From positions 15,810,001-15,874,000 of the forward strand of contig OZ260667.1 of assembly GCA_965285935.1 (NCBI GenBank): DNA of 64,000 nt. The letters are read 5' to 3'. Both the position numbers and the translations under genes were made by a program. Under the pieces are notes generated by a model. That model saw nothing but the letters and a program-made list of their open reading frames with translations, was not told where the DNA came from and ran no database searches. This DNA comes from Ophelia neglecta (lineage: Eukaryota). Positions 1 to 64,000 of the stretch are shown here, in pieces; the stretch's first letter is position 1; the number at the start of each line of letters is the position of its first letter.

Positions 1-290
1 TTACGTCTTTCTCTGTGGTATTTCCTTTCTACCATTTGCATTAAACGATTAAAAATAACAATTTACGATTTCCTGGAAGCGCCATAATCTCAAAATGATC
101 AATCATGGACCTTAAATGACAGTAGATGACACGTTTCAGCCGGTAATGTTACAGGCTATTTGATTGGCTTAGCGATGATATTACATTTTTGTCGCTTGCT
201 CGCTAGTCGATATTTCGTCGACACTAGTTTCCGGAAAGTATATAGCAGCTGACAGTAGACTTGTTATCATGCAATCTGATAATCAAGTAT
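1..290. promoter_or_regulatory. CpG-retaining putative promoter upstream of SLC12A8, possibly bidirectional
   Basis: Locally high CpG, reverse CCAAT box (GATTGG near 162), ETS-like TTCCGGAA near 229-236, GCGCCAT near 79-85, and a minus-strand GTAA donor-like site at 1-4. Confidence 0.4.
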
Positions 291-882
291 TCTATCATCA
301 CCATTTTACTGATGTGCACAGTATCTAATAACAGAATTAAAGGCAAGTTTAATTCAGATATTATTTGTTTTATCTGTAGACAGTTGTAATGAGTCCGATT
401 TCACTCGGAAATGTTTGTTTTGGAGTATTCCATTGGCACTAGAGACCCTTGTGACCTGGTGGCCAGTAGGCCAGTGCATAGGGACTGTAAGCTGATAAGC
501 TGCTTTCTATGTACTGGCTTGTACCAGTGTACATATACTGCATATCTATATCTATGTACCTGTGGCCAAGGAGGGGGGGGGGAGTACGGGGGATGTGGGA
601 AGGGAGTGGGAGACTCCACATTTATGGGTTATTCTCATGCCCACATTACCACATGTTACATAGGTAGTCAGTCATTTTTCCAATCTTCTAACGACCCACC
701 TTTTCAGAATGAGTATTTTAAAAGCTATGTGTGTTGTCGTCTGGTGTAACTAAAATGCACAAATGTCCCAAACCCACTGGATAATTACCCAAACCAAGCA
801 GAAATAGTTGTCTTTGAATAACTTGCTGAGCGCTGGGTGTAACAATTAGTACCAAAAAATGAACTAACTTGTTCGCCCATTC

Positions 883-909
883 TCAATCAATCAATCAATC
901 AATCAATCA
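883..909. repeat. (TCAA)n microsatellite
   Basis: About 7 tandem TCAA units. Confidence 0.85.
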
Positions 910-1132
910 AATAATCTTTATTGTCATCTGACATGAAGTACAATTAAACATAACGTGGTAACAGTCAGGGTAACAACCTGGTAGCCGTAAGTGCTCAGCA
1001 ATACTTTTGATTAATATTTCTGTGCAACAACCTTCACTCAGATGTGAGACACTACATACCATAATACTGTTAGTATAATACTGTTAGTATTGGCTATATT
1101 ATATATGTTGCCTGCAATACGTTTGATTTGCA

Positions 1133-1255
1133 GTGTTTACGTTTGATCGCAGCCGTGACACCTGCACATCACTCGCCCTCTAGTGGCGATTGCCCCGGAC
1201 ACCACCAGAGGGCGTGTGATGTGCAGGTGTCATGGCCGCGATCAAACGTAAACAC
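1133..1255. repeat. Inverted repeat with 54-bp arms and a 15-nt loop, containing two divergent CTCF-like motifs
   Basis: Arms 1133-1186 and 1202-1255 are reverse complements at 50 of 54 positions. CCACTAGAGGGCG on - (1174-1186) and CCACCAGAGGGCG on + (1202-1214). Confidence 0.85.
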
Positions 1256-1940
1256 CGGAGATCAGGTAAGATTCATTTTTTTGCTACTTAATGGTCCGAT
1301 TGCTCAGCAAGTTATTCCAAAACAACTGTAACACCAATCCTGATGCATTTCGCCCCAAAACCTTGCTATTTCAGCTCGGTTTAGGTAATTATCCAGTGGG
1401 TTTGAGACAGTTGCGCATTTTAGATACACCCTGTTGTCATCAGTATCGACCTCTGTTCTAATAATGTCCTTACCATAATAAACTTTCGAAGTCAAATATA
1501 TTTAATATCCAGAATTTCAAAAATATTATTATTAAACAGATTAAATTTTACACAAGTTTTTACTATCCTATGTTTTATTGTATTTATGTATAAATTGTTT
1601 TACATTCTGTAAAGAAAAAATATATTTTGTGTCCAAGTAAACATATAGCTTATGATAGTATTTGGGCCCCTAAATATGGCTGTTAGTTTTAATATCTCTG
1701 CACAGTCCATTTAAGATGATTCTGTGACTGTTAAAATGCAGAGCAATAAAATCTCATTCACTTCCTAGATATATCAATTTGATCCCATTCGGTCATACAA
1801 GTCAAAGGCCAGGCTCTGAGTTTGACTCAATGATTGTTTTATCAATTGTAGTATATACATGTAATTAACCCATCTTATGCCTGTAAAAATGTAATGTCAT
1901 GCATATATCTGTGTAGCTGATGCAGATATGTATGCTGTAT

Positions 1941-3041
1941 TAGGGACCAGTCAGATAGAATCGTAGGATAGGGGGGGGGGGGGAGGAGGGGGGCAGTATG
2001 GAGGGGGGTAGATTGGGCTGATAAAACAAGGTGTTGGGCTCGGAGAGGGGCCTTTAAACTTAACTATGGGCTATGGGTAAGAGGGGGAGGGAGCTGCTTC
2101 CCACCACCTATTCCAGCAGTTGCATCCACTTCAACATCAGTTACAATCTCCAACAAATACTTCCTCCAGCATTTGCATTTTCCGGAAGGAATTACTTTGT
2201 AGACCCAGCATTGGGGTCTTCTAGGATATTGCTTCCTTCAGGCACTGCATCCTTCTGGGCTCTTAAGAATCATTTTCTTTAGGAGTCATTTTCTCCAGGA
2301 ATCATTTTCCTTCAGGGATCAGTTACTTCTAGGATCACTTTCTCAAGGAATCACTTCCTCATATACTTCCATTTTCAAGAAGTGAGTCCTCCAGAAAGTG
2401 TAGTCTCTGGTTATCGGTTTGAAAGAAGGTGCCATTTTGTTGGTTTATTAAAGATACCTTCAATTGTTAAGAAGGAAAAGGTTAGGGGGGAGGGCAATGA
2501 TATATGACTTAATAGAATTTCACCATGCATTCTCTGATGGGGAGTCATCTTTTGAAATATAAAAATATGAGAAACACTGAATTTTATTTTCATGACCTAT
2601 ATGAGGTGTTTTCAAATACTGTAGATTATAAAGCTTAAACATTCACCTCAATTTGAGTAAGGATTTTTTCATTATTAATCACCTGGAAATATGGGTGGAG
2701 GGTTAGGATGGGAGTTCATAGAACTTCAAAACTTCAAAAATATCCCTCACAATTATATCAATGTTCTCAATGTAAAAATGTATACAGCATCAAAGGAACC
2801 ATGCTTAAATGTGTAACTTTAGCAAATTTTTCATAATAAACTTTCAAATATCCATGGCTCCCTGCCCATAGCTATGAAAACAAAGTTCTTTCTTGGCTAG
2901 AATGGTAAAAGTTTTTTTTTGTACATAAAGAGGTGATGCTTTGGATTTACAGTGGGGTAGAGCTTTTCTTTAGCTCTTAAATTAAAAAATTAATCAGACC
3001 AAGTTGCTCCTCCCCCAAGCAGTTAATTCTGAACAGTCCTT
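1941..3041. mobile_element. Possible decayed MITE with G-rich and C-rich ends (PIF/Harbinger-like)
   Basis: Left end TAGGGACCAGTCAGA followed by G-tracts; right end C-tract followed by AATTCTGAACAGTCCTTT. The ends are only loosely complementary and no clean TSD is visible. Confidence 0.3.
2260..2362. repeat. Degenerate tandem repeat, about 17-18 bp unit (AGGAATCATTTTCYYY)
   Basis: About six diverged copies of a GGAATCAYTTTC core. Confidence 0.6.
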
Positions 3042-4870
3042 TGTCAACATTTTTCCACAGTGTAATACATGTATATCTGGTGCACCTGCTGCTTCAGATT
3101 TTATTGCGGTAATCTTGGTGAATGTATTGAATATTTTTCCCTAGCAGTACATTATATAGCAGGTGTTGAGTCTCATTCATAATGGCGTTTGCCTCTTGAC
3201 TTGAACTGTTGAATATTCTGATTTGAATCCAGTATCAGGGAGTTAGTATCATGGCTAGCTGCTTTATCTCGGCCAACCTATGACCAACATCTTTCAGATG
3301 GTGAACTATTTATTTTTTTCTATACCAAATATTAGTGTGGACAGGGAAATGATGTATGCAGTTTCCAAATCTAAGTTTTATCATTTAGTATAAATAGTTG
3401 AGTAGTGTGTTTGGGCTATAAGGGTGTTTTGTGATGCATTTTATAGGCAATTTAGTAGTAAAAGTTATACTTGAACCATAAGGGAACACTGAATTTAGGT
3501 AGAATGCTGACTCTATTCAGGAGTTCTGCATTGGCAAATATGCTAGCTTCAGTTGGCTTTAAGCATCACCAAGTGGAAAGTAGACTGTCGGTCATAATTC
3601 TTCGCTATCTCATGCCCTCCATCTTGACAAGTCATGTGTACTTGTAGCGAACAAAACTGTTCGTGTACATTCATAGTAAGTCACTAGTATTTTAGCAACT
3701 GATAAGGAGTGGATATAGATGAATTGGAAGAAACATTAAATTGTATAAAGACTCTGCTTTGCCTGATTTGATAATAATATATATACAATAGGTTTTGTCC
3801 CCCACAAAATTAGATGCTGCAGAGCAGGTTTCAATATTTTTGCATCTAGTTTCATTGTCTTTATTATTGTTATAGATGTTGAATGTGTTTTTTTTTTGGA
3901 TAAAATTTCAATGGTATATTTGCATTTGAAATAATTGATAATGCCAGTAAACAATATGTTTTAAGACAAGACAGCCTGAACTCATTAATTACTTCATCGT
4001 TTATAAATATTAATGCTTTGTACTAGGAAAATAGCATACAGCATAATTGAGAAAATGGAAACTTCATAAATTTTTGATAAGGTTTTTCAATGCATGTATT
4101 AAATGAACTTGCAGATGCACCTTTAATAAATAATTGTAACCAGACTACCACAGTCTTGTGGAATGGGACTGTGGAAATTAGTTGTAGAATATGTATAATC
4201 TATAAGGCATCCCACCTTGCCACAGCTTTACTGCTGCATGGCATTTTAAAAAATTAAGTGACCATCATAACATGTGAACCACTGAAGTCAATGTTATAAA
4301 TGTGAATCCATCAGAACTGACCACTCAGTTAAATCAGGTTAGATGCAGACTGTTAGGTTTGCTATCAGTGTAATGTTTAAGCAGCCTGCCTGTGGACTGT
4401 TCACAAACTTTATTGATCCCTAATCAATCTCAAGCCACATTTCTATTTATGTACAGGTAATGCTTACCGCCATTGCAGAAAACCACACAGGCTGTTTTCA
4501 ATGCTATTAAGGCTCATTCTGTCATTTTCAGGTGCTGTCAGCATGAGACTAGCTACATGGTAATGAAGTGTTGCCAAGCAACATAAACTGGTGACCAATA
4601 GGCACATTCCTGTAGCTGAACTACAGCTTACAATAGAGCATTAGATTTCCTGGAAAAAATTATCATATTTGGTAGGCTGTGTGGGAGTGTGGTGTCTTGT
4701 GTGCTGTGTCCAGGGGTGGCTCTCTAGCTTTGTGTGCTGGCCCTGAATATCTATCATCACAATGGACTTGTTAATATTAAAATGAAGGCCAGAGGATATG
4801 AAGAGTGATAGAGAGGCTTTTAGCCAATCACAGTGGCTCATTGCAAAAACATAACATTAGCTGGAAGTCT

Positions 4871-7800
4871 ATGGCAGAACAGCAGGAAAGCAGTGGAGAA
4901 GGGGTGTCTCTGATGTCTAGCGAGATGAAGAAGGGTGAGGGGCAGAAGCCCGATTGGGGCAGATTTGGACTGAGTTCTGAACAGCGGCAAGAAGAGGAGC
5001 AAAAATATCAACAGCAACATGCCGATGAGGTTGGAGAAGATTATGAGCACCATGGAAGTGGTGAAAAAAATGAATTATTTACTGAAGACCAGGTGAGTGC
5101 CTGAACATGGCCAGTTTGTAGCCATGTACAATGTACATATAGGACCCTCCTACCATATTGTTCTCGTCTATCAAGGTTTCAACCTTATATCAGAAAGCTG
5201 CAAATCAATATCGTCTTGTGTAATAGGTGTATAGGGTACTGTCCTGCCTTTAGGCTCCATAGTTAGAGGATAATGACATCAGAAGACTAAAGTTTTCCTT
5301 GCCATATGTTCAAGTCTAGTTGCCGGTTGTATGTATATATGTTGAACTTTTCACGAGAAGCATCAGTTATTAAAGCTCTGTCCAGATGTCTGATATTGAT
5401 GAATACTGTTATATCTGGACACTTTGAACAGCTTTATATTGTAGAGATGATGTATTTAAGTTACCATTATTATTATTATGACAGAAGTCACTTGAAATTA
5501 TTTTAAGCTTAGTAAGATGTAATTTGCTTACTATATCAAGCCTGTAAATTGCACATGTGTTTATTCCGAGAAAACTGTGTTGATACTTTTAACAATGCTT
5601 CAGCATAGTACACAAGGTCAGAATCCAAATAGTAATATTGTATTTCTGTCTGTAGACATTCAACTCATTGAATATTGTCACAAAATTTATCAGCCTGTCT
5701 ATATAAGCCTATGAGACTAATCAGCGGACATTGTGCTTGGCATGACATCCCATGTAGAATCTTGATAAATAATTAATATGTGGTAGACGGGTGTACACAA
5801 TTTAGCATTCAAATTTGTAGGAATACTTCAATAATCGGCACTCTGACTAACTCTAATATTATAGGCAAAGTATCATTGACATATAAGTCCTAATAGATAT
5901 GTGATTTTATGTTTGTTGCAGTCATCTAGAAGTAAGCCATGGTACAAGGCTAATTTCTTTATATCCGAGCCAGTGCTGTTTGGGACGTGGGACGGGGTGT
6001 TTACATCTTGTATGATCAACATATTTGGTGTTGTCATTTTCCTCAGGACTGGATGGATGGTGGTGAGCCATTATTAAAACTATATTACCTAATTAGGAGA
6101 GAAAAAATGCATATTTATCCTTTTTCACATTATGGCCTATTATTACTGTGTCAGTTAATAAACATGTACTGTAAACAATTATGAGTGTATTATACCTTTA
6201 TGCACAATATTTATGTTGCATACGGTTGTTGACAATTTTTAATTTTGGTATTGTCTATCCCTGTTGTCAGTTGTTTCAGATTTGAGATGTTATTTATCTT
6301 TTTACAATGCATAATTAACTTCTATATTTTCTCTTTGTCTACTAGGGAAATGCTGGCATTGGCCTCTCAGTCCTCATTATATTTCTAACATTATGTGTGG
6401 CACTGGTCGCAGCTTTGAGTGCCATTGGGGCGGTGGAAAGATGCCGCATGCAGAGTGGTGGCACTTACTTTTTACTATCACATATACTTGGCTCTAGGAT
6501 TGGTGCCTGCATCGGAATCCTCTACTGCTTTGGTCAAGTAAGATTAATATAGATAACTTTATTATAGTTCAAATCCACAGCCTTCTTTCTCGTTCATATA
6601 TATATCTTCTTTTACAAGCTTGAACTTAAAGTTTATTCCATGATACACAACTATTTCCAGGGTGTTGCTTGTTCTCTGTACTCAGTGGGGTTTGGGGAGT
6701 CAATTTCTGGCTTGTTTAATTCAGACAACATATGGATCTCCAAAGGCATAGCCATCGGCGTTTTGCTTCTCATTCTGAGTAAGTTCTTTGAATTTACTGT
6801 GTGTTATAAAAGACTGTAAACAATTATGTGAACTGCCATTTCACTCAATGCAAATATTACGGAGCCTGCCCAAGGCATGCTGGTGTAGTGACTAGGTAGC
6901 TCTGAGATGTAGAAAACGTGAGGCTGTGATAAAAAGTTCTGTTTGTTTTGATTTTAGAAGCAATAAACTGATACTTATGTAAACAATGATGAAGCAGATT
7001 TCTTGTCACAGTTTTCCTCAGTCACAATACACATATCACATTGTTTTTAAGACTGTCTTCAAATATATTATGCTGCTTGTTTGCTATGATATTCTTTATT
7101 CTCACATTATGGCAACATCAACTTGAATTAGCTGGGAGACAGCCATATTATAAACTTATAACAATGTGTTATTACCTGTATTTACCTGTGTCTGTGATGT
7201 CATACCTGCTTATTGATTTAATGTATAACAACAATCTCATCGAATGAGAACCCAATGAAAACAACCAAGGATTTATAGGATGTGTTAATTATATTGTTAC
7301 TCATGGTGCTTATTCATGTCTATTTACAGTTATCAATGTAGCTGGTGTGAAATGGGTGATCCGTTTACAGCTCGTACTTCTTATGGTTCTTTTTGTGGCC
7401 GTATTAGATTTTATGGTGGGATCATTCATTCATACGGAACCAGGTAAAAAAATTCTTTTTTACCTAATTGTGCCACTTTTCCTCAACTTTTCTAAAAAAA
7501 ATTTGTGACAACATGATTATATATTTGACAGAACATTATTCTATACCAATGACACATATCAGTTTATAATTACAGACTTTTTGTGAGAAAATGATTTTGA
7601 AGTGAAGAAAGAAGTTATGATGTATATGTGTAGATTACAGTATTTGAGGGTAGCAATTAGAAATGTTTTATTGAATTTTAGATTATGGGTTCTATGGATA
7701 CAGTAAGGTAATACTTCAGAACAACACTGGCCCCTACTACCTTCCTGGGGAGTCATTTTTCACTGTATTCGGTGTGTTCTTTCCCACCGCCACTGGAGTG

Positions 7801-10800
7801 TTTGCTGGTATCAACATGAGTGGTGATCTAAGAAATCCTGCAAGAAATATCCCAGTGGGAACACTGTCAGCTGTGGGTGTCAGGTAAGAGCACATAATCT
7901 AACAAACTATATAAAATAGGTTACTTTTGTTTTGTAAATACAGTCTATAAAATAAGTCTTTTTTTCTGATGGCTGTCTGAAATTTATCTCTGTGGCACTA
8001 TGCACGTGCCTGGCAAGTCAAGCCTTTGCTTTGGCGGCAATGCCTTGTTCCCTGTACAGTTCTGCATTTATCCCACATGCTTAAGCAACCCCCCCCCCCC
8101 TTCCCCTCTCCAATAAGCAAGGTTTTGATTTTCACATGTTTAGTATTGTTTTCAGTGCTACCTTATACCTGATCTTTGCTCTGATCTTGGGCTCTACGTG
8201 TGCCAGGAATGACCTTCAAACAAACTATTTAATGGCTGAAAAGGTACACATCTTTGTAATTAAATACCAATTAATTAATCTAAAACCATAACAATCAAAT
8301 GAATTTAAATGCTGCCTACTTAAAAGATACACAATAAAGTCATGATCTTTATCAAGTATTTTGTACTGCTGTTTGACACTACATATGAAACAGATGTTTG
8401 TAGATCCTGGTATGTTTTTACATTGATTGAGGCATGTACAAATGCATTTAGTATTCCTATCGCTTCTCATGTTAAATGTGTACAATGTGTATTTACATTG
8501 TTTGTGGACTGTACACTCTCCTATATTTCTGTAGTATCTCTGTCTTGATTCTGACATGTATACTGTATTGTCCCCTGACAGGTGTCCTATGTGGGAGGCT
8601 TATTTCTGGCTGGACTGTATATTTCCTCAGTATCCAGTTGTATGGGTGGTCTCTATGGATCTCCTAGAATATTACAGTCAATTGCCAATGAAAACGTCAT
8701 TCCTGTGATCAAAGTCTTGGGACAAGGGGTGGGTACACTCATTACCCTAACTGAGGCTGCTACTAATAGCCAGAATATAGTTGTACATGTAGTGAATTAT
8801 GTTAGTTTTTCCAATGTATGTTAATTAATGTAGTTGTGGACTCTAATACATGTAATTAGAATGTAAGGAGATAATGATTAAATAAATAATTAAATAGATA
8901 GTTTTTAAATGATGAAGGCCTCATTGTGTATGTTCATATTTTCATTTCAGCGAGGTCCAAACAAGGTTCCAGTTTTGGCTCTGGTAGTGGTCACTCTGAT
9001 CTCTCTCATTTTCATCTTTATTGGTCAAGTGAATACCCTGGGCCCCATAGTCACCATGCCTTTCATGTTGACTTATGCTGCTGTAGATTATGCCTACTTT
9101 GCTCTGGCAATGAGTTACGATGTTAAATCCAAAAGGGAGGAGAGATATCAGGTACTGTCAGGACATTGGAAATGGAACTATACCATTAAAAGATATATGT
9201 ACTTAACCAGAGTATTATTACTTTTTTATGCGTATATAAAGCAACTGTATCCATATGATTAATTATGCAAGATACTCGTAAGCAAACTGTATATCAATAT
9301 AATTAAATATACAAGGTACATATAGACATCAAAGATATATTTGTGTACTTTAAATAAGCATGTACTTTCATCTGTTTTACAGTCATCACCTGAGATTGAC
9401 CAAAAGACTAGCACCAATGGCTCTGTGGTACAAAGAGGGGGCGAAGGGGCTGGCTATGGGGCCATAGGCAAAAAGAGCAATGATCTAGACAAGCTATTTC
9501 CAGAGAGAAACCAGCACCGTGAGCCAGCTGGTCATGGAGGAGGCCAGCTAGACAGCCCCACCTTCTATGCTGATGGGGTTAAAGACATGGCTTCAGAGAC
9601 CACCAGCATGGCCAGTGAGGTGGACGATACAGCTGGCCTCTTAAAAAAAAGTAAACACTTGTATTACCTTTTTTGATCCTAGTTCTGAAATCCTATTAAA
9701 TGTACAAGTAGGAATCTACATGCACAAACTCAATGGCACCAAATATTAATGGTTATGAGGCCAAATCACAAACCACCAAATACCATGGTATCAACAGTAC
9801 TCTGTGACATGCCTACTCCATACAAATTGTGAAGAATGTTGAGGTTACAAGCCAGTTGATGTATATTATTCCAGCTGAAGTGCCAAAGCCCAATTTAGCC
9901 AATGCAGAAATTCATAGACAACCTAGGTCCTTCTATTCCATATTCTGTAATAGGTGGTTATCTCTTTTTGGGGTGAGTGAAGAATATTATTTACTTTCAG
10001 TTACTTAAAGAATGCTGAGTTGCTCAAACTAAGTAATGACCCTTGTCATTTAAAAATTTTATGCATATTTATAAGACAAAATTATTACAAATCTAAAATT
10101 ATTCTGTTATTGCTTAGATTATGAGAAATCCAAAACTGTTTTTTCTCAAGAAGCTGAGAGGAAAACTGAAAGTAGAGCATGATCACTAGATGATTCATAT
10201 TTCTCTGATATTTACAAGCATGTATCATGTTTATCAGGTGCATGACATCCAAAATATAATATTTCTGTCAAGTTACATAATCTGTGTATTTAAAATGTGC
10301 TTTGTTCAAATTGTTTTCAGTCAGTGGCAAGTCTAGTCATAATGTTTGGTATACAGTGGGCGTATGCATTGGCAAACATCTCTGTGGCCATTGTGGTATA
10401 CATCTACATAGGTCAGGCCAACCCTGGAGTATTTCCAGGTAAACTTAGAAAGCATATTCTTTTGTATATTTTTCGACCGTACATATTATTGTGTGACTAT
10501 CACTATGTTCTAAATATATATCCATAAGAGTGATAAGGATGAGCTATTTTAATCCTGACATGAGTGTGTGTTTGTCTAGGTATTGCTGAATTCAGCCTGT
10601 GGACATGGATCAGAGATGGCTTTAGAAGTTGTTGTCGGTAAGTTTATTTAATACTTTTCTTGGTATATCAATTGTCTTGTTGTAGAGGTGTGCACTAATT
10701 GTGACAAATGATCAAAATCGAATGGCCTTTGACAATATTTTATTTCATGTTTTTTGTTTGTTTGATATTACAATTTGTTTTAACTTCCTTCCTAGCCGAG

Positions 10801-10964
10801 GCCCCCCTCCCTCGGAGCACATAGTTGTCACTCAGAACACTCCTGCCATGAACACAATGGCCTCCCAATTGACTGAGGACAATGAAGACTTTGCTGAGCG
10901 AGGTCGCTACCATCAGTCAGAAGTTGTGAAAGGGGACAACTTTGATGATTATGATAGCAGCTAA
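4871..10964 (+). CDS. SLC12A8: Solute carrier family 12 member 8 (cation-chloride cotransporter family), 14 coding exons, 711 aa
   Basis: Exons: 4871-5092, 5922-6062, 6346-6537, 6661-6778, 7330-7443, 7682-7883, 8156-8243, 8582-8728, 8951-9151, 9383-9650, 9875-9972, 10321-10438, 10580-10637, 10796-10964. All introns are GT-AG with matching phases; total 2136 nt with no internal stop. Diagnostic motifs: [105 protein letters not shown]. The short C-terminus fits SLC12A8 rather than NKCC/KCC. Confidence 0.95.
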
Positions 10965-11243
10965 ACAAGGTTGCCTAAGACATTTGTGATACCTGTCTAG
11001 TCATTTAAAAATAAATTGAAAGTAAAATTTATATGTATTGCCAAAAACTTCACTTTACTGACACTGCAGCATGAGTCTAGTTCATAAGCAGATAATCAGA
11101 TGTACCAAAGTAATATATAAACTGTATTCCTTTAAAAGAATTTAGTAAAACAGGAGAGATAAACACTGACATGTACTTAGTCAATGACAACCATTCAAAC
11201 TGCCCATAGACATGTGTTTAGTGGAGATTGGTGCCCAGCTGGT

Positions 11244-11542
11244 AGGGGGTGGGGATGGGGGGTACTTCTTATATACTGCCATACAGGTATGCTCATTTAC
11301 CCTGCTTTTTGACCCTGCTTTTTGAAGCTAGATCCTCAATTCTTAGGCCCTTGTTTTTGAGCAAACCTCTATTTTTGACCCTTTTTCACGAGACACCTCA
11401 TTTTTTCCAGTATTTTCTGCAAGATTTGGGTCAGATTTTTCTAAAGATTTCCCTCTTTTAGGGTGCCATATCTGGCCACCCTCCAATATCCAGGGGACAG
11501 GGGTAGTACCTCCCTCTATCCCCCCCCTTCCCTCCCCTGGGG
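11244..11542. mobile_element. Possible decayed MITE in the SLC12A8 3' UTR
   Basis: GGGGGGTACT near the left end, AGTACCTCCC and C-tracts at the right end, internal repeated TTTTTGACCC. Compositionally distinct from the AT-rich UTR. Confidence 0.4.
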
Positions 11543-13408
11543 CCTGGCTGGCATCATTCAGAGCCATATGTAGTTTGGACAGCTGTTTGGTTGATGTTTC
11601 AGGCCTCTGAGGTAGAATGGTCTTGATACATAAAAGCGTTTGTATTACTGTGAGACATTTCTCTTGTAATTTCTGGCTTCAGTGTTGGCTCACAGTAATC
11701 TAGGATGAAATTTAATTGAATAGTAAGGTATTTGGTGTATTATTATATTAGGTTTGAATGATATACACTGTTTATTTATACACATGAATATAAAAGTTTA
11801 GTGTTTAAGCTGGTCAGTAATTAATCCATGACATTTTCACAACACAATTGGGTGATTACTCTTTTCAAAGGATATGTATTCATTGTCTTGAAATATTGCA
11901 TGAAATTGATATTTTTATCAAATAGACATATTGGCAAGTATTTTACTAACTTGAACTTGTGTCACATTGCCATTTTCACTTAAAACTACCACATGGAACT
12001 GCAGTTTCTACTGAAAAAACTACAAAATTTAGTTGTCTTGGACTTAGTAAGTTTGTTCCTGGTAATGCAGTAGATCCTTATGTATTACTGTGTGCTATAG
12101 TTGGTATGTGTTTGGGAAGAATGTGATATGTTTCTCTTATTTATCTTTATTTGTTAAAAGTTTTATCAGGTCTGTGACTATATAAGGTTAATCTGTCTTT
12201 TTGGCAGAGTATTCAGTTAAATAGTCATGCTGGTATTCTGTTTGTTGTACAGCATCACTGTAAATATAATATGTACATGAGCATTGTATATAATTAATAT
12301 ATTTCTCTTATCCTGTCAAGTACTTGTCTTGACTGTACATATAATCCACACTGTTGTATCATAATCCAGTGTGCTGCCACATTCCTGGATTCAAACTGAT
12401 CTGTTTTATTGTACAAAGTGGCACATTCTCATGATTTTGTAACCCAGGTTACATAATCATGTCCATTGTCTAACTGGTGTTCAAGCTTTTACCATTGTTA
12501 AATATATTCCATTAATTTTAAACTTAAAGTCTACATATCACTTTCAAAGTTTATAGTTCAATCAACTGTAAACAACTTATTTTCACATCTTGGTTCAGAT
12601 TTGTATTTTTTTTTTTTAAACTATTGACTTATTTGCATTTACTATAGTTGATAAATCCCAGCAAGGAATAGTAGTTTATTTCTGTTTAAAATTTGATGAC
12701 ACATATAGTTAATTGTTGATGGAAAGGGACTGCTGATTTTAGAGAAATGAAATTAACTTCGACATCTATTTAAACAACCATATAATATAGTTATGTCTTG
12801 GTTATTTTTCAAAAGAAAAAATTCAAAATGTTCATGTTCATAATGATTCAAAGTTCTGGTTAAACTGCCAACGGTGTGACATTGTAGAGCAATGTTAAAG
12901 AAAGGGGTAAATTGTTGTGTGCTGCGATATGTGTTCAGTGTTCTGATGGCCAGTCCCTGAACCTTTGGCTCTCATAATGAATGTTTGTTGTGAAAAGTAG
13001 ACAGTACAGTGTAAGCTTTAGTTTTATCTTCAAACTAAATTTACTGTTCATTTTCGACTTTCTTACATTCAAATTTATCTTGATTCGGGAGTTCTCTGAT
13101 GAGAGCAGTTGTGCAAGTCGAGAAGCTGATTCAAAGGATAAAATAACTTTCTAAATTGAATGCATAATAAAACTCACAGATTTTGTGTTGTGATTCATGG
13201 TCAAATTTTGCATTCTTTCTTGGTGCCTGTGAGCATGGAAAATATACAATTTAAGTTTTAATGATAATATGAAGTATATTGAATAGAAGAAAATATTTCA
13301 ATTAATGATATTCTTTTTCCTTTAAAGTATTAATCGAGCCATGTGTATTTATATGTATGTATTTTTGGTTGGTTGAATATGTCATTGAGATGATGTTTAT
13401 CAAGATAA

Positions 13409-13414
13409 AATAAA
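13409..13414 (+). terminator. Candidate distal poly(A) signal of SLC12A8
   Basis: AATAAA followed by GT/T-rich sequence; a proximal AATAAA also occurs at 11010-11015. Confidence 0.45.
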
Positions 13415-13445
13415 CTATGTTGAATATTCAAGTTGTATGTTTCCT

Positions 13446-13451
13446 TTTATT
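13446..13451 (-). terminator. Candidate poly(A) signal of TLCD3
   Basis: AATAAA on the minus strand about 1.5 kb downstream of the stop codon. Confidence 0.4.
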
Positions 13452-14923
13452 CATGTACAAATTGCAAGATAAAAAATTTGTTTGTAACATGTATACTGCA
13501 AAAAAACAAGCAAATAACAATGAGGCATGCCCAATTAGATACCTGAGTTAAATCTGGTAAGATATTGTTGAGCAGACACTTACATACCTGCACAATGTGT
13601 TGTTAATCAACGAGAAAATGGAGTTTAGATAATGGAGACAGGCAGCATGTTCATGTATGATACTATATACCACTCCAAAAGCCGGTATAATGTGTTTCTA
13701 TATTCCTTTATTTGCAATTTTTACTAGTTAGCCTGACTAAGAAAGACTAGACTTTGTTGCTGTAGCATTGGTATAGTCATATAGTAGGCACCCTCCAGTG
13801 TGACCTCATGGAGCTGGAGTTGGTTGCAGCCAAATTCAGTTATTTTAGTTATGAATAGACTACCAATTAGCAAATAAGGAGGTAAACATTGTTCCAAGGA
13901 ATACACTTTGGTGGTGCCCAATTCTTGGGGAGTTAAAGCTTCTTTAAAACAGGCATTCCTGCTTGCAAACATATTCTTAAACCCCTAATTCATAGTTGGC
14001 AAACATGCCATATAAAAATGTAAAATAGAATTAAGTGATTTATTAAATTGAAAAAACTATATGGACCTACATGTAGTATGGACTGATACAACATCTACCT
14101 TAGGGGAGGTTAGTGGGGTGGGCTTAATGCTCAGTTTGAAAAATAAGCAAATCTCAAATAAAGGACATCTAAAATTTGCATTGGTCATGTTATATAGACA
14201 AATCTATTTCCTGCATCCTGTTAAATTGAAACAGTGAATCCCCAGTCATAAGAAATTAAACAGAAAATTCCCTAGTCTCAGTAGGCTTACATTCCCAGAC
14301 CAGGGACAATGAAAAGCCTGAATCCGAGGATCAGAAATACCTTAAACCCCCTGGCTACCTGTATCCTGCTCTGTATGCCCTATGACCTTGCAACTTGTAT
14401 ATGTGAAAATAACATTGCCTAAATAAGCCTCCAGGCCTACCCAGGGCCAATCAGGGGAAGGGCGAGAACATCAAGTGCAGCATATGCAACAGTGAAAACA
14501 GTGACCTGATAAAGCAATGTATAGGCCCAGCAGTCATCTATGTTGTTGACCGTTTTTCTATTGGGGCAGGGGGGGGGGGGGGGGGCTGATTTTCATGTAG
14601 TCACTGACTGTCCATTTTGTCATTGATTACTAGAAAAAAATATTACAATCGTGTTTAAGTCAACCGTTAAAACAGATGTTCAACCCTGACAAAACTTGCA
14701 CATGTACTCAGTGTCATGAACATTATGTTGGTCACTTTAAAATGTTATAGAATACAAACTAGTGACTATATTCATACAGTATATCACAAATGCAAACTGT
14801 CCATGTTTTAATTAAAGCTTGCTATTAGATGAAATCACAAAAATTGACTATTGGAACAAGCTAAAACAAAATTTATAACCTTATAGCAAAAGCTCAAAAA
14901 GGAGCATATAAATTTGGACAGGA

Positions 14924-17086
14924 CTAACTCATATGAAGTGGCTTAACATGATTTTGTGCATTTATAATAACATTTTTGTCAACATTTACTGCTTTCCCCA
15001 ATTTTTTCTTGCTCTCTTTCTTTTTCATATACCGGCTAATTCTTTTCACAGCTATGTTTATCATGAGACTCAGCCAGTAGAGCTGGAAGGCCAGCAACCC
15101 CACACATCCAATAACACACTTTTTTGGTATGGTTAATGGCACCATCCAAACAGGGACATCAGTGTAATTTCCATGTATATAAAACATGTAGGGAAAGACT
15201 AGCACCCTACACACCGTCCACATCAGAATGAGAACTACTCCGTTGACAACATACAGCAGAGTCTCCTCCTTTTTCAACTGAAAAGTAAAGCAAGATTTTC
15301 AGAAGTGCATCAAGCAGTAAAATATGTGTTTAAACCAGGCACAAACATGTGGTATCTAAATATTAATGTGGTAATCAAAGTTATGACTAAGCCTACCCCT
15401 GAAACCAGAACATTTATTTTCCTCTTAAACATTCCCTTTTATTTTCAAATTATTAAATATATACATGTATAATAAGAATAAAACATTATCCTTAAACATA
15501 AATCATATAGGTTAAAGGTGAGTGGAAGCTGCATGACTGGTGTAAAAAACAGTTTGATATCAACACATGATTCATAAATCACTCTACCCAATGTACATTT
15601 CCATCATAAAAAATGGCTGCCCTGCAATTTTCAACAATAATGAATACTGATGCATCCTTGTTCATAATCGTACTGGTCAGGTCTTCATTTTAAGCTTATA
15701 GTTACTATAGTTCAATAATACCTGCACTAGTATGGAGCGAAGTGATATAAATGGCACTGCAAGTTCTATAAGGTAGAAACAGCCAATGTAAAAGTCACCT
15801 GCACCCTGTCGCCAATACTGAAAAATAACTAATGTTGAGGTAAAGGACTGCTTTTTCTCATTTCCCTACACATGCAACATGTACATATGTATATAATAAA
15901 TTGATACTATTTAAATAAGTGACAAATTTAAAGAATAACTTGTTGGTACATTATTGGGAAATAAATACTGCATCCTTTGCCCATGAAATTAAGTTTCCTA
16001 TGTAAAATACTATAAATTAATTTGAATTCTTTTTGACAGTGTACTGTATATTAAAGTTAATATGCTTTTAGTTTCACCTACCATTATAATAGGAAAGTAT
16101 ATGATTGGAAACAGTAGGTGATGGGCCATCATCAGTGGCTGATATTTGACAAAACTGATGACAGCCTGACTAGCTGGAAGATTCTGCACTTGGGGAGTTT
16201 TATGCCAGTAGGTAAGGTACATGGCCCAGGTGTCATAGTAAAAATAAGGCACACCGAAACATGTATATACATCAGTCAACCAATGTCTGAAAGTAACAGG
16301 GAATTGTAAAAATAAGGCACTCTGAAACACGCATATACATCAGGGCATAACAGAAATTAGGAGACAGGCACCATAACTGGTATTTGACAAAAGGTATCTT
16401 AAATTAGTTCTGTCTAAATGGATTTATTTACAAAGCATATATCACAAAATCACAAATATCAAATTCATTACAAATTGGATGAATTCACATTAAATATAAC
16501 CACTTAACCTACCTGTCTTGAATTGGGTGGTTCTGGCAGTTTGTGACTATAATATATCCACTGACTGATGCTATAAATGCCTGTATTGCTGACACCACCC
16601 TATAATAAAGAAACAGAATCATTTACAATATGCCTATGTTCCTTTCTGCTGTATCTGAGAAAGGTACATAGGATGATTTTCTCACTTTTTTGAATGCTGC
16701 AGCCTGGCAGACTGTTCCTGAGGGGCTAAATATAAATAATAATAATTAAAAGTATAATTAAACTTCTTCCCTATAGCTCATACTATACTGCAATATGTCT
16801 TGCCTGATTACAAGCAAAATCGACTGTACTTATAACTATGTCCCAGCTACCGGATTGTCAGTAAGTAGTGAAGGGTCATATGTTAATGCATCTTTGAAAG
16901 TCACACAGTCATATATAGAAACAAAAAGTAGTAAGCATTTTAAGGGGGGCTGACTGAAGGGAATGTCATCATTAAGGTTGCTGTCACTATCTAATGCTGA
17001 GTAAAAGGTGGATTAATGACACAGGCTTGGGGTTAACAAGACTCTCTCTCTGTCTCCATCTGTCTGTCTGTCTGTCTGTCTGTCCA

Positions 17087-17150
<64 letters not shown>

Positions 17151-17494
17151 GCATCTCGTTTTTTTCTTCCGGTCAATATGCACTAGTTTTTTGAGCAGGT
17201 AATTTGGATATAAAGGTAAATAACCTCGTACGTCAGAATGATCCACACATGCCAGAATCCCGACAGGATGTACCCACACCCACATTACCATTTTTAGCCT
17301 GATCGATTGGCCTGAACGTAAACTGCAGAAGACATGAAGAAGGGCTACCTGAGACTGATGACATGGCGATCCGCGACCGACAAAGAGTTGACTTTCTTCT
17401 GTATTTCCAGGATAACGTGAAATAGTGTCGGGAAGAATATGCATCCTAGAATTGTCACAATTGACAGCTGCCAAAAAGAATAAATCAGCTCCAT
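14924..17494 (-). CDS. TLCD3: TLC (TRAM/LAG1/CLN8) domain membrane protein, TLCD3A/B (FAM57)-like, 5 exons, 295 aa
   Basis: Minus-strand exons 17494-17349, 16599-16513, 16286-16082, 15817-15722, 15277-14924; GT-AG, phases consistent, 888 nt. Motifs RVVSAIQAFIAS, RHWLTDVYTCFGVPYFYYDTWAMY, LMMAHH, GDFYIGCFYLIELAVPFISLRSILVQ and CRVLVFPYMFY follow the FAM57 pattern. Confidence 0.9.
17042..17147. repeat. Compound (CTGT)n/(CT)n microsatellite in TLCD3 intron 1
   Basis: Directly visible simple repeat. Confidence 0.95.
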
Positions 17495-17950
17495 GTAAAC
17501 AAATTGTGGTAGTAATGGTAGTTGACATACTAATCGTAGTAGTAACAAAACTAGGTAGTTTTGATGCCACATTTCCGGTCGTGATACAGGGCGCGAGATG
17601 GATCTCGGTATGGACATGAAGGATATCACTTTTGGGTAATGATTTTTTTGAGATTTACAGTCAAACTGTTGATTTTTAGCCAAATTGTTGAATTACAGCC
17701 AAACATAATATATATATGCGATGCCTAGTTTGCGAGCACAAGAGAAATCACCCCTTATATATGATAGGATATTTACAGGGGTTCAGCAAAACAATAGACG
17801 TGTGACTAGCAGACGTGAACATAGCCGAGGACGACTTCGGTAGACGAAGAGAGACAGTCGTGTACGGCTAACGTGAACAATGCAGACGACACCCAATCGT
17901 AACCTCGTTGTGGTCTGCACGTCCTTTAACCTCACAGCCCACTAAAATCA
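17495..17950 (-). promoter_or_regulatory. 5' UTR and CpG-rich promoter region of TLCD3
   Basis: CpG-dense stretch directly upstream of the ATG at 17494; ETS-like ACCGGAAAT on the minus strand near 17571-17579. Confidence 0.5.
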
Positions 17951-18692
17951 CTTCTATTCCTTGATTTCAAAATAACCAGTTTCGAACAAGTGATTGATAT
18001 TTATTTTATTTGCATCCATCCTCACAGAACGGGATTGCAGACGAGACTACAACGGGAGTCTCAAAATTTAAATTTGTATTCGAAAAAATGCTCACACAAT
18101 CTTAGATGTTGTGCTTTTTCCCAAATAAATAAGTTAATGCAAGTGTGTATTGTTTATGAGGAATTTAGTATACACTTAGATCTTTTTCGATTGTTGTTAC
18201 ATTGTGATTTGCGCAACTAACGGATAGTTGACAAAATTCCCCTTCAAAAAGTACTACTACGAACACTGCTACGTTCAAATACTACTACGTTCAAATACTA
18301 CTACTCCTGCTACCACTGTACCAAAAATTGACCAAGGAAACCAAGTTGGTTCGAGTACTGCTTTCTCAATACATGTAGTTTGATTTGATTTCTTATGCAC
18401 TTTTGCCTTATGCATACCCGTTACATGTAGAGCTCGCTTGCGCTCGCTATTAACAGCCAGATTGTTGATTAACAACCAAACTATCGATTTACTGAGATTT
18501 ACAGTCAAACTGAGTAGGCTGTAGCAGGTAACCTACTGGTCACTTTCTGGATATTACAATCACCTGAGGGGCTGCATAATAATGTAGGGGTATATGTTGG
18601 GGATGTCAAACAATACTGACACATATATATAAAGTCAAAGTTGTTTTTGGAGTCTATAGATCAGCATGTAAGGCAACCCTGGGGAGGAAAAG

Positions 18693-18938
18693 CAGGGGTC
18701 TACTCTATTGCTCGAGGTCCCGTAGCACCTCAAATCTGCTTGCAGGCACAAAGGTTTAAGTTACAAACTTCCCGCCAGGCAACTTGCTAAATTTCCCGAA
18801 ATCGCCAATTGCCGGATATCTTGTATATTTTTTATGTACAAATATTTTTGAGACAGTAAGCCTATGGTGTGGGCAAGTAGTTTCCAGGTGCTACTTGCCC
18901 TCAGGGCAAGTGCTGAGAAAAGTGAGTGTAGACCCCTG
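18693..18938. mobile_element. Non-autonomous hAT-like element, 246 bp
   Basis: Perfect 11-bp TIRs CAGGGGTCTAC / GTAGACCCCTG flanked by the direct repeat AAAAG (18688-18692, 18939-18943). Confidence 0.7.
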
Positions 18939-19638
18939 AAAAGAAATAAATTTAGGGAATGGAATTGCCACCCAAAACTCAAATTGAGAAGTCATTGGCC
19001 CCATCTTATGGGACAATATGACAACTATTGACCCCATCTTCTAGCATTGTATGAAAACTATTATTTTAATACAGTGGCCAAATCTTCACGAATTTGATTT
19101 CTAAATACAGCTGAACTCCTTGTGCTAACACAGACTCAAGCACATTGTAAATTTTGATGCTAATTCCATCAATTTTCGTACAAGATGTGCTGAGTCACAT
19201 GATCACGTCATACAAATCTCGCCATCAATGTTAACAGATGTGTGTTTCCAGCCGCCATTGTTTGTCACTCAGTTCAATTATTTTCTTAACAGACAGAAAT
19301 TCTGCTGCATCTATTGAGATACAGAAAATCGATCTAGTGCAATATACAAATTAAAGACCCTGTACTCGGAATTTTCCCACATATAGGCAAAATTTCAAAC
19401 CCTGTTGCTGACAAGTAAGCAAGCTGATAAAACCCAGGCATCAACCTGCATATCATTGAAAATTGATTGCCACATATATGTATGCAGCCTGGATAATCTC
19501 TTGGGGTGTAAGAGTTAATTTTGTCACCACAGTTTGTACTGACAATTAATGCCACTTGAACTTAGTAACACATTAAATAAGTATAAGAAAACTCTTTAAA
19601 ATAAAAACATCTTTAACAAAAAATCAATCAACTGTTCC

Positions 19639-19644
19639 TTTATT
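19639..19644 (-). terminator. Candidate poly(A) signal of the CASP isoform
   Basis: AATAAA on the minus strand followed by T/GT-rich sequence, about 640 nt past the CASP stop. Confidence 0.45.
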
Positions 19645-20283
19645 CACTTAAAATATTTTGATAAAAAGCAATTTTCAATCATCATAAGCAATAATTTTTT
19701 CTTTTCCCTGTACATGTATACACTTATTTCACTAGAGTTACACTGGTGAATCAATTAATTCATTTGTACTAACTACTCTCTGTGTCCAAATACATGGTTT
19801 GACTTGAATATAAGAAAAAAAAATCTCCAAACTTTACTTCTACAAAAACCAAACATTAAATTTTATAATGGATATATATCTTCAAAGATTCACACTTTTT
19901 AATACAATAATTATATGCCTGTTTTACAATAAGAATTAAGGAATGACACCAGTTTCTATCTATACACCCTTTCTTAATCAATATTCCAACTACCTACATG
20001 TATGTTATGTAAACACAATAAAGAGCCAATAATTATGTTAGTTATTTCAATATTACTCAAAATGAAATTATTTGAAGCAGTTTCTCTTTTTATTCAGCTG
20101 TAAAAACTCATTAATGTCAGACACCTTTTTGCCACTAGAAGAACTGCCAGGTGGAGTTTTAAACACATTATTTAGAATGACAACCACATTCATATATTAT
20201 CTGTTACGTCACAGGATTTAATAATGAAATATTTTGCAACATCTTTTATATAATATACATAACAAATATCAGTTTGACTTCAG

Positions 20284-23200
20284 CTATTGATGGCCTGCAT
20301 CAAAGTGGTTATCATGATGAACCTTGGCCATGTGATCTGCAAACCTGTAAACAAAAAAATAAAATAAATAGATATGCCACCAGGAGGTAGATTTTACTTT
20401 AATGACTGCTTTCAACAGATATAAAAATCACATCAAAATATCTCAAAATAAGTGCTTCTTCCCTTTCTAGCCTGGGACTGCACTGTCACTGCAGACCTTT
20501 GACATATTTTTGTGTGTGCTTAAGGACTTTGATGCCCATATTTCTATAACTAATGTAATATAGATAGATAGCACAGTCTTGACACTGAAAATATACAGCT
20601 TCAAGTTTCCCAGGACTAAATGCAACATGAAAAATGGCTACTAGTGGCCGCAAGAGATTTTGAGATAAAATATAGATGAAACAGTGGATGTGAGGAAAAA
20701 CTCCTATACATGGTGGGAGACAAACTCTAACTTATTAAAAGACTTTTATGCATGAAAACCTAGTTCTCAGTACAATGTCATACCTTTGGTGGCATTCGGA
20801 AGCAAGGTCCCGCTTGCACTCTGAGGTGTATGCCAGCTTATAGAGGACAAGGAACACCAGCACATGGAGTATAATAGTGTAGAAAAACACCACAGTCCTT
20901 GCTGCTCGATTTCCCATTATAAAACGACCCTGGAGAACATGGAAATAAAGAAGGTATTCATTAGATTGAAGTCAGTTATTACTGTCTGTATGTATAGTAA
21001 AAGTAAAAGAAGTGCACATGATTAAAAAATACACACCATATACATTCAAATAATAAATAAAAACATAAACATTCATATCATATTTAATAAATAAGTGAAA
21101 AAGTAAGTGCACCAGGCACAAGTTAAACATTCATTAAACTAAAACTTGCAAATCTCAAATCATGACTAAATATGGAAACATAAATTTAGAGGCAAATAAG
21201 ATATGCAATCTATGCTATGAAAATTTACATCAAATCTGTGCACCTTACAAATCTTACTCTTTCACCCACATATTATTTTCATTAATGCAGTCTCCGCAAC
21301 AGATATTTTAGGGGAAAATTAGTTAATTAAAACAAATAATGATAATAATTAATAGTTACAACAAAACCAAAAAAAAACATTCCATATAAATATATATATA
21401 AATTTTGCAAAATAAATAAATAAATATAATGATTGATATTAATCACTGATTAATAGTAATGACAATAAAAAAATTATATATATGAACAGATCACAAGGTG
21501 CAAGGCAGATAAGTTTCATTGCAGTCAAGTGAAAAATATTCTATGTATATTGACATTTGAGATAAAAGGAAACTGTATTTATAACAATGCTTTATTTCTT
21601 ATGTGTATTTGCCAACTGCCAACAATAGCTGTGGTGCACTTTACAATTGTACATGTTCATACCTGATAATACAACACCACACCATTTTGTTCATCTCCCT
21701 CACATCTGCCATGCCTTAAACTGTTAGTATGCATATCATGTGTTCTGTGCTAGGTCAATGTTTACCTTTCTGCTTTTTTCACAAGTAAAATGAGTCTGAA
21801 TAAATTATTGGATTTATCAACAACTTTGTGCAAACTTGTTTTCTGTATTAGTTCTTACTAAATATAAATACATTGCCAGTAGGCCTCATGGTATTCCAGA
21901 GGAAGATAATCTCCCAATGTGTAAATTATTTTGACAAATAAACATGTCTGTGCTTTACACCTGCAATACCACTATACTTAGAAGGTCATTGGTATTGGTC
22001 TTGACTCCTGTAGTTAGAAGACACTGAAGCATTTTTAAGATTGTTCCTTTTTTATCGTTGTCAGACACAATGAAACAGCCTCATCCAGGGCAGGGCAGAG
22101 AACTTCACCTTCGTGGGCCTAAAGACATCAAACTAGATGAGGTATCATCGGGAGCTTGGATCCTAGTCTTTTTCACCCTACCCATAGCAATGGCCTTACT
22201 TTGGAGAGTAGTTGTACCGCTGGTGTTTTGGACCACCCCCGCAGACATGTACACCGAGATCAAATTCTCCCTATCAGGTACTAGCTACTCTCATATAATC
22301 TGTTTTCTTAAGAGTTTTATAAAGTAGCACTGTCAATGAAAAATACTGTATAATTTCATGTAATAATATAGACATGTCGAAAGGGAGGCATGCTTTGGAA
22401 AGTTTAAATAAAGTTAGTGTTCTTTTTGTTTTTTCAGACATATATGAACACTTGGCTAATCCGTGCCCAGTGCTTATATCAGCAAAAGAGAGAAATTCAA
22501 TTGAGACGGACAGTCTTGATGGAATGGTTCTATCAAGACAACAATTCATGTCCAAACAATCTGAAATAACCCAAACTTTCGGCCTTGTGAAAGTGTCAAA
22601 AGCAATAGGTAATTTTTTCCATTGGGATACAGTCATGAAGATTTTCTTGGGGTTGTTTTATTTAAATATTTATGGCTTAAAAAATGAAAGATTGATACCT
22701 ACAAAATCACCAGGTAGATTAATGTACATTTATATCTATAAAGCCAGCATGGGATTTTAATGTAATTTTATCTTCATTAATTTACAATTTCCTTTCAGCA
22801 AATATGAAAACTACTAGGAAAAATAGGGACTCCAACTTGCAGAAGTTTTTGGAATTATCTGGAAATTCTACTTATTATGAAAGTTGGGTTGGTAACAGGC
22901 CAACAATCAAGATAAGTGATTTACTAGTAAATCGGAGGTCAGATGCATCCAACACAAACATTAAATTTGAAAAATGTTTAGCTGGCTATCTACACCAGAT
23001 AGACAAAACAGTCCTAGAAGTTTTATCTTTGAAACTATCTTCCCTGACTGTAAACAACATGTTTAAAAGAGGAATCATATTAAGTGAATATGCATCAACT
23101 CCTGTTCAGGCCACTCAAGTTACTTCTACAGGAACTTTTCTTCAAATAATGGGAGTAACTGATGTGTACTTAAAGGAGAAACGGAATAACAACCAGGACA

Positions 23201-26200
23201 GCCGTCAACTGATACCATGGACAAAATACAAACTCTCACCAGGTGAATCTTTAGAATTCATTAAACGCATATACATATTAAGTTTTTTCTTATTATAAAG
23301 AAACAAAGAATACTTCTATATAAGACATCTAGTTCTATAGATTACACATTACTGAATGATTTTACATGTAATTGCTTCCTGTTAGTGTCTTAGCACATTG
23401 ATATGGACCACTGGCCGTCAGTGCTCCAGGATCAAGGCATGGCTATACATGGCTACTAGTCAGGAGCCAAACTTACCTCTTGATTTTTATCTTCTAAGTA
23501 GGCACAAAAACCATGCCTTTAAAGATTATCATACATACACATAATGAAAAATAAATCTTTTACCATGCAGGAGATGTTTTGATTTCGTACCCAGGACTTC
23601 AGTTTTGGATGGGAACTCAGTCTACAATATCAGTGTTATTAATAGGTGAACACTCTACAGACACTGATGAGAAGCATTTACCTGGGGAGATATGATAGAG
23701 CTCTACTAGTGACTTGGTGTTTACACACAATCCTTACCATACTAAGTGTGATCTTGTCATAGGCAGTGAGGTTCATATATTTTCTCTGTTTTTCTTTCCT
23801 GTTAAATGAAGAGAATGGATCCAGTCGCTCCTCGTACTGAGAGGAATAACGACTCTCTGCATCCTCAGCATGAGATGTACCCTGGCAGAAAGAGATACAA
23901 ACACCCATGAATGTTCCCACACATTACACAAATGACTACATAGGAAGGTGAATGCTATAGTTATTTACAAAGATAAGTTTATATAGTTTGAATTATTGCC
24001 AATTTTAAAAGAATTGTTGAATTGTGCTTGACAATTTGAGTCTGCCTACATAATCTTATGATGAACTCTTAAAGGACATACCTTAGTTGGATAACTCTGA
24101 AGGAACTTGATTTTCTCATAAAGTTTGACATTGTCTGACCTCAGTTTGTCTATTTCATTTTGTAAAACGATCTGAGTTTGTTGTTGGGCAACATTTTGCT
24201 GTAAAATAGTCATGGTAGCTGAATAATCAATTAAAGAAAGGAATATTACGGTAATCTTATTAATTATCTTTGCCTGAAATGACCTTAATTCAACCAATTA
24301 TGGGCCTCATGTGCCACCAATTTTTTTATTATAATAAACCACATAGAAAATCTATTTTTTTAGCCTGAAGCTTGACCACATCAAGTATACCCACTGCTTC
24401 CAACTCCTGAGCTCTCACTCTAAATCTTTCTCTCTGACTCTGCACTATTGGTAACAAGGAGTCTGCAGCAGATTTCAGTTTTTCATCCGAAGGACTCATT
24501 ACAGCTGAAAGTAAGACACCATTTCACAATACATGTCCTTTTCAAATTTTATTTTATTAAGCATTTGGTTTAATTTAGTTTTTCTACAGACAGCTTAAAT
24601 CAAATGCTAACCTGATGTGTTGGACATGCCTTTAACAGCATCAGCCACAAGCTCTGCACTCTGAGAGGGAGGTCCAGCTTCTCCCTGATTAAAATCTTAA
24701 GAATATTAACACATTCAACAAACAGACAATCTTTAGAAGGTATATAGGTTATCTTCATGTCTGATTATTAGTCTAGTTCCCTGAATAGGTTTTTTTTTTG
24801 TGTACTGCTATTCACCTTGTGGTTAGTAATTGAGTTTGCAAAATTTACCGACTGCTTGTCTATGACAGAGTGTTATCCTAGGCAATGCAAAGCAGTTTTT
24901 CTGTAGATTTCTCTTAAATGAATGTCCTACCTCAGCATCACCTCTGAACAAGGAGGAGAGAGCGTTGACACTACGCAGATCATCTTCCAGCTGGGTGATC
25001 AGGCTCTTCTGCTCTTGGATAGTAGAGAAAGCCTCGTTATAATGCTCTTGTAGAGTGGACAATTGACCTGCAAAATATAACCAAGTTTCTTAAACATAAC
25101 AAACATATTATATCACCATTTGCAGGAAAATTTGATATGCATGTAAACTTACAGAAAAAGGCTGACAAATAATTGCTTAGGTATTATGGTTGATTGGCAC
25201 CATATTTACAGCTATATTAATACCTGTAGAGAAATGAAATGAGCCAATATCCATGTGTGGGTTCACATCATAACTACTAGTATTACTGTCGGCATCCTTA
25301 TTTCGGACTCCATTGGTAGGGCATACTGATCTTTTTATTATCTAGCCATACTACTATCTTCCTTTTCTAATTGAGATATAATACGCAGAATGTTTTAAAG
25401 TGCAAGATGGTTTAGTAGATATGGACTTGCACAAGATATGAAGTAGTTTTCTATGCTTCTATGCTTTCTATGCTCATTTTTTTGCAACGGATTTCTAGGA
25501 ATGTCTTGTAATAACATTATGAAAGTTCAGGAAAGACCACCAGACTAGTCGCAGGCTTAAGGCAATGGGGCAGTTACTCTAACTTCAATTTTGGTATGCT
25601 TCAACTAGTCTCATTGATAAAAGTACACAAGAAAGTCACAAGGCTTGTTAATGAGAATTGATCCTTGACTTATAATGATACATACAGGGGTATGTAACAG
25701 GAAAAATCACTTAGTCTACTAATACATAGAAGGTTGATTGAAGACTCTTTGCCAAGGACTAGGAAGCAAATTTCTTTTAAACTTTGAACCAGAACACCTG
25801 AGTTTATACTGAAGAAAAGTATATCAGGGGATGTATTTGGGGTAATTGTTTTTTTGAGCCCTATAGTTTTGACTTGCATAATGCAATGATATTGGATCAA
25901 AGTCAGTTCCTGAAAAAGTACACACCAATCTATCAGTCAGAATCACCATCTCTCAAAGACGGTTAGACCTATTCTTATGGTTTTGCCTTTTAGCACTAGG
26001 TTACAAATCATGGATCAAATGGCAGTTTTCTTCAGGGCATAACTTAAAGGACAATTTAAATAATATTAATAATTTTTTTTTAATGTCCTTGCTCCAAAAA
26101 TAGATTAAATAATATAATATTTCCTATGTAAGCCAGAACTCTCTATCTGGAAATTAACATATGACATTGGACAATGTATTTTTTTGTAATCTTCTAGACA

Positions 26201-29200
26201 AAAAAACAAGAGTGTCAGGCAGGCATATTTTCCACATTGACTCCCTTATTTAATTTTATTTATTTTTAGGAGAATTTATTAATTTACTTGCTGTATTTAA
26301 TAACTTCACACTTTTGAAGCTTGCTTCAATAAATAGCTTTCTGAAGGTTATTTCCTTAATTGTATTCAAGCATTGTGACTTTCTTTTAATGTAAAAGAAA
26401 AAGAAAAAGTGAAGACTGCAAATTTTACGTAAAATACAATCTGGCAGCTTTATTAACCCAAAGGCAGATACATATAAAATATCACCATGAGAATACGATG
26501 TCACACACAGAGTTACGTACACCAGGCGACTGTCACACCAGTCACATTATGTCACACATGCACAAAACTGGCACACAAATTGTAAAATGTCACATTTTAA
26601 CACTTGCACTCGACCACAAAATTGAATACGAACCAGAGTCTTTGATCGGCAGAAATAGAAATTTGATCACTCTGTCTCCCATTATTAGATAATGGAAACA
26701 CCCTGTTGTTACCAAATGGAAGATCCCATCTGACCAACAACACCAGGTACAACATTTATCAATATTTGTTAATTTTTTTTTAATAGCCTCACCATACACT
26801 TTACATGTTTATTTTGACAAATCAATATAATACATTTGATGTATTGGATTATGTTTGATTTACGCTTAAAACGCTTAATATGTAAGATTAATACCTTAAT
26901 GTAAAGTATATGGTCATAAAGAAGAAATATTAAGGGCTGTTTGAAGCCTCAGCCAACATTCATTCCATGTTGATGAATCTAATACTTTTGATTCAAAATG
27001 TACAAGTTGCTGCTATTGCACAAAATGAATGTTCAGGTACACAGGATGTCTGTCACACAAGGTGTAAAACTTTTTAGTTTGAACGACATATTCTACATGT
27101 ATGTCAACAGTTAAAATGCACACAGTAAATTGGAAAATATGAAAAATCAGCTTTCAAAATTGAATCACATGTACCAGTGATGTCTGTATATATAAATCTG
27201 ACCATTTAGAAATTGCACATTCAAGACAGATTTGTTTCATTAACAAGTTTATGTATAATAATAATCCAACTCAAAGGTCAGATGAACAGTCTCAAATTGT
27301 AAAAGTTTTAAGCACAGTAAACTTATAGTAGTACAACTTATCATAAACTCAACAGAACACATATAACTCAATCAATTCATAAAACACAGTTCAGCATAAA
27401 GTTTTCATTATATGAATAGCAAATTCATACAACATAGAAACTTGTGACCTTTTTCATTAACAAAATAAATGCTTGGCAAGGCATGAGGTTTTTGGTTGGA
27501 TAACATCATTCCTTCAAATACATTAATCCAAATCAAAAGAAAGAATTTTTTTGCTAGCCTTTTAGTAATAAACATATAAGAAAATATCATAACTGAATAT
27601 TGCTTGTTCAAGGGCCGCTGCAATGGGAATGAACTGATCTTTTGAAAAAGCATGCGGAATGGCAGTACATCTGAAAGAAGCTTCTTTGAATAACCAGATG
27701 ACTAGGCTTAAATGAACTTGGTGGCTAATTTGAACACAAATGAAAACTCAAAAACTATCTGAACTCAATGTCAGCTGAAATTACGGGATTTAAGCACAAA
27801 ACTGATCTGCAACTCATTTTACTTTATACAGATTGCACATGTAACCTAAAAGCTCTATTTGGTATAAACTATATAAAATAGCTTATTGAACACAGTGATA
27901 ACAAAATATCATAATACGTTTATCAGATATAAAAAAGAGCTTATAAAGATGCAGATTGCACAGGTTGTTACCTAGAAACTTGTTTCGTTTTCTGACTTTC
28001 CAAAATAAAACTTATGATGAACACATGGATAACACAAAAAGGTATCTTGGTATTGTAAGAACACATCGCAATAAATTTCTCTGTTGTAACTCAATACACA
28101 TGTAATTTTTATGCAATATGTGTGAGTCTGTGTGAAACAAAATCAACAAAAATAGACCCGGCAAAATAAAAACCTAAATGCATCAATATGACGGACACTT
28201 CCTGCTCAAGCATTGAACCAAAACACCAGGCTGTGAACACAACTTTCAGGAGGCAAAAACATTTGAACAGGTTTGGAATAGTACTTTAAATCTGAGGAAT
28301 GCAGGCAAAAATATGACAATGTCAAACTGAACATTCTTTCCCACTAACATTATGAAAATGATATTTGAAGCACTATTTGATAAGATTTACAGCTGAACAC
28401 TAATCGCTACTTCCGTAATTCACACTGAGGCTTCTGTAATTAGAATAATACTGTTCAAATCGCAACAAGATCTTTGTCAAATTTTACAGGCTTTTCAAAA
28501 ACATATCTTTGGCAGATTTCTTTGATCATACTTCTAATGCTAGAAACAGAGAACGTCGAGACTTGACCACATTCACATGCTGGTCACACTTCTTCAGATC
28601 AAGAAACATTGTTAAAAACAGAAATAACCAATAATAATGATAATCTTTGAGAAGCCCTAACTGTAGCAGCTACAAGGATATATATATATATAATATGTAT
28701 AACAAAGGCAATAGTAAGAGTAAGCTATCTTAATGCGGGTAAACTTCTAAAACACTAACTACTAGTCACTACTTTATAGTAATTAATACATTTTAATTGT
28801 AACACTGAAAATTGCAAAAAGTTGCATGAAATTTTCACTTCACATGGTTAAAGATATAATATATATATATATATGTGGTATATAAGTACAAATCCAAGAC
28901 AGTCATAAAACAATTAGATCAAAACAGTAAAATGTTAGTCAATGCAGTCAATAGTTGTTTGATCAACCCATACTGTCACAGGTCTGGTCTAGAATGTAGT
29001 TTTTTTTTAGTAATGTTGAGCAGTTCTGAGAAAACATAAAACTCACAGATGAGATTTAGTAGCACGGCTACAGAAGACCCCCCAGTTAAATAGCATATAG
29101 ATTACCAACAGGCTACAACATGACCAATCTACTAGTAAGTAGATATCTAATACTTTGAAATTGACATGATCAGCATGATTCCAGCTAGTCTATATAGTTG

Positions 29201-32200
29201 TCTATACCCATAATGATGTCTTAGTCTAATTTTTCAACAGCAGTTTACGAGGCAATCACATAAGAATTACAAGAGGGCCACTTCGTGGCTTGTGCACCCA
29301 TGGAACAAATGGAGTTCACATGGTATCCAACAGCAAGTTTTGTGGCAACATACACCAATACGTACAAAAATAACTTTGAAAGATACAATTCCATCTCATT
29401 TCTGATATAATTAGTATAATTCTCATTGAGAACCTAACAAAATAGTACTTTCGTTTTGTCCACATATTTCTAACTAGCCTACAGATCTACTCATTAATAT
29501 CAGTTGGCTGCCTTTGAATGAAACTCCTGACCCCTTTAATCTGCAATGAACCTGCCAAATATTGAACACAGAAGACAAGTTCACCACACATGTTAGGGAG
29601 AACAGCTGTTTGAGTTAAGTTTACAGAATGAAATTGCTGTTCTACCCATTTACACCCTTTTTTTTAATGATAAGTCTAACTCTTGCCCAGTAAAGACAGA
29701 TTACATACGTCTTCTGCTGGAGGCAGAGAATTGTGAGCATGGGTGATCTCCTACCTTGAGCGGAGAGTACTGTTTCATGCTAGTGTGGTCCATGGTATAC
29801 CCATACAGTCTGACAACACGCACATACTGGTACAGGCACTTGAATGTCAAAACACCATCGTAAGTTGAAGCACAAATCTACAAGTCCTCCTACAAATCAG
29901 CAAGTACGCAGTACAGAATCCAATAAAAGATAACAACATTTGTGACCCATTGCAGCTGAGTAGCTTGGAGCACTCGTCAGTTTTCAAATGTTTTACTAGA
30001 GTCACGAGATAATACTTGGTTTTAGCAGCTTAATACTGCGCCTCACTTTCCTTTGATAATAATGCTTGTTATGTTAGTTTGATTGTCTACATCAATCACT
30101 CAGATCAAAACTCCCATTCCTCCCCCTCTTCCTGAGTGGAAATACTTTTCTCCAGCTTTTCAATATTTTCCTTTCTGTCCACCTCATCCTCCCAGTCCAT
30201 CTCTGACTGAACTACCGCCTGTGTGAGTTTCTCTATGGCCACCTTGCGTTTTTCTTCCATGGGGCTAGTCGTGCCATTGGCCATTGGCTCCTCGGGCGTG
30301 GGTGTAGGGCTCGTGTCATTGGGCGGCATCTGATGGCCGTCACTGCCCTTGTCTTCCTGTGTGTTGTCTTCCTGTGAGTTGTCTTCCTGCGTGTTTTCAG
30401 GGGTGTCAGCAGCCGTGTCCAGCTCAGCCCCCTCGTACACACGACATGGCTTGGCACGTTTCCGGCGGCTGGCCCTGCTCTGATCAGGCCGCTCGTCCCT
30501 CTCCTTGTCCTTCTCCCCTTCATTCTCAGCCGCCTCGTTTGAGCTCTCCTCCTTAACCCCCATCTCCTTGGGTGTTAGGTTTCTTGCCGGAGCCCCTAGT
30601 GAACGCCGACCACTACAATCTACTGGCTCAAACATGGGAAACATGCACTGACTCATGCTGTTTTCTAGCCCAGAATGTGAGTTTTTGCCAGCGTCGCTGG
30701 ACTCTGACATGCTGTGACAGTCACTGTGGTTAGACAGATCATCGGGCTCGTACTTGACTGGGAAGTGATTGGGAGTGGTCTGTTGGGAGTTAGGGGTGGA
30801 GGCGTTACTGAGTGGACCCCCTCCAGGCGAGCTCACGTGCTGCTGTTTGGCTCTCATACGGTGGTTGTGGAACCAGTTGACAACAGTCTTGATGCCGACT
30901 CCTAGATCAGCAGCAAGGCCCTCGATTTTACTCTGGTTGGGGTAAGGATCCTGGGCGTAGGCCACTCTCAACGAATCCTTCTGCTCCTCTGAGAAAAACA
31001 CTCTCGCCTTCTTCTGAGACATATGTCCATCAAGGGATGAACGCTCATCGGTGCTGCTTTTCCTCTTTCGAACTGCAAAGGTAAATCAAAATAATGTAAT
31101 GGTGCCATTTTAATTAATGTAAAACATATTTTACAATCTACTCACTCATAGAACTATTGTACATATCAAAGAAAGACACCAAATATGATCAGAGTGCAAT
31201 GTATAAAATTGTTGATATTATGGTTCATTATTTTTTCATAACATTATTAGTTAGTACTAAATTCTAATTCATCCCAGCATTAAATTGCTACTTTGGTATA
31301 TTTAAATAGGAAGCGTGAGTGAATTACAAGCAAATCCACAACTGATTCCATGCTACATGCAGTATATTAAATTGTTCTGTAAATGCACAACAACCAACTT
31401 TCAAACTCAAACAAGTAAACAGCACCACCACCACCTAGCCACCCTCCGCTTGTTTGGTGGTTCCTTAATTCTGTCAAGCAAAATATCAAGCAAATATGAA
31501 GGCAGCACAGACTCAGCACAAAACAGGAAGAGGAGTTTGCTCAGTGCAGCATAAAAACAACAAGCAGTAAAGAGAATGCATGGGATAGATGTCAGGGTAT
31601 TTTTCATCAAGCATTGAGAGTGGTACGTCAAAGCTCAGGCACAGACTTCAAACACATACATCATACGTAGAGGATGATGACTAGGATTGTGGTTACCTTT
31701 CATCTCATTTTGGTATATCCTCAATCTTTCAACATTGAGCGGGTCTGTGAGCCACATCTGCATTTTAATGAAGGGCTCTCTGCCTTTGAGGCTGAGCATG
31801 TGCCAGGGTTTCGGTTTGGAGAGGAGCTCGCTGACCGAGCCCTGAGAGAGGCCCAGTACTGCTTCCCCAAACAGTTTCTGTCCTAGGTTGTTGAACTGGA
31901 GCACCTCTTTGACTTTGGCTGTGATGGCCAGGGTATCTAGCTCCTGGGACATGGCGGCTATTTCAAACACAGAGTGCTGCAGGGGGGGCATGGGGAAGTC
32001 AACGTGATAGGGGAGGGCTGGCATGGCCTGGGGGGTGTAGACACCTGGAGTGGGGGTGGGGGAGGGTGGCACCGAGGTGACCCTGCAGGAGGTGGGTAGG
32101 GAGGGGCTAGGAATGCTAGAGCCATTGGGGTTGGAATACCCTCCCCCCTGGCCATGCATTAAGTGGTGGTGGTTGGTGGGGGTGGTGTCTGTGGGTGGTG

Positions 32201-35200
32201 ATCCTGGAAAATCAACCAATAAAAAAACTTAGAAAGACTAAATAGATTCTTAACTGAAACATGGATAATATTCTAGGTATGGTATCTAAAATATGCATAA
32301 TTCCCCCAAAGAAAACAAGAAATTATGTCTGGGTGTCAAAGATTTGAATTATTGATCAGTTTTTAACTAATTTGGTTAGAGTTTGGCAAGTTGTATGCAA
32401 AGATGGTTCAGTGTTAAGCACCGATCAACAGTGCATACAACTCGGTTTGTATTAGTCATATCATTGACTATATTTTACCTGGGAAACTCTTAGCAAAATC
32501 ATCAGACTTTGTGTTTTGGCTTTGTTTTGATTTCCTTGGGGGTACTGAATCAAAAAGAAAACACACCATTTAAATAATCTATCTTGTATCTTACTCTATG
32601 AGACTAGCATGGTCTAACATGTTGTGTTATCAATACCATAACACAGACTAAGGTCCTCTACACTAACAGGAATAAGTTGGTTGTGAATTAAAACAACATT
32701 TTTGTAAAACTAATGACTACAATTCCCTTTAAAAATATCAATTATATGTTGAGCTTCTATTATATGTGTTAAATCATAATGCTTCACACTTACTAGGCAT
32801 GCCCTCGAAGTTCTGACTTCGCAGGAACTTGTCAGGGGGGATACGGTACTGACTGGCCACCAGTTTAGGAATGGCCTCCGGGTCCTCTAAAAATATCTGC
32901 ATGCGTATGAAGGGCTCACGGCCTTTCTGGGTTAGCATGTGCCAGGGTTTAGGCCTGGCCAGCAGATCACTGACTGAACCCTGGGACAGGCCCAGAACAT
33001 TCTCCCCGAACAGCCGCTGGGAGATGGAGAACTGGCTGAGATTGTCCTTCACCTTCTTCACCAGATCGTCGGTGTTGATGTTTGAGTATTTGTCAAACTC
33101 CTCCTGGGTGATAGGAGGCAGTACAGCTCTCAGCGGACGCTGAGGATGAACCGGAGACTGGTTCTTGGTCATCAGTGAGTTGGCGATGCTCTGCATGCGC
33201 TGTAGAGGCGACATTCCTTCGGAGGGACCTACGTGATACTGATTGTATTCCGCTGGCTGAGAGTTAGAGCGAGGCCTTACCAAGAAGAAGGCGCTGCCGG
33301 CGTGTCTGAGGACATCAGGGGTGGCTGCAGCACTGGGGCTGAGGTCCTGGGGCAGGGCCTGAGAGGTGGGGGTGCTGTGTCCTGATGACGTATGCTCCCG
33401 GTGCCTCTCCCTCTCCCCTGGCTCAGTCTTCACCTTCAGGTTAAGTGCCTCCTCCTGGTTCTCTTTGTTAGCGTCTGTGTTGTGGTTGAGATTGTTGTTT
33501 TCCTTGTCTCTCATGACTTGCTGGCTGTTGCCGTCTTCATGCCCCTTGTATTTGCCCTGTGCCTGCTGGGCTAGGCGTGACAGTTCCTGTCTGTACATGG
33601 TGGACTCGGCCAGATTGCCACTCTGTTCTGCCGCCTGTGCTAGTTTGGCCAGCTCCTCTCGGTAGATGCGAGCAACAATCTCCTGAGAGAGGTTACTGCC
33701 GTCCGTCTGTACCTTACGTCCTCGGTTGTTCTCCTCACTGAGGCTGTCACCGCTGTGCGACTTCTCTCTCTTCCCACTGTGGGCTGGCTGGCTGTGGTTG
33801 GCCATCTTGGCAAGTTCCTGTTGATATATGCTGGCAACAATTGCATTGGCAGCCTGGCTCTGCAAGTAGAATAGGGTAAAAATGTCAACTGAAGAATATT
33901 AAGCATATTTGTTTGAGTGGTTCTTTGAATGTTGCTACAATAAAACAAGCTTAGTTTCAAGTCTTAACACACCTTTTCTTGAGTCTGTTTGGCCTGCATT
34001 GCTTGAGAAGCTTCGTTGAGTATTTGTGCAATGCGCTCCTCAGTTTGAGAATCTTCCTGCCTATATGTAGACATCATAGGCTGGTTGCCTAGAATTGACA
34101 TAATTAAAGTTTTATAGTTAATAAGCAAGAAGGTACCATTAGAGTGAAACATGTCTTAATCTAAAAAACTGAAGATTTCACAAATGACTATGTTATTTAG
34201 TCAACATAAGTTAATATGTAGATGATTCAATGTTTCTCACCCTTTTTAGGAGCGATTGCCTTGAGTGTTTGTATATTTTGTTCATCACAGGCCCAGGCAT
34301 ACATCTTGCGATAAGACTCTCGACCCTTCTCAGTCAGCTTGTCCCAGTGTTTGGGTTTGGAAAGCAGTTCGCTCACGGTGCCCTGCGACAGCCCGAGCAC
34401 ATGTTTGGCAAAGAGCCGCTGGCCTATGTTATGTGTACTAAGGATGTCTCTGATGCGCTGCGACACCATGGCCGTGTCCAGGGTCATGGAGTTGATACTC
34501 TCAGAGCGGGCTATGTTCTGTATACGTTGGAGGTGCTGGTGGGCATCAGGTGACTCAGGGGAGGAGGAGCGCCGTCCATTCTGATGGGCAGGAGGAGGAG
34601 TGCTGGGGGAACCTCCAGGGTGTGAGGAGGGAAGAATTGGCAGGGGAGGGGGTGGACCGAGGGGTATGCCATTAGGCACGCAGCCCTGAGCCATCTCCTT
34701 CTCGTACCTCTCCCTCTCACGCTCCAGGTGGGCCAGCTGCAGCTGGTTGTGAAGGTGATATGATGCTACTATCTCCTGGCCAATCATTGAAGCAAACGCA
34801 TCCGTGTTCGCGAGAGGATGACGAGGGGTGCTTTCGACTGAGCTGGGGGATGAGCCTGCAAGGAAGAAAGGTGTAGAAATGCACCAATCAAATCCTATTT
34901 TCTACAACTGACACTTTAAAGGATTGGTTCTTCTGAAGGTTCATAAAATTATCCAAACAAAATGTTTATTGATCACAACATCACAAAAGACGGGCAGGGT
35001 AGTCATTTTTAGAGTATGATTGAACTAATATCTATCACTGGCATTTGTACACCTTCCTTCCCCCACCCCTACACACTGGTATTCCGACTAACTGTTGTTA
35101 GTCGGAATAGACACAGATGGTAAAACATTCATATACAGTTGTGGCAAATGACTTGACTAGAGAAAGGCACTAAGAAATAAAATAGGAGGTGATGTGAACT

Positions 35201-38200
35201 CCAGAAAGCAAGTGATGAAAGCTATGCTACATGAAATTAAAGATACAACTATTAATTTCCAAACATAAATTAAGAGAAAGTCGCTTTGTTTGAAGAGAAA
35301 ACTGTGGTCAAAACATAATATGGGAAAGGTGTACCTCTACCATGACAAATACTTGACCCCCCAACCCCTCTTAGGATAATAAAGGATGACCTTAAATTAA
35401 AGGAAATCTGTACTAGCACACTCTACTACAAGTGAATTGTTTTCTATCTTAAATATTTGCCATGAATTCAAGATGTAAGTTTTAATCCCTCATAGGCTGA
35501 TAGCATCCCACTTGCAATACTAAATCTTCTTCCATGTATTGTTATGAAAATCCATTTATACCACATGTTATTTGAATTTGCATGATAGCATTAACATAAT
35601 TATTGACTATGTTCAATTTAACTAGGGTTAATTGAAAAAGAATAGTGACTGGAGTGTGTCAGGTGTGAGGTTGGATTAGTGGGTGTGGCTAGAAAGCTGT
35701 ACATACTGGTGAGGTCAGTATTGGCCATGTTGAGCTGGGTGTTCTCTGTTTGTAAGCTACGATTCTTCTCCAACAGCAGGGTCTCCAAAGTCTTCGGCTT
35801 GACATCCTCACCCCTCTGGGAATCGGATCCCTCGGGAGAGTTTGTAAACTCAATGGACTTTAAAACCCTGAAATTGACACAGTACACTTGTACCACAGGT
35901 AGGGTAGTTGAATAACATAGCAGGGCCACTAGGTGCAGTATATATACCCTATTAAAGATCACATGTATTATATTGATTCATCCATTTGCATTCTTTATAT
36001 TCTTAAAATGCCAGTTCAATGCCAGTGAAAAATTTTAATAACTGAAATACAGCAATTGCTTAAGCTAATTATAAATGCTTGTCGGTTCTTTGCACTGAAA
36101 ATTTTTCAGATATCCACAACGGTATTCATATCTTTTAATTAATTAATGAAATATTAATTTAATAACAATTCATTAAAAAAAATATCAATATTTAGACATT
36201 ATCACCGTACCTTAGTTCTCTCTTGACTTCCTCGTAGTCCTCCTGGGATTTTAACTTATCCTCAAGAATGCGGAATGCTCTGTTTTTGGTGGACAGCTCT
36301 TCCTCTAATTTGGCCACTGTTGTTGAGCTAGAGTCTCTAAGTTTGTTCACCGTCCCCTGTAGACGTTGAACATCTTCTACAAGTTGAGCAATCTGAAGGA
36401 AAGGAAATCAAATTCAGTTAAACATTACCCAATATTCAAACATGTTAAGAGTTCTTGACAGATGCTGGATAGAAAAGTAAAGTGCAATCTCACAAACACC
36501 AGATAGTATCCAAACTAACTGTGGGCAGCAGACGATGAAACATCGCACTTGGTTAAGCTTAGCCTCAAAGATTTTAATCAATAATGCCTTGCACACTTAT
36601 TTCCCTAAAGTACAAATAGCACACTTGGAATGGTGAAAGAATTGCCTTATCAACAATGTTGGGGTGAGAGAGAGTATTCAAAAGCCCTAGTGATCAAGTC
36701 TACGATAACTGTATCGTTTCTAGAACTGAAAGGTTGTTTACTTCCAAATCAATACAGGTGTGCATTTTATATTTACAAATATTGGGAAGAAACCAATTAC
36801 AATCTAAGTGGAGAAGTGTACCTACCTCTTTTTCCTTGGCAGCAAGTTCCACCTCGAGACTGGAGCGTTTGAGGATGTCAATGGCCTGTTCCATGTCGGG
36901 CGCCTTGGACATCTGCTCGGCCTGTGCCAGGTTCTGAGTGGCAGAGGCTAGCTGCTGCTTCCACTTCTCAGCCTCTCGCTCAGCAGCTGCTGCTCTCTGG
37001 AGGACAGTCAAGAGTAACATAGTTATAGGCAACTGGTGACACCTACTGGAGTATTATTGCTACAATATGTGTTTGTGTGAAGTGGATGTGACTGCCCATA
37101 ATGAGAGAGGGAGAAAGCTGGCTGCTCTGCTCCAGAAGCTCCAGGATTGTTTATGTGGCGACAAATACAGCAAAGTGTTGTCACTTAGATATATAGTCAA
37201 AAACCACGCTGGCTAAAGGCAACATTAAGTTCATGATCACTTATCCTTCTAAATGCACATCAGCCTCCTTTGTCTTCAGACCATGACTCTAATTAGATCA
37301 TATCTTGATGAGTAATGGACACTGTATGCCTAAAATCTATAAAGAATTCCTTCGTTAAAGAAACTTGCCTAGCATACAATTTATGTAAGCAGTTGTAGAA
37401 GAGCCATAAGTGGGTAGACAATTATGGTCAGTGGCTTGGGCCCATTAACATGAAAACATTACAGGTAGTTTTGAGCTGGCTAGGCACGGAGCACTTGTGA
37501 CCATATCTATTACTAGGCTGGTGGTATTCTCAAACCGTCACACCGAAACACACCCCGAACCTCAACAAATCAAACTACATCAAGGGGAGAAAACCAACAA
37601 GTGAGGCAGTAGCTGACAGAGTCTTCAAATCTAACTCACATTGACAACTTGTCAACACAAATTAGCATCTCTTCCTGTCTTTGAGAAACAATCGAGAATA
37701 TCTGGTGGCAAACTTCTCTAAATAAGATCCAAATCTATTTAGCGATGACAATATTTATGAAAGTCATGCTGCTGAAATTAATTTCCAGGGCGACGCAACG
37801 ACGATATGACATTGAAAATCAATACTAAAGAATAAAATGGAAACAAATGAATATCTTCGAAAATCTATCAAGCAAATCTGATCAAATTAACACCTGATAT
37901 TAGACTTAGGAGGATCATCAACTAGATTTCACTTACAATCTGGGGAATAGCTCTCCTTTTGATTAGGATTATGGGACTGTGTAATATGCACACAGTCTGA
38001 TCAGTCATGACAGTAAGCTGCACATTAAGAGGATGAATGTACAGTGGAGAGAACCTGCCACAACCACTTCCTCTACACATTTGATAGCACAAAAAACCAA
38101 TTAAGCTTTTTTAATTTGTTTATGCAGCGAAAAAACCGTTTTGAGTAGCCTTTTTAATTTAATATAATATTTTCCTAATCTTCCCTTCATTAAATAACTT

Positions 38201-41200
38201 CAATTAGAGAGAGAAGAAAAAAACAATTGGAATAACTTTGTACTCATATAATATGTTACAATTAAGGTAAAACTGATGCTTTTGTATTAAAAAGTAATTG
38301 GTTTAAAGACCCTCACCTTTTTTTAATGAGCATTCTATTTTTCAGAGACAAGTGGGCAGTTAAATTATATTAACTTTTTAGGGCAGACTAAGTCTCATAT
38401 ACATTAGTTTTAACTTTGATAGGTTATAAGTGAAACAGAGACCACTTAGGTTCACATATATAATCTGTTATGATTGGTTTTAATGAATAAGACTGATAAT
38501 TAGCGTTTATGAGCATGACCCTTACCTCATTAGCTCGCTCCACATCGGCCACAATCATCTCCATCTCGTCTGACCTATAACAATAAAACTAATTTAAACA
38601 CTTAAAGGCTAGGCACAATGTATGAATTAGTTAATCAGAAATAGCAGCACCAAAAAAACATGACTATATCATGTTGTCAATTATTTAGAAACAAAAGAAT
38701 TGTATACAGTAAAACATAACCCCATCCTCATTCATTTGGGAACTAATAACAACAGCCACTTAGTAAAAACAATATAGGATCATCTTCATAGACAAATGGA
38801 TTAACATGGGGCCAACAAAAACTAATCCTTTGTAATACAAGTAGAAATATATATATATTAATCTTTTAATACCACAATATCAATCTTTTAATCCAAACAT
38901 TTTGTTCTTTAAGCTATGACTTAAAACCCCAGTCAAAAACTAGCAAGAACAAAATATGAAACCATTTGCAATTTTTCTGAACTGTTTTACTTGAACAAGT
39001 CATATACATTGTACATGTAAATAAAATAGGCATTCAGCATTGATTAGGAACTGAACATAAAACTCAGACTTGTCAAGAAATCACAAGGTATCACCTCAGA
39101 TTGGGTAGAGAGATGTTGACCTATATGATGTTTTCTTTTTATAATAAGACATGAGATGATGAGGTAAGTATCCGAGTGATCTGTAGTAGAATGCTGTGAC
39201 ACTCTGATAAGAAATAGCTCAAAAACATATCCAAAACAGATCCATTGACTGACTAGATAATGTCATGATACAATATGCCTTTCATATTCAACATGTTGTG
39301 TCCAAATAAATTCATATCTAGAAGGATTAAATCAATAACTGATTGGGTTTCACTGCTAATGATTCCAATACACAACCAAAGGATTTCTCTGAGCTGAGTA
39401 AAGCAGACTAAATGCCAGATCTAGTTGGCCTTATGAGGTTTTTATACAAGACCTGTTACACAACTTCACCCAAATATGCATCATCTGCATGAAGGAAATG
39501 AAGCCACCCATGTCAAATGACTGAATATTCTAGAATTACCCAAAGAATAGAGGAGGTGAGTTTGATTATTACTGACAAGATGACATGGAACGTTATTGAT
39601 GAGAGCAATATGGCTACATATTTCACTTTCAGTGATGGGCATCAAATGTCAGACTCGATGCTGTAGATCTATACAATATCCCATCCTGAACGTTGATCCC
39701 TCCCTTTGGACCAAATCATGGTAGATTATCATACCACAGAAAGTCATCTGCCTTTATAGGGTAGGAGTGCCTACATGGGCAGCATTACCCACAATGATCA
39801 CATGTCAAAGCACCCACAGTTCCCAATTAGCTTCCGATGCATCAGCCCTACGCAGAGAAACAATTGCATTTCTGGCAATTATATCTCTTTCTCTCAGTAA
39901 TTTTCTAAACTGGTAATAATTTTCTAGTGAATCAGTCAGATTGACCCTTATCGCTTGGACATCAATTGTGTTTAACTGCCTGACTTGATACATTACAGTT
40001 CAAATTCGAGGGACAAGTTGGAGAAATATCGTGATACATTGCTGTACAAAGATAATGTATTGTGATGCAGTAAGGTTCAAATAGGCAGCTAAATCCCTGT
40101 AAATTCATCAATATCCTAATACTTTTGAACACAAATTCATCACAGCTGATTGTCCTCCACAACAAAAAGTAATCCTGCTAGCAAGAGTTCCAGAAGTTTA
40201 ACACTGTATTAGAAAGAATGCTCTTAGAAGGCTGAAGAGTGGGGGAGATTAAGCCATGTGTGTCTAAAGGTGTGGAGCTTTATCTTAGAACATCTATGGA
40301 TATAAATATATTAATTTTCTTTTTAAATTGACTCATTTACACTATACTTTGACAATTTGTAAACAGACAAACTAGTAGCACCTCTCTCCAGGTCACATAA
40401 GCTGGACTTTAGATACATCCCAATGTGGTTCATCTATTATTTCCTTGGTGAATACTGCAGGACAACAGACTAGCTGAAATTGCTCAACTAGTGACCAGAA
40501 GAGATTTTGTTACGAGCTTTCTGTCTAGTGAATAGACTAAAAGTGTTGTTTACTCAATGACTCTACTTTTTTAATAAAATAAAATACCCCCAAAAAAACA
40601 ACTGCTTACTGGTAAAAAGATTTCGTTGTGGCAATACCTTGAGTGAAGGTTATATTTCTCCATGCAAAGAATTTCTCCCCAGAAAAGAAATGTTAAATGA
40701 AATGTAGACAAGTCATCAGTTAATATCTATATTTTCATCTTTCCCCAATTTTTATTTCCAGGCAGACATTCTTCCTGGATCATTTAATTCTGGCTGATAT
40801 GGAATTGAAACCCACTATGATTCAGATGACAGGCTGAAACACGTGAGACTAGTTTTGTTTTTACATTGGTCAGCTATACAGTATGCCTTCAACACCCCCA
40901 GTTAAACTTTACTAACTTGTACACTGGCCCTTACAATGTATTGAAGTATATGAAAAAAACAGTGGCAGGGGACTGTAGAGCCAGAATAGTGTATTATACA
41001 ATGTATGTTCATATATATAGATATATCAAATGGAGTTAGTAGTACATGAGCACGGCAGCAGTATATCAATCTGCACTAATACTTGGCCACTTAATCTATG
41101 TGGTTATTAAACGGCACAGCACACCCATTCTGAATCAGCTTTTATTAATAGGTAAAACAATAATCTAAGATCTTTCAAAATGGAAAGATCAGATCCATGT

Positions 41201-44200
41201 GAAATATGATAACACTCAATTACATTTTTGCAGAACCCATCTGATATTGGCAGAACTAGTAGTGAGTTAACATACACATCTTGTACCACGAAACTTCCGT
41301 TAGGAATGAGTTACAAGTTCAACACCAAAATACCTGGTGTGGAATTCCATACCTGATCTTTATATTCTAGCTATTTGAAACCCCTTCTTGTTCTAACTAA
41401 TCACATATCAGCTATTACTCTATAATAGCCGTTATAATCTGCCTTGGACCCTACCTGACACCTATGGTCATTTCAATAAGATGCCCAGTCAAGTCACTGC
41501 CACACTTCTCTGGCTGGTATTAAAACCCAGTTCAAAGTCCAAAAAGCTAGTCTATCCTTCAAGTACTCATTATATAATAACTACAATTGTTATGCAGAGA
41601 TTATTAAAGAAAAATAAAGACTAGACTGAGTACTTCAGACAGAACTCCATACAGGGGATTAACATTACCAGTACCTCCAATATTAGCTGGGAGGCTGAGC
41701 CGCCATTCTTGATATGCCCTTTGAATTGTGTTTAGAAATCCATTTCACCCCTGAATGTTAAGTGTGTACAGAACTTCATCTCACCCCTGAATGTTAAAAT
41801 GTATATGGAACTCCATCTCACCCCTTAATGTTAAAATGTGTACAGAATTCTATCTCTTCCCTGAATGTTGAAATGTGTACAAAACTCTATTACACCTCGG
41901 AATGTTAAAATGTATATGGAACTCCATCACCCCCCTTAATGTTAAAATGTATACAGAATGCCTTCTCACCCCTGACCCTGAATGTTGAATGTGACAGAAC
42001 TCTATCTCCCCCCTTAATGTTAAAATAAACACAGAACTCTATCTCATCCCTGAATATTGAAATGTATATGGAACTCCATCTCACCCTTTAAGCCTCAAAC
42101 CTGTGAGGATGCCATCGCACCCCTGAACAGAATGTTAAAAGGTGTACAGAACTCCATCTCACGTCTGAATGTTAAAATATGTATATAATGCCATCCAACC
42201 CCTAACCCTGAGTCTTAAAATGTGTCCAGATCTCCAACTCACCCCTGAATGTGAACTCATCTACTTGTTATCATCAAATATACGTCTGTTAGGCAGGCCT
42301 ACATTAAAGACTTTTTTTGCACCTTGAATTTTCAGCCTACATATAATAAAACTATTAAATAGAATGTAGCAAGTATACCACATTCTGAGCTCTGAGCTGT
42401 CATGTTAACAAGATTACAGATACCACATTCTGAGCTCTGAGCTGTCATGTTAACAAGAATACAGATACCACATTCTGAGCTCTGAGCTGTCATGTTAACT
42501 AGATTACAGATACCACATTCTGAGCTCTGAGCTGTCATGTTAACAAGATTACAGATACCACATTCTGAGCTCTGAGCTGTCATGTTAACAAGAATACAGA
42601 TACAGAATACAGATACCACATTCTGAGCACTGATATATCATGTTTACTAGATTACAGATACCACATTCTGAGCTCTGAGCTGTCATGTTAACAAGATTAC
42701 AGATACCATATTCTGAGCTCTGAGCTGTCATGTTAACAAGATTACAGGTACCACATTCTAAGCTCTGAGCTGTCATGTTAACAAGATTACAGATACCACA
42801 TTCTGAGCTCTGAGCTGTCATGTTAACAAGATTACAGATACCATATTCTGAGCTCTGAGCTGTCATGTTAACAAGATTACAGGTACCACATTCTAAGCTC
42901 TGAGCTGTCATGTTAACTAGATTACAGATACCACATTCTGAGCTCTGAGCTGTCATGTTAACAAGAATACAGATACAGAATACAGATACCACATTCTGAG
43001 CACTGATATATCATGTTTACTAGATTACAGATACCACATTCTGAGCACTGATATATCATGTTTACTAGATTACAGATACCACATTCTGAGCTCTGATATA
43101 TCATGTTTACTAGATTACAGATACCACACCCAGAGCTTGAGCTAAATCCTATAAAGCCAATACAAAGCTACAGTTATGTGAAGTACCGTATCCGACCGGG
43201 TTAGCGCCCAGGGCGTTAAAATTGGCCGAAACGCAAAATTGGGGGGTGGGCGCTAACCCAGACATGGGCGTTTAGGGAGCCAAAAACCTTCGGCAGGTGG
43301 GCGATAATAGGTGAATTTCGCATAAAATGTAGTATAGGTTGTTCCATGCTCGTATATTCCTTATATAAATATGCACTACTACTGTACACATTGCGCCACC
43401 TATCGGAGTGATGTCATAGAATGGTGTCGTGTGCATGGTTTCAACTTGAGTAATACGTCACTGCTTCTGCCATAAATTGTGATGAAACGCACAAGTTAAA
43501 ATCACGGAGACCACCTGTTCCATTTGATGAACGAAGTAAACAAGATTTATTGCAGATTGTCAAGCTGTTATGGATTAGGAGTGGAGGTTATTATGATGGA
43601 CCCTCATTATCAAAATTTGCTGCCAGAGTTGCGAGTTAGTGAATACTGGTTTTGTCAATTTGTGCACTCAATTAGTAACATGGAACTCGTAGTCTCGTAC
43701 TTGATGAAAAATATGAGGGGATAATCAAAGCTCAGATCACAATCTGGGACTGGTTGGGGGTGGGCGTTTAAGCTAGTTCTGCCCAAAATGGGGGGTGGGC
43801 GTTTACACGAACATGGGCGCTAACCCGGTCGGGTACGGTAGTTGATTTGTTGGCATGGGTCACATATCAATATACATGTATATCATAGTTTTTACTTCTA
43901 AATGGTGGCATGAGTATAGGAATGAGATTATAGCCCATAAGAAATATACTCTAAGCAGGACCAATCTTTTCACATATAACCACTTCAATGTGTGTGGACT
44001 CTGAGCAGGACTCATCCCATCACAGATAACCACTTCAATGTGTGTGGAGTCTGAGCAGGACTCATCCCATCACAGATAACCACTTCAATGTGTGTGGACT
44101 CTGAGCAGGACTCATCCCTTCACAGATAACCACTTCAATGTGTGTGGACTCTGAGCAGGACTCATCCCATCACAGATAACCACTTCAATGTGTGTGGACT

Positions 44201-47200
44201 CTGAGCAGGACTCATCCCATCACAGATAACCACTTCAATGTGTGTGGACTCTGAGCAGGACTCATCCCATCACAGATAACCACTTCAATGTGTGTGGAGT
44301 CTGAGCAGGACTCATCCCATCACAGATAACCACTTCAATGTGTGTGTGAACTCTTGAGTAGGACTCGTCCCATCACAGATAACCACTTCAGTGTGTGTGG
44401 ACTCTGAGCAGGACTCATCCCATCACAAGTTTTCACCATCAATATTTCATGAATGTGTTACTTTGGAGATATTGATGACGCATTTTACATACATCAAGAT
44501 CCAATACTTCCTAGTGATGTTTCTCACCAGCTAAATCAATAGCCTTTGTTTTTTAGCTTACTATCCAAACAAACCTTTTTTCTCACATGTCACACACAAT
44601 GTCGGCAAGCTCATGGTCTAAGTGCTGAGCCTATAAAGACAGACTTTTTAAGCGGGTGAAGGATTTTTTTTAGTTGATGATCAATGGTAAAAGACATAAA
44701 TGATGAAAAGACATCGAACTGTGATATGTTTAGTGATATCTGATATGTGGAATCCATACCTCAGGAACCCAACCATGGTGATAGAGGCATGTGCAAAACA
44801 ATGATTATTCATCACCACAATTGACACATCACTTATATTCACAACACTCCACCAAAAATCAATACCCTGCTTGCTGATGAACAAACTAAATAAACTTTCA
44901 TGCTAATGGTGTGTGAAAGCTTTTGTTTCTACCAACTAAAGCTTTTGAAAAAGAGTAATTTTCCAGGAAGCAATCGATGCTATCAGAATATTGAACATTT
45001 AAATTGTAAAGGAACAAGAGTTTGAAAATAACTTGGCATCCCTTCCTAACATGAGACTGTCACCGGCGTGTTGTTTTCATATTGATGAGCAGTCAAAACA
45101 TTTATTAACCTAACTATGGTATTTCTTAGGCCCTTGGCAAAATCACTACAACCTCAAATAGTCTAACACCTTCCTCAACAGGGAGGTTCTGACATGAAAC
45201 ACCCAAATTGTGTGTAAATACATGGTTACTGCTTTCTGCTGAAGTTTTAAGTGCCAAAGCTGACACCTAGCAGAAGATTACCAGAACAGAGGAAATGCAA
45301 ATTTCTGCTTCTGAATGGTAATGATGACGCCCAAAACACTCCCTAGATCTTTTTTGACAGTAGAAACTGGGACAGCGATTGAGTCAATGGTTTAAACAGA
45401 CGGAGGTGTCAACAGTAATCTGAAAAAATTCACACGCGACAGAAAAAGTAAACCCATCTTGCACAAATGGTTATGGTAGCAACTTGATAACTGTCTGAAG
45501 TAGATGGGCTACGAACAAAATAAACTTCAACAATCAACATTTCAATGAGTGCATACCTTCAAGAAAATGGTAGCAAGTGGCCTCAAAACTGTTTACCTGA
45601 AAGCCATATGTATTTCAATATAGCTAATGAGATAACAAAGAGTAAAACAACAATCTGACATTAGCAGGTTTCAATCTGTTACTAAGACATTCATATATCA
45701 TGGATCCTGTTTCAAACAAAGCAAGCACCATTGACAGGTGATTCCTAGGCACACTGTAATATGTGTCCCTTGGGATCATTATTAACCCATACTTTCTAAT
45801 GCCACTAAGTGCTGATTGACTTTTGGGAGACGTATTGACCCCCCTGATGTAGTATCCATTTGACTATTTGTTTTGTACACAAATCTCAAATCAAAACAGC
45901 TTTGCAACATGAACATCAGCAACAGATATTGAGCAGAGTGCATTCAGCAGGGAATAAGGGAAAGAATCGAACATGTCTTGTCGGGCAGTTTGGCTTCTAC
46001 CAGATAGCAAACAGGGTTATCCCTTGTCAAATTGACTGCCAGCTCCACAGATTTAATGTGTAACCTAAGCTCCGAGTTGGCCGCTGGAGCATTGACAAGC
46101 CACAAAACCAATATAGACACATTGTCATCGATAATTTAAGTCACCACACAATAAAATGCTCCTGTAAATAAATGATGGTATATCTAATAGTAGCATCCTG
46201 GACAAATATTTAAATACAATGAGTAGCTGGTCACTTTCTTTTGGTAAGACAATGATGTACTATGGTGACAATCAATGACTGGACACTATCATCAGATTTG
46301 ATGAAATTAATCAATAAGCTTTGTTATAAACTGATTGAACAATCTGGTTAATATATTTTAGTGGATAAAGTTTCACAAGGAAGCAGCCACAAGTGTATAA
46401 TAACACTTTATAGCTGCTCTGATTATTGCCTTTTTCTGAACATTTTCCTGACAAAGCAGTTCATTGCATTTTTCTTTTTTTCCAGCATATAAAAGCAAGA
46501 CCATGTGCAAATCTTACTATCAAGTATCGAACGCATTTTCAATTTTTAGTATAAACAGCTTTAACTATCACTGGCAAAGATGTACTATTCTCTCAAAGAC
46601 TTTCAGTATTGCTGAGAAAATGCACCTTCAGCTTCAAAAGGCATGTTCTCTAATTCCAATTTAACTAAAAATAAGTCTTTTATTGGAAAATCCACTTTTA
46701 TTTATTACTTATTGTAATAGATTAAAATTCTAATACTGGTGAAAGTCGTGATACTTGTATTACAATATTCCTATCAAAATAAAGAAGCCAATAACAGAGG
46801 CTCATTTCAAGTTTATCGGAGTGAGAGGCAGAAGATGCACAGGTTATTGACAATGTGATACATGTCATAAATAACTATTAAACCACTTTCTATCATATTT
46901 GTAGGAAAACTCTTGACATTTTATACGGCAATGAAGAAATTGGAATCACTTCTCAAACCAATTTGTTAGAAATACACATCAGAACTAAAAAGGATGATAG
47001 CTTCAAGTTCAAAATAAGCAGCTAACAGTTGACTTACTTGGCAGATGTGGCTTCATCATATTTGGTCTTCAAGTCAAACAGCTCTGACTGGGTGCTTTCC
47101 AGGGCTAAAACAAAAACATCAACAAGGTTGGCTGTATAGCAAGCCATTACGGGTGTTTAGAAATGCATGCCCCCCAATCTAAATACGTCAAATATGTTAT

Positions 47201-50200
47201 CACAGGAAAAATATCCAACCCAACAAAATTTTTTGGTAAAATACTTTTGTTTCAAGTAATAAAGTTAATTAGGCAGCTATGTTTAATTCTTGTGGCAGCA
47301 AGTTTACAAGTTCTTGCACTGAAATTTTACTGGAAAGAAGTACACATGGCTAGAGTTTTGAAAAATTCATCATACAGATTTCCAAGCCTTGACTTCATAA
47401 TATTTGCTAAAATAGTTTGTGTGGGTCAAGGCATTGGACACTTACAGCTAATGCAATACGCTGTAGACAGACCAGAATATATATCCCCAGTGCTTCCCTG
47501 CAAAAAGGTGGTGGTGGTGGTGGTGGTGGTAGGGGGGGGGGGGGCAATAAATTTGACCACTTCAAAGCAGCCACCTCTGTTATCCAATTAAGAAATGATT
47601 TTAAAGTTTTTGTCTAAATAACTTCTCTTTCTATTGGAAATTTGTTTATTACAGAAGGCATGGGTGAAGCAGTGGACAGGAAATGCTATAGAAAAATATT
47701 CTGCCTCACAGCAGTAGGACTATTACCACCAAAACACGGCTGAGATTGTGAAAAGAGGGGCCAAAACAATGAAATTAGTGTCTAATATTAACCTTTTTCA
47801 AGAAATTTACTATGAATATTTTCATATTTTCTGAAAGGATATGACACCCTAAATTGTATTTGAAATTTCTCACATATTGGCAACTTGATCAGTTAGAAAC
47901 CAGCAATTTAACATAATTTCCTGTGTATTCTCTTAGAAGCCACTCCACCCATTAGTTTGGCAGCTGTCTGCGCTGGGTGACGAGTGCCACGAAGGCAGAC
48001 TGCACACTAATAATAACCAGTAGTGTAAGCAGTATTGGTCTATAAAGCCTGTCACCTATTGTGGGCTTCTCTTTCACTATTCTTTATTGTGATATTTTTC
48101 TTTTGTTAAAACATTCTCCATAGTTTTCTCATTTTTTTCCTAATGGTTATTTTAAAGAGGTGGACAATATCAAAGCTGCTCGATATGTTATTTGCAAAAA
48201 AAGCTTGAATCTACCATAGGTTACCTTTACACCAGGGTAAACTAAAAACTGACTCACGAGTGTTCAGCACCACAGCTTAGAGCTGTTAGACACGAGAAAG
48301 AATCGAAGCTTGTCACAGCGCATACAAGTGTCAATATACTACTGTGAACTCACCACTTTGTAGAGTGGCCACTTTGTGCTCTGCCTCTCCAAGCTTCTTG
48401 GCCACAGAGAGTTGAGTCTCTTGGAGCTGTCTCTCTTTCTCAGTAAACAGTCTCTGGAGTTCTTTTTCTTTATCCTTTGCCCTCATCTGCAACAATAAAA
48501 AATTGGAAATTTAATTAATAAGCGAAGGCTAAATTAATTGCAAGTCAATCCCTGTCAAAAAGGAATGATTAGCTCCTAACAATTTTCTGAAATCTGCATG
48601 ACAGAAAAAATAGAAGATGCAAAAATACCCGATTGAAATGCCAAAGATTTCAATCAAAGTTAGACATGACTTGGCAATATTCTTGGTGAGAAAAATGAGC
48701 AAACATGAAAATTAAATTGAGGCATTATTGATTTCATCTAAAACGTCTATACTGTATTTGTGATTTGTCTTCAATAACTGGTCAGGAAATGACAGGAAAA
48801 TAACTCCATCACCGCCTCCACAAAGAGGACAGAGTCATCAGCGCAGATAGAAACACTGCTCAAAGATCTGTCAGCATTTGATTCCTTGATATTGATAGTA
48901 CTCATGGCAGGAAGAGAATTTTGACAAAACCCTGGGAGCATTGATCAGCGATGTGATAAAAGGCAGCAAAAGCTCGCCTTCGGTTTACATGGTTTAATCT
49001 CAAGGACTGTCCGTGTGATTGGCATGAAACTTGACACGCCGTAGCTATCAGACACCGATCTGTGTGACCCCCATGTCCCTAGCCTCCAGCATCTCACCTG
49101 ATTAGCCATGGCAAGGAAATGGCTTAATCACTGTGGAAAAAAAAACTTGGAAAAAAATGCAACCCCTTCACAGAGCCCCGATTATCTCAACACTGTTTTC
49201 TCCCTATGTTTGTTCTTGTGCCTCATCAACCAGAGTTGAGTTAGCAACGCTATCTTCTGATCTAATCTTAACAAACTGCCTTTCCTCCATGCAGCCAGGC
49301 AGGAAAACAAGATACTTTCTCATATACCACCTTTGGTAATGCAGATCTATGATAAAATGGGCAAAGCCAGCATGTTAGGTGATCAGAGCATCTTCTAATT
49401 ACAAACAGTGGGATATAACCCCTGGAGGGTTTGCCGGTATTGATCAACACCTTATATAATAAGGATAATAACTAACTCATAGTCTCAGACAATACCCTTT
49501 GTCTGATGAAATTTGAAAACACCTTTTGTAATTATAATGATCGGTAGTTGTCTTGAAATTAGCCTTGTTAAGGGGTTGATGTATATATAAATACATTCAC
49601 CTTTTATTATAATTATAAAAGGCAAATCTTAACACTTTAATTATACATTTTATTGAATATTTATATTTACTATAGATAACAGCTACAGATAAAGCTGACC
49701 ATACAATCTATGACCAGCTTCATTCACAACCTCCGACCTGCTGGGCATGTCCCACCAAAAAAAATTATTTTCTTAAAAACTATCTAAGAAGCTTTATCAT
49801 AAACAATTTTGAAAGGGATATGGAAGGAGACTTTATATTTATTCTGAACTTCAGGGAGAATATTAATTTATTCATAACAATAAAATAGCTACTGTATTTC
49901 CCCAGATATAAGTAAGAACAAAATGGTCAAAATCAGATGAAAAAGTGAACATAATATCAAATATGTCTTTTTTCCAACTGATTCAACATCTTATATACTT
50001 CCAAATTGGTTAATATAATTTTACACATATCAATTATTGAGTCTTATATTGAATTTAAATTGAATTTGTGTTTTATCTAAAATAAAGACTATTTGCTGTG
50101 CAGGATGTCATTCTCCTGTTCAATTGCAGTTGGACATTCTGTGTCAGCTTTCCTTACAGTATAAGATGAAATCCAGTGAAAAATAGAATAGATTGAGTGT

Positions 50201-53200
50201 TGGCATCAAATAGCTCTTAACAACATTTACTGCATGAAACTTTATATTAAATTATCAGTTATGTCAATTTATAGCCACTTGATTTAAGTTGATGAATGAT
50301 ACACTTTAATATAGAGAATCATTGTTTCATATGAAGCTTCATTATAATCCAATACATAAATTTAAGGCCAATTCATTTATACATATGATATGCAGCTGTG
50401 ATTTTTAAAACAACTTTAAGAACTAGCTGATTTCATTGGTGTGTGTGCTGTCTTGTGGTGTTGACAAGTGTAATGCCTAGGATAGTGGGCAAGTGGACAC
50501 ATTTAGCGGGAAGGAAGATTTATGACTTTTTCACTACAAATAGGATTTTAAATTTGCTATAAGAGGTATTAATCTAGTAACATGTTAAGAGATTAATATG
50601 TATGGGAATTAGATAAATAGCAAGATAAGCCTTTTTTAATAACTTCCAGGTATTTCCACTTATTCAGTAACAAGCAGGGCTCTGTCACATGCTCCAGTCT
50701 GATAGCTAGGCAGACGTTCTTCAACAGGTACAGATCCTGTCCACTGAGATCTGATCACACCTGTACCCTCCGCACTAATTAATCAATACCTGACAGCTCG
50801 GAGGGTCTGATCAAGGATTTACACACCAATGATCTGGCTGCCATTGTAAGGAATCCATTCTTAATTACATCGTGTCAATGCAGTCTTTTCAATAGCTTGG
50901 TTGTGGAGATGAGAGCGATGCAGACCATATAGGAGAGTGATGTAGATAGATGGTGCCACCAGGCTGGGAGTGAATGAGATATTTGAGGGAGAGACCAACG
51001 CTTGTCATACCACCCTCCCCAGTACGGCCATCATTGAATTCTCAAACCTTTATTGTCAGGATTCTTAATCATAGGCATTCACTTTTAAATCATGGTTTAA
51101 AACACCTATACAAATAATTGGAGGATACAAACATTTGATGCATCGTTGATGCTACTGTTTGATTATGACTTGGAGAACCTACCTGGGCATTTTGTTCCAT
51201 CTTCTCTTCATAATCTTTACATTTCTCACGCAGCGTTTTAATGGTCACCTCTGTATGGAAATAATACACAAGTATTAGGATAACATGAAAAATATCAATA
51301 TAGCAATTTATCTTCCAACTTTACATATGAAAAACAAAACAGCCTTTAATTCATTTTGGGATGGCTTTATAATCTCTTATAGTATGATTTAAAGCTTAGC
51401 TGACTAGGATTGAAATGTGATGCAAACAAAAACACCCTATATTCTTAATATTCATTTTTATTGTGTGGATTACCAAATGTTACACCTTTTCAAAAACAAT
51501 ATCCATAGAAGCCCACATAACATGAATTTAGTGGACATTTCAATTGTCTTGTTGTCAATAAAAATATAATCATGAGGCCCAAGTATTGTGACCTTCTACA
51601 TGGTACTATTTCATCCACAAACAATTGGAGGTGTCACATTGCTGTAGATCACATCCAGACTGATTGAATTAATCAAAACTGATTCGCACATGAGGGCTGA
51701 TGATTGAAAAACAACATCCATTAACATGACACCATCCAGAAAGACAGCATCCAATATCTACTTGGAATAGAATTAAATTATTTTTATAACATATTCCTGT
51801 TGTCTTGTACATGTACTTGTATTGTCTTTCCCACATTCAATTTGTTTGCCATAAATCTAAGGGTATCAGAGAGAAAGCCAGTGGAACACCAGTATAGCAA
51901 CTTGGCACTTTCTAATTATGAAATTCAATCCACTGTGCATGCATGTAAAAAGATAGCACAATTCTAATGTACTGAAAATACAAAAAATCTGGTAAACTTC
52001 AAGTCAATCAAGTGATAATAATTGATATTTGAATATTCCTACAAAAATTTAATTAACAAATTTAAAATCAACTTTTAGGCATAAGCCGTAATTAAATTTA
52101 TCAGCGCTGAAAGCTTTCAAGTCTCTGGAGTAAAATAATTTATTCTTAACTTGCTATGGTATTGGTTTTAATGAGCTGGTATGTCTAAAACTTAAAAGAC
52201 TCATAAAAGGGACTATTACCACAAGTATCATAGCCGGTGTGATAAGTACAAGCACTTTCTTGGCAGTAAGTGTTGTGATAGATAACCATTAGCCGTGTGA
52301 CCTATTGTTATACCTGCTCGCTTTACACAGACCAATACATTCTTGGTCATTAAAACAATTAACTAACTTCATGGCTACGAGAGACAACGTCCAATGGGCA
52401 CAGATCACACAAGTTAACGGCACAATTAAAAAGTGAGTTGGAACAACAATTTAGTTTCTGACAAGCATTTTGAAAAAATATCTTATAAAGATGATCCAAA
52501 CGAGTGATATGCTAAGCCTGCTCATTTTCCTTACTGTTAGTGATATTTTATGAAAAAGAGCCAATTAAGTTACACAATATGATCCAACTATGTTTAACAC
52601 TTGACATTATGTTTATCCACAGGCTTCAGGATGTAACTTGTACTATAAGTAAATAATCATATTTCATGGTATACACATGATAAATCAGCGGAAGTTAGGC
52701 TTGTTTTAAATACCCAACAGGCAGAGGATTGATACTTGGGTTAATTATGGTGGCAAAGACATTAAATATGGATGTGTGTGGGTGAGAGAGTGGAGCAAAA
52801 GATCGATGAAGGGATAGGTATGGGGTAGCGGGCTGGCTGTGTGTCAGTGACACCCTGCGTAGGGACATGGGATGGGGCCGGGTATCTTAGGACCTGGGGA
52901 CAAAGGGTCTCAGGACAGGACAGCCACAAAGGCCATGCTAGCTCCTGTAGCTTGAATTACAGCCCCCTACCCTGCTCTCTGAGTGTAGTATTGGATCTTG
53001 ACTAAGACAAACTGCGGAACAAGTCAGCACATCATTAGCCCTGACAAACTGAAGCCTGGTCAACAAACGGGCTACAATAACAGGTCAGATTCTGAGCAAT
53101 GGAAGGCCGTCTCCAATCAGAATTTTAGAAGATATCAGGATCGGGACGCACTATTGCACAAAATGAATACATTGAACAGAGAACCTTTCGAGTTAAGGCT

Positions 53201-56200
53201 TAGCAATACTCTTGTCCTTTACGATTTAGTATAAATTGGCAGACCTATCAGTGCTAGGTGTGATGATCATGCAGCATTGACGCGACCACTGCCACTGCGA
53301 CAAAGACGGATGACACTCGCGGGGGATGTACCGACACTAACTACCCCCGGTAAGCATAATCCGACGAGACGCAGAAAGTACGACCGTGATACCAAACGAC
53401 CAATAACACCTATTGGCTACGACAGCCCACTCTGTCAACTTCACCACAAATTCGAACAGGGACCTGATTCACAATTGAATTATTTAGCTAGGACAATGCG
53501 CGGAGCTTGCCGAAGACACAAAACAAGGACACTACCTATGTTCGATGATGGACGACCTCATCAGGAGGTGAGCAACAAGCTCAAGCAACAAAATAATTAA
53601 TTCCTATCAGTTTCCTCCCGCTACACATAGGAAAAAAAGACTGGCAAGTTGCAAAAAACATCAGCGAGATGCAAAAGCATCAGCAGTAGCTAGACAATAC
53701 ATTCAACAATAGGAAACGAATACCCAATGAAAGATGTATCATCTAGGTGATCAAAAGAGCACAGAGGTACACACATATGACCATCATACTAAATGCCTAA
53801 TATCAAATCAATTAATTACATATTGCCTGAAACCAGGCAAGCACTAGATAATTGTCTTGTCCATGTGGTGTCTGCCTGGTGACATCTGCCATGAGCCTCT
53901 GGGATTGACTAGCTATAGCTGTCCATTCAGTCAATAGAACATTATCAAACAATGCAGACTTGTTTTCACACAATAGGATGATTTTATTAATGATAGTGGC
54001 TTGAATACAGAATGCCAGTTCTTTGTGTTGGGACCGAGATGATGTGATTTCCAAGCCAGAGCGACAAATGGTTTAAATCACAGCTAAATCACTCATTACA
54101 CATACGTTAAAAGGATATACTAGAAGAATACATTATATGGTCTCTAAGTAATAAACAAGTAACTTGGCATGAACCATATGTACATGCAAGAAGTTAGCCT
54201 CTACTTTTCTGAATTACTATTATATTAAATCTGGCCATTCCAAGAAGTCAGCAAATGGCAGTATGTCTGATTAGGTGTCCCTTTATCATAAATAAAGATA
54301 TGAAATGTCTTTACAAATAATTACTGCTCATTTGTGTGACAACAGACATGCAAACCGGAGCGATATTCATTTGCACAATCTTAACGTGACTGACCAATAA
54401 CAGTGGGAGGTATCTGAAGTGATGCAGGCCCTGGCGACCAAGGCCATTACATCAATTGTCACTCCTCCCCTGTGGGCGACTTCCAGAACAATAAGAAAAC
54501 TCCATGTATAATATGACAATTATGATTACACTATACATAGCAATTGGCAATAACATGCTAATACACAAACAATGGCTTTTGCTTTTTTTTAACCACCCTC
54601 CGGCGGAATAAATGAAATCTATCGAAGCCCCCAGGTCTCGAATGTCATTTTGGCGACCTGATCAGAATATAACATCGGCGGGCGACATTCGTTATTGATT
54701 CATGACACAAATGCCCATCAATTGGGAATATATCATGATAATTTGCCAATAAAACTTCAACACTGCGATGAATTTATCTCAAATTTATTCTCAATTGTCA
54801 TATCGGATGATATCATTGGGGACATTATGAGGGACAGAGGATCAAATGAGATGACGGCAGGGCCTGGTATCATTTATTGTGCCATATGGAAAGCAACAAC
54901 TTGTGGGACCTAGAATGGATCATTATTTATATATACACAAATTCCTTCATCTCCTATCACATATTAGGTGATCCTCCACAGTGTGATAAGTGGACAAATA
55001 ATGTCGACAGCATAATGCACACTTCAGATTGATATGAATAGAATCAATTTTAGGTAATACTAGCACTGCATATCAAACATACAAACTTAATAATGTAATA
55101 CCATATTTTCTTCTTTAACTCACACAGAAATGTTATGTATTACCAATAGTATTGCATTAAAAAAAAGCACTCACCTTGGTTTTTTACTTCAGCAAATTCA
55201 TTGTTGTATTCTTCTAGAGTTTCTCTAAGCTTGGTGTTCTCTATTTCTAAGTCTGTTACCCTCTGGGCTTTCTTGTTGAGCTGCTGTGCATGCTCCAGCA
55301 CCGGTACTGGATCTGAAACAAATAAAATCCCATTACAATCATATCACGGTAGATAAAAATGGCAATTTTGATTCACCCCCAAAAAATTATTGAACATTCT
55401 GATGGAAGGTATATGAAAGAGAATAAGCTTAAAACGAGATGCAGTAAACAAATGATGAGATTGCTGCATATTATCAAGCAAATGCATCTGTTACCACTTA
55501 TTATTATAAATATTACCACAGATTGGAACATTTCAATTTTTATCGAGTATTTATCATATATTTGTTTGCTCTCCATCAGACCATGATGAATTCAAACATT
55601 TAATAGATGGTGAGATATTAAGATTGTATCTACTGACAGAAATGGAAGCAAATAAAACAAGAGTAATTTTTGCGAGAGGCTGATACCTTTCAATCAGCCG
55701 CCCCTTTGATCGATCACATGATATGCCTGGACAAATGGGAATTGATCTCTGGGCGGACATAGACGTGAACACAGTTTATTGGGAGATGGTTAGCGGTATC
55801 ATTGATCGTACAGACACCAAACCACATCAACTCTCAGTCAACTCTAAGCCATCCACAAATAGGCAACTGATGGCTTTGGCAAATACGACGTGTTGCTTTT
55901 AGGTAGGGCAGTAATATTCTCACCAAAGGTACAAACAAAGACAATGACATGGATGTGAAAGGGAGACTTGCTGCTAATTGATAAAGACAGAAATGTTACA
56001 ATCTAAAGATGAAGTAATCTGATAATGCAATCAAGATGAATAAAAATAACCTGAGACATACTGACTGGTTTGCTAAAGTAATAGACAATGCCTAAATAAA
56101 TCTATTATTTGAAATGGTCATTCATTTTGGATTATGGTGCCCTTAGACATTAGTGATTACTTAAGCATTGATCATTTTATTATTAAAAAGAGATAGGCCA

Positions 56201-58347
56201 GATCATAAAAGCTGGTGCTGAAATTGTATTTTTGATGGAAAAGAACAATTTTACCAGTAACCAATTTACTTGGTCTTAGAAGCATTCCCTTTAGCTTCTA
56301 CAAATAAATTCTTCAAATGACTTATACTAAATATTGCATTAACAATAAGTCATAGACAAATTAGTTAATCAATCGATAAAGTCCATTAAAGGTGAAAGCC
56401 TGGAGCACATTTGTCTACTTGTTTAAAGGCCAGATCGCAGTCCATAGTGTTTTATTTGGTAATTCCAGCGGATATTTGCTTGTGGCACCTTCCTCCACAG
56501 GCCGCATCCTTGCACCTTCACAGCCACCAAAATCAAATATGATCACAATGGCACAGTCCATTTAAATGTTCAATACACAATTCTCAACTGGCAGCAGTCA
56601 GACACCAATCTTTCCCCAAATATTGATCTGATGGCTTGCACTAAAACCAAAGACTTTAGCCGTGTTGACCGTTTGAGGGGGGTTTTCAGCTTCAATCGAA
56701 GCTGCCATATATGTAGGTGAAGATTGATTGGTTTCAGACTCTGACTGGCTAGGGTGTCTCATCACCATATAAAGCCACTTAGGCAATTTTAAAATTGAGC
56801 TTTATGCTTTACAATGTGTACAATATAGGCATTAGTCATACTCCGAGTGACTACAACATTTTTATTGATGCCCGGCAGAGTCAGTTAAGTGCAGAATCAC
56901 AATCTCTAGAAGTTTATCTGCACATTCTACACACTACCTGTCTGCAACATCTTTCGCCAAGCCCGCCTCTGTTGCATGTGCAACAATTTATGATGAATTT
57001 TGAAACCGAGATCACTTTTCTTCCACTACCAGTGTGTCGTTTCGGAGCTGCCATGGTGTTTGATCGATAAACCGGTAGCACTATTGATCCTGACTATTGA
57101 GCCTGATCACCTCTCTTCCTGTGAATGCAATTTCCTGCTTTTCACATTTTTTGCCCTTTCTCAATCTGAGACCAAGTCTTGAGACAGGTAGGTCTGGTTC
57201 AATATCAAAGTAAGAAGGGTTCTAAGTCTGATCAAAGTTCTATGGTAATTCATATGCTCAAATTTTTTTTGGCCAAACCTTCCAATGCTAGAGTTGTTTA
57301 GTCTGTACACATTCCATTAGCTATGGATTTGCCGAGAACCGACCTGATGTCGAGACAGTGATTTCTTCAAAGATGTCAATTTTCCCCTTTAAACTCAATA
57401 CTCATCACTGACACAGAGTCCATTAACATGTTTTTTTTACCAGCAGTGAGCTTGAAACTACAATGAGGAACAAATATCTCCTTTTTTTACAATCAGGCCA
57501 TTTTCATCATCAAGGTATTTCAGTAACACAGAACATTCATTGATTTACAAGAAAGCTTTTACAGTATCTAGTTTCTTCAGCACTCAATGACGAATTTCTT
57601 CCGCTTATAAAGTCTTCTTTTTTTCAACAACAATCATTATCGCCAGAGTTCTGATCCATTGATTGCAAACACAGCAAGGTGAAATAAGGTATGGAAGTAT
57701 TATTTTCCATTTTGAGGTGTTGGCTCAAAAATGCTCAGGTAATAATCTGTACTCGTAGATGGCTGTTTGATCTCCAACAGAAGTTAATTTCAATAAACAA
57801 GCAAGGTTATTAAGAAACTTTCAGATAATCAAAACACATTCCTTTGTTTATGTAAACATAGTGTTTCAGGTAGATTAATTGGAGTCTTTTAACCCAAGTC
57901 TTTTAGAATATTGGCAGTAAACTCATCGCTCTCTGGTTCATCTGATCGGTGGCCATCAGATTCATCAAAGCCAGCTCTGCTTCTTGGTGTGTGAACCACT
58001 AGGTACGGTATTGCCCAGACTTCACTGAGCTCAAATATTGCGACAAATTAGAGCAAAAGCCAATTGATACTCCTGCTTCCTCCAAGTTGTCAACCATCAA
58101 TACTGTAATCACTTGGGATTTAACATCAAAGCCACTCGAAAAATTACTTTGAATCTGAGAGTGCTAATCATTCTGTGTTGATTGTAACTTATAGTGGTTG
58201 TATGAAAGCTGTTGTCTTACCTGGAGCATCGACGAATTTCTTGTATATGGACAAGAAGGCTGCTTCGGCATTTTTACTTCGCTTGGAAAGTGAGTCAATT
58301 TCACCTTGAAAACTCTTCAGCAGTGGGGCACATCCTTTCCTTATTTC
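20284..58347 (-). CDS. CUX1: Protein CASP (CUX alternatively spliced product), Golgi tail-anchored coiled-coil golgin, 5'-partial, about 627 aa in the window
   Basis: The same nine shared exons, then CASP-specific exons 25067-24931, 24684-24612, 24504-24395, 24198-24082, 23881-23738, 20929-20784, 20344-20284. The phase-1 donor at 35706 fits the acceptor at 25068. CASP_C motifs: [56 protein letters not shown] segment [16 protein letters not shown] carries the Tyr/His pair conserved in CASP, golgin-84 and giantin. Confidence 0.93.
22070..23695 (+). CDS. Uncharacterised 315-aa protein, N-terminal TM segment plus degenerate JmjC/cupin-like domain, nested antisense in a CASP intron
   Basis: Coding exons 22070-22277, 22438-22608, 22799-23242, 23571-23695. 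Three GT-AG introns, all phase 1, with pyrimidine-rich acceptors; 948 nt open frame ending in TGA. An acceptor at 22064 just before the ATG implies a further upstream exon. Hydrophobic segment [26 protein letters not shown]; motif order [35 protein letters not shown]. Confidence 0.78.
26449..26454 (-). terminator. Candidate intronic poly(A) signal ending the CUX isoform
   Basis: AATAAA on the minus strand with a downstream T-rich tract. It lies upstream of the first CASP-specific acceptor (25068) and implies a 3' UTR of about 3.7 kb. Confidence 0.45.
30105..31072 (-). CDS. CUX1: CUX terminal coding exon with CUT-class homeodomain and EWEF C-terminus
   Basis: [54 protein letters not shown] (His in helix 3, typical of CUX); stop at 30105-30107. 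Confidence 0.95.
30105..58347 (-). CDS. CUX1: Homeobox protein cut-like (CUX isoform: coiled coil, 3 CUT domains, homeodomain), 5'-partial, about 1455 aa in the window
   Basis: Shared exons: 58347-58221, 55312-55175, 51250-51183, 48486-48354, 47104-47038, 38574-38526, 36996-36826, 36392-36211, 35867-35707 ([78 protein letters not shown]). CUX-specific exons: 34855-34241, 34088-33973, 33859-32794, 32203-31697, 31072-30105. All phases join; the protein ends in EEWEF like vertebrate CUX1. The first coding exons were not found in the window. Confidence 0.95.
31697..32203 (-). CDS. CUX1: CUX-specific exon 4, contains CUT domain 3
   Basis: [64 protein letters not shown]. Confidence 0.95.
32794..33859 (-). 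CDS. CUX1: CUX-specific exon 3, contains CUT domain 2
   Basis: [64 protein letters not shown]. Confidence 0.95.
34241..34855 (-). CDS. CUX1: CUX-specific exon 1, contains CUT domain 1
   Basis: [60 protein letters not shown]; acceptor at 34856, donor at 34240. Confidence 0.95.
41741..42252. repeat. Degenerate minisatellite, about 37-bp unit, about 13 copies
   Basis: Unit close to CATCTCACCCCTGAATGTTAAAATGTRTAYRGAACTC, in tandem with small indels. Confidence 0.9.
42376..43127. repeat. Minisatellite, 45-bp unit, about 16 copies
   Basis: Unit TACCACATTCTGAGCTCTGAGCTGTCATGTTAACAAGATTACAGA; near-identical copies with a few recurring variants. Confidence 0.95.
43186..43838. mobile_element. Non-autonomous DNA transposon (MITE), Tc1/mariner-pogo type, 653 bp
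   Basis: TA flanks both ends (43184-85, 43839-40). 25-bp TIRs CCGTATCCGACCGGGTTAGCGCCCA / TGGGCGCTAACCCGGTCGGGTACGG with 1 mismatch. Repeated subterminal GGGGTGGGCG motifs; no transposase ORF. Confidence 0.88.
43976..44427. repeat. Minisatellite, 50-bp unit, about 9 copies
   Basis: Unit ATAACCACTTCAATGTGTGTGGACTCTGAGCAGGACTCATCCCATCACAG. Confidence 0.95.
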
Positions 58348-61300
58348 CTGAAAGAAAGTTTTAGAGATACAATGTTTTAATTAATAAGTAAAAGAAACAA
58401 AGTCCTTCAATAGCGTTTTATCTCTAAGTTGTTGTCTTTCCTCTGCTACACTTAAGTCCAAATCGCTAAAAAGTTTTTTTTGGGGGGTGGGAGGGTGGGG
58501 GGGGGGACGGAGGGTCGTAAATAATTTCATACTTCATTTCATGTGAATATTTAATCATGTAATTAACACTATCACTTTTTCCAGCAGCAAAATTATCACA
58601 TTAGATAATGGCATAAGAAATAGTGGTAAAAATGTGACCAAATATAGCGGTGTTAGCCTCATAACTTTGTCATTCTGTTTCACTTGGCTATAGGTTATTC
58701 AACAGGAGTGACTGTTGCTATGCATCAATCCTAAAACAGCTATTGATCAACCCTATTGAAATCAAAAGAATTGATTTCTGCTCTGAATTGACTTCAACAT
58801 CCTGTGCCATGAAGTGGCACAATTAACTTGAGATAATAAAATCAGTTCAATATCAGACAGAATAATGACACATTTCCTCCGGAAAAGCATTGATGTCTTA
58901 TGGTAGATTTGTCACAAAAGAACATTTTGTTGATGATGTCAATTATTTGCGTCGACTTTTCAAAAGTGATGTTTTAGCAGAGCATTGAATGGCTGGCCCA
59001 TCAGCAATGCATATTGGCATAAATCTATGGGGCATTAAAAATAACCTCACAATAGATAGTCAATATTTTTCACCAAGTTCTGATATTGATGGTAGAACAG
59101 GATAAACAACCTGCAGCAGAAAGATAATGGAAATTATTGATGAATACAAGCCTTGATGGACTTGATTTTGAAAGGAAAATGTACAACTCCAATCACTTTT
59201 GGTGCATTTTCTACTCGAATCAGGTTCACAAAACATGGCAACTAAAACGTATATGAGATTTAGCCAACCATCAGTTCATTGCACATAGCTTAACATGCTT
59301 AATGGAAATGTGGTTTAGATTATTGTTTATCTCAAATATTCTTGTGACAGTGTACAGTGATATCAGAAAAATCATCTCAAGTTTCAATGCCGTCTAAGAA
59401 AATCATAGTCCTTGGACCCCTTCTACTCTCAATAACTAGTAGATTTATAATGTGTTATAGCAACAGCTTGTTTCTCATATCAATTTTAACTCAACTTTCT
59501 GAGGACATCAAATGAACAAGTTTTGATCTGATGTCTTTGATATGTATCTGATAAATAAAATTAATTACTTTGTGAAGCAAGAACATATGTTGCATAGGTT
59601 GGGTTACAGTTTATGTTCTTATAAAGATTTGGCTGTGTCTTCAGCTGATAGATGTAATATGTAATTGGGTGTAATTGTGTTCACTTTATGGCAAGTCAGT
59701 GCTTTCTTTGAAATAAGTGACAACTTAAATGTGTTTACCACATTTTACTATTGCTATCAATCGTAACCAAAGGAATTACCGACAAAACTATAAAGACAAG
59801 GTTTAGTACTCTGATCATTAACTCGTTATAAGTGTATTCCAAAAAGATCTATGAAGCATGTAACCTGCAATTAGACATATCCTTGTGCTATACAAAGGCA
59901 TAACGGGGATTAGAAAAATCAATGGGGAACCAAAAATCCCAACTTCTCAAGACGAATGCTAATGTTGTTAAGCCTTCCATTAGTAATCAATAAAATCAAG
60001 TTTCCCAATGTATAATGGATATGAACAAAACCTAGCGATGGGTAAGCCGGCATCTGGCTGCTAAAAACCCAAATCGGTTCCGATCCTTCTGCATGGAAAA
60101 TCGATCGATTTATTGACTAGTAGAACTCATTCTATTTCTTCTGCTCCTTGAAGAAAACATAAATACCCGCTCAATCCAAGGCCATCAAACGTGGTGCGAG
60201 GAACCCATCGATTGGCCAGATGAAAGTGTTTAGGATTGATATAAAGATGCTATAATACAAGTCAGACAAACAAAGAGAAATGGCAGATCGATCTCTGTCA
60301 TAGTCAAATGATGAGTCAGTTTTCGCTGCTGATATCTTGCTAAATCAAAGATTTCTGATTACTTTTTCTCTCTATGAAGCCAGTGGTTTCTCTAAAGAAT
60401 CAGATAACAATCAATGCAGTCATGCAAATATACTGTGTGTCACTCATGGGACATAGTTACACCAAGAAAGACACAAGTTAGGTCCAGCGATCATCCGTCT
60501 TATTAATTTACCATAGCAATCAATTGAATGGGCAGTCAATACTGAAATCTGGCTGCTACTGAACCTAATTGTATACTGACAGAAAACAAAAACTATAGTT
60601 GGATGGATCCTCATAATGTAATATGCAATTTCTGTGGTATTCTAGTCCTTTCTAAGAACTTTCTGTCCAGAAAAGTAATTGATTTAAATGTGGACCCACC
60701 CAAAAGTAGCCCTCTATCCCCTGAGAATATCTGTCTCCAGCCTGCCCAATCAACTGGTGAGCGGAAGCTGCATAATGGGGCTTCTAGGAACCAGCCAATA
60801 TTGATTTCATTCAAACTATCAATAACTTTGATGTGCTTATTATGACTCTGCGAGAGCCAATGAGCAGGTAGCTGCATGCTGGGGCCCGCACTTCGTCTCC
60901 TCATGCAGATGCCATGCAAGGTGGTTTTCTCAACACTGATTGTTGCATCTGCACACAAAGCAATCCGGAAACCAGTATTGATCGTCGAGCGATCGCTAAA
61001 CAAGGAGTATTGGCAAGAGCGGTTTGATCACCCGAGGCATCCTAACGGTTGTTAAAGGCTGCGAGGTATGCAACTCGCGGAGATGGCACCAGGGGTATAG
61101 GGAAAACGGCTACAAGTGGTCAATAAGTAAAGGTTATTTCCAGTAAATCTAAATGGCATTTATCCATATACCTTGTGGGGAATCGACAAATGCTCATCAG
61201 AAGTCTGCAAACCCCATACAGAATATGCAAGTAATGAGAATGATTATAACGTCCACAAAGGAGCACACAGACACATCACAGAGCTGAATTGATATTATAA

Positions 61301-64000
61301 GGCAGATACATGTATGACATGCACATGTTCAGCAACACTTTATAAAGAAGCCTTAGACCAAAGTTTACAATCTCATTAATAGTTTTACAATCAAACTCAT
61401 AATCACTACCCTTATTTTTAATAACTCACAAAACCAGACTACATGTTCATGCAAAATATGCTTGCCAAGCAGAAGGTACATTGTTTGCAAGATTGTATAA
61501 ACTAGCCACACTGACCTATGACCTTTCACAAGGAGCCATGATCAAATCAAGCTGCTCAATTAGCCTGATGGTCAAATATTGACATGCAGGGGCTTCAAAG
61601 AAACGGGTATCGATCAATTTAACAAATGTTGTGGTAATCGACACCAATTCTGGCAAGGTCAGAACTGGTTTAAGTGGAAAGCCAATGAAGGATTTGGATT
61701 TTTTGGGTTTAGCGACACATATGAAGGTGATAATACATACGAAGCTTACCACCAAAGAAATCCCCTGACCTGCAACTGACACATATTTTGCCAACTAATC
61801 TTGGTGTTTACATGGCATGCATATCTTAAGTTTTGTGCCATCAACAAGGTTGGTGCCCATTTTTTACACGCATTTTTTTTGGCTGAAAGTCCATATTGTG
61901 CTTCATTTCCCAAGAAAACACAAGCTATAATATATACATATAAATCATTTGATAATGTGATGTGTGTGAGGAGATAGATTTCTGGAGGCTAATCTATGAG
62001 TATAAAGTATGTAGAAGTGGGCCTGATAGTGTGCTGGTAAAGAAGATACAGCAGACAAGGACGTACAGCCACACAGCTGCACAAAGACATCAAACAGACC
62101 TTTATAAACTCCTCAAATTTATTACCCCAAACGAGACCAAGGGCATTCTACATTCAAAATGGAGAAGAGAGGATATATACAGTACATATATGTATTATGG
62201 ATCGAAATATATTATTTAATGTATTTTTAGTGGATTTTGTTTGGCCGACAATATTTTGGGTTGTTAACGCACTATTATCCAATGTTGAGTTATTCTGGTA
62301 ATCTATGATTGGCAACTTCCAGCTTTAAGGGATGTCTCTAAGACTCTTCAACCTGCTGTAACTACTAGGCTGCCTCCAAGAAGGCAATACCCCCAGATTC
62401 CAAATGATTCTATTCAATGGAGATGTAAAACAAAAAGATAAATCTCTTTGTTTCCAGTATAGGACAGACTATTAGCACGGAATGCTCACTACAACATGTT
62501 TATGGAGGGTATTATTGCTTACAAATATTATTTTACTGCCACAACGGACATGTGCTATTCATCAGTAACAATTCCATGTCCGCAAAGCAGCATCAATTTT
62601 CCCCATCTGCAGCCTGAGGGCACACCAGAAATCATTGTCTCTCCCCTAACTGTCTTTAAATTGCTGAGACAGTGAAAAACGACAAGAAGATTGTTGCAGA
62701 GAAAGTGGCCTGATTGTGTGTGGGGGGCATAAATCGTGGCCAGTATCGTGGCCGCGGGACCCTGGTGTCGGCCCGAGTGAGAAAGCAGCCATTTCAGAGG
62801 TTCGGGATCACCGTCCATGGCGCTGATCTTGTCACAGGTTCGACGACAGGTGACGCGACCGAGAAATATAGCCATATCAATGGTGATCTGAAGCCGACAC
62901 TGCTCGGCCCAGAGTCATAAAGTCACAGACAATGTGGGCTGATGACGACAGTACAGGAGAAAGTTGGAGCACCCTCGGGCTGGATTAGCCTGTGATCGCT
63001 GCAGCCACAGCCCCGGGGGCTATCGCCACCTAGAATCGATCAACGTTGGCGGCAACTCAAAAAGTCAGATTTGACAGACTTTGCGTTGAGGTGTGTCGCA
63101 TGTGGCTCACCCAGAGGCTGGGGGACAGCGGCCTGGCTTAAGGTCGCCTCCCATCCAAGACCCTCCACACCAGCCCCTCGCTCGGGGAGACTTAAATACA
63201 ATTACGATGATAAAGGATACTGCAACACCCGATTAAAAAATAATGATGCGAGAATGGCCGTATTCCACGGCATACATCACAGGCAATATACAGACTAATT
63301 ATGATTTGAATGGTGTTGAGGGGGTGAGTAAAGTTGTCACCTTGGCTGGACTAATATGGGATGATGGAAGAGGGGGATCACTAATAGTCACTTGATGAGT
63401 CTACATACTTATCAACTTGGTAAATCTCTCCCCTCATAAAAGCACATTGTTAACACAACATTTTAATCTTAGTATTTGTGCATTGCACTCATCCCTTGTA
63501 CAACTATCACAGTACGTAATCATTTGGAACAACAAAATGTACACTTGCAGTGTACTATTATATAATATATATATACAACAGGTAATAACCTCTCAGGTGA
63601 TGGTAACAATAAATTGACAGGTGATTGCGTACAAGCTACTTGCCTTACAGGACCTTAATGCCGCATAATGTACGATCACCTTCTGTGGCTTTGTGATCAA
63701 AGTAACTGTACATGCAAGTTACAGCCTTCTCCTTCCACATTCTTTTAAATTTCATTTTCAGAAAAAGTTGTTTGTCATGTATGTGTATACAGTATAATAA
63801 TACTTAATAAGAGTTCATGACATCAGTCCTTGTTTATCAAGGACTCTAATGTTAATTAATTATCTTCATCAACAAAAATGCAGATGATGTATAAACACTT
63901 TTATGGTCATACAGTACTGCCTTGTCTTTTTGAGTCTAAAAGTTAGAATGTGGAGATCAATTGACAATAATTGTATATGAACAATTAAACTTTAGTATAT

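What the first reader, a model, noticed from the sequence alone, without database searches (positions are those of the whole stretch)
22065..23695. Hidden 4-exon gene nested antisense in a CASP-only intron: membrane-anchored, apparently catalytically dead JmjC/cupin protein
Seen in sequence: three separate ORF-track fragments plus an unlisted last exon splice via three phase-1 GT-AG introns into one 315-aa frame. The frame lies wholly inside the 2.8-kb intron (20930-23737), while neighbouring CASP introns are only about 0.1-0.45 kb. Established knowledge: JmjC 2-oxoglutarate oxygenases run tpxHxD ... fxQixGxKxwxL ... LxPGDxLxxPxGwwHxV ... svsv. Inference: this protein has the same series in order (STPVQAT ... 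[12 protein letters not shown] ... [17 protein letters not shown] ... TISVLL), but Q, T and F sit where the HxD...H iron ligands belong, so it would be a pseudoenzyme. One hydrophobic segment (about aa 29-54) suggests a signal-anchored secretory-pathway protein, loosely like JMJD8. I do not recognise it as a named gene, and the host isoform is itself a Golgi protein.
Basis: partly seen in the sequence, partly recalled or inferred. Interest (0 to 1): 0.9.

Follow-up and report, generated by a model that had tools for sequence, protein, structure and literature searches.

The report
Hidden gene inside a CASP intron
A real, apparently unannotated four-exon gene for a fast-evolving 315-residue membrane-anchored protein lies on the opposite strand inside one intron of an invertebrate-type CUX/CASP gene and is conserved in a second species, but its proposed identity as a dead JmjC/cupin enzyme could not be shown.

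Summary
Exons 22070-22277, 22438-22608, 22799-23242 and 23571-23695 on the + strand join through three GT-AG, phase-1 introns into a 315-codon frame. The frame lies wholly inside the 2808-nt minus-strand CASP intron 20930-23737.

A contig from another species (L001) carries the same arrangement. It has exon 2 (part), exon 3 and exon 4 homologues, with splice sites at the same codon positions. Only that frame is open in both species, and the same CASP exons lie antisense just downstream. dN/dS is about 0.30 (p = 5e-11) with synonymous sites saturated, so this is a protein-coding gene under purifying selection. It evolves about ten times faster than its host.

One strongly hydrophobic segment (aa 29-54) supports a signal anchor.

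The JmjC/cupin pseudoenzyme reading is not established:
- Pfam, PDB sequences and an exhaustive phmmer search of 1.84 billion representatives gave no relative except the L001 ORF.
- AlphaFold on exon 3 alone was unusable (pLDDT 33).

Verdict: a real nested, lineage-restricted gene of unknown fold. Moderate interest.

The parts
22070..22277 (+). Coding exon 1 (69 codons plus the first base of a split codon). ATG at 22070. A strong acceptor-like site ends at 22064, so the exon may begin at 22065 behind an unseen 5' exon.
   Evidence: An in-frame stop at 22025-22027 upstream makes 22070 the first ATG of the contiguous frame. Conservation of this exon in another species could not be tested: L001 starts inside exon 2, and one search found nothing.
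22154..22231 (+). Codons 29-54: the single hydrophobic segment, a putative signal anchor / transmembrane helix with one internal Arg.
   Evidence: Kyte-Doolittle 19-residue window peaks at 2.34 (aa 31-49). The maxima in exons 2-4 are -0.03, 0.95 and 0.82.
22438..22608 (+). Coding exon 2 (171 nt, phase 1 to phase 1).
   Evidence: Its last 28 codons align with L001 1-96, and the donor falls after the same codon position.
22799..23242 (+). Coding exon 3 (444 nt, phase 1 to phase 1). It carries the conserved core of the protein.
   Evidence: 53% identical to P0001/L001 at E = 2e-32. Only this frame is open in both species. dN/dS is 0.27.
23571..23695 (+). Coding exon 4 (40 codons plus stop TGA at 23693-23695).
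   Evidence: The homologous exon is at L001 844-971, with its acceptor at the same codon position. The junction rebuilds the conserved P-G-D in both species.
20930..23737 (-). Host intron (2808 nt) of the CASP-specific 3' part of the CUX/CASP gene.
   Evidence: GT at 23737-23736 and AG at 20931-20930 on the minus strand. The sequence is unique within the window and has no terminal repeats.
23738..23887 (-). Upstream host exon (CASP_C profile positions 172-216), 42 nt from the nested gene's stop codon.
   Evidence: Pfam CASP_C E = 1e-11. The orthologous exon in L001 ends 20 nt from that species' nested stop codon.
20735..20929 (-). Downstream host exon encoding the CASP transmembrane tail. The 3' limit is uncertain: there is a possible donor at 20784|20783, otherwise the frame stops at 20735-20737.
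   Evidence: Pfam CASP_C positions 221-250, E = 1e-6; sequence.

Best explanation
This is a genuine, lineage-restricted protein-coding gene with four coding exons and a 315-aa product. It sits on the opposite strand inside a CASP-specific intron of a non-vertebrate CUX/CASP locus. Its product is most likely a single-pass membrane protein of the secretory pathway. It would have a 28-residue, slightly basic N-terminal tail in the cytosol, a signal-anchor helix at aa 29-54, and about 260 residues on the lumenal or extracellular side (type II orientation). That domain has a poorly conserved first part. Its conserved core runs from roughly residue 57 of exon 3 to residue 26 of exon 4, interrupted by a variable 12-residue loop and followed by a variable tail. 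The core lacks His/Asp/Glu at the places where a 2-oxoglutarate oxygenase would bind iron, so I expect a binding or scaffolding role and not catalysis of that kind. Shown: the gene structure, the coding constraint, the conserved nesting and the hydrophobic segment. Inferred: the membrane topology, the compartment, the non-catalytic role, and any interplay with CASP expression.
For: The spliced frame and canonical splice sites are in the sequence. An orthologous arrangement is present in contig L001 from run ERR14113986, with exon 2 end, exon 3 and exon 4 on one strand and CASP exons on the other. Donors and acceptors fall at the same codon positions, and all length differences within exons are whole codons. 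Only the claimed frame is open in both species. Summed over the three comparable exons, pS is 0.62 against pN 0.31, dN/dS is about 0.30, and Fisher p = 5e-11. The neighbouring CASP exons in the same species pair give dS about 1.6 and dN 0.04, so the species are well separated and the frame has been held for a long time. There is no transposon signature and no paralogue in the window. Conservation is concentrated in a core block, about 70% identity over exon 3 residues 57-127 against about 30% over residues 1-56.
Against: There is no transcript evidence. No spliced full-length protein for this gene exists in the 15-billion-protein collection. Exon 1, and so the start codon and membrane anchor, could not be checked in a second species. 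Only two species are available. Topology rests on a small charge difference and on the segment's length and distance from the N-terminus. An acceptor-like site 5 nt upstream of the ATG, in the same phase as the other introns, leaves room for an unseen upstream exon.
Confidence: 0.8

Rival explanations
1. One reading: the C-terminal domain is a double-stranded beta-helix of the JmjC/cupin type that has lost the HxD...H iron ligands and the 2-oxoglutarate-binding basic residue. That would make it a membrane-tethered lumenal pseudoenzyme, loosely like JMJD8. This refines the best explanation and does not contradict it.
For: The ordered motif series is really there and coincides with the blocks conserved between the two species: P-V-Q-x-T-Q-V, L-Q-I-x-G-V-T-D-V-Y-L-K, P-G-D-x-L, F-W-M and I-G-E. 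The one poorly conserved stretch inside the core (exon 3 residues 128-139) lies where JmjC domains carry a variable insert; this placement is from established knowledge of the fold. The low-confidence model puts strands exactly on those motifs, at 102-105, 113-116, 121-124 and 141-144. Q, T and F at the proposed ligand positions are identical in both species.
Against: No Pfam family, including JmjC, Cupin_8 and Cupin_4, matches any exon at E<=10. No PDB chain matches. No JmjC protein appears among 1.84 billion representatives at E<=0.001. hhalign against E. coli RoxA gives probability below 1%. The spacer between the second motif block and P-G-D is only about 20 residues, much shorter than in FIH-type JmjC proteins. 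The model is too poor (pLDDT 33) to count as support. All tests were per exon, so a weak signal across the exon 3/4 junction could have been missed.
Confidence: 0.35
2. The four exons are only the 3' part of a longer plus-strand gene. One or more upstream exons, coding or 5' UTR, would join at the acceptor-like site ending at 22064, so the true product and its N-terminus differ from the 315-aa model and the gene may not be fully nested.
For: A pyrimidine-rich tract plus AG ends at 22064, 5 nt before the ATG, with no stop between 22065 and 22070. The join would be phase 1 like all the other introns.
Against: The ATG at 22070 has a good context and is followed by a typical short tail plus signal-anchor layout. 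No upstream exon could be identified, and L001 does not reach this region.
Confidence: 0.2
3. It is not a functioning protein gene. It would be a conserved antisense non-coding transcript or regulatory element of CUX/CASP, a decaying pseudogene, or a transposon relic whose open frame is accidental.
For: There is no expression data. There are no relatives beyond one species, and no known domain.
Against: Synonymous change greatly exceeds non-synonymous change. Both species have intact frames with whole-codon indels only, and the splice sites are conserved. Strand and frame specificity of the open frame is clear. There are no repeats or extra copies. The minus-strand frames are closed, so these are not alternative CASP exons.
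Confidence: 0.05

Closest known systems
JMJD8 (JmjC-domain-only protein of the ER lumen)
   Same: Similar size. JMJD8 has an N-terminal hydrophobic signal that stays uncleaved and may tether the protein, with the rest of the protein in the lumen of the secretory pathway (PMC5684140). The protein here has an N-terminal hydrophobic segment followed by a roughly 260-residue domain with a JmjC-like motif order.
   Different: JMJD8 is recognised as a JmjC protein by sequence, whereas this protein matches no JmjC/cupin profile and no JMJD8 relative. The hydrophobic segment here starts at residue 29 and is 26 residues long, so it looks like a signal anchor and not a signal peptide. No relationship is shown.
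FIH-type JmjC hydroxylases / Pfam Cupin_8 and JmjC families
   Same: These motifs coincide with the blocks conserved between species.
   Different: There is no significant profile or sequence match. The proposed iron-ligand positions hold Q, T and F. The spacer before P-G-D is much shorter. The fold is untested.
Catalytically inactive JmjC proteins such as JARID2 (own knowledge, not tested here)
   Same: If the cupin reading is right, this would be another JmjC-like domain kept under selection without its metal ligands.
   Different: Those proteins are nuclear chromatin factors that are clearly homologous to active enzymes. This one is membrane-anchored and has no detectable homology.
Host/nested gene pairs in animal genomes (for example the mammalian survey PMC11694760, listed)
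   Same: A complete coding sequence lies inside one intron of a host gene on the opposite strand, and that intron is much longer than its neighbours.
   Different: Here the nesting is conserved across species with saturated synonymous divergence. The nested stop codon sits only 20-42 nt from a host exon, so the 3' UTR probably overlaps host coding exons.
Taxonomically restricted (orphan) genes
   Same: No detectable relative outside a narrow group despite an exhaustive search. Protein evolution is fast, with dN 0.40 against 0.04 for the host.
   Different: It has a multi-exon structure with conserved intron positions and clear purifying selection, so it is not a very young de novo ORF.

Membership tests
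JmjC / Cupin_8 2-oxoglutarate oxygenase superfamily | Significant sequence or profile match to the family models | tested here: not met
   hmmscan of each exon against Pfam-A found no family at E<=10. phmmer/hmmsearch against PDB sequences found nothing relevant. phmmer against 1.84 billion representatives returned only the orthologue. hhalign against E. coli RoxA gave probability below 1%. Caveat: exons were tested separately, and the joined protein was not searched.
JmjC / Cupin_8 2-oxoglutarate oxygenase superfamily | Double-stranded beta-helix fold | tested here: inconclusive
   AlphaFold2 on exon 3 with a two-row alignment gave mean pLDDT 33.4 and pTM 0.26, too poor for a fold search. Exon 3 also lacks the last strands, which exon 4 encodes.
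JmjC / Cupin_8 2-oxoglutarate oxygenase superfamily | HxD/E...H iron-binding triad | tested here: not met
   At the positions the motif alignment proposes, the residues are Q, T and F in the window and the same in L001/P0001. The only invariant His in exon 3 (residue 65) lies outside the proposed strands. This depends on the unproven motif alignment.
JmjC / Cupin_8 2-oxoglutarate oxygenase superfamily | Basic residue (Lys/Arg) binding the 2-oxoglutarate C5 carboxylate on the strand after the Q-I-x-G motif | tested here: inconclusive
   The equivalent stretch reads G-V-T-D in both species, with no Lys or Arg until the end of the strand. Equivalence of positions cannot be fixed without a structure.
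Nested antisense intronic gene | Whole coding sequence inside one host intron on the opposite strand | tested here: met
   The CDS at 22070-23695 (+) lies inside the host intron 20930-23737 (-). The host exons are identified by Pfam CASP_C. The same layout is seen in L001.
Nested antisense intronic gene | Independent transcript with its own promoter and poly(A) site | not testable with these tools
   No RNA data are available. There is no AATAAA or ATTAAA on the + strand between 23695 and 24230, so the transcript probably extends beyond the intron.
Single-pass type II (signal-anchor) membrane protein | One hydrophobic segment long enough to span a bilayer, not at the extreme N-terminus | tested here: met
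   The Kyte-Doolittle 19-residue mean peaks at 2.34 at aa 31-49. The segment covers aa 29-54, and no other segment exceeds 1.0.
Single-pass type II (signal-anchor) membrane protein | N-in/C-out orientation and conservation of the anchor | tested here: inconclusive
   The N-terminal tail has net charge about +1 and the C-terminal flank about -2, read, which only weakly favours N-in. No exon 1 orthologue was found.

The most novel reading that the evidence does not exclude
The gene encodes a new, ligand-less cupin/JmjC-like module anchored in the Golgi/ER membrane. It would have been kept for a long time inside the CASP-specific part of the CUX/CASP locus because its transcript, which must run antisense across CASP-only exons, tunes the CUX-versus-CASP isoform choice, or because the protein works together with the Golgi protein CASP.
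Probability: 0.1. Interest if true: 0.65.

Novelty: new member of a known kind. Interest (0 to 1): 0.4.

Why it matters
The result adds a conserved, selected protein-coding gene that no protein in a 15-billion-sequence collection represents, apart from a raw ORF call on one contig. Automatic annotation of this lineage has therefore probably missed it. It explains why one CASP intron is about ten times longer than its neighbours. It is also a clean example of a nested antisense gene whose position next to a host exon is conserved, which makes sense/antisense interplay at an alternatively spliced locus (CUX against CASP) testable. If the fold proves to be a metal-free cupin in the secretory pathway, it would be a new pseudoenzyme family. 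Otherwise it is one more taxonomically restricted membrane protein.

Tried and rejected
- **Pfam:** all four exons gave nothing.
- **PDB sequences:** exon 3 alone and the exon 3 profile gave only chance-level hits.
- **Word-indexed homologue searches:** exon 3, exon 1 and the two-species profile found only P0001.
- **Exhaustive phmmer:** exon 3 found only P0001.
- **JGI metagenome contigs:** 51 pattern matches, none confirmed.
- **AlphaFold2 on exon 3:** pLDDT 33, so I ran no fold search on it.
- **hhalign against E. coli RoxA,** fetched by reference as a natural JmjC-type protein: no similarity. This is a weak test, because RoxA is distant from the FIH-like group and each profile has few sequences.
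- **Rfam on the whole window:** nothing.
- **Transposon or repeat origin:** rejected.
- **Alternative minus-strand CASP exons:** rejected, because the minus frames are closed.
- **Organism:** not identified, since no tool output names it. I take neither the window nor L001 for human. The whole CUX/CASP locus is compact with short introns. By my own recollection of those sequences, the homeodomain is much closer to the insect cut type than to vertebrate CUX1. L001 is an orthologue of the window's locus.
- **Joined protein:** searching and folding the joined four-exon protein was left out. All searches were done exon by exon, by reference.
Full report
**1. What is in the sequence**

On the + strand an ATG at 22070 opens a frame. 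The frame runs through four exons: 22070-22277, 22438-22608, 22799-23242 and 23571-23695.

- Each junction has a canonical GT donor and a pyrimidine-rich AG acceptor.
- Every intron interrupts a codon after its first base.
- The pieces add up to 948 nt, which is 315 codons plus TGA.
- The whole-codon parts of the exons translate without stops into 69, 56, 147 and 40 residues.
The fourth is a 38-aa ORF below the usual listing threshold.
- The window contains no N.

**2. The host gene**

The minus strand carries a CUX gene.

- Three CUT-domain exons and a homeodomain exon lie at 30105-34787.
- Exons further downstream hit Pfam CASP_C.
- The intron between CASP_C positions 216 and 221 runs from 23737 (GT) to 20930 (AG) and is 2808 nt long.
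- The neighbouring CASP-specific introns I could delimit are about 0.18-0.42 kb.

The coding sequence of the plus-strand gene lies wholly inside this one intron, and the intron belongs only to the CASP isoform.

I take neither the window nor L001 for human. The locus is compact, and by my own recollection of those sequences the homeodomain is of the invertebrate cut type. No tool named the organism.

**3. Is it a real gene?**

The exon 3 peptide found exactly one relative among 5.8 billion clustered proteins and among 1.84 billion representatives scanned exhaustively. That relative is P0001, a raw ORF call on a 1896-nt contig from sequencing run ERR14113986, at 53% identity and E = 2e-32.

The contig (L001) is genomic DNA of another species and repeats the whole arrangement:

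- The end of exon 2 is at 1-97, with its donor after the same codon position.
- Exon 3 is at 246-686. I chose this acceptor over an alternative in-phase one at 204 because of length and a better pyrimidine tract.
- Exon 4 is at 844-971.
- Three CASP exons lie on the opposite strand.
- The nearest CASP exon ends 20 nt from the nested stop codon, against 42 nt in the window.

Several lines of evidence show coding constraint:

- The exon 3/4 junction rebuilds a conserved P-G-D in both species.
- Intron lengths differ (190 against 148 nt and 328 against 157 nt), whereas indels inside exons are whole codons.
- In both species only the claimed frame of exon 3 is free of stops; the other five frames hold 7-15.
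- Nei-Gojobori counts summed over the three comparable exons give pS 0.62 and pN 0.31, so dN/dS is about 0.30 with Fisher p = 5e-11.
- The flanking CASP exons in the same species pair give dS about 1.6, dN 0.04 and dN/dS 0.02.

The two species are therefore far apart at silent sites. The nested frame has been kept by purifying selection, and its protein changes about ten times faster than CASP.

There is no sign of a transposon: no other copy in the window and no terminal repeats. Chance ORFs, a pseudogene, a non-coding conserved element and alternative minus-strand host exons are all poor explanations.

**4. What the protein looks like**

Exon 1 encodes a 28-residue, slightly basic tail, then a 26-residue hydrophobic stretch at aa 29-54. 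The Kyte-Doolittle 19-residue mean peaks at 2.34, and nothing else in the protein exceeds 1.0.

The length of the stretch and its distance from the N-terminus fit a signal anchor better than a cleaved signal peptide. The small charge difference across it favours N-in/C-out. This is inference, and exon 1 could not be checked in a second species.

Conservation between the two species is uneven:

| Region | Identity |
|---|---|
| Exon 3, first 56 residues | about 30% |
| Exon 3, residues 57-127 | about 70% |
| Exon 3, residues 128-139 (loop) | almost unconserved |
| Exon 3, last 8 residues, and exon 4, first 26 residues | conserved |
| C-terminal 14 residues | variable |

That pattern indicates one compact globular core with a variable loop and tail.

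**5. The JmjC/cupin claim**

None of the tests I could run supports it, and none excludes it.

- No exon matches any Pfam family at E<=10.
- No PDB chain is related by sequence or by the two-species profile.
- The exhaustive search found no JmjC or cupin protein.
- hhalign of the exon 3 and exon 4 alignments against E. coli RoxA, a natural JmjC-type oxygenase fetched by reference, gave probabilities below 1%.
- AlphaFold2 on exon 3 with the two-row alignment gave mean pLDDT 33. I did not send that model to a fold search.

In favour of the claim:

- The unconserved loop sits where JmjC domains have a variable insert.
- The poor model places beta strands on those motifs.

Against it, the spacer before P-G-D is short and there is no sequence signal at all.

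The residues at the proposed iron-ligand positions (Q, T, F) are identical in both species. If the alignment is right, the ligand-less state is old and stable.

The step that would settle the question is a search and fold of the joined 315-residue protein.

I put the cupin-type fold at roughly one in three.

**6. Gene ends**

A strong acceptor-like site ends at 22064, 5 nt before the ATG. It is in the same phase as the other introns, so an upstream exon (5' UTR or coding) is possible.

Downstream, there is no AATAAA or ATTAAA on the + strand between the stop codon and 24230. The stop codon hugs the host exon in both species. The 3' UTR therefore probably runs antisense across one or two CASP-only exons. 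That would allow transcriptional interference or RNA pairing with the CASP isoform specifically. This is inference only.

**7. Comparison with known things**

As a genomic arrangement this is an ordinary host/nested antisense pair, though a well conserved one.

As a protein it belongs to no family I can name. JMJD8 is an ER-lumenal JmjC-only protein whose N-terminal signal remains attached (PMC5684140). It is the nearest functional analogy, but no homology is shown.

The gene is best filed as a taxonomically restricted, fast-evolving membrane-protein gene.

**8. Verdict**

- The gene is real (confidence about 0.9) and probably unannotated.
- The membrane anchor is likely (about 0.7).
- The dead-JmjC interpretation is unproven (about 0.35).

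Interest is moderate. Nested genes and orphan genes are common, but this one is clean, conserved and placed so that its interplay with an alternatively spliced host can be tested.

Noticed in passing
window 22040-22069: A pyrimidine-rich tract plus AG ends at 22064, 5 nt upstream of the nested gene's ATG. It would be phase 1 like the other three introns, so there may be an undetected 5' exon.
   Followed up: partly
window 23696-24235 (+ strand): There is no AATAAA or ATTAAA between the nested stop codon and 24230. The stop lies 42 nt from a CASP exon (20 nt in L001), so the 3' UTR probably overlaps CASP-only exons in antisense.
   Followed up: partly
window 41734-44427: Three satellite-like tandem arrays lie inside a CUX intron: a 37-nt unit at 41734-42252, a 45-nt unit with 16.5 copies at 42375-43143, and a 50-nt unit with 94% matches at 43948-44427. 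The long minus-strand ORFs at 42332-42992 are only this repeat read through.
   Followed up: no
window 14924-16330 (- strand): A TLC-domain gene lies downstream of CASP. The ORF at 14924-15277 hits Pfam TRAM_LAG1_CLN8 (E = 5e-6), and the ORF at 16010-16330 looks like another exon of it.
   Followed up: partly
window 17042-17147: A (CT)n microsatellite of about 53 copies. It produces the Arg-Glu repeat seen in the ORF at 17013-17570.
   Followed up: no
window 4805-9676 (+ strand): Several plus-strand ORFs, including a hydrophobic one at 8909-9262, suggest a multi-pass membrane-protein gene upstream. That ORF gave no Pfam hit, so the gene is not identified.
   Followed up: partly
L001 204 versus 246: Two in-phase acceptor candidates exist for exon 3 in the second species. 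I used 246, which has the better tract and a length closer to the window's exon. The choice changes the exon by 14 codons.
   Followed up: partly
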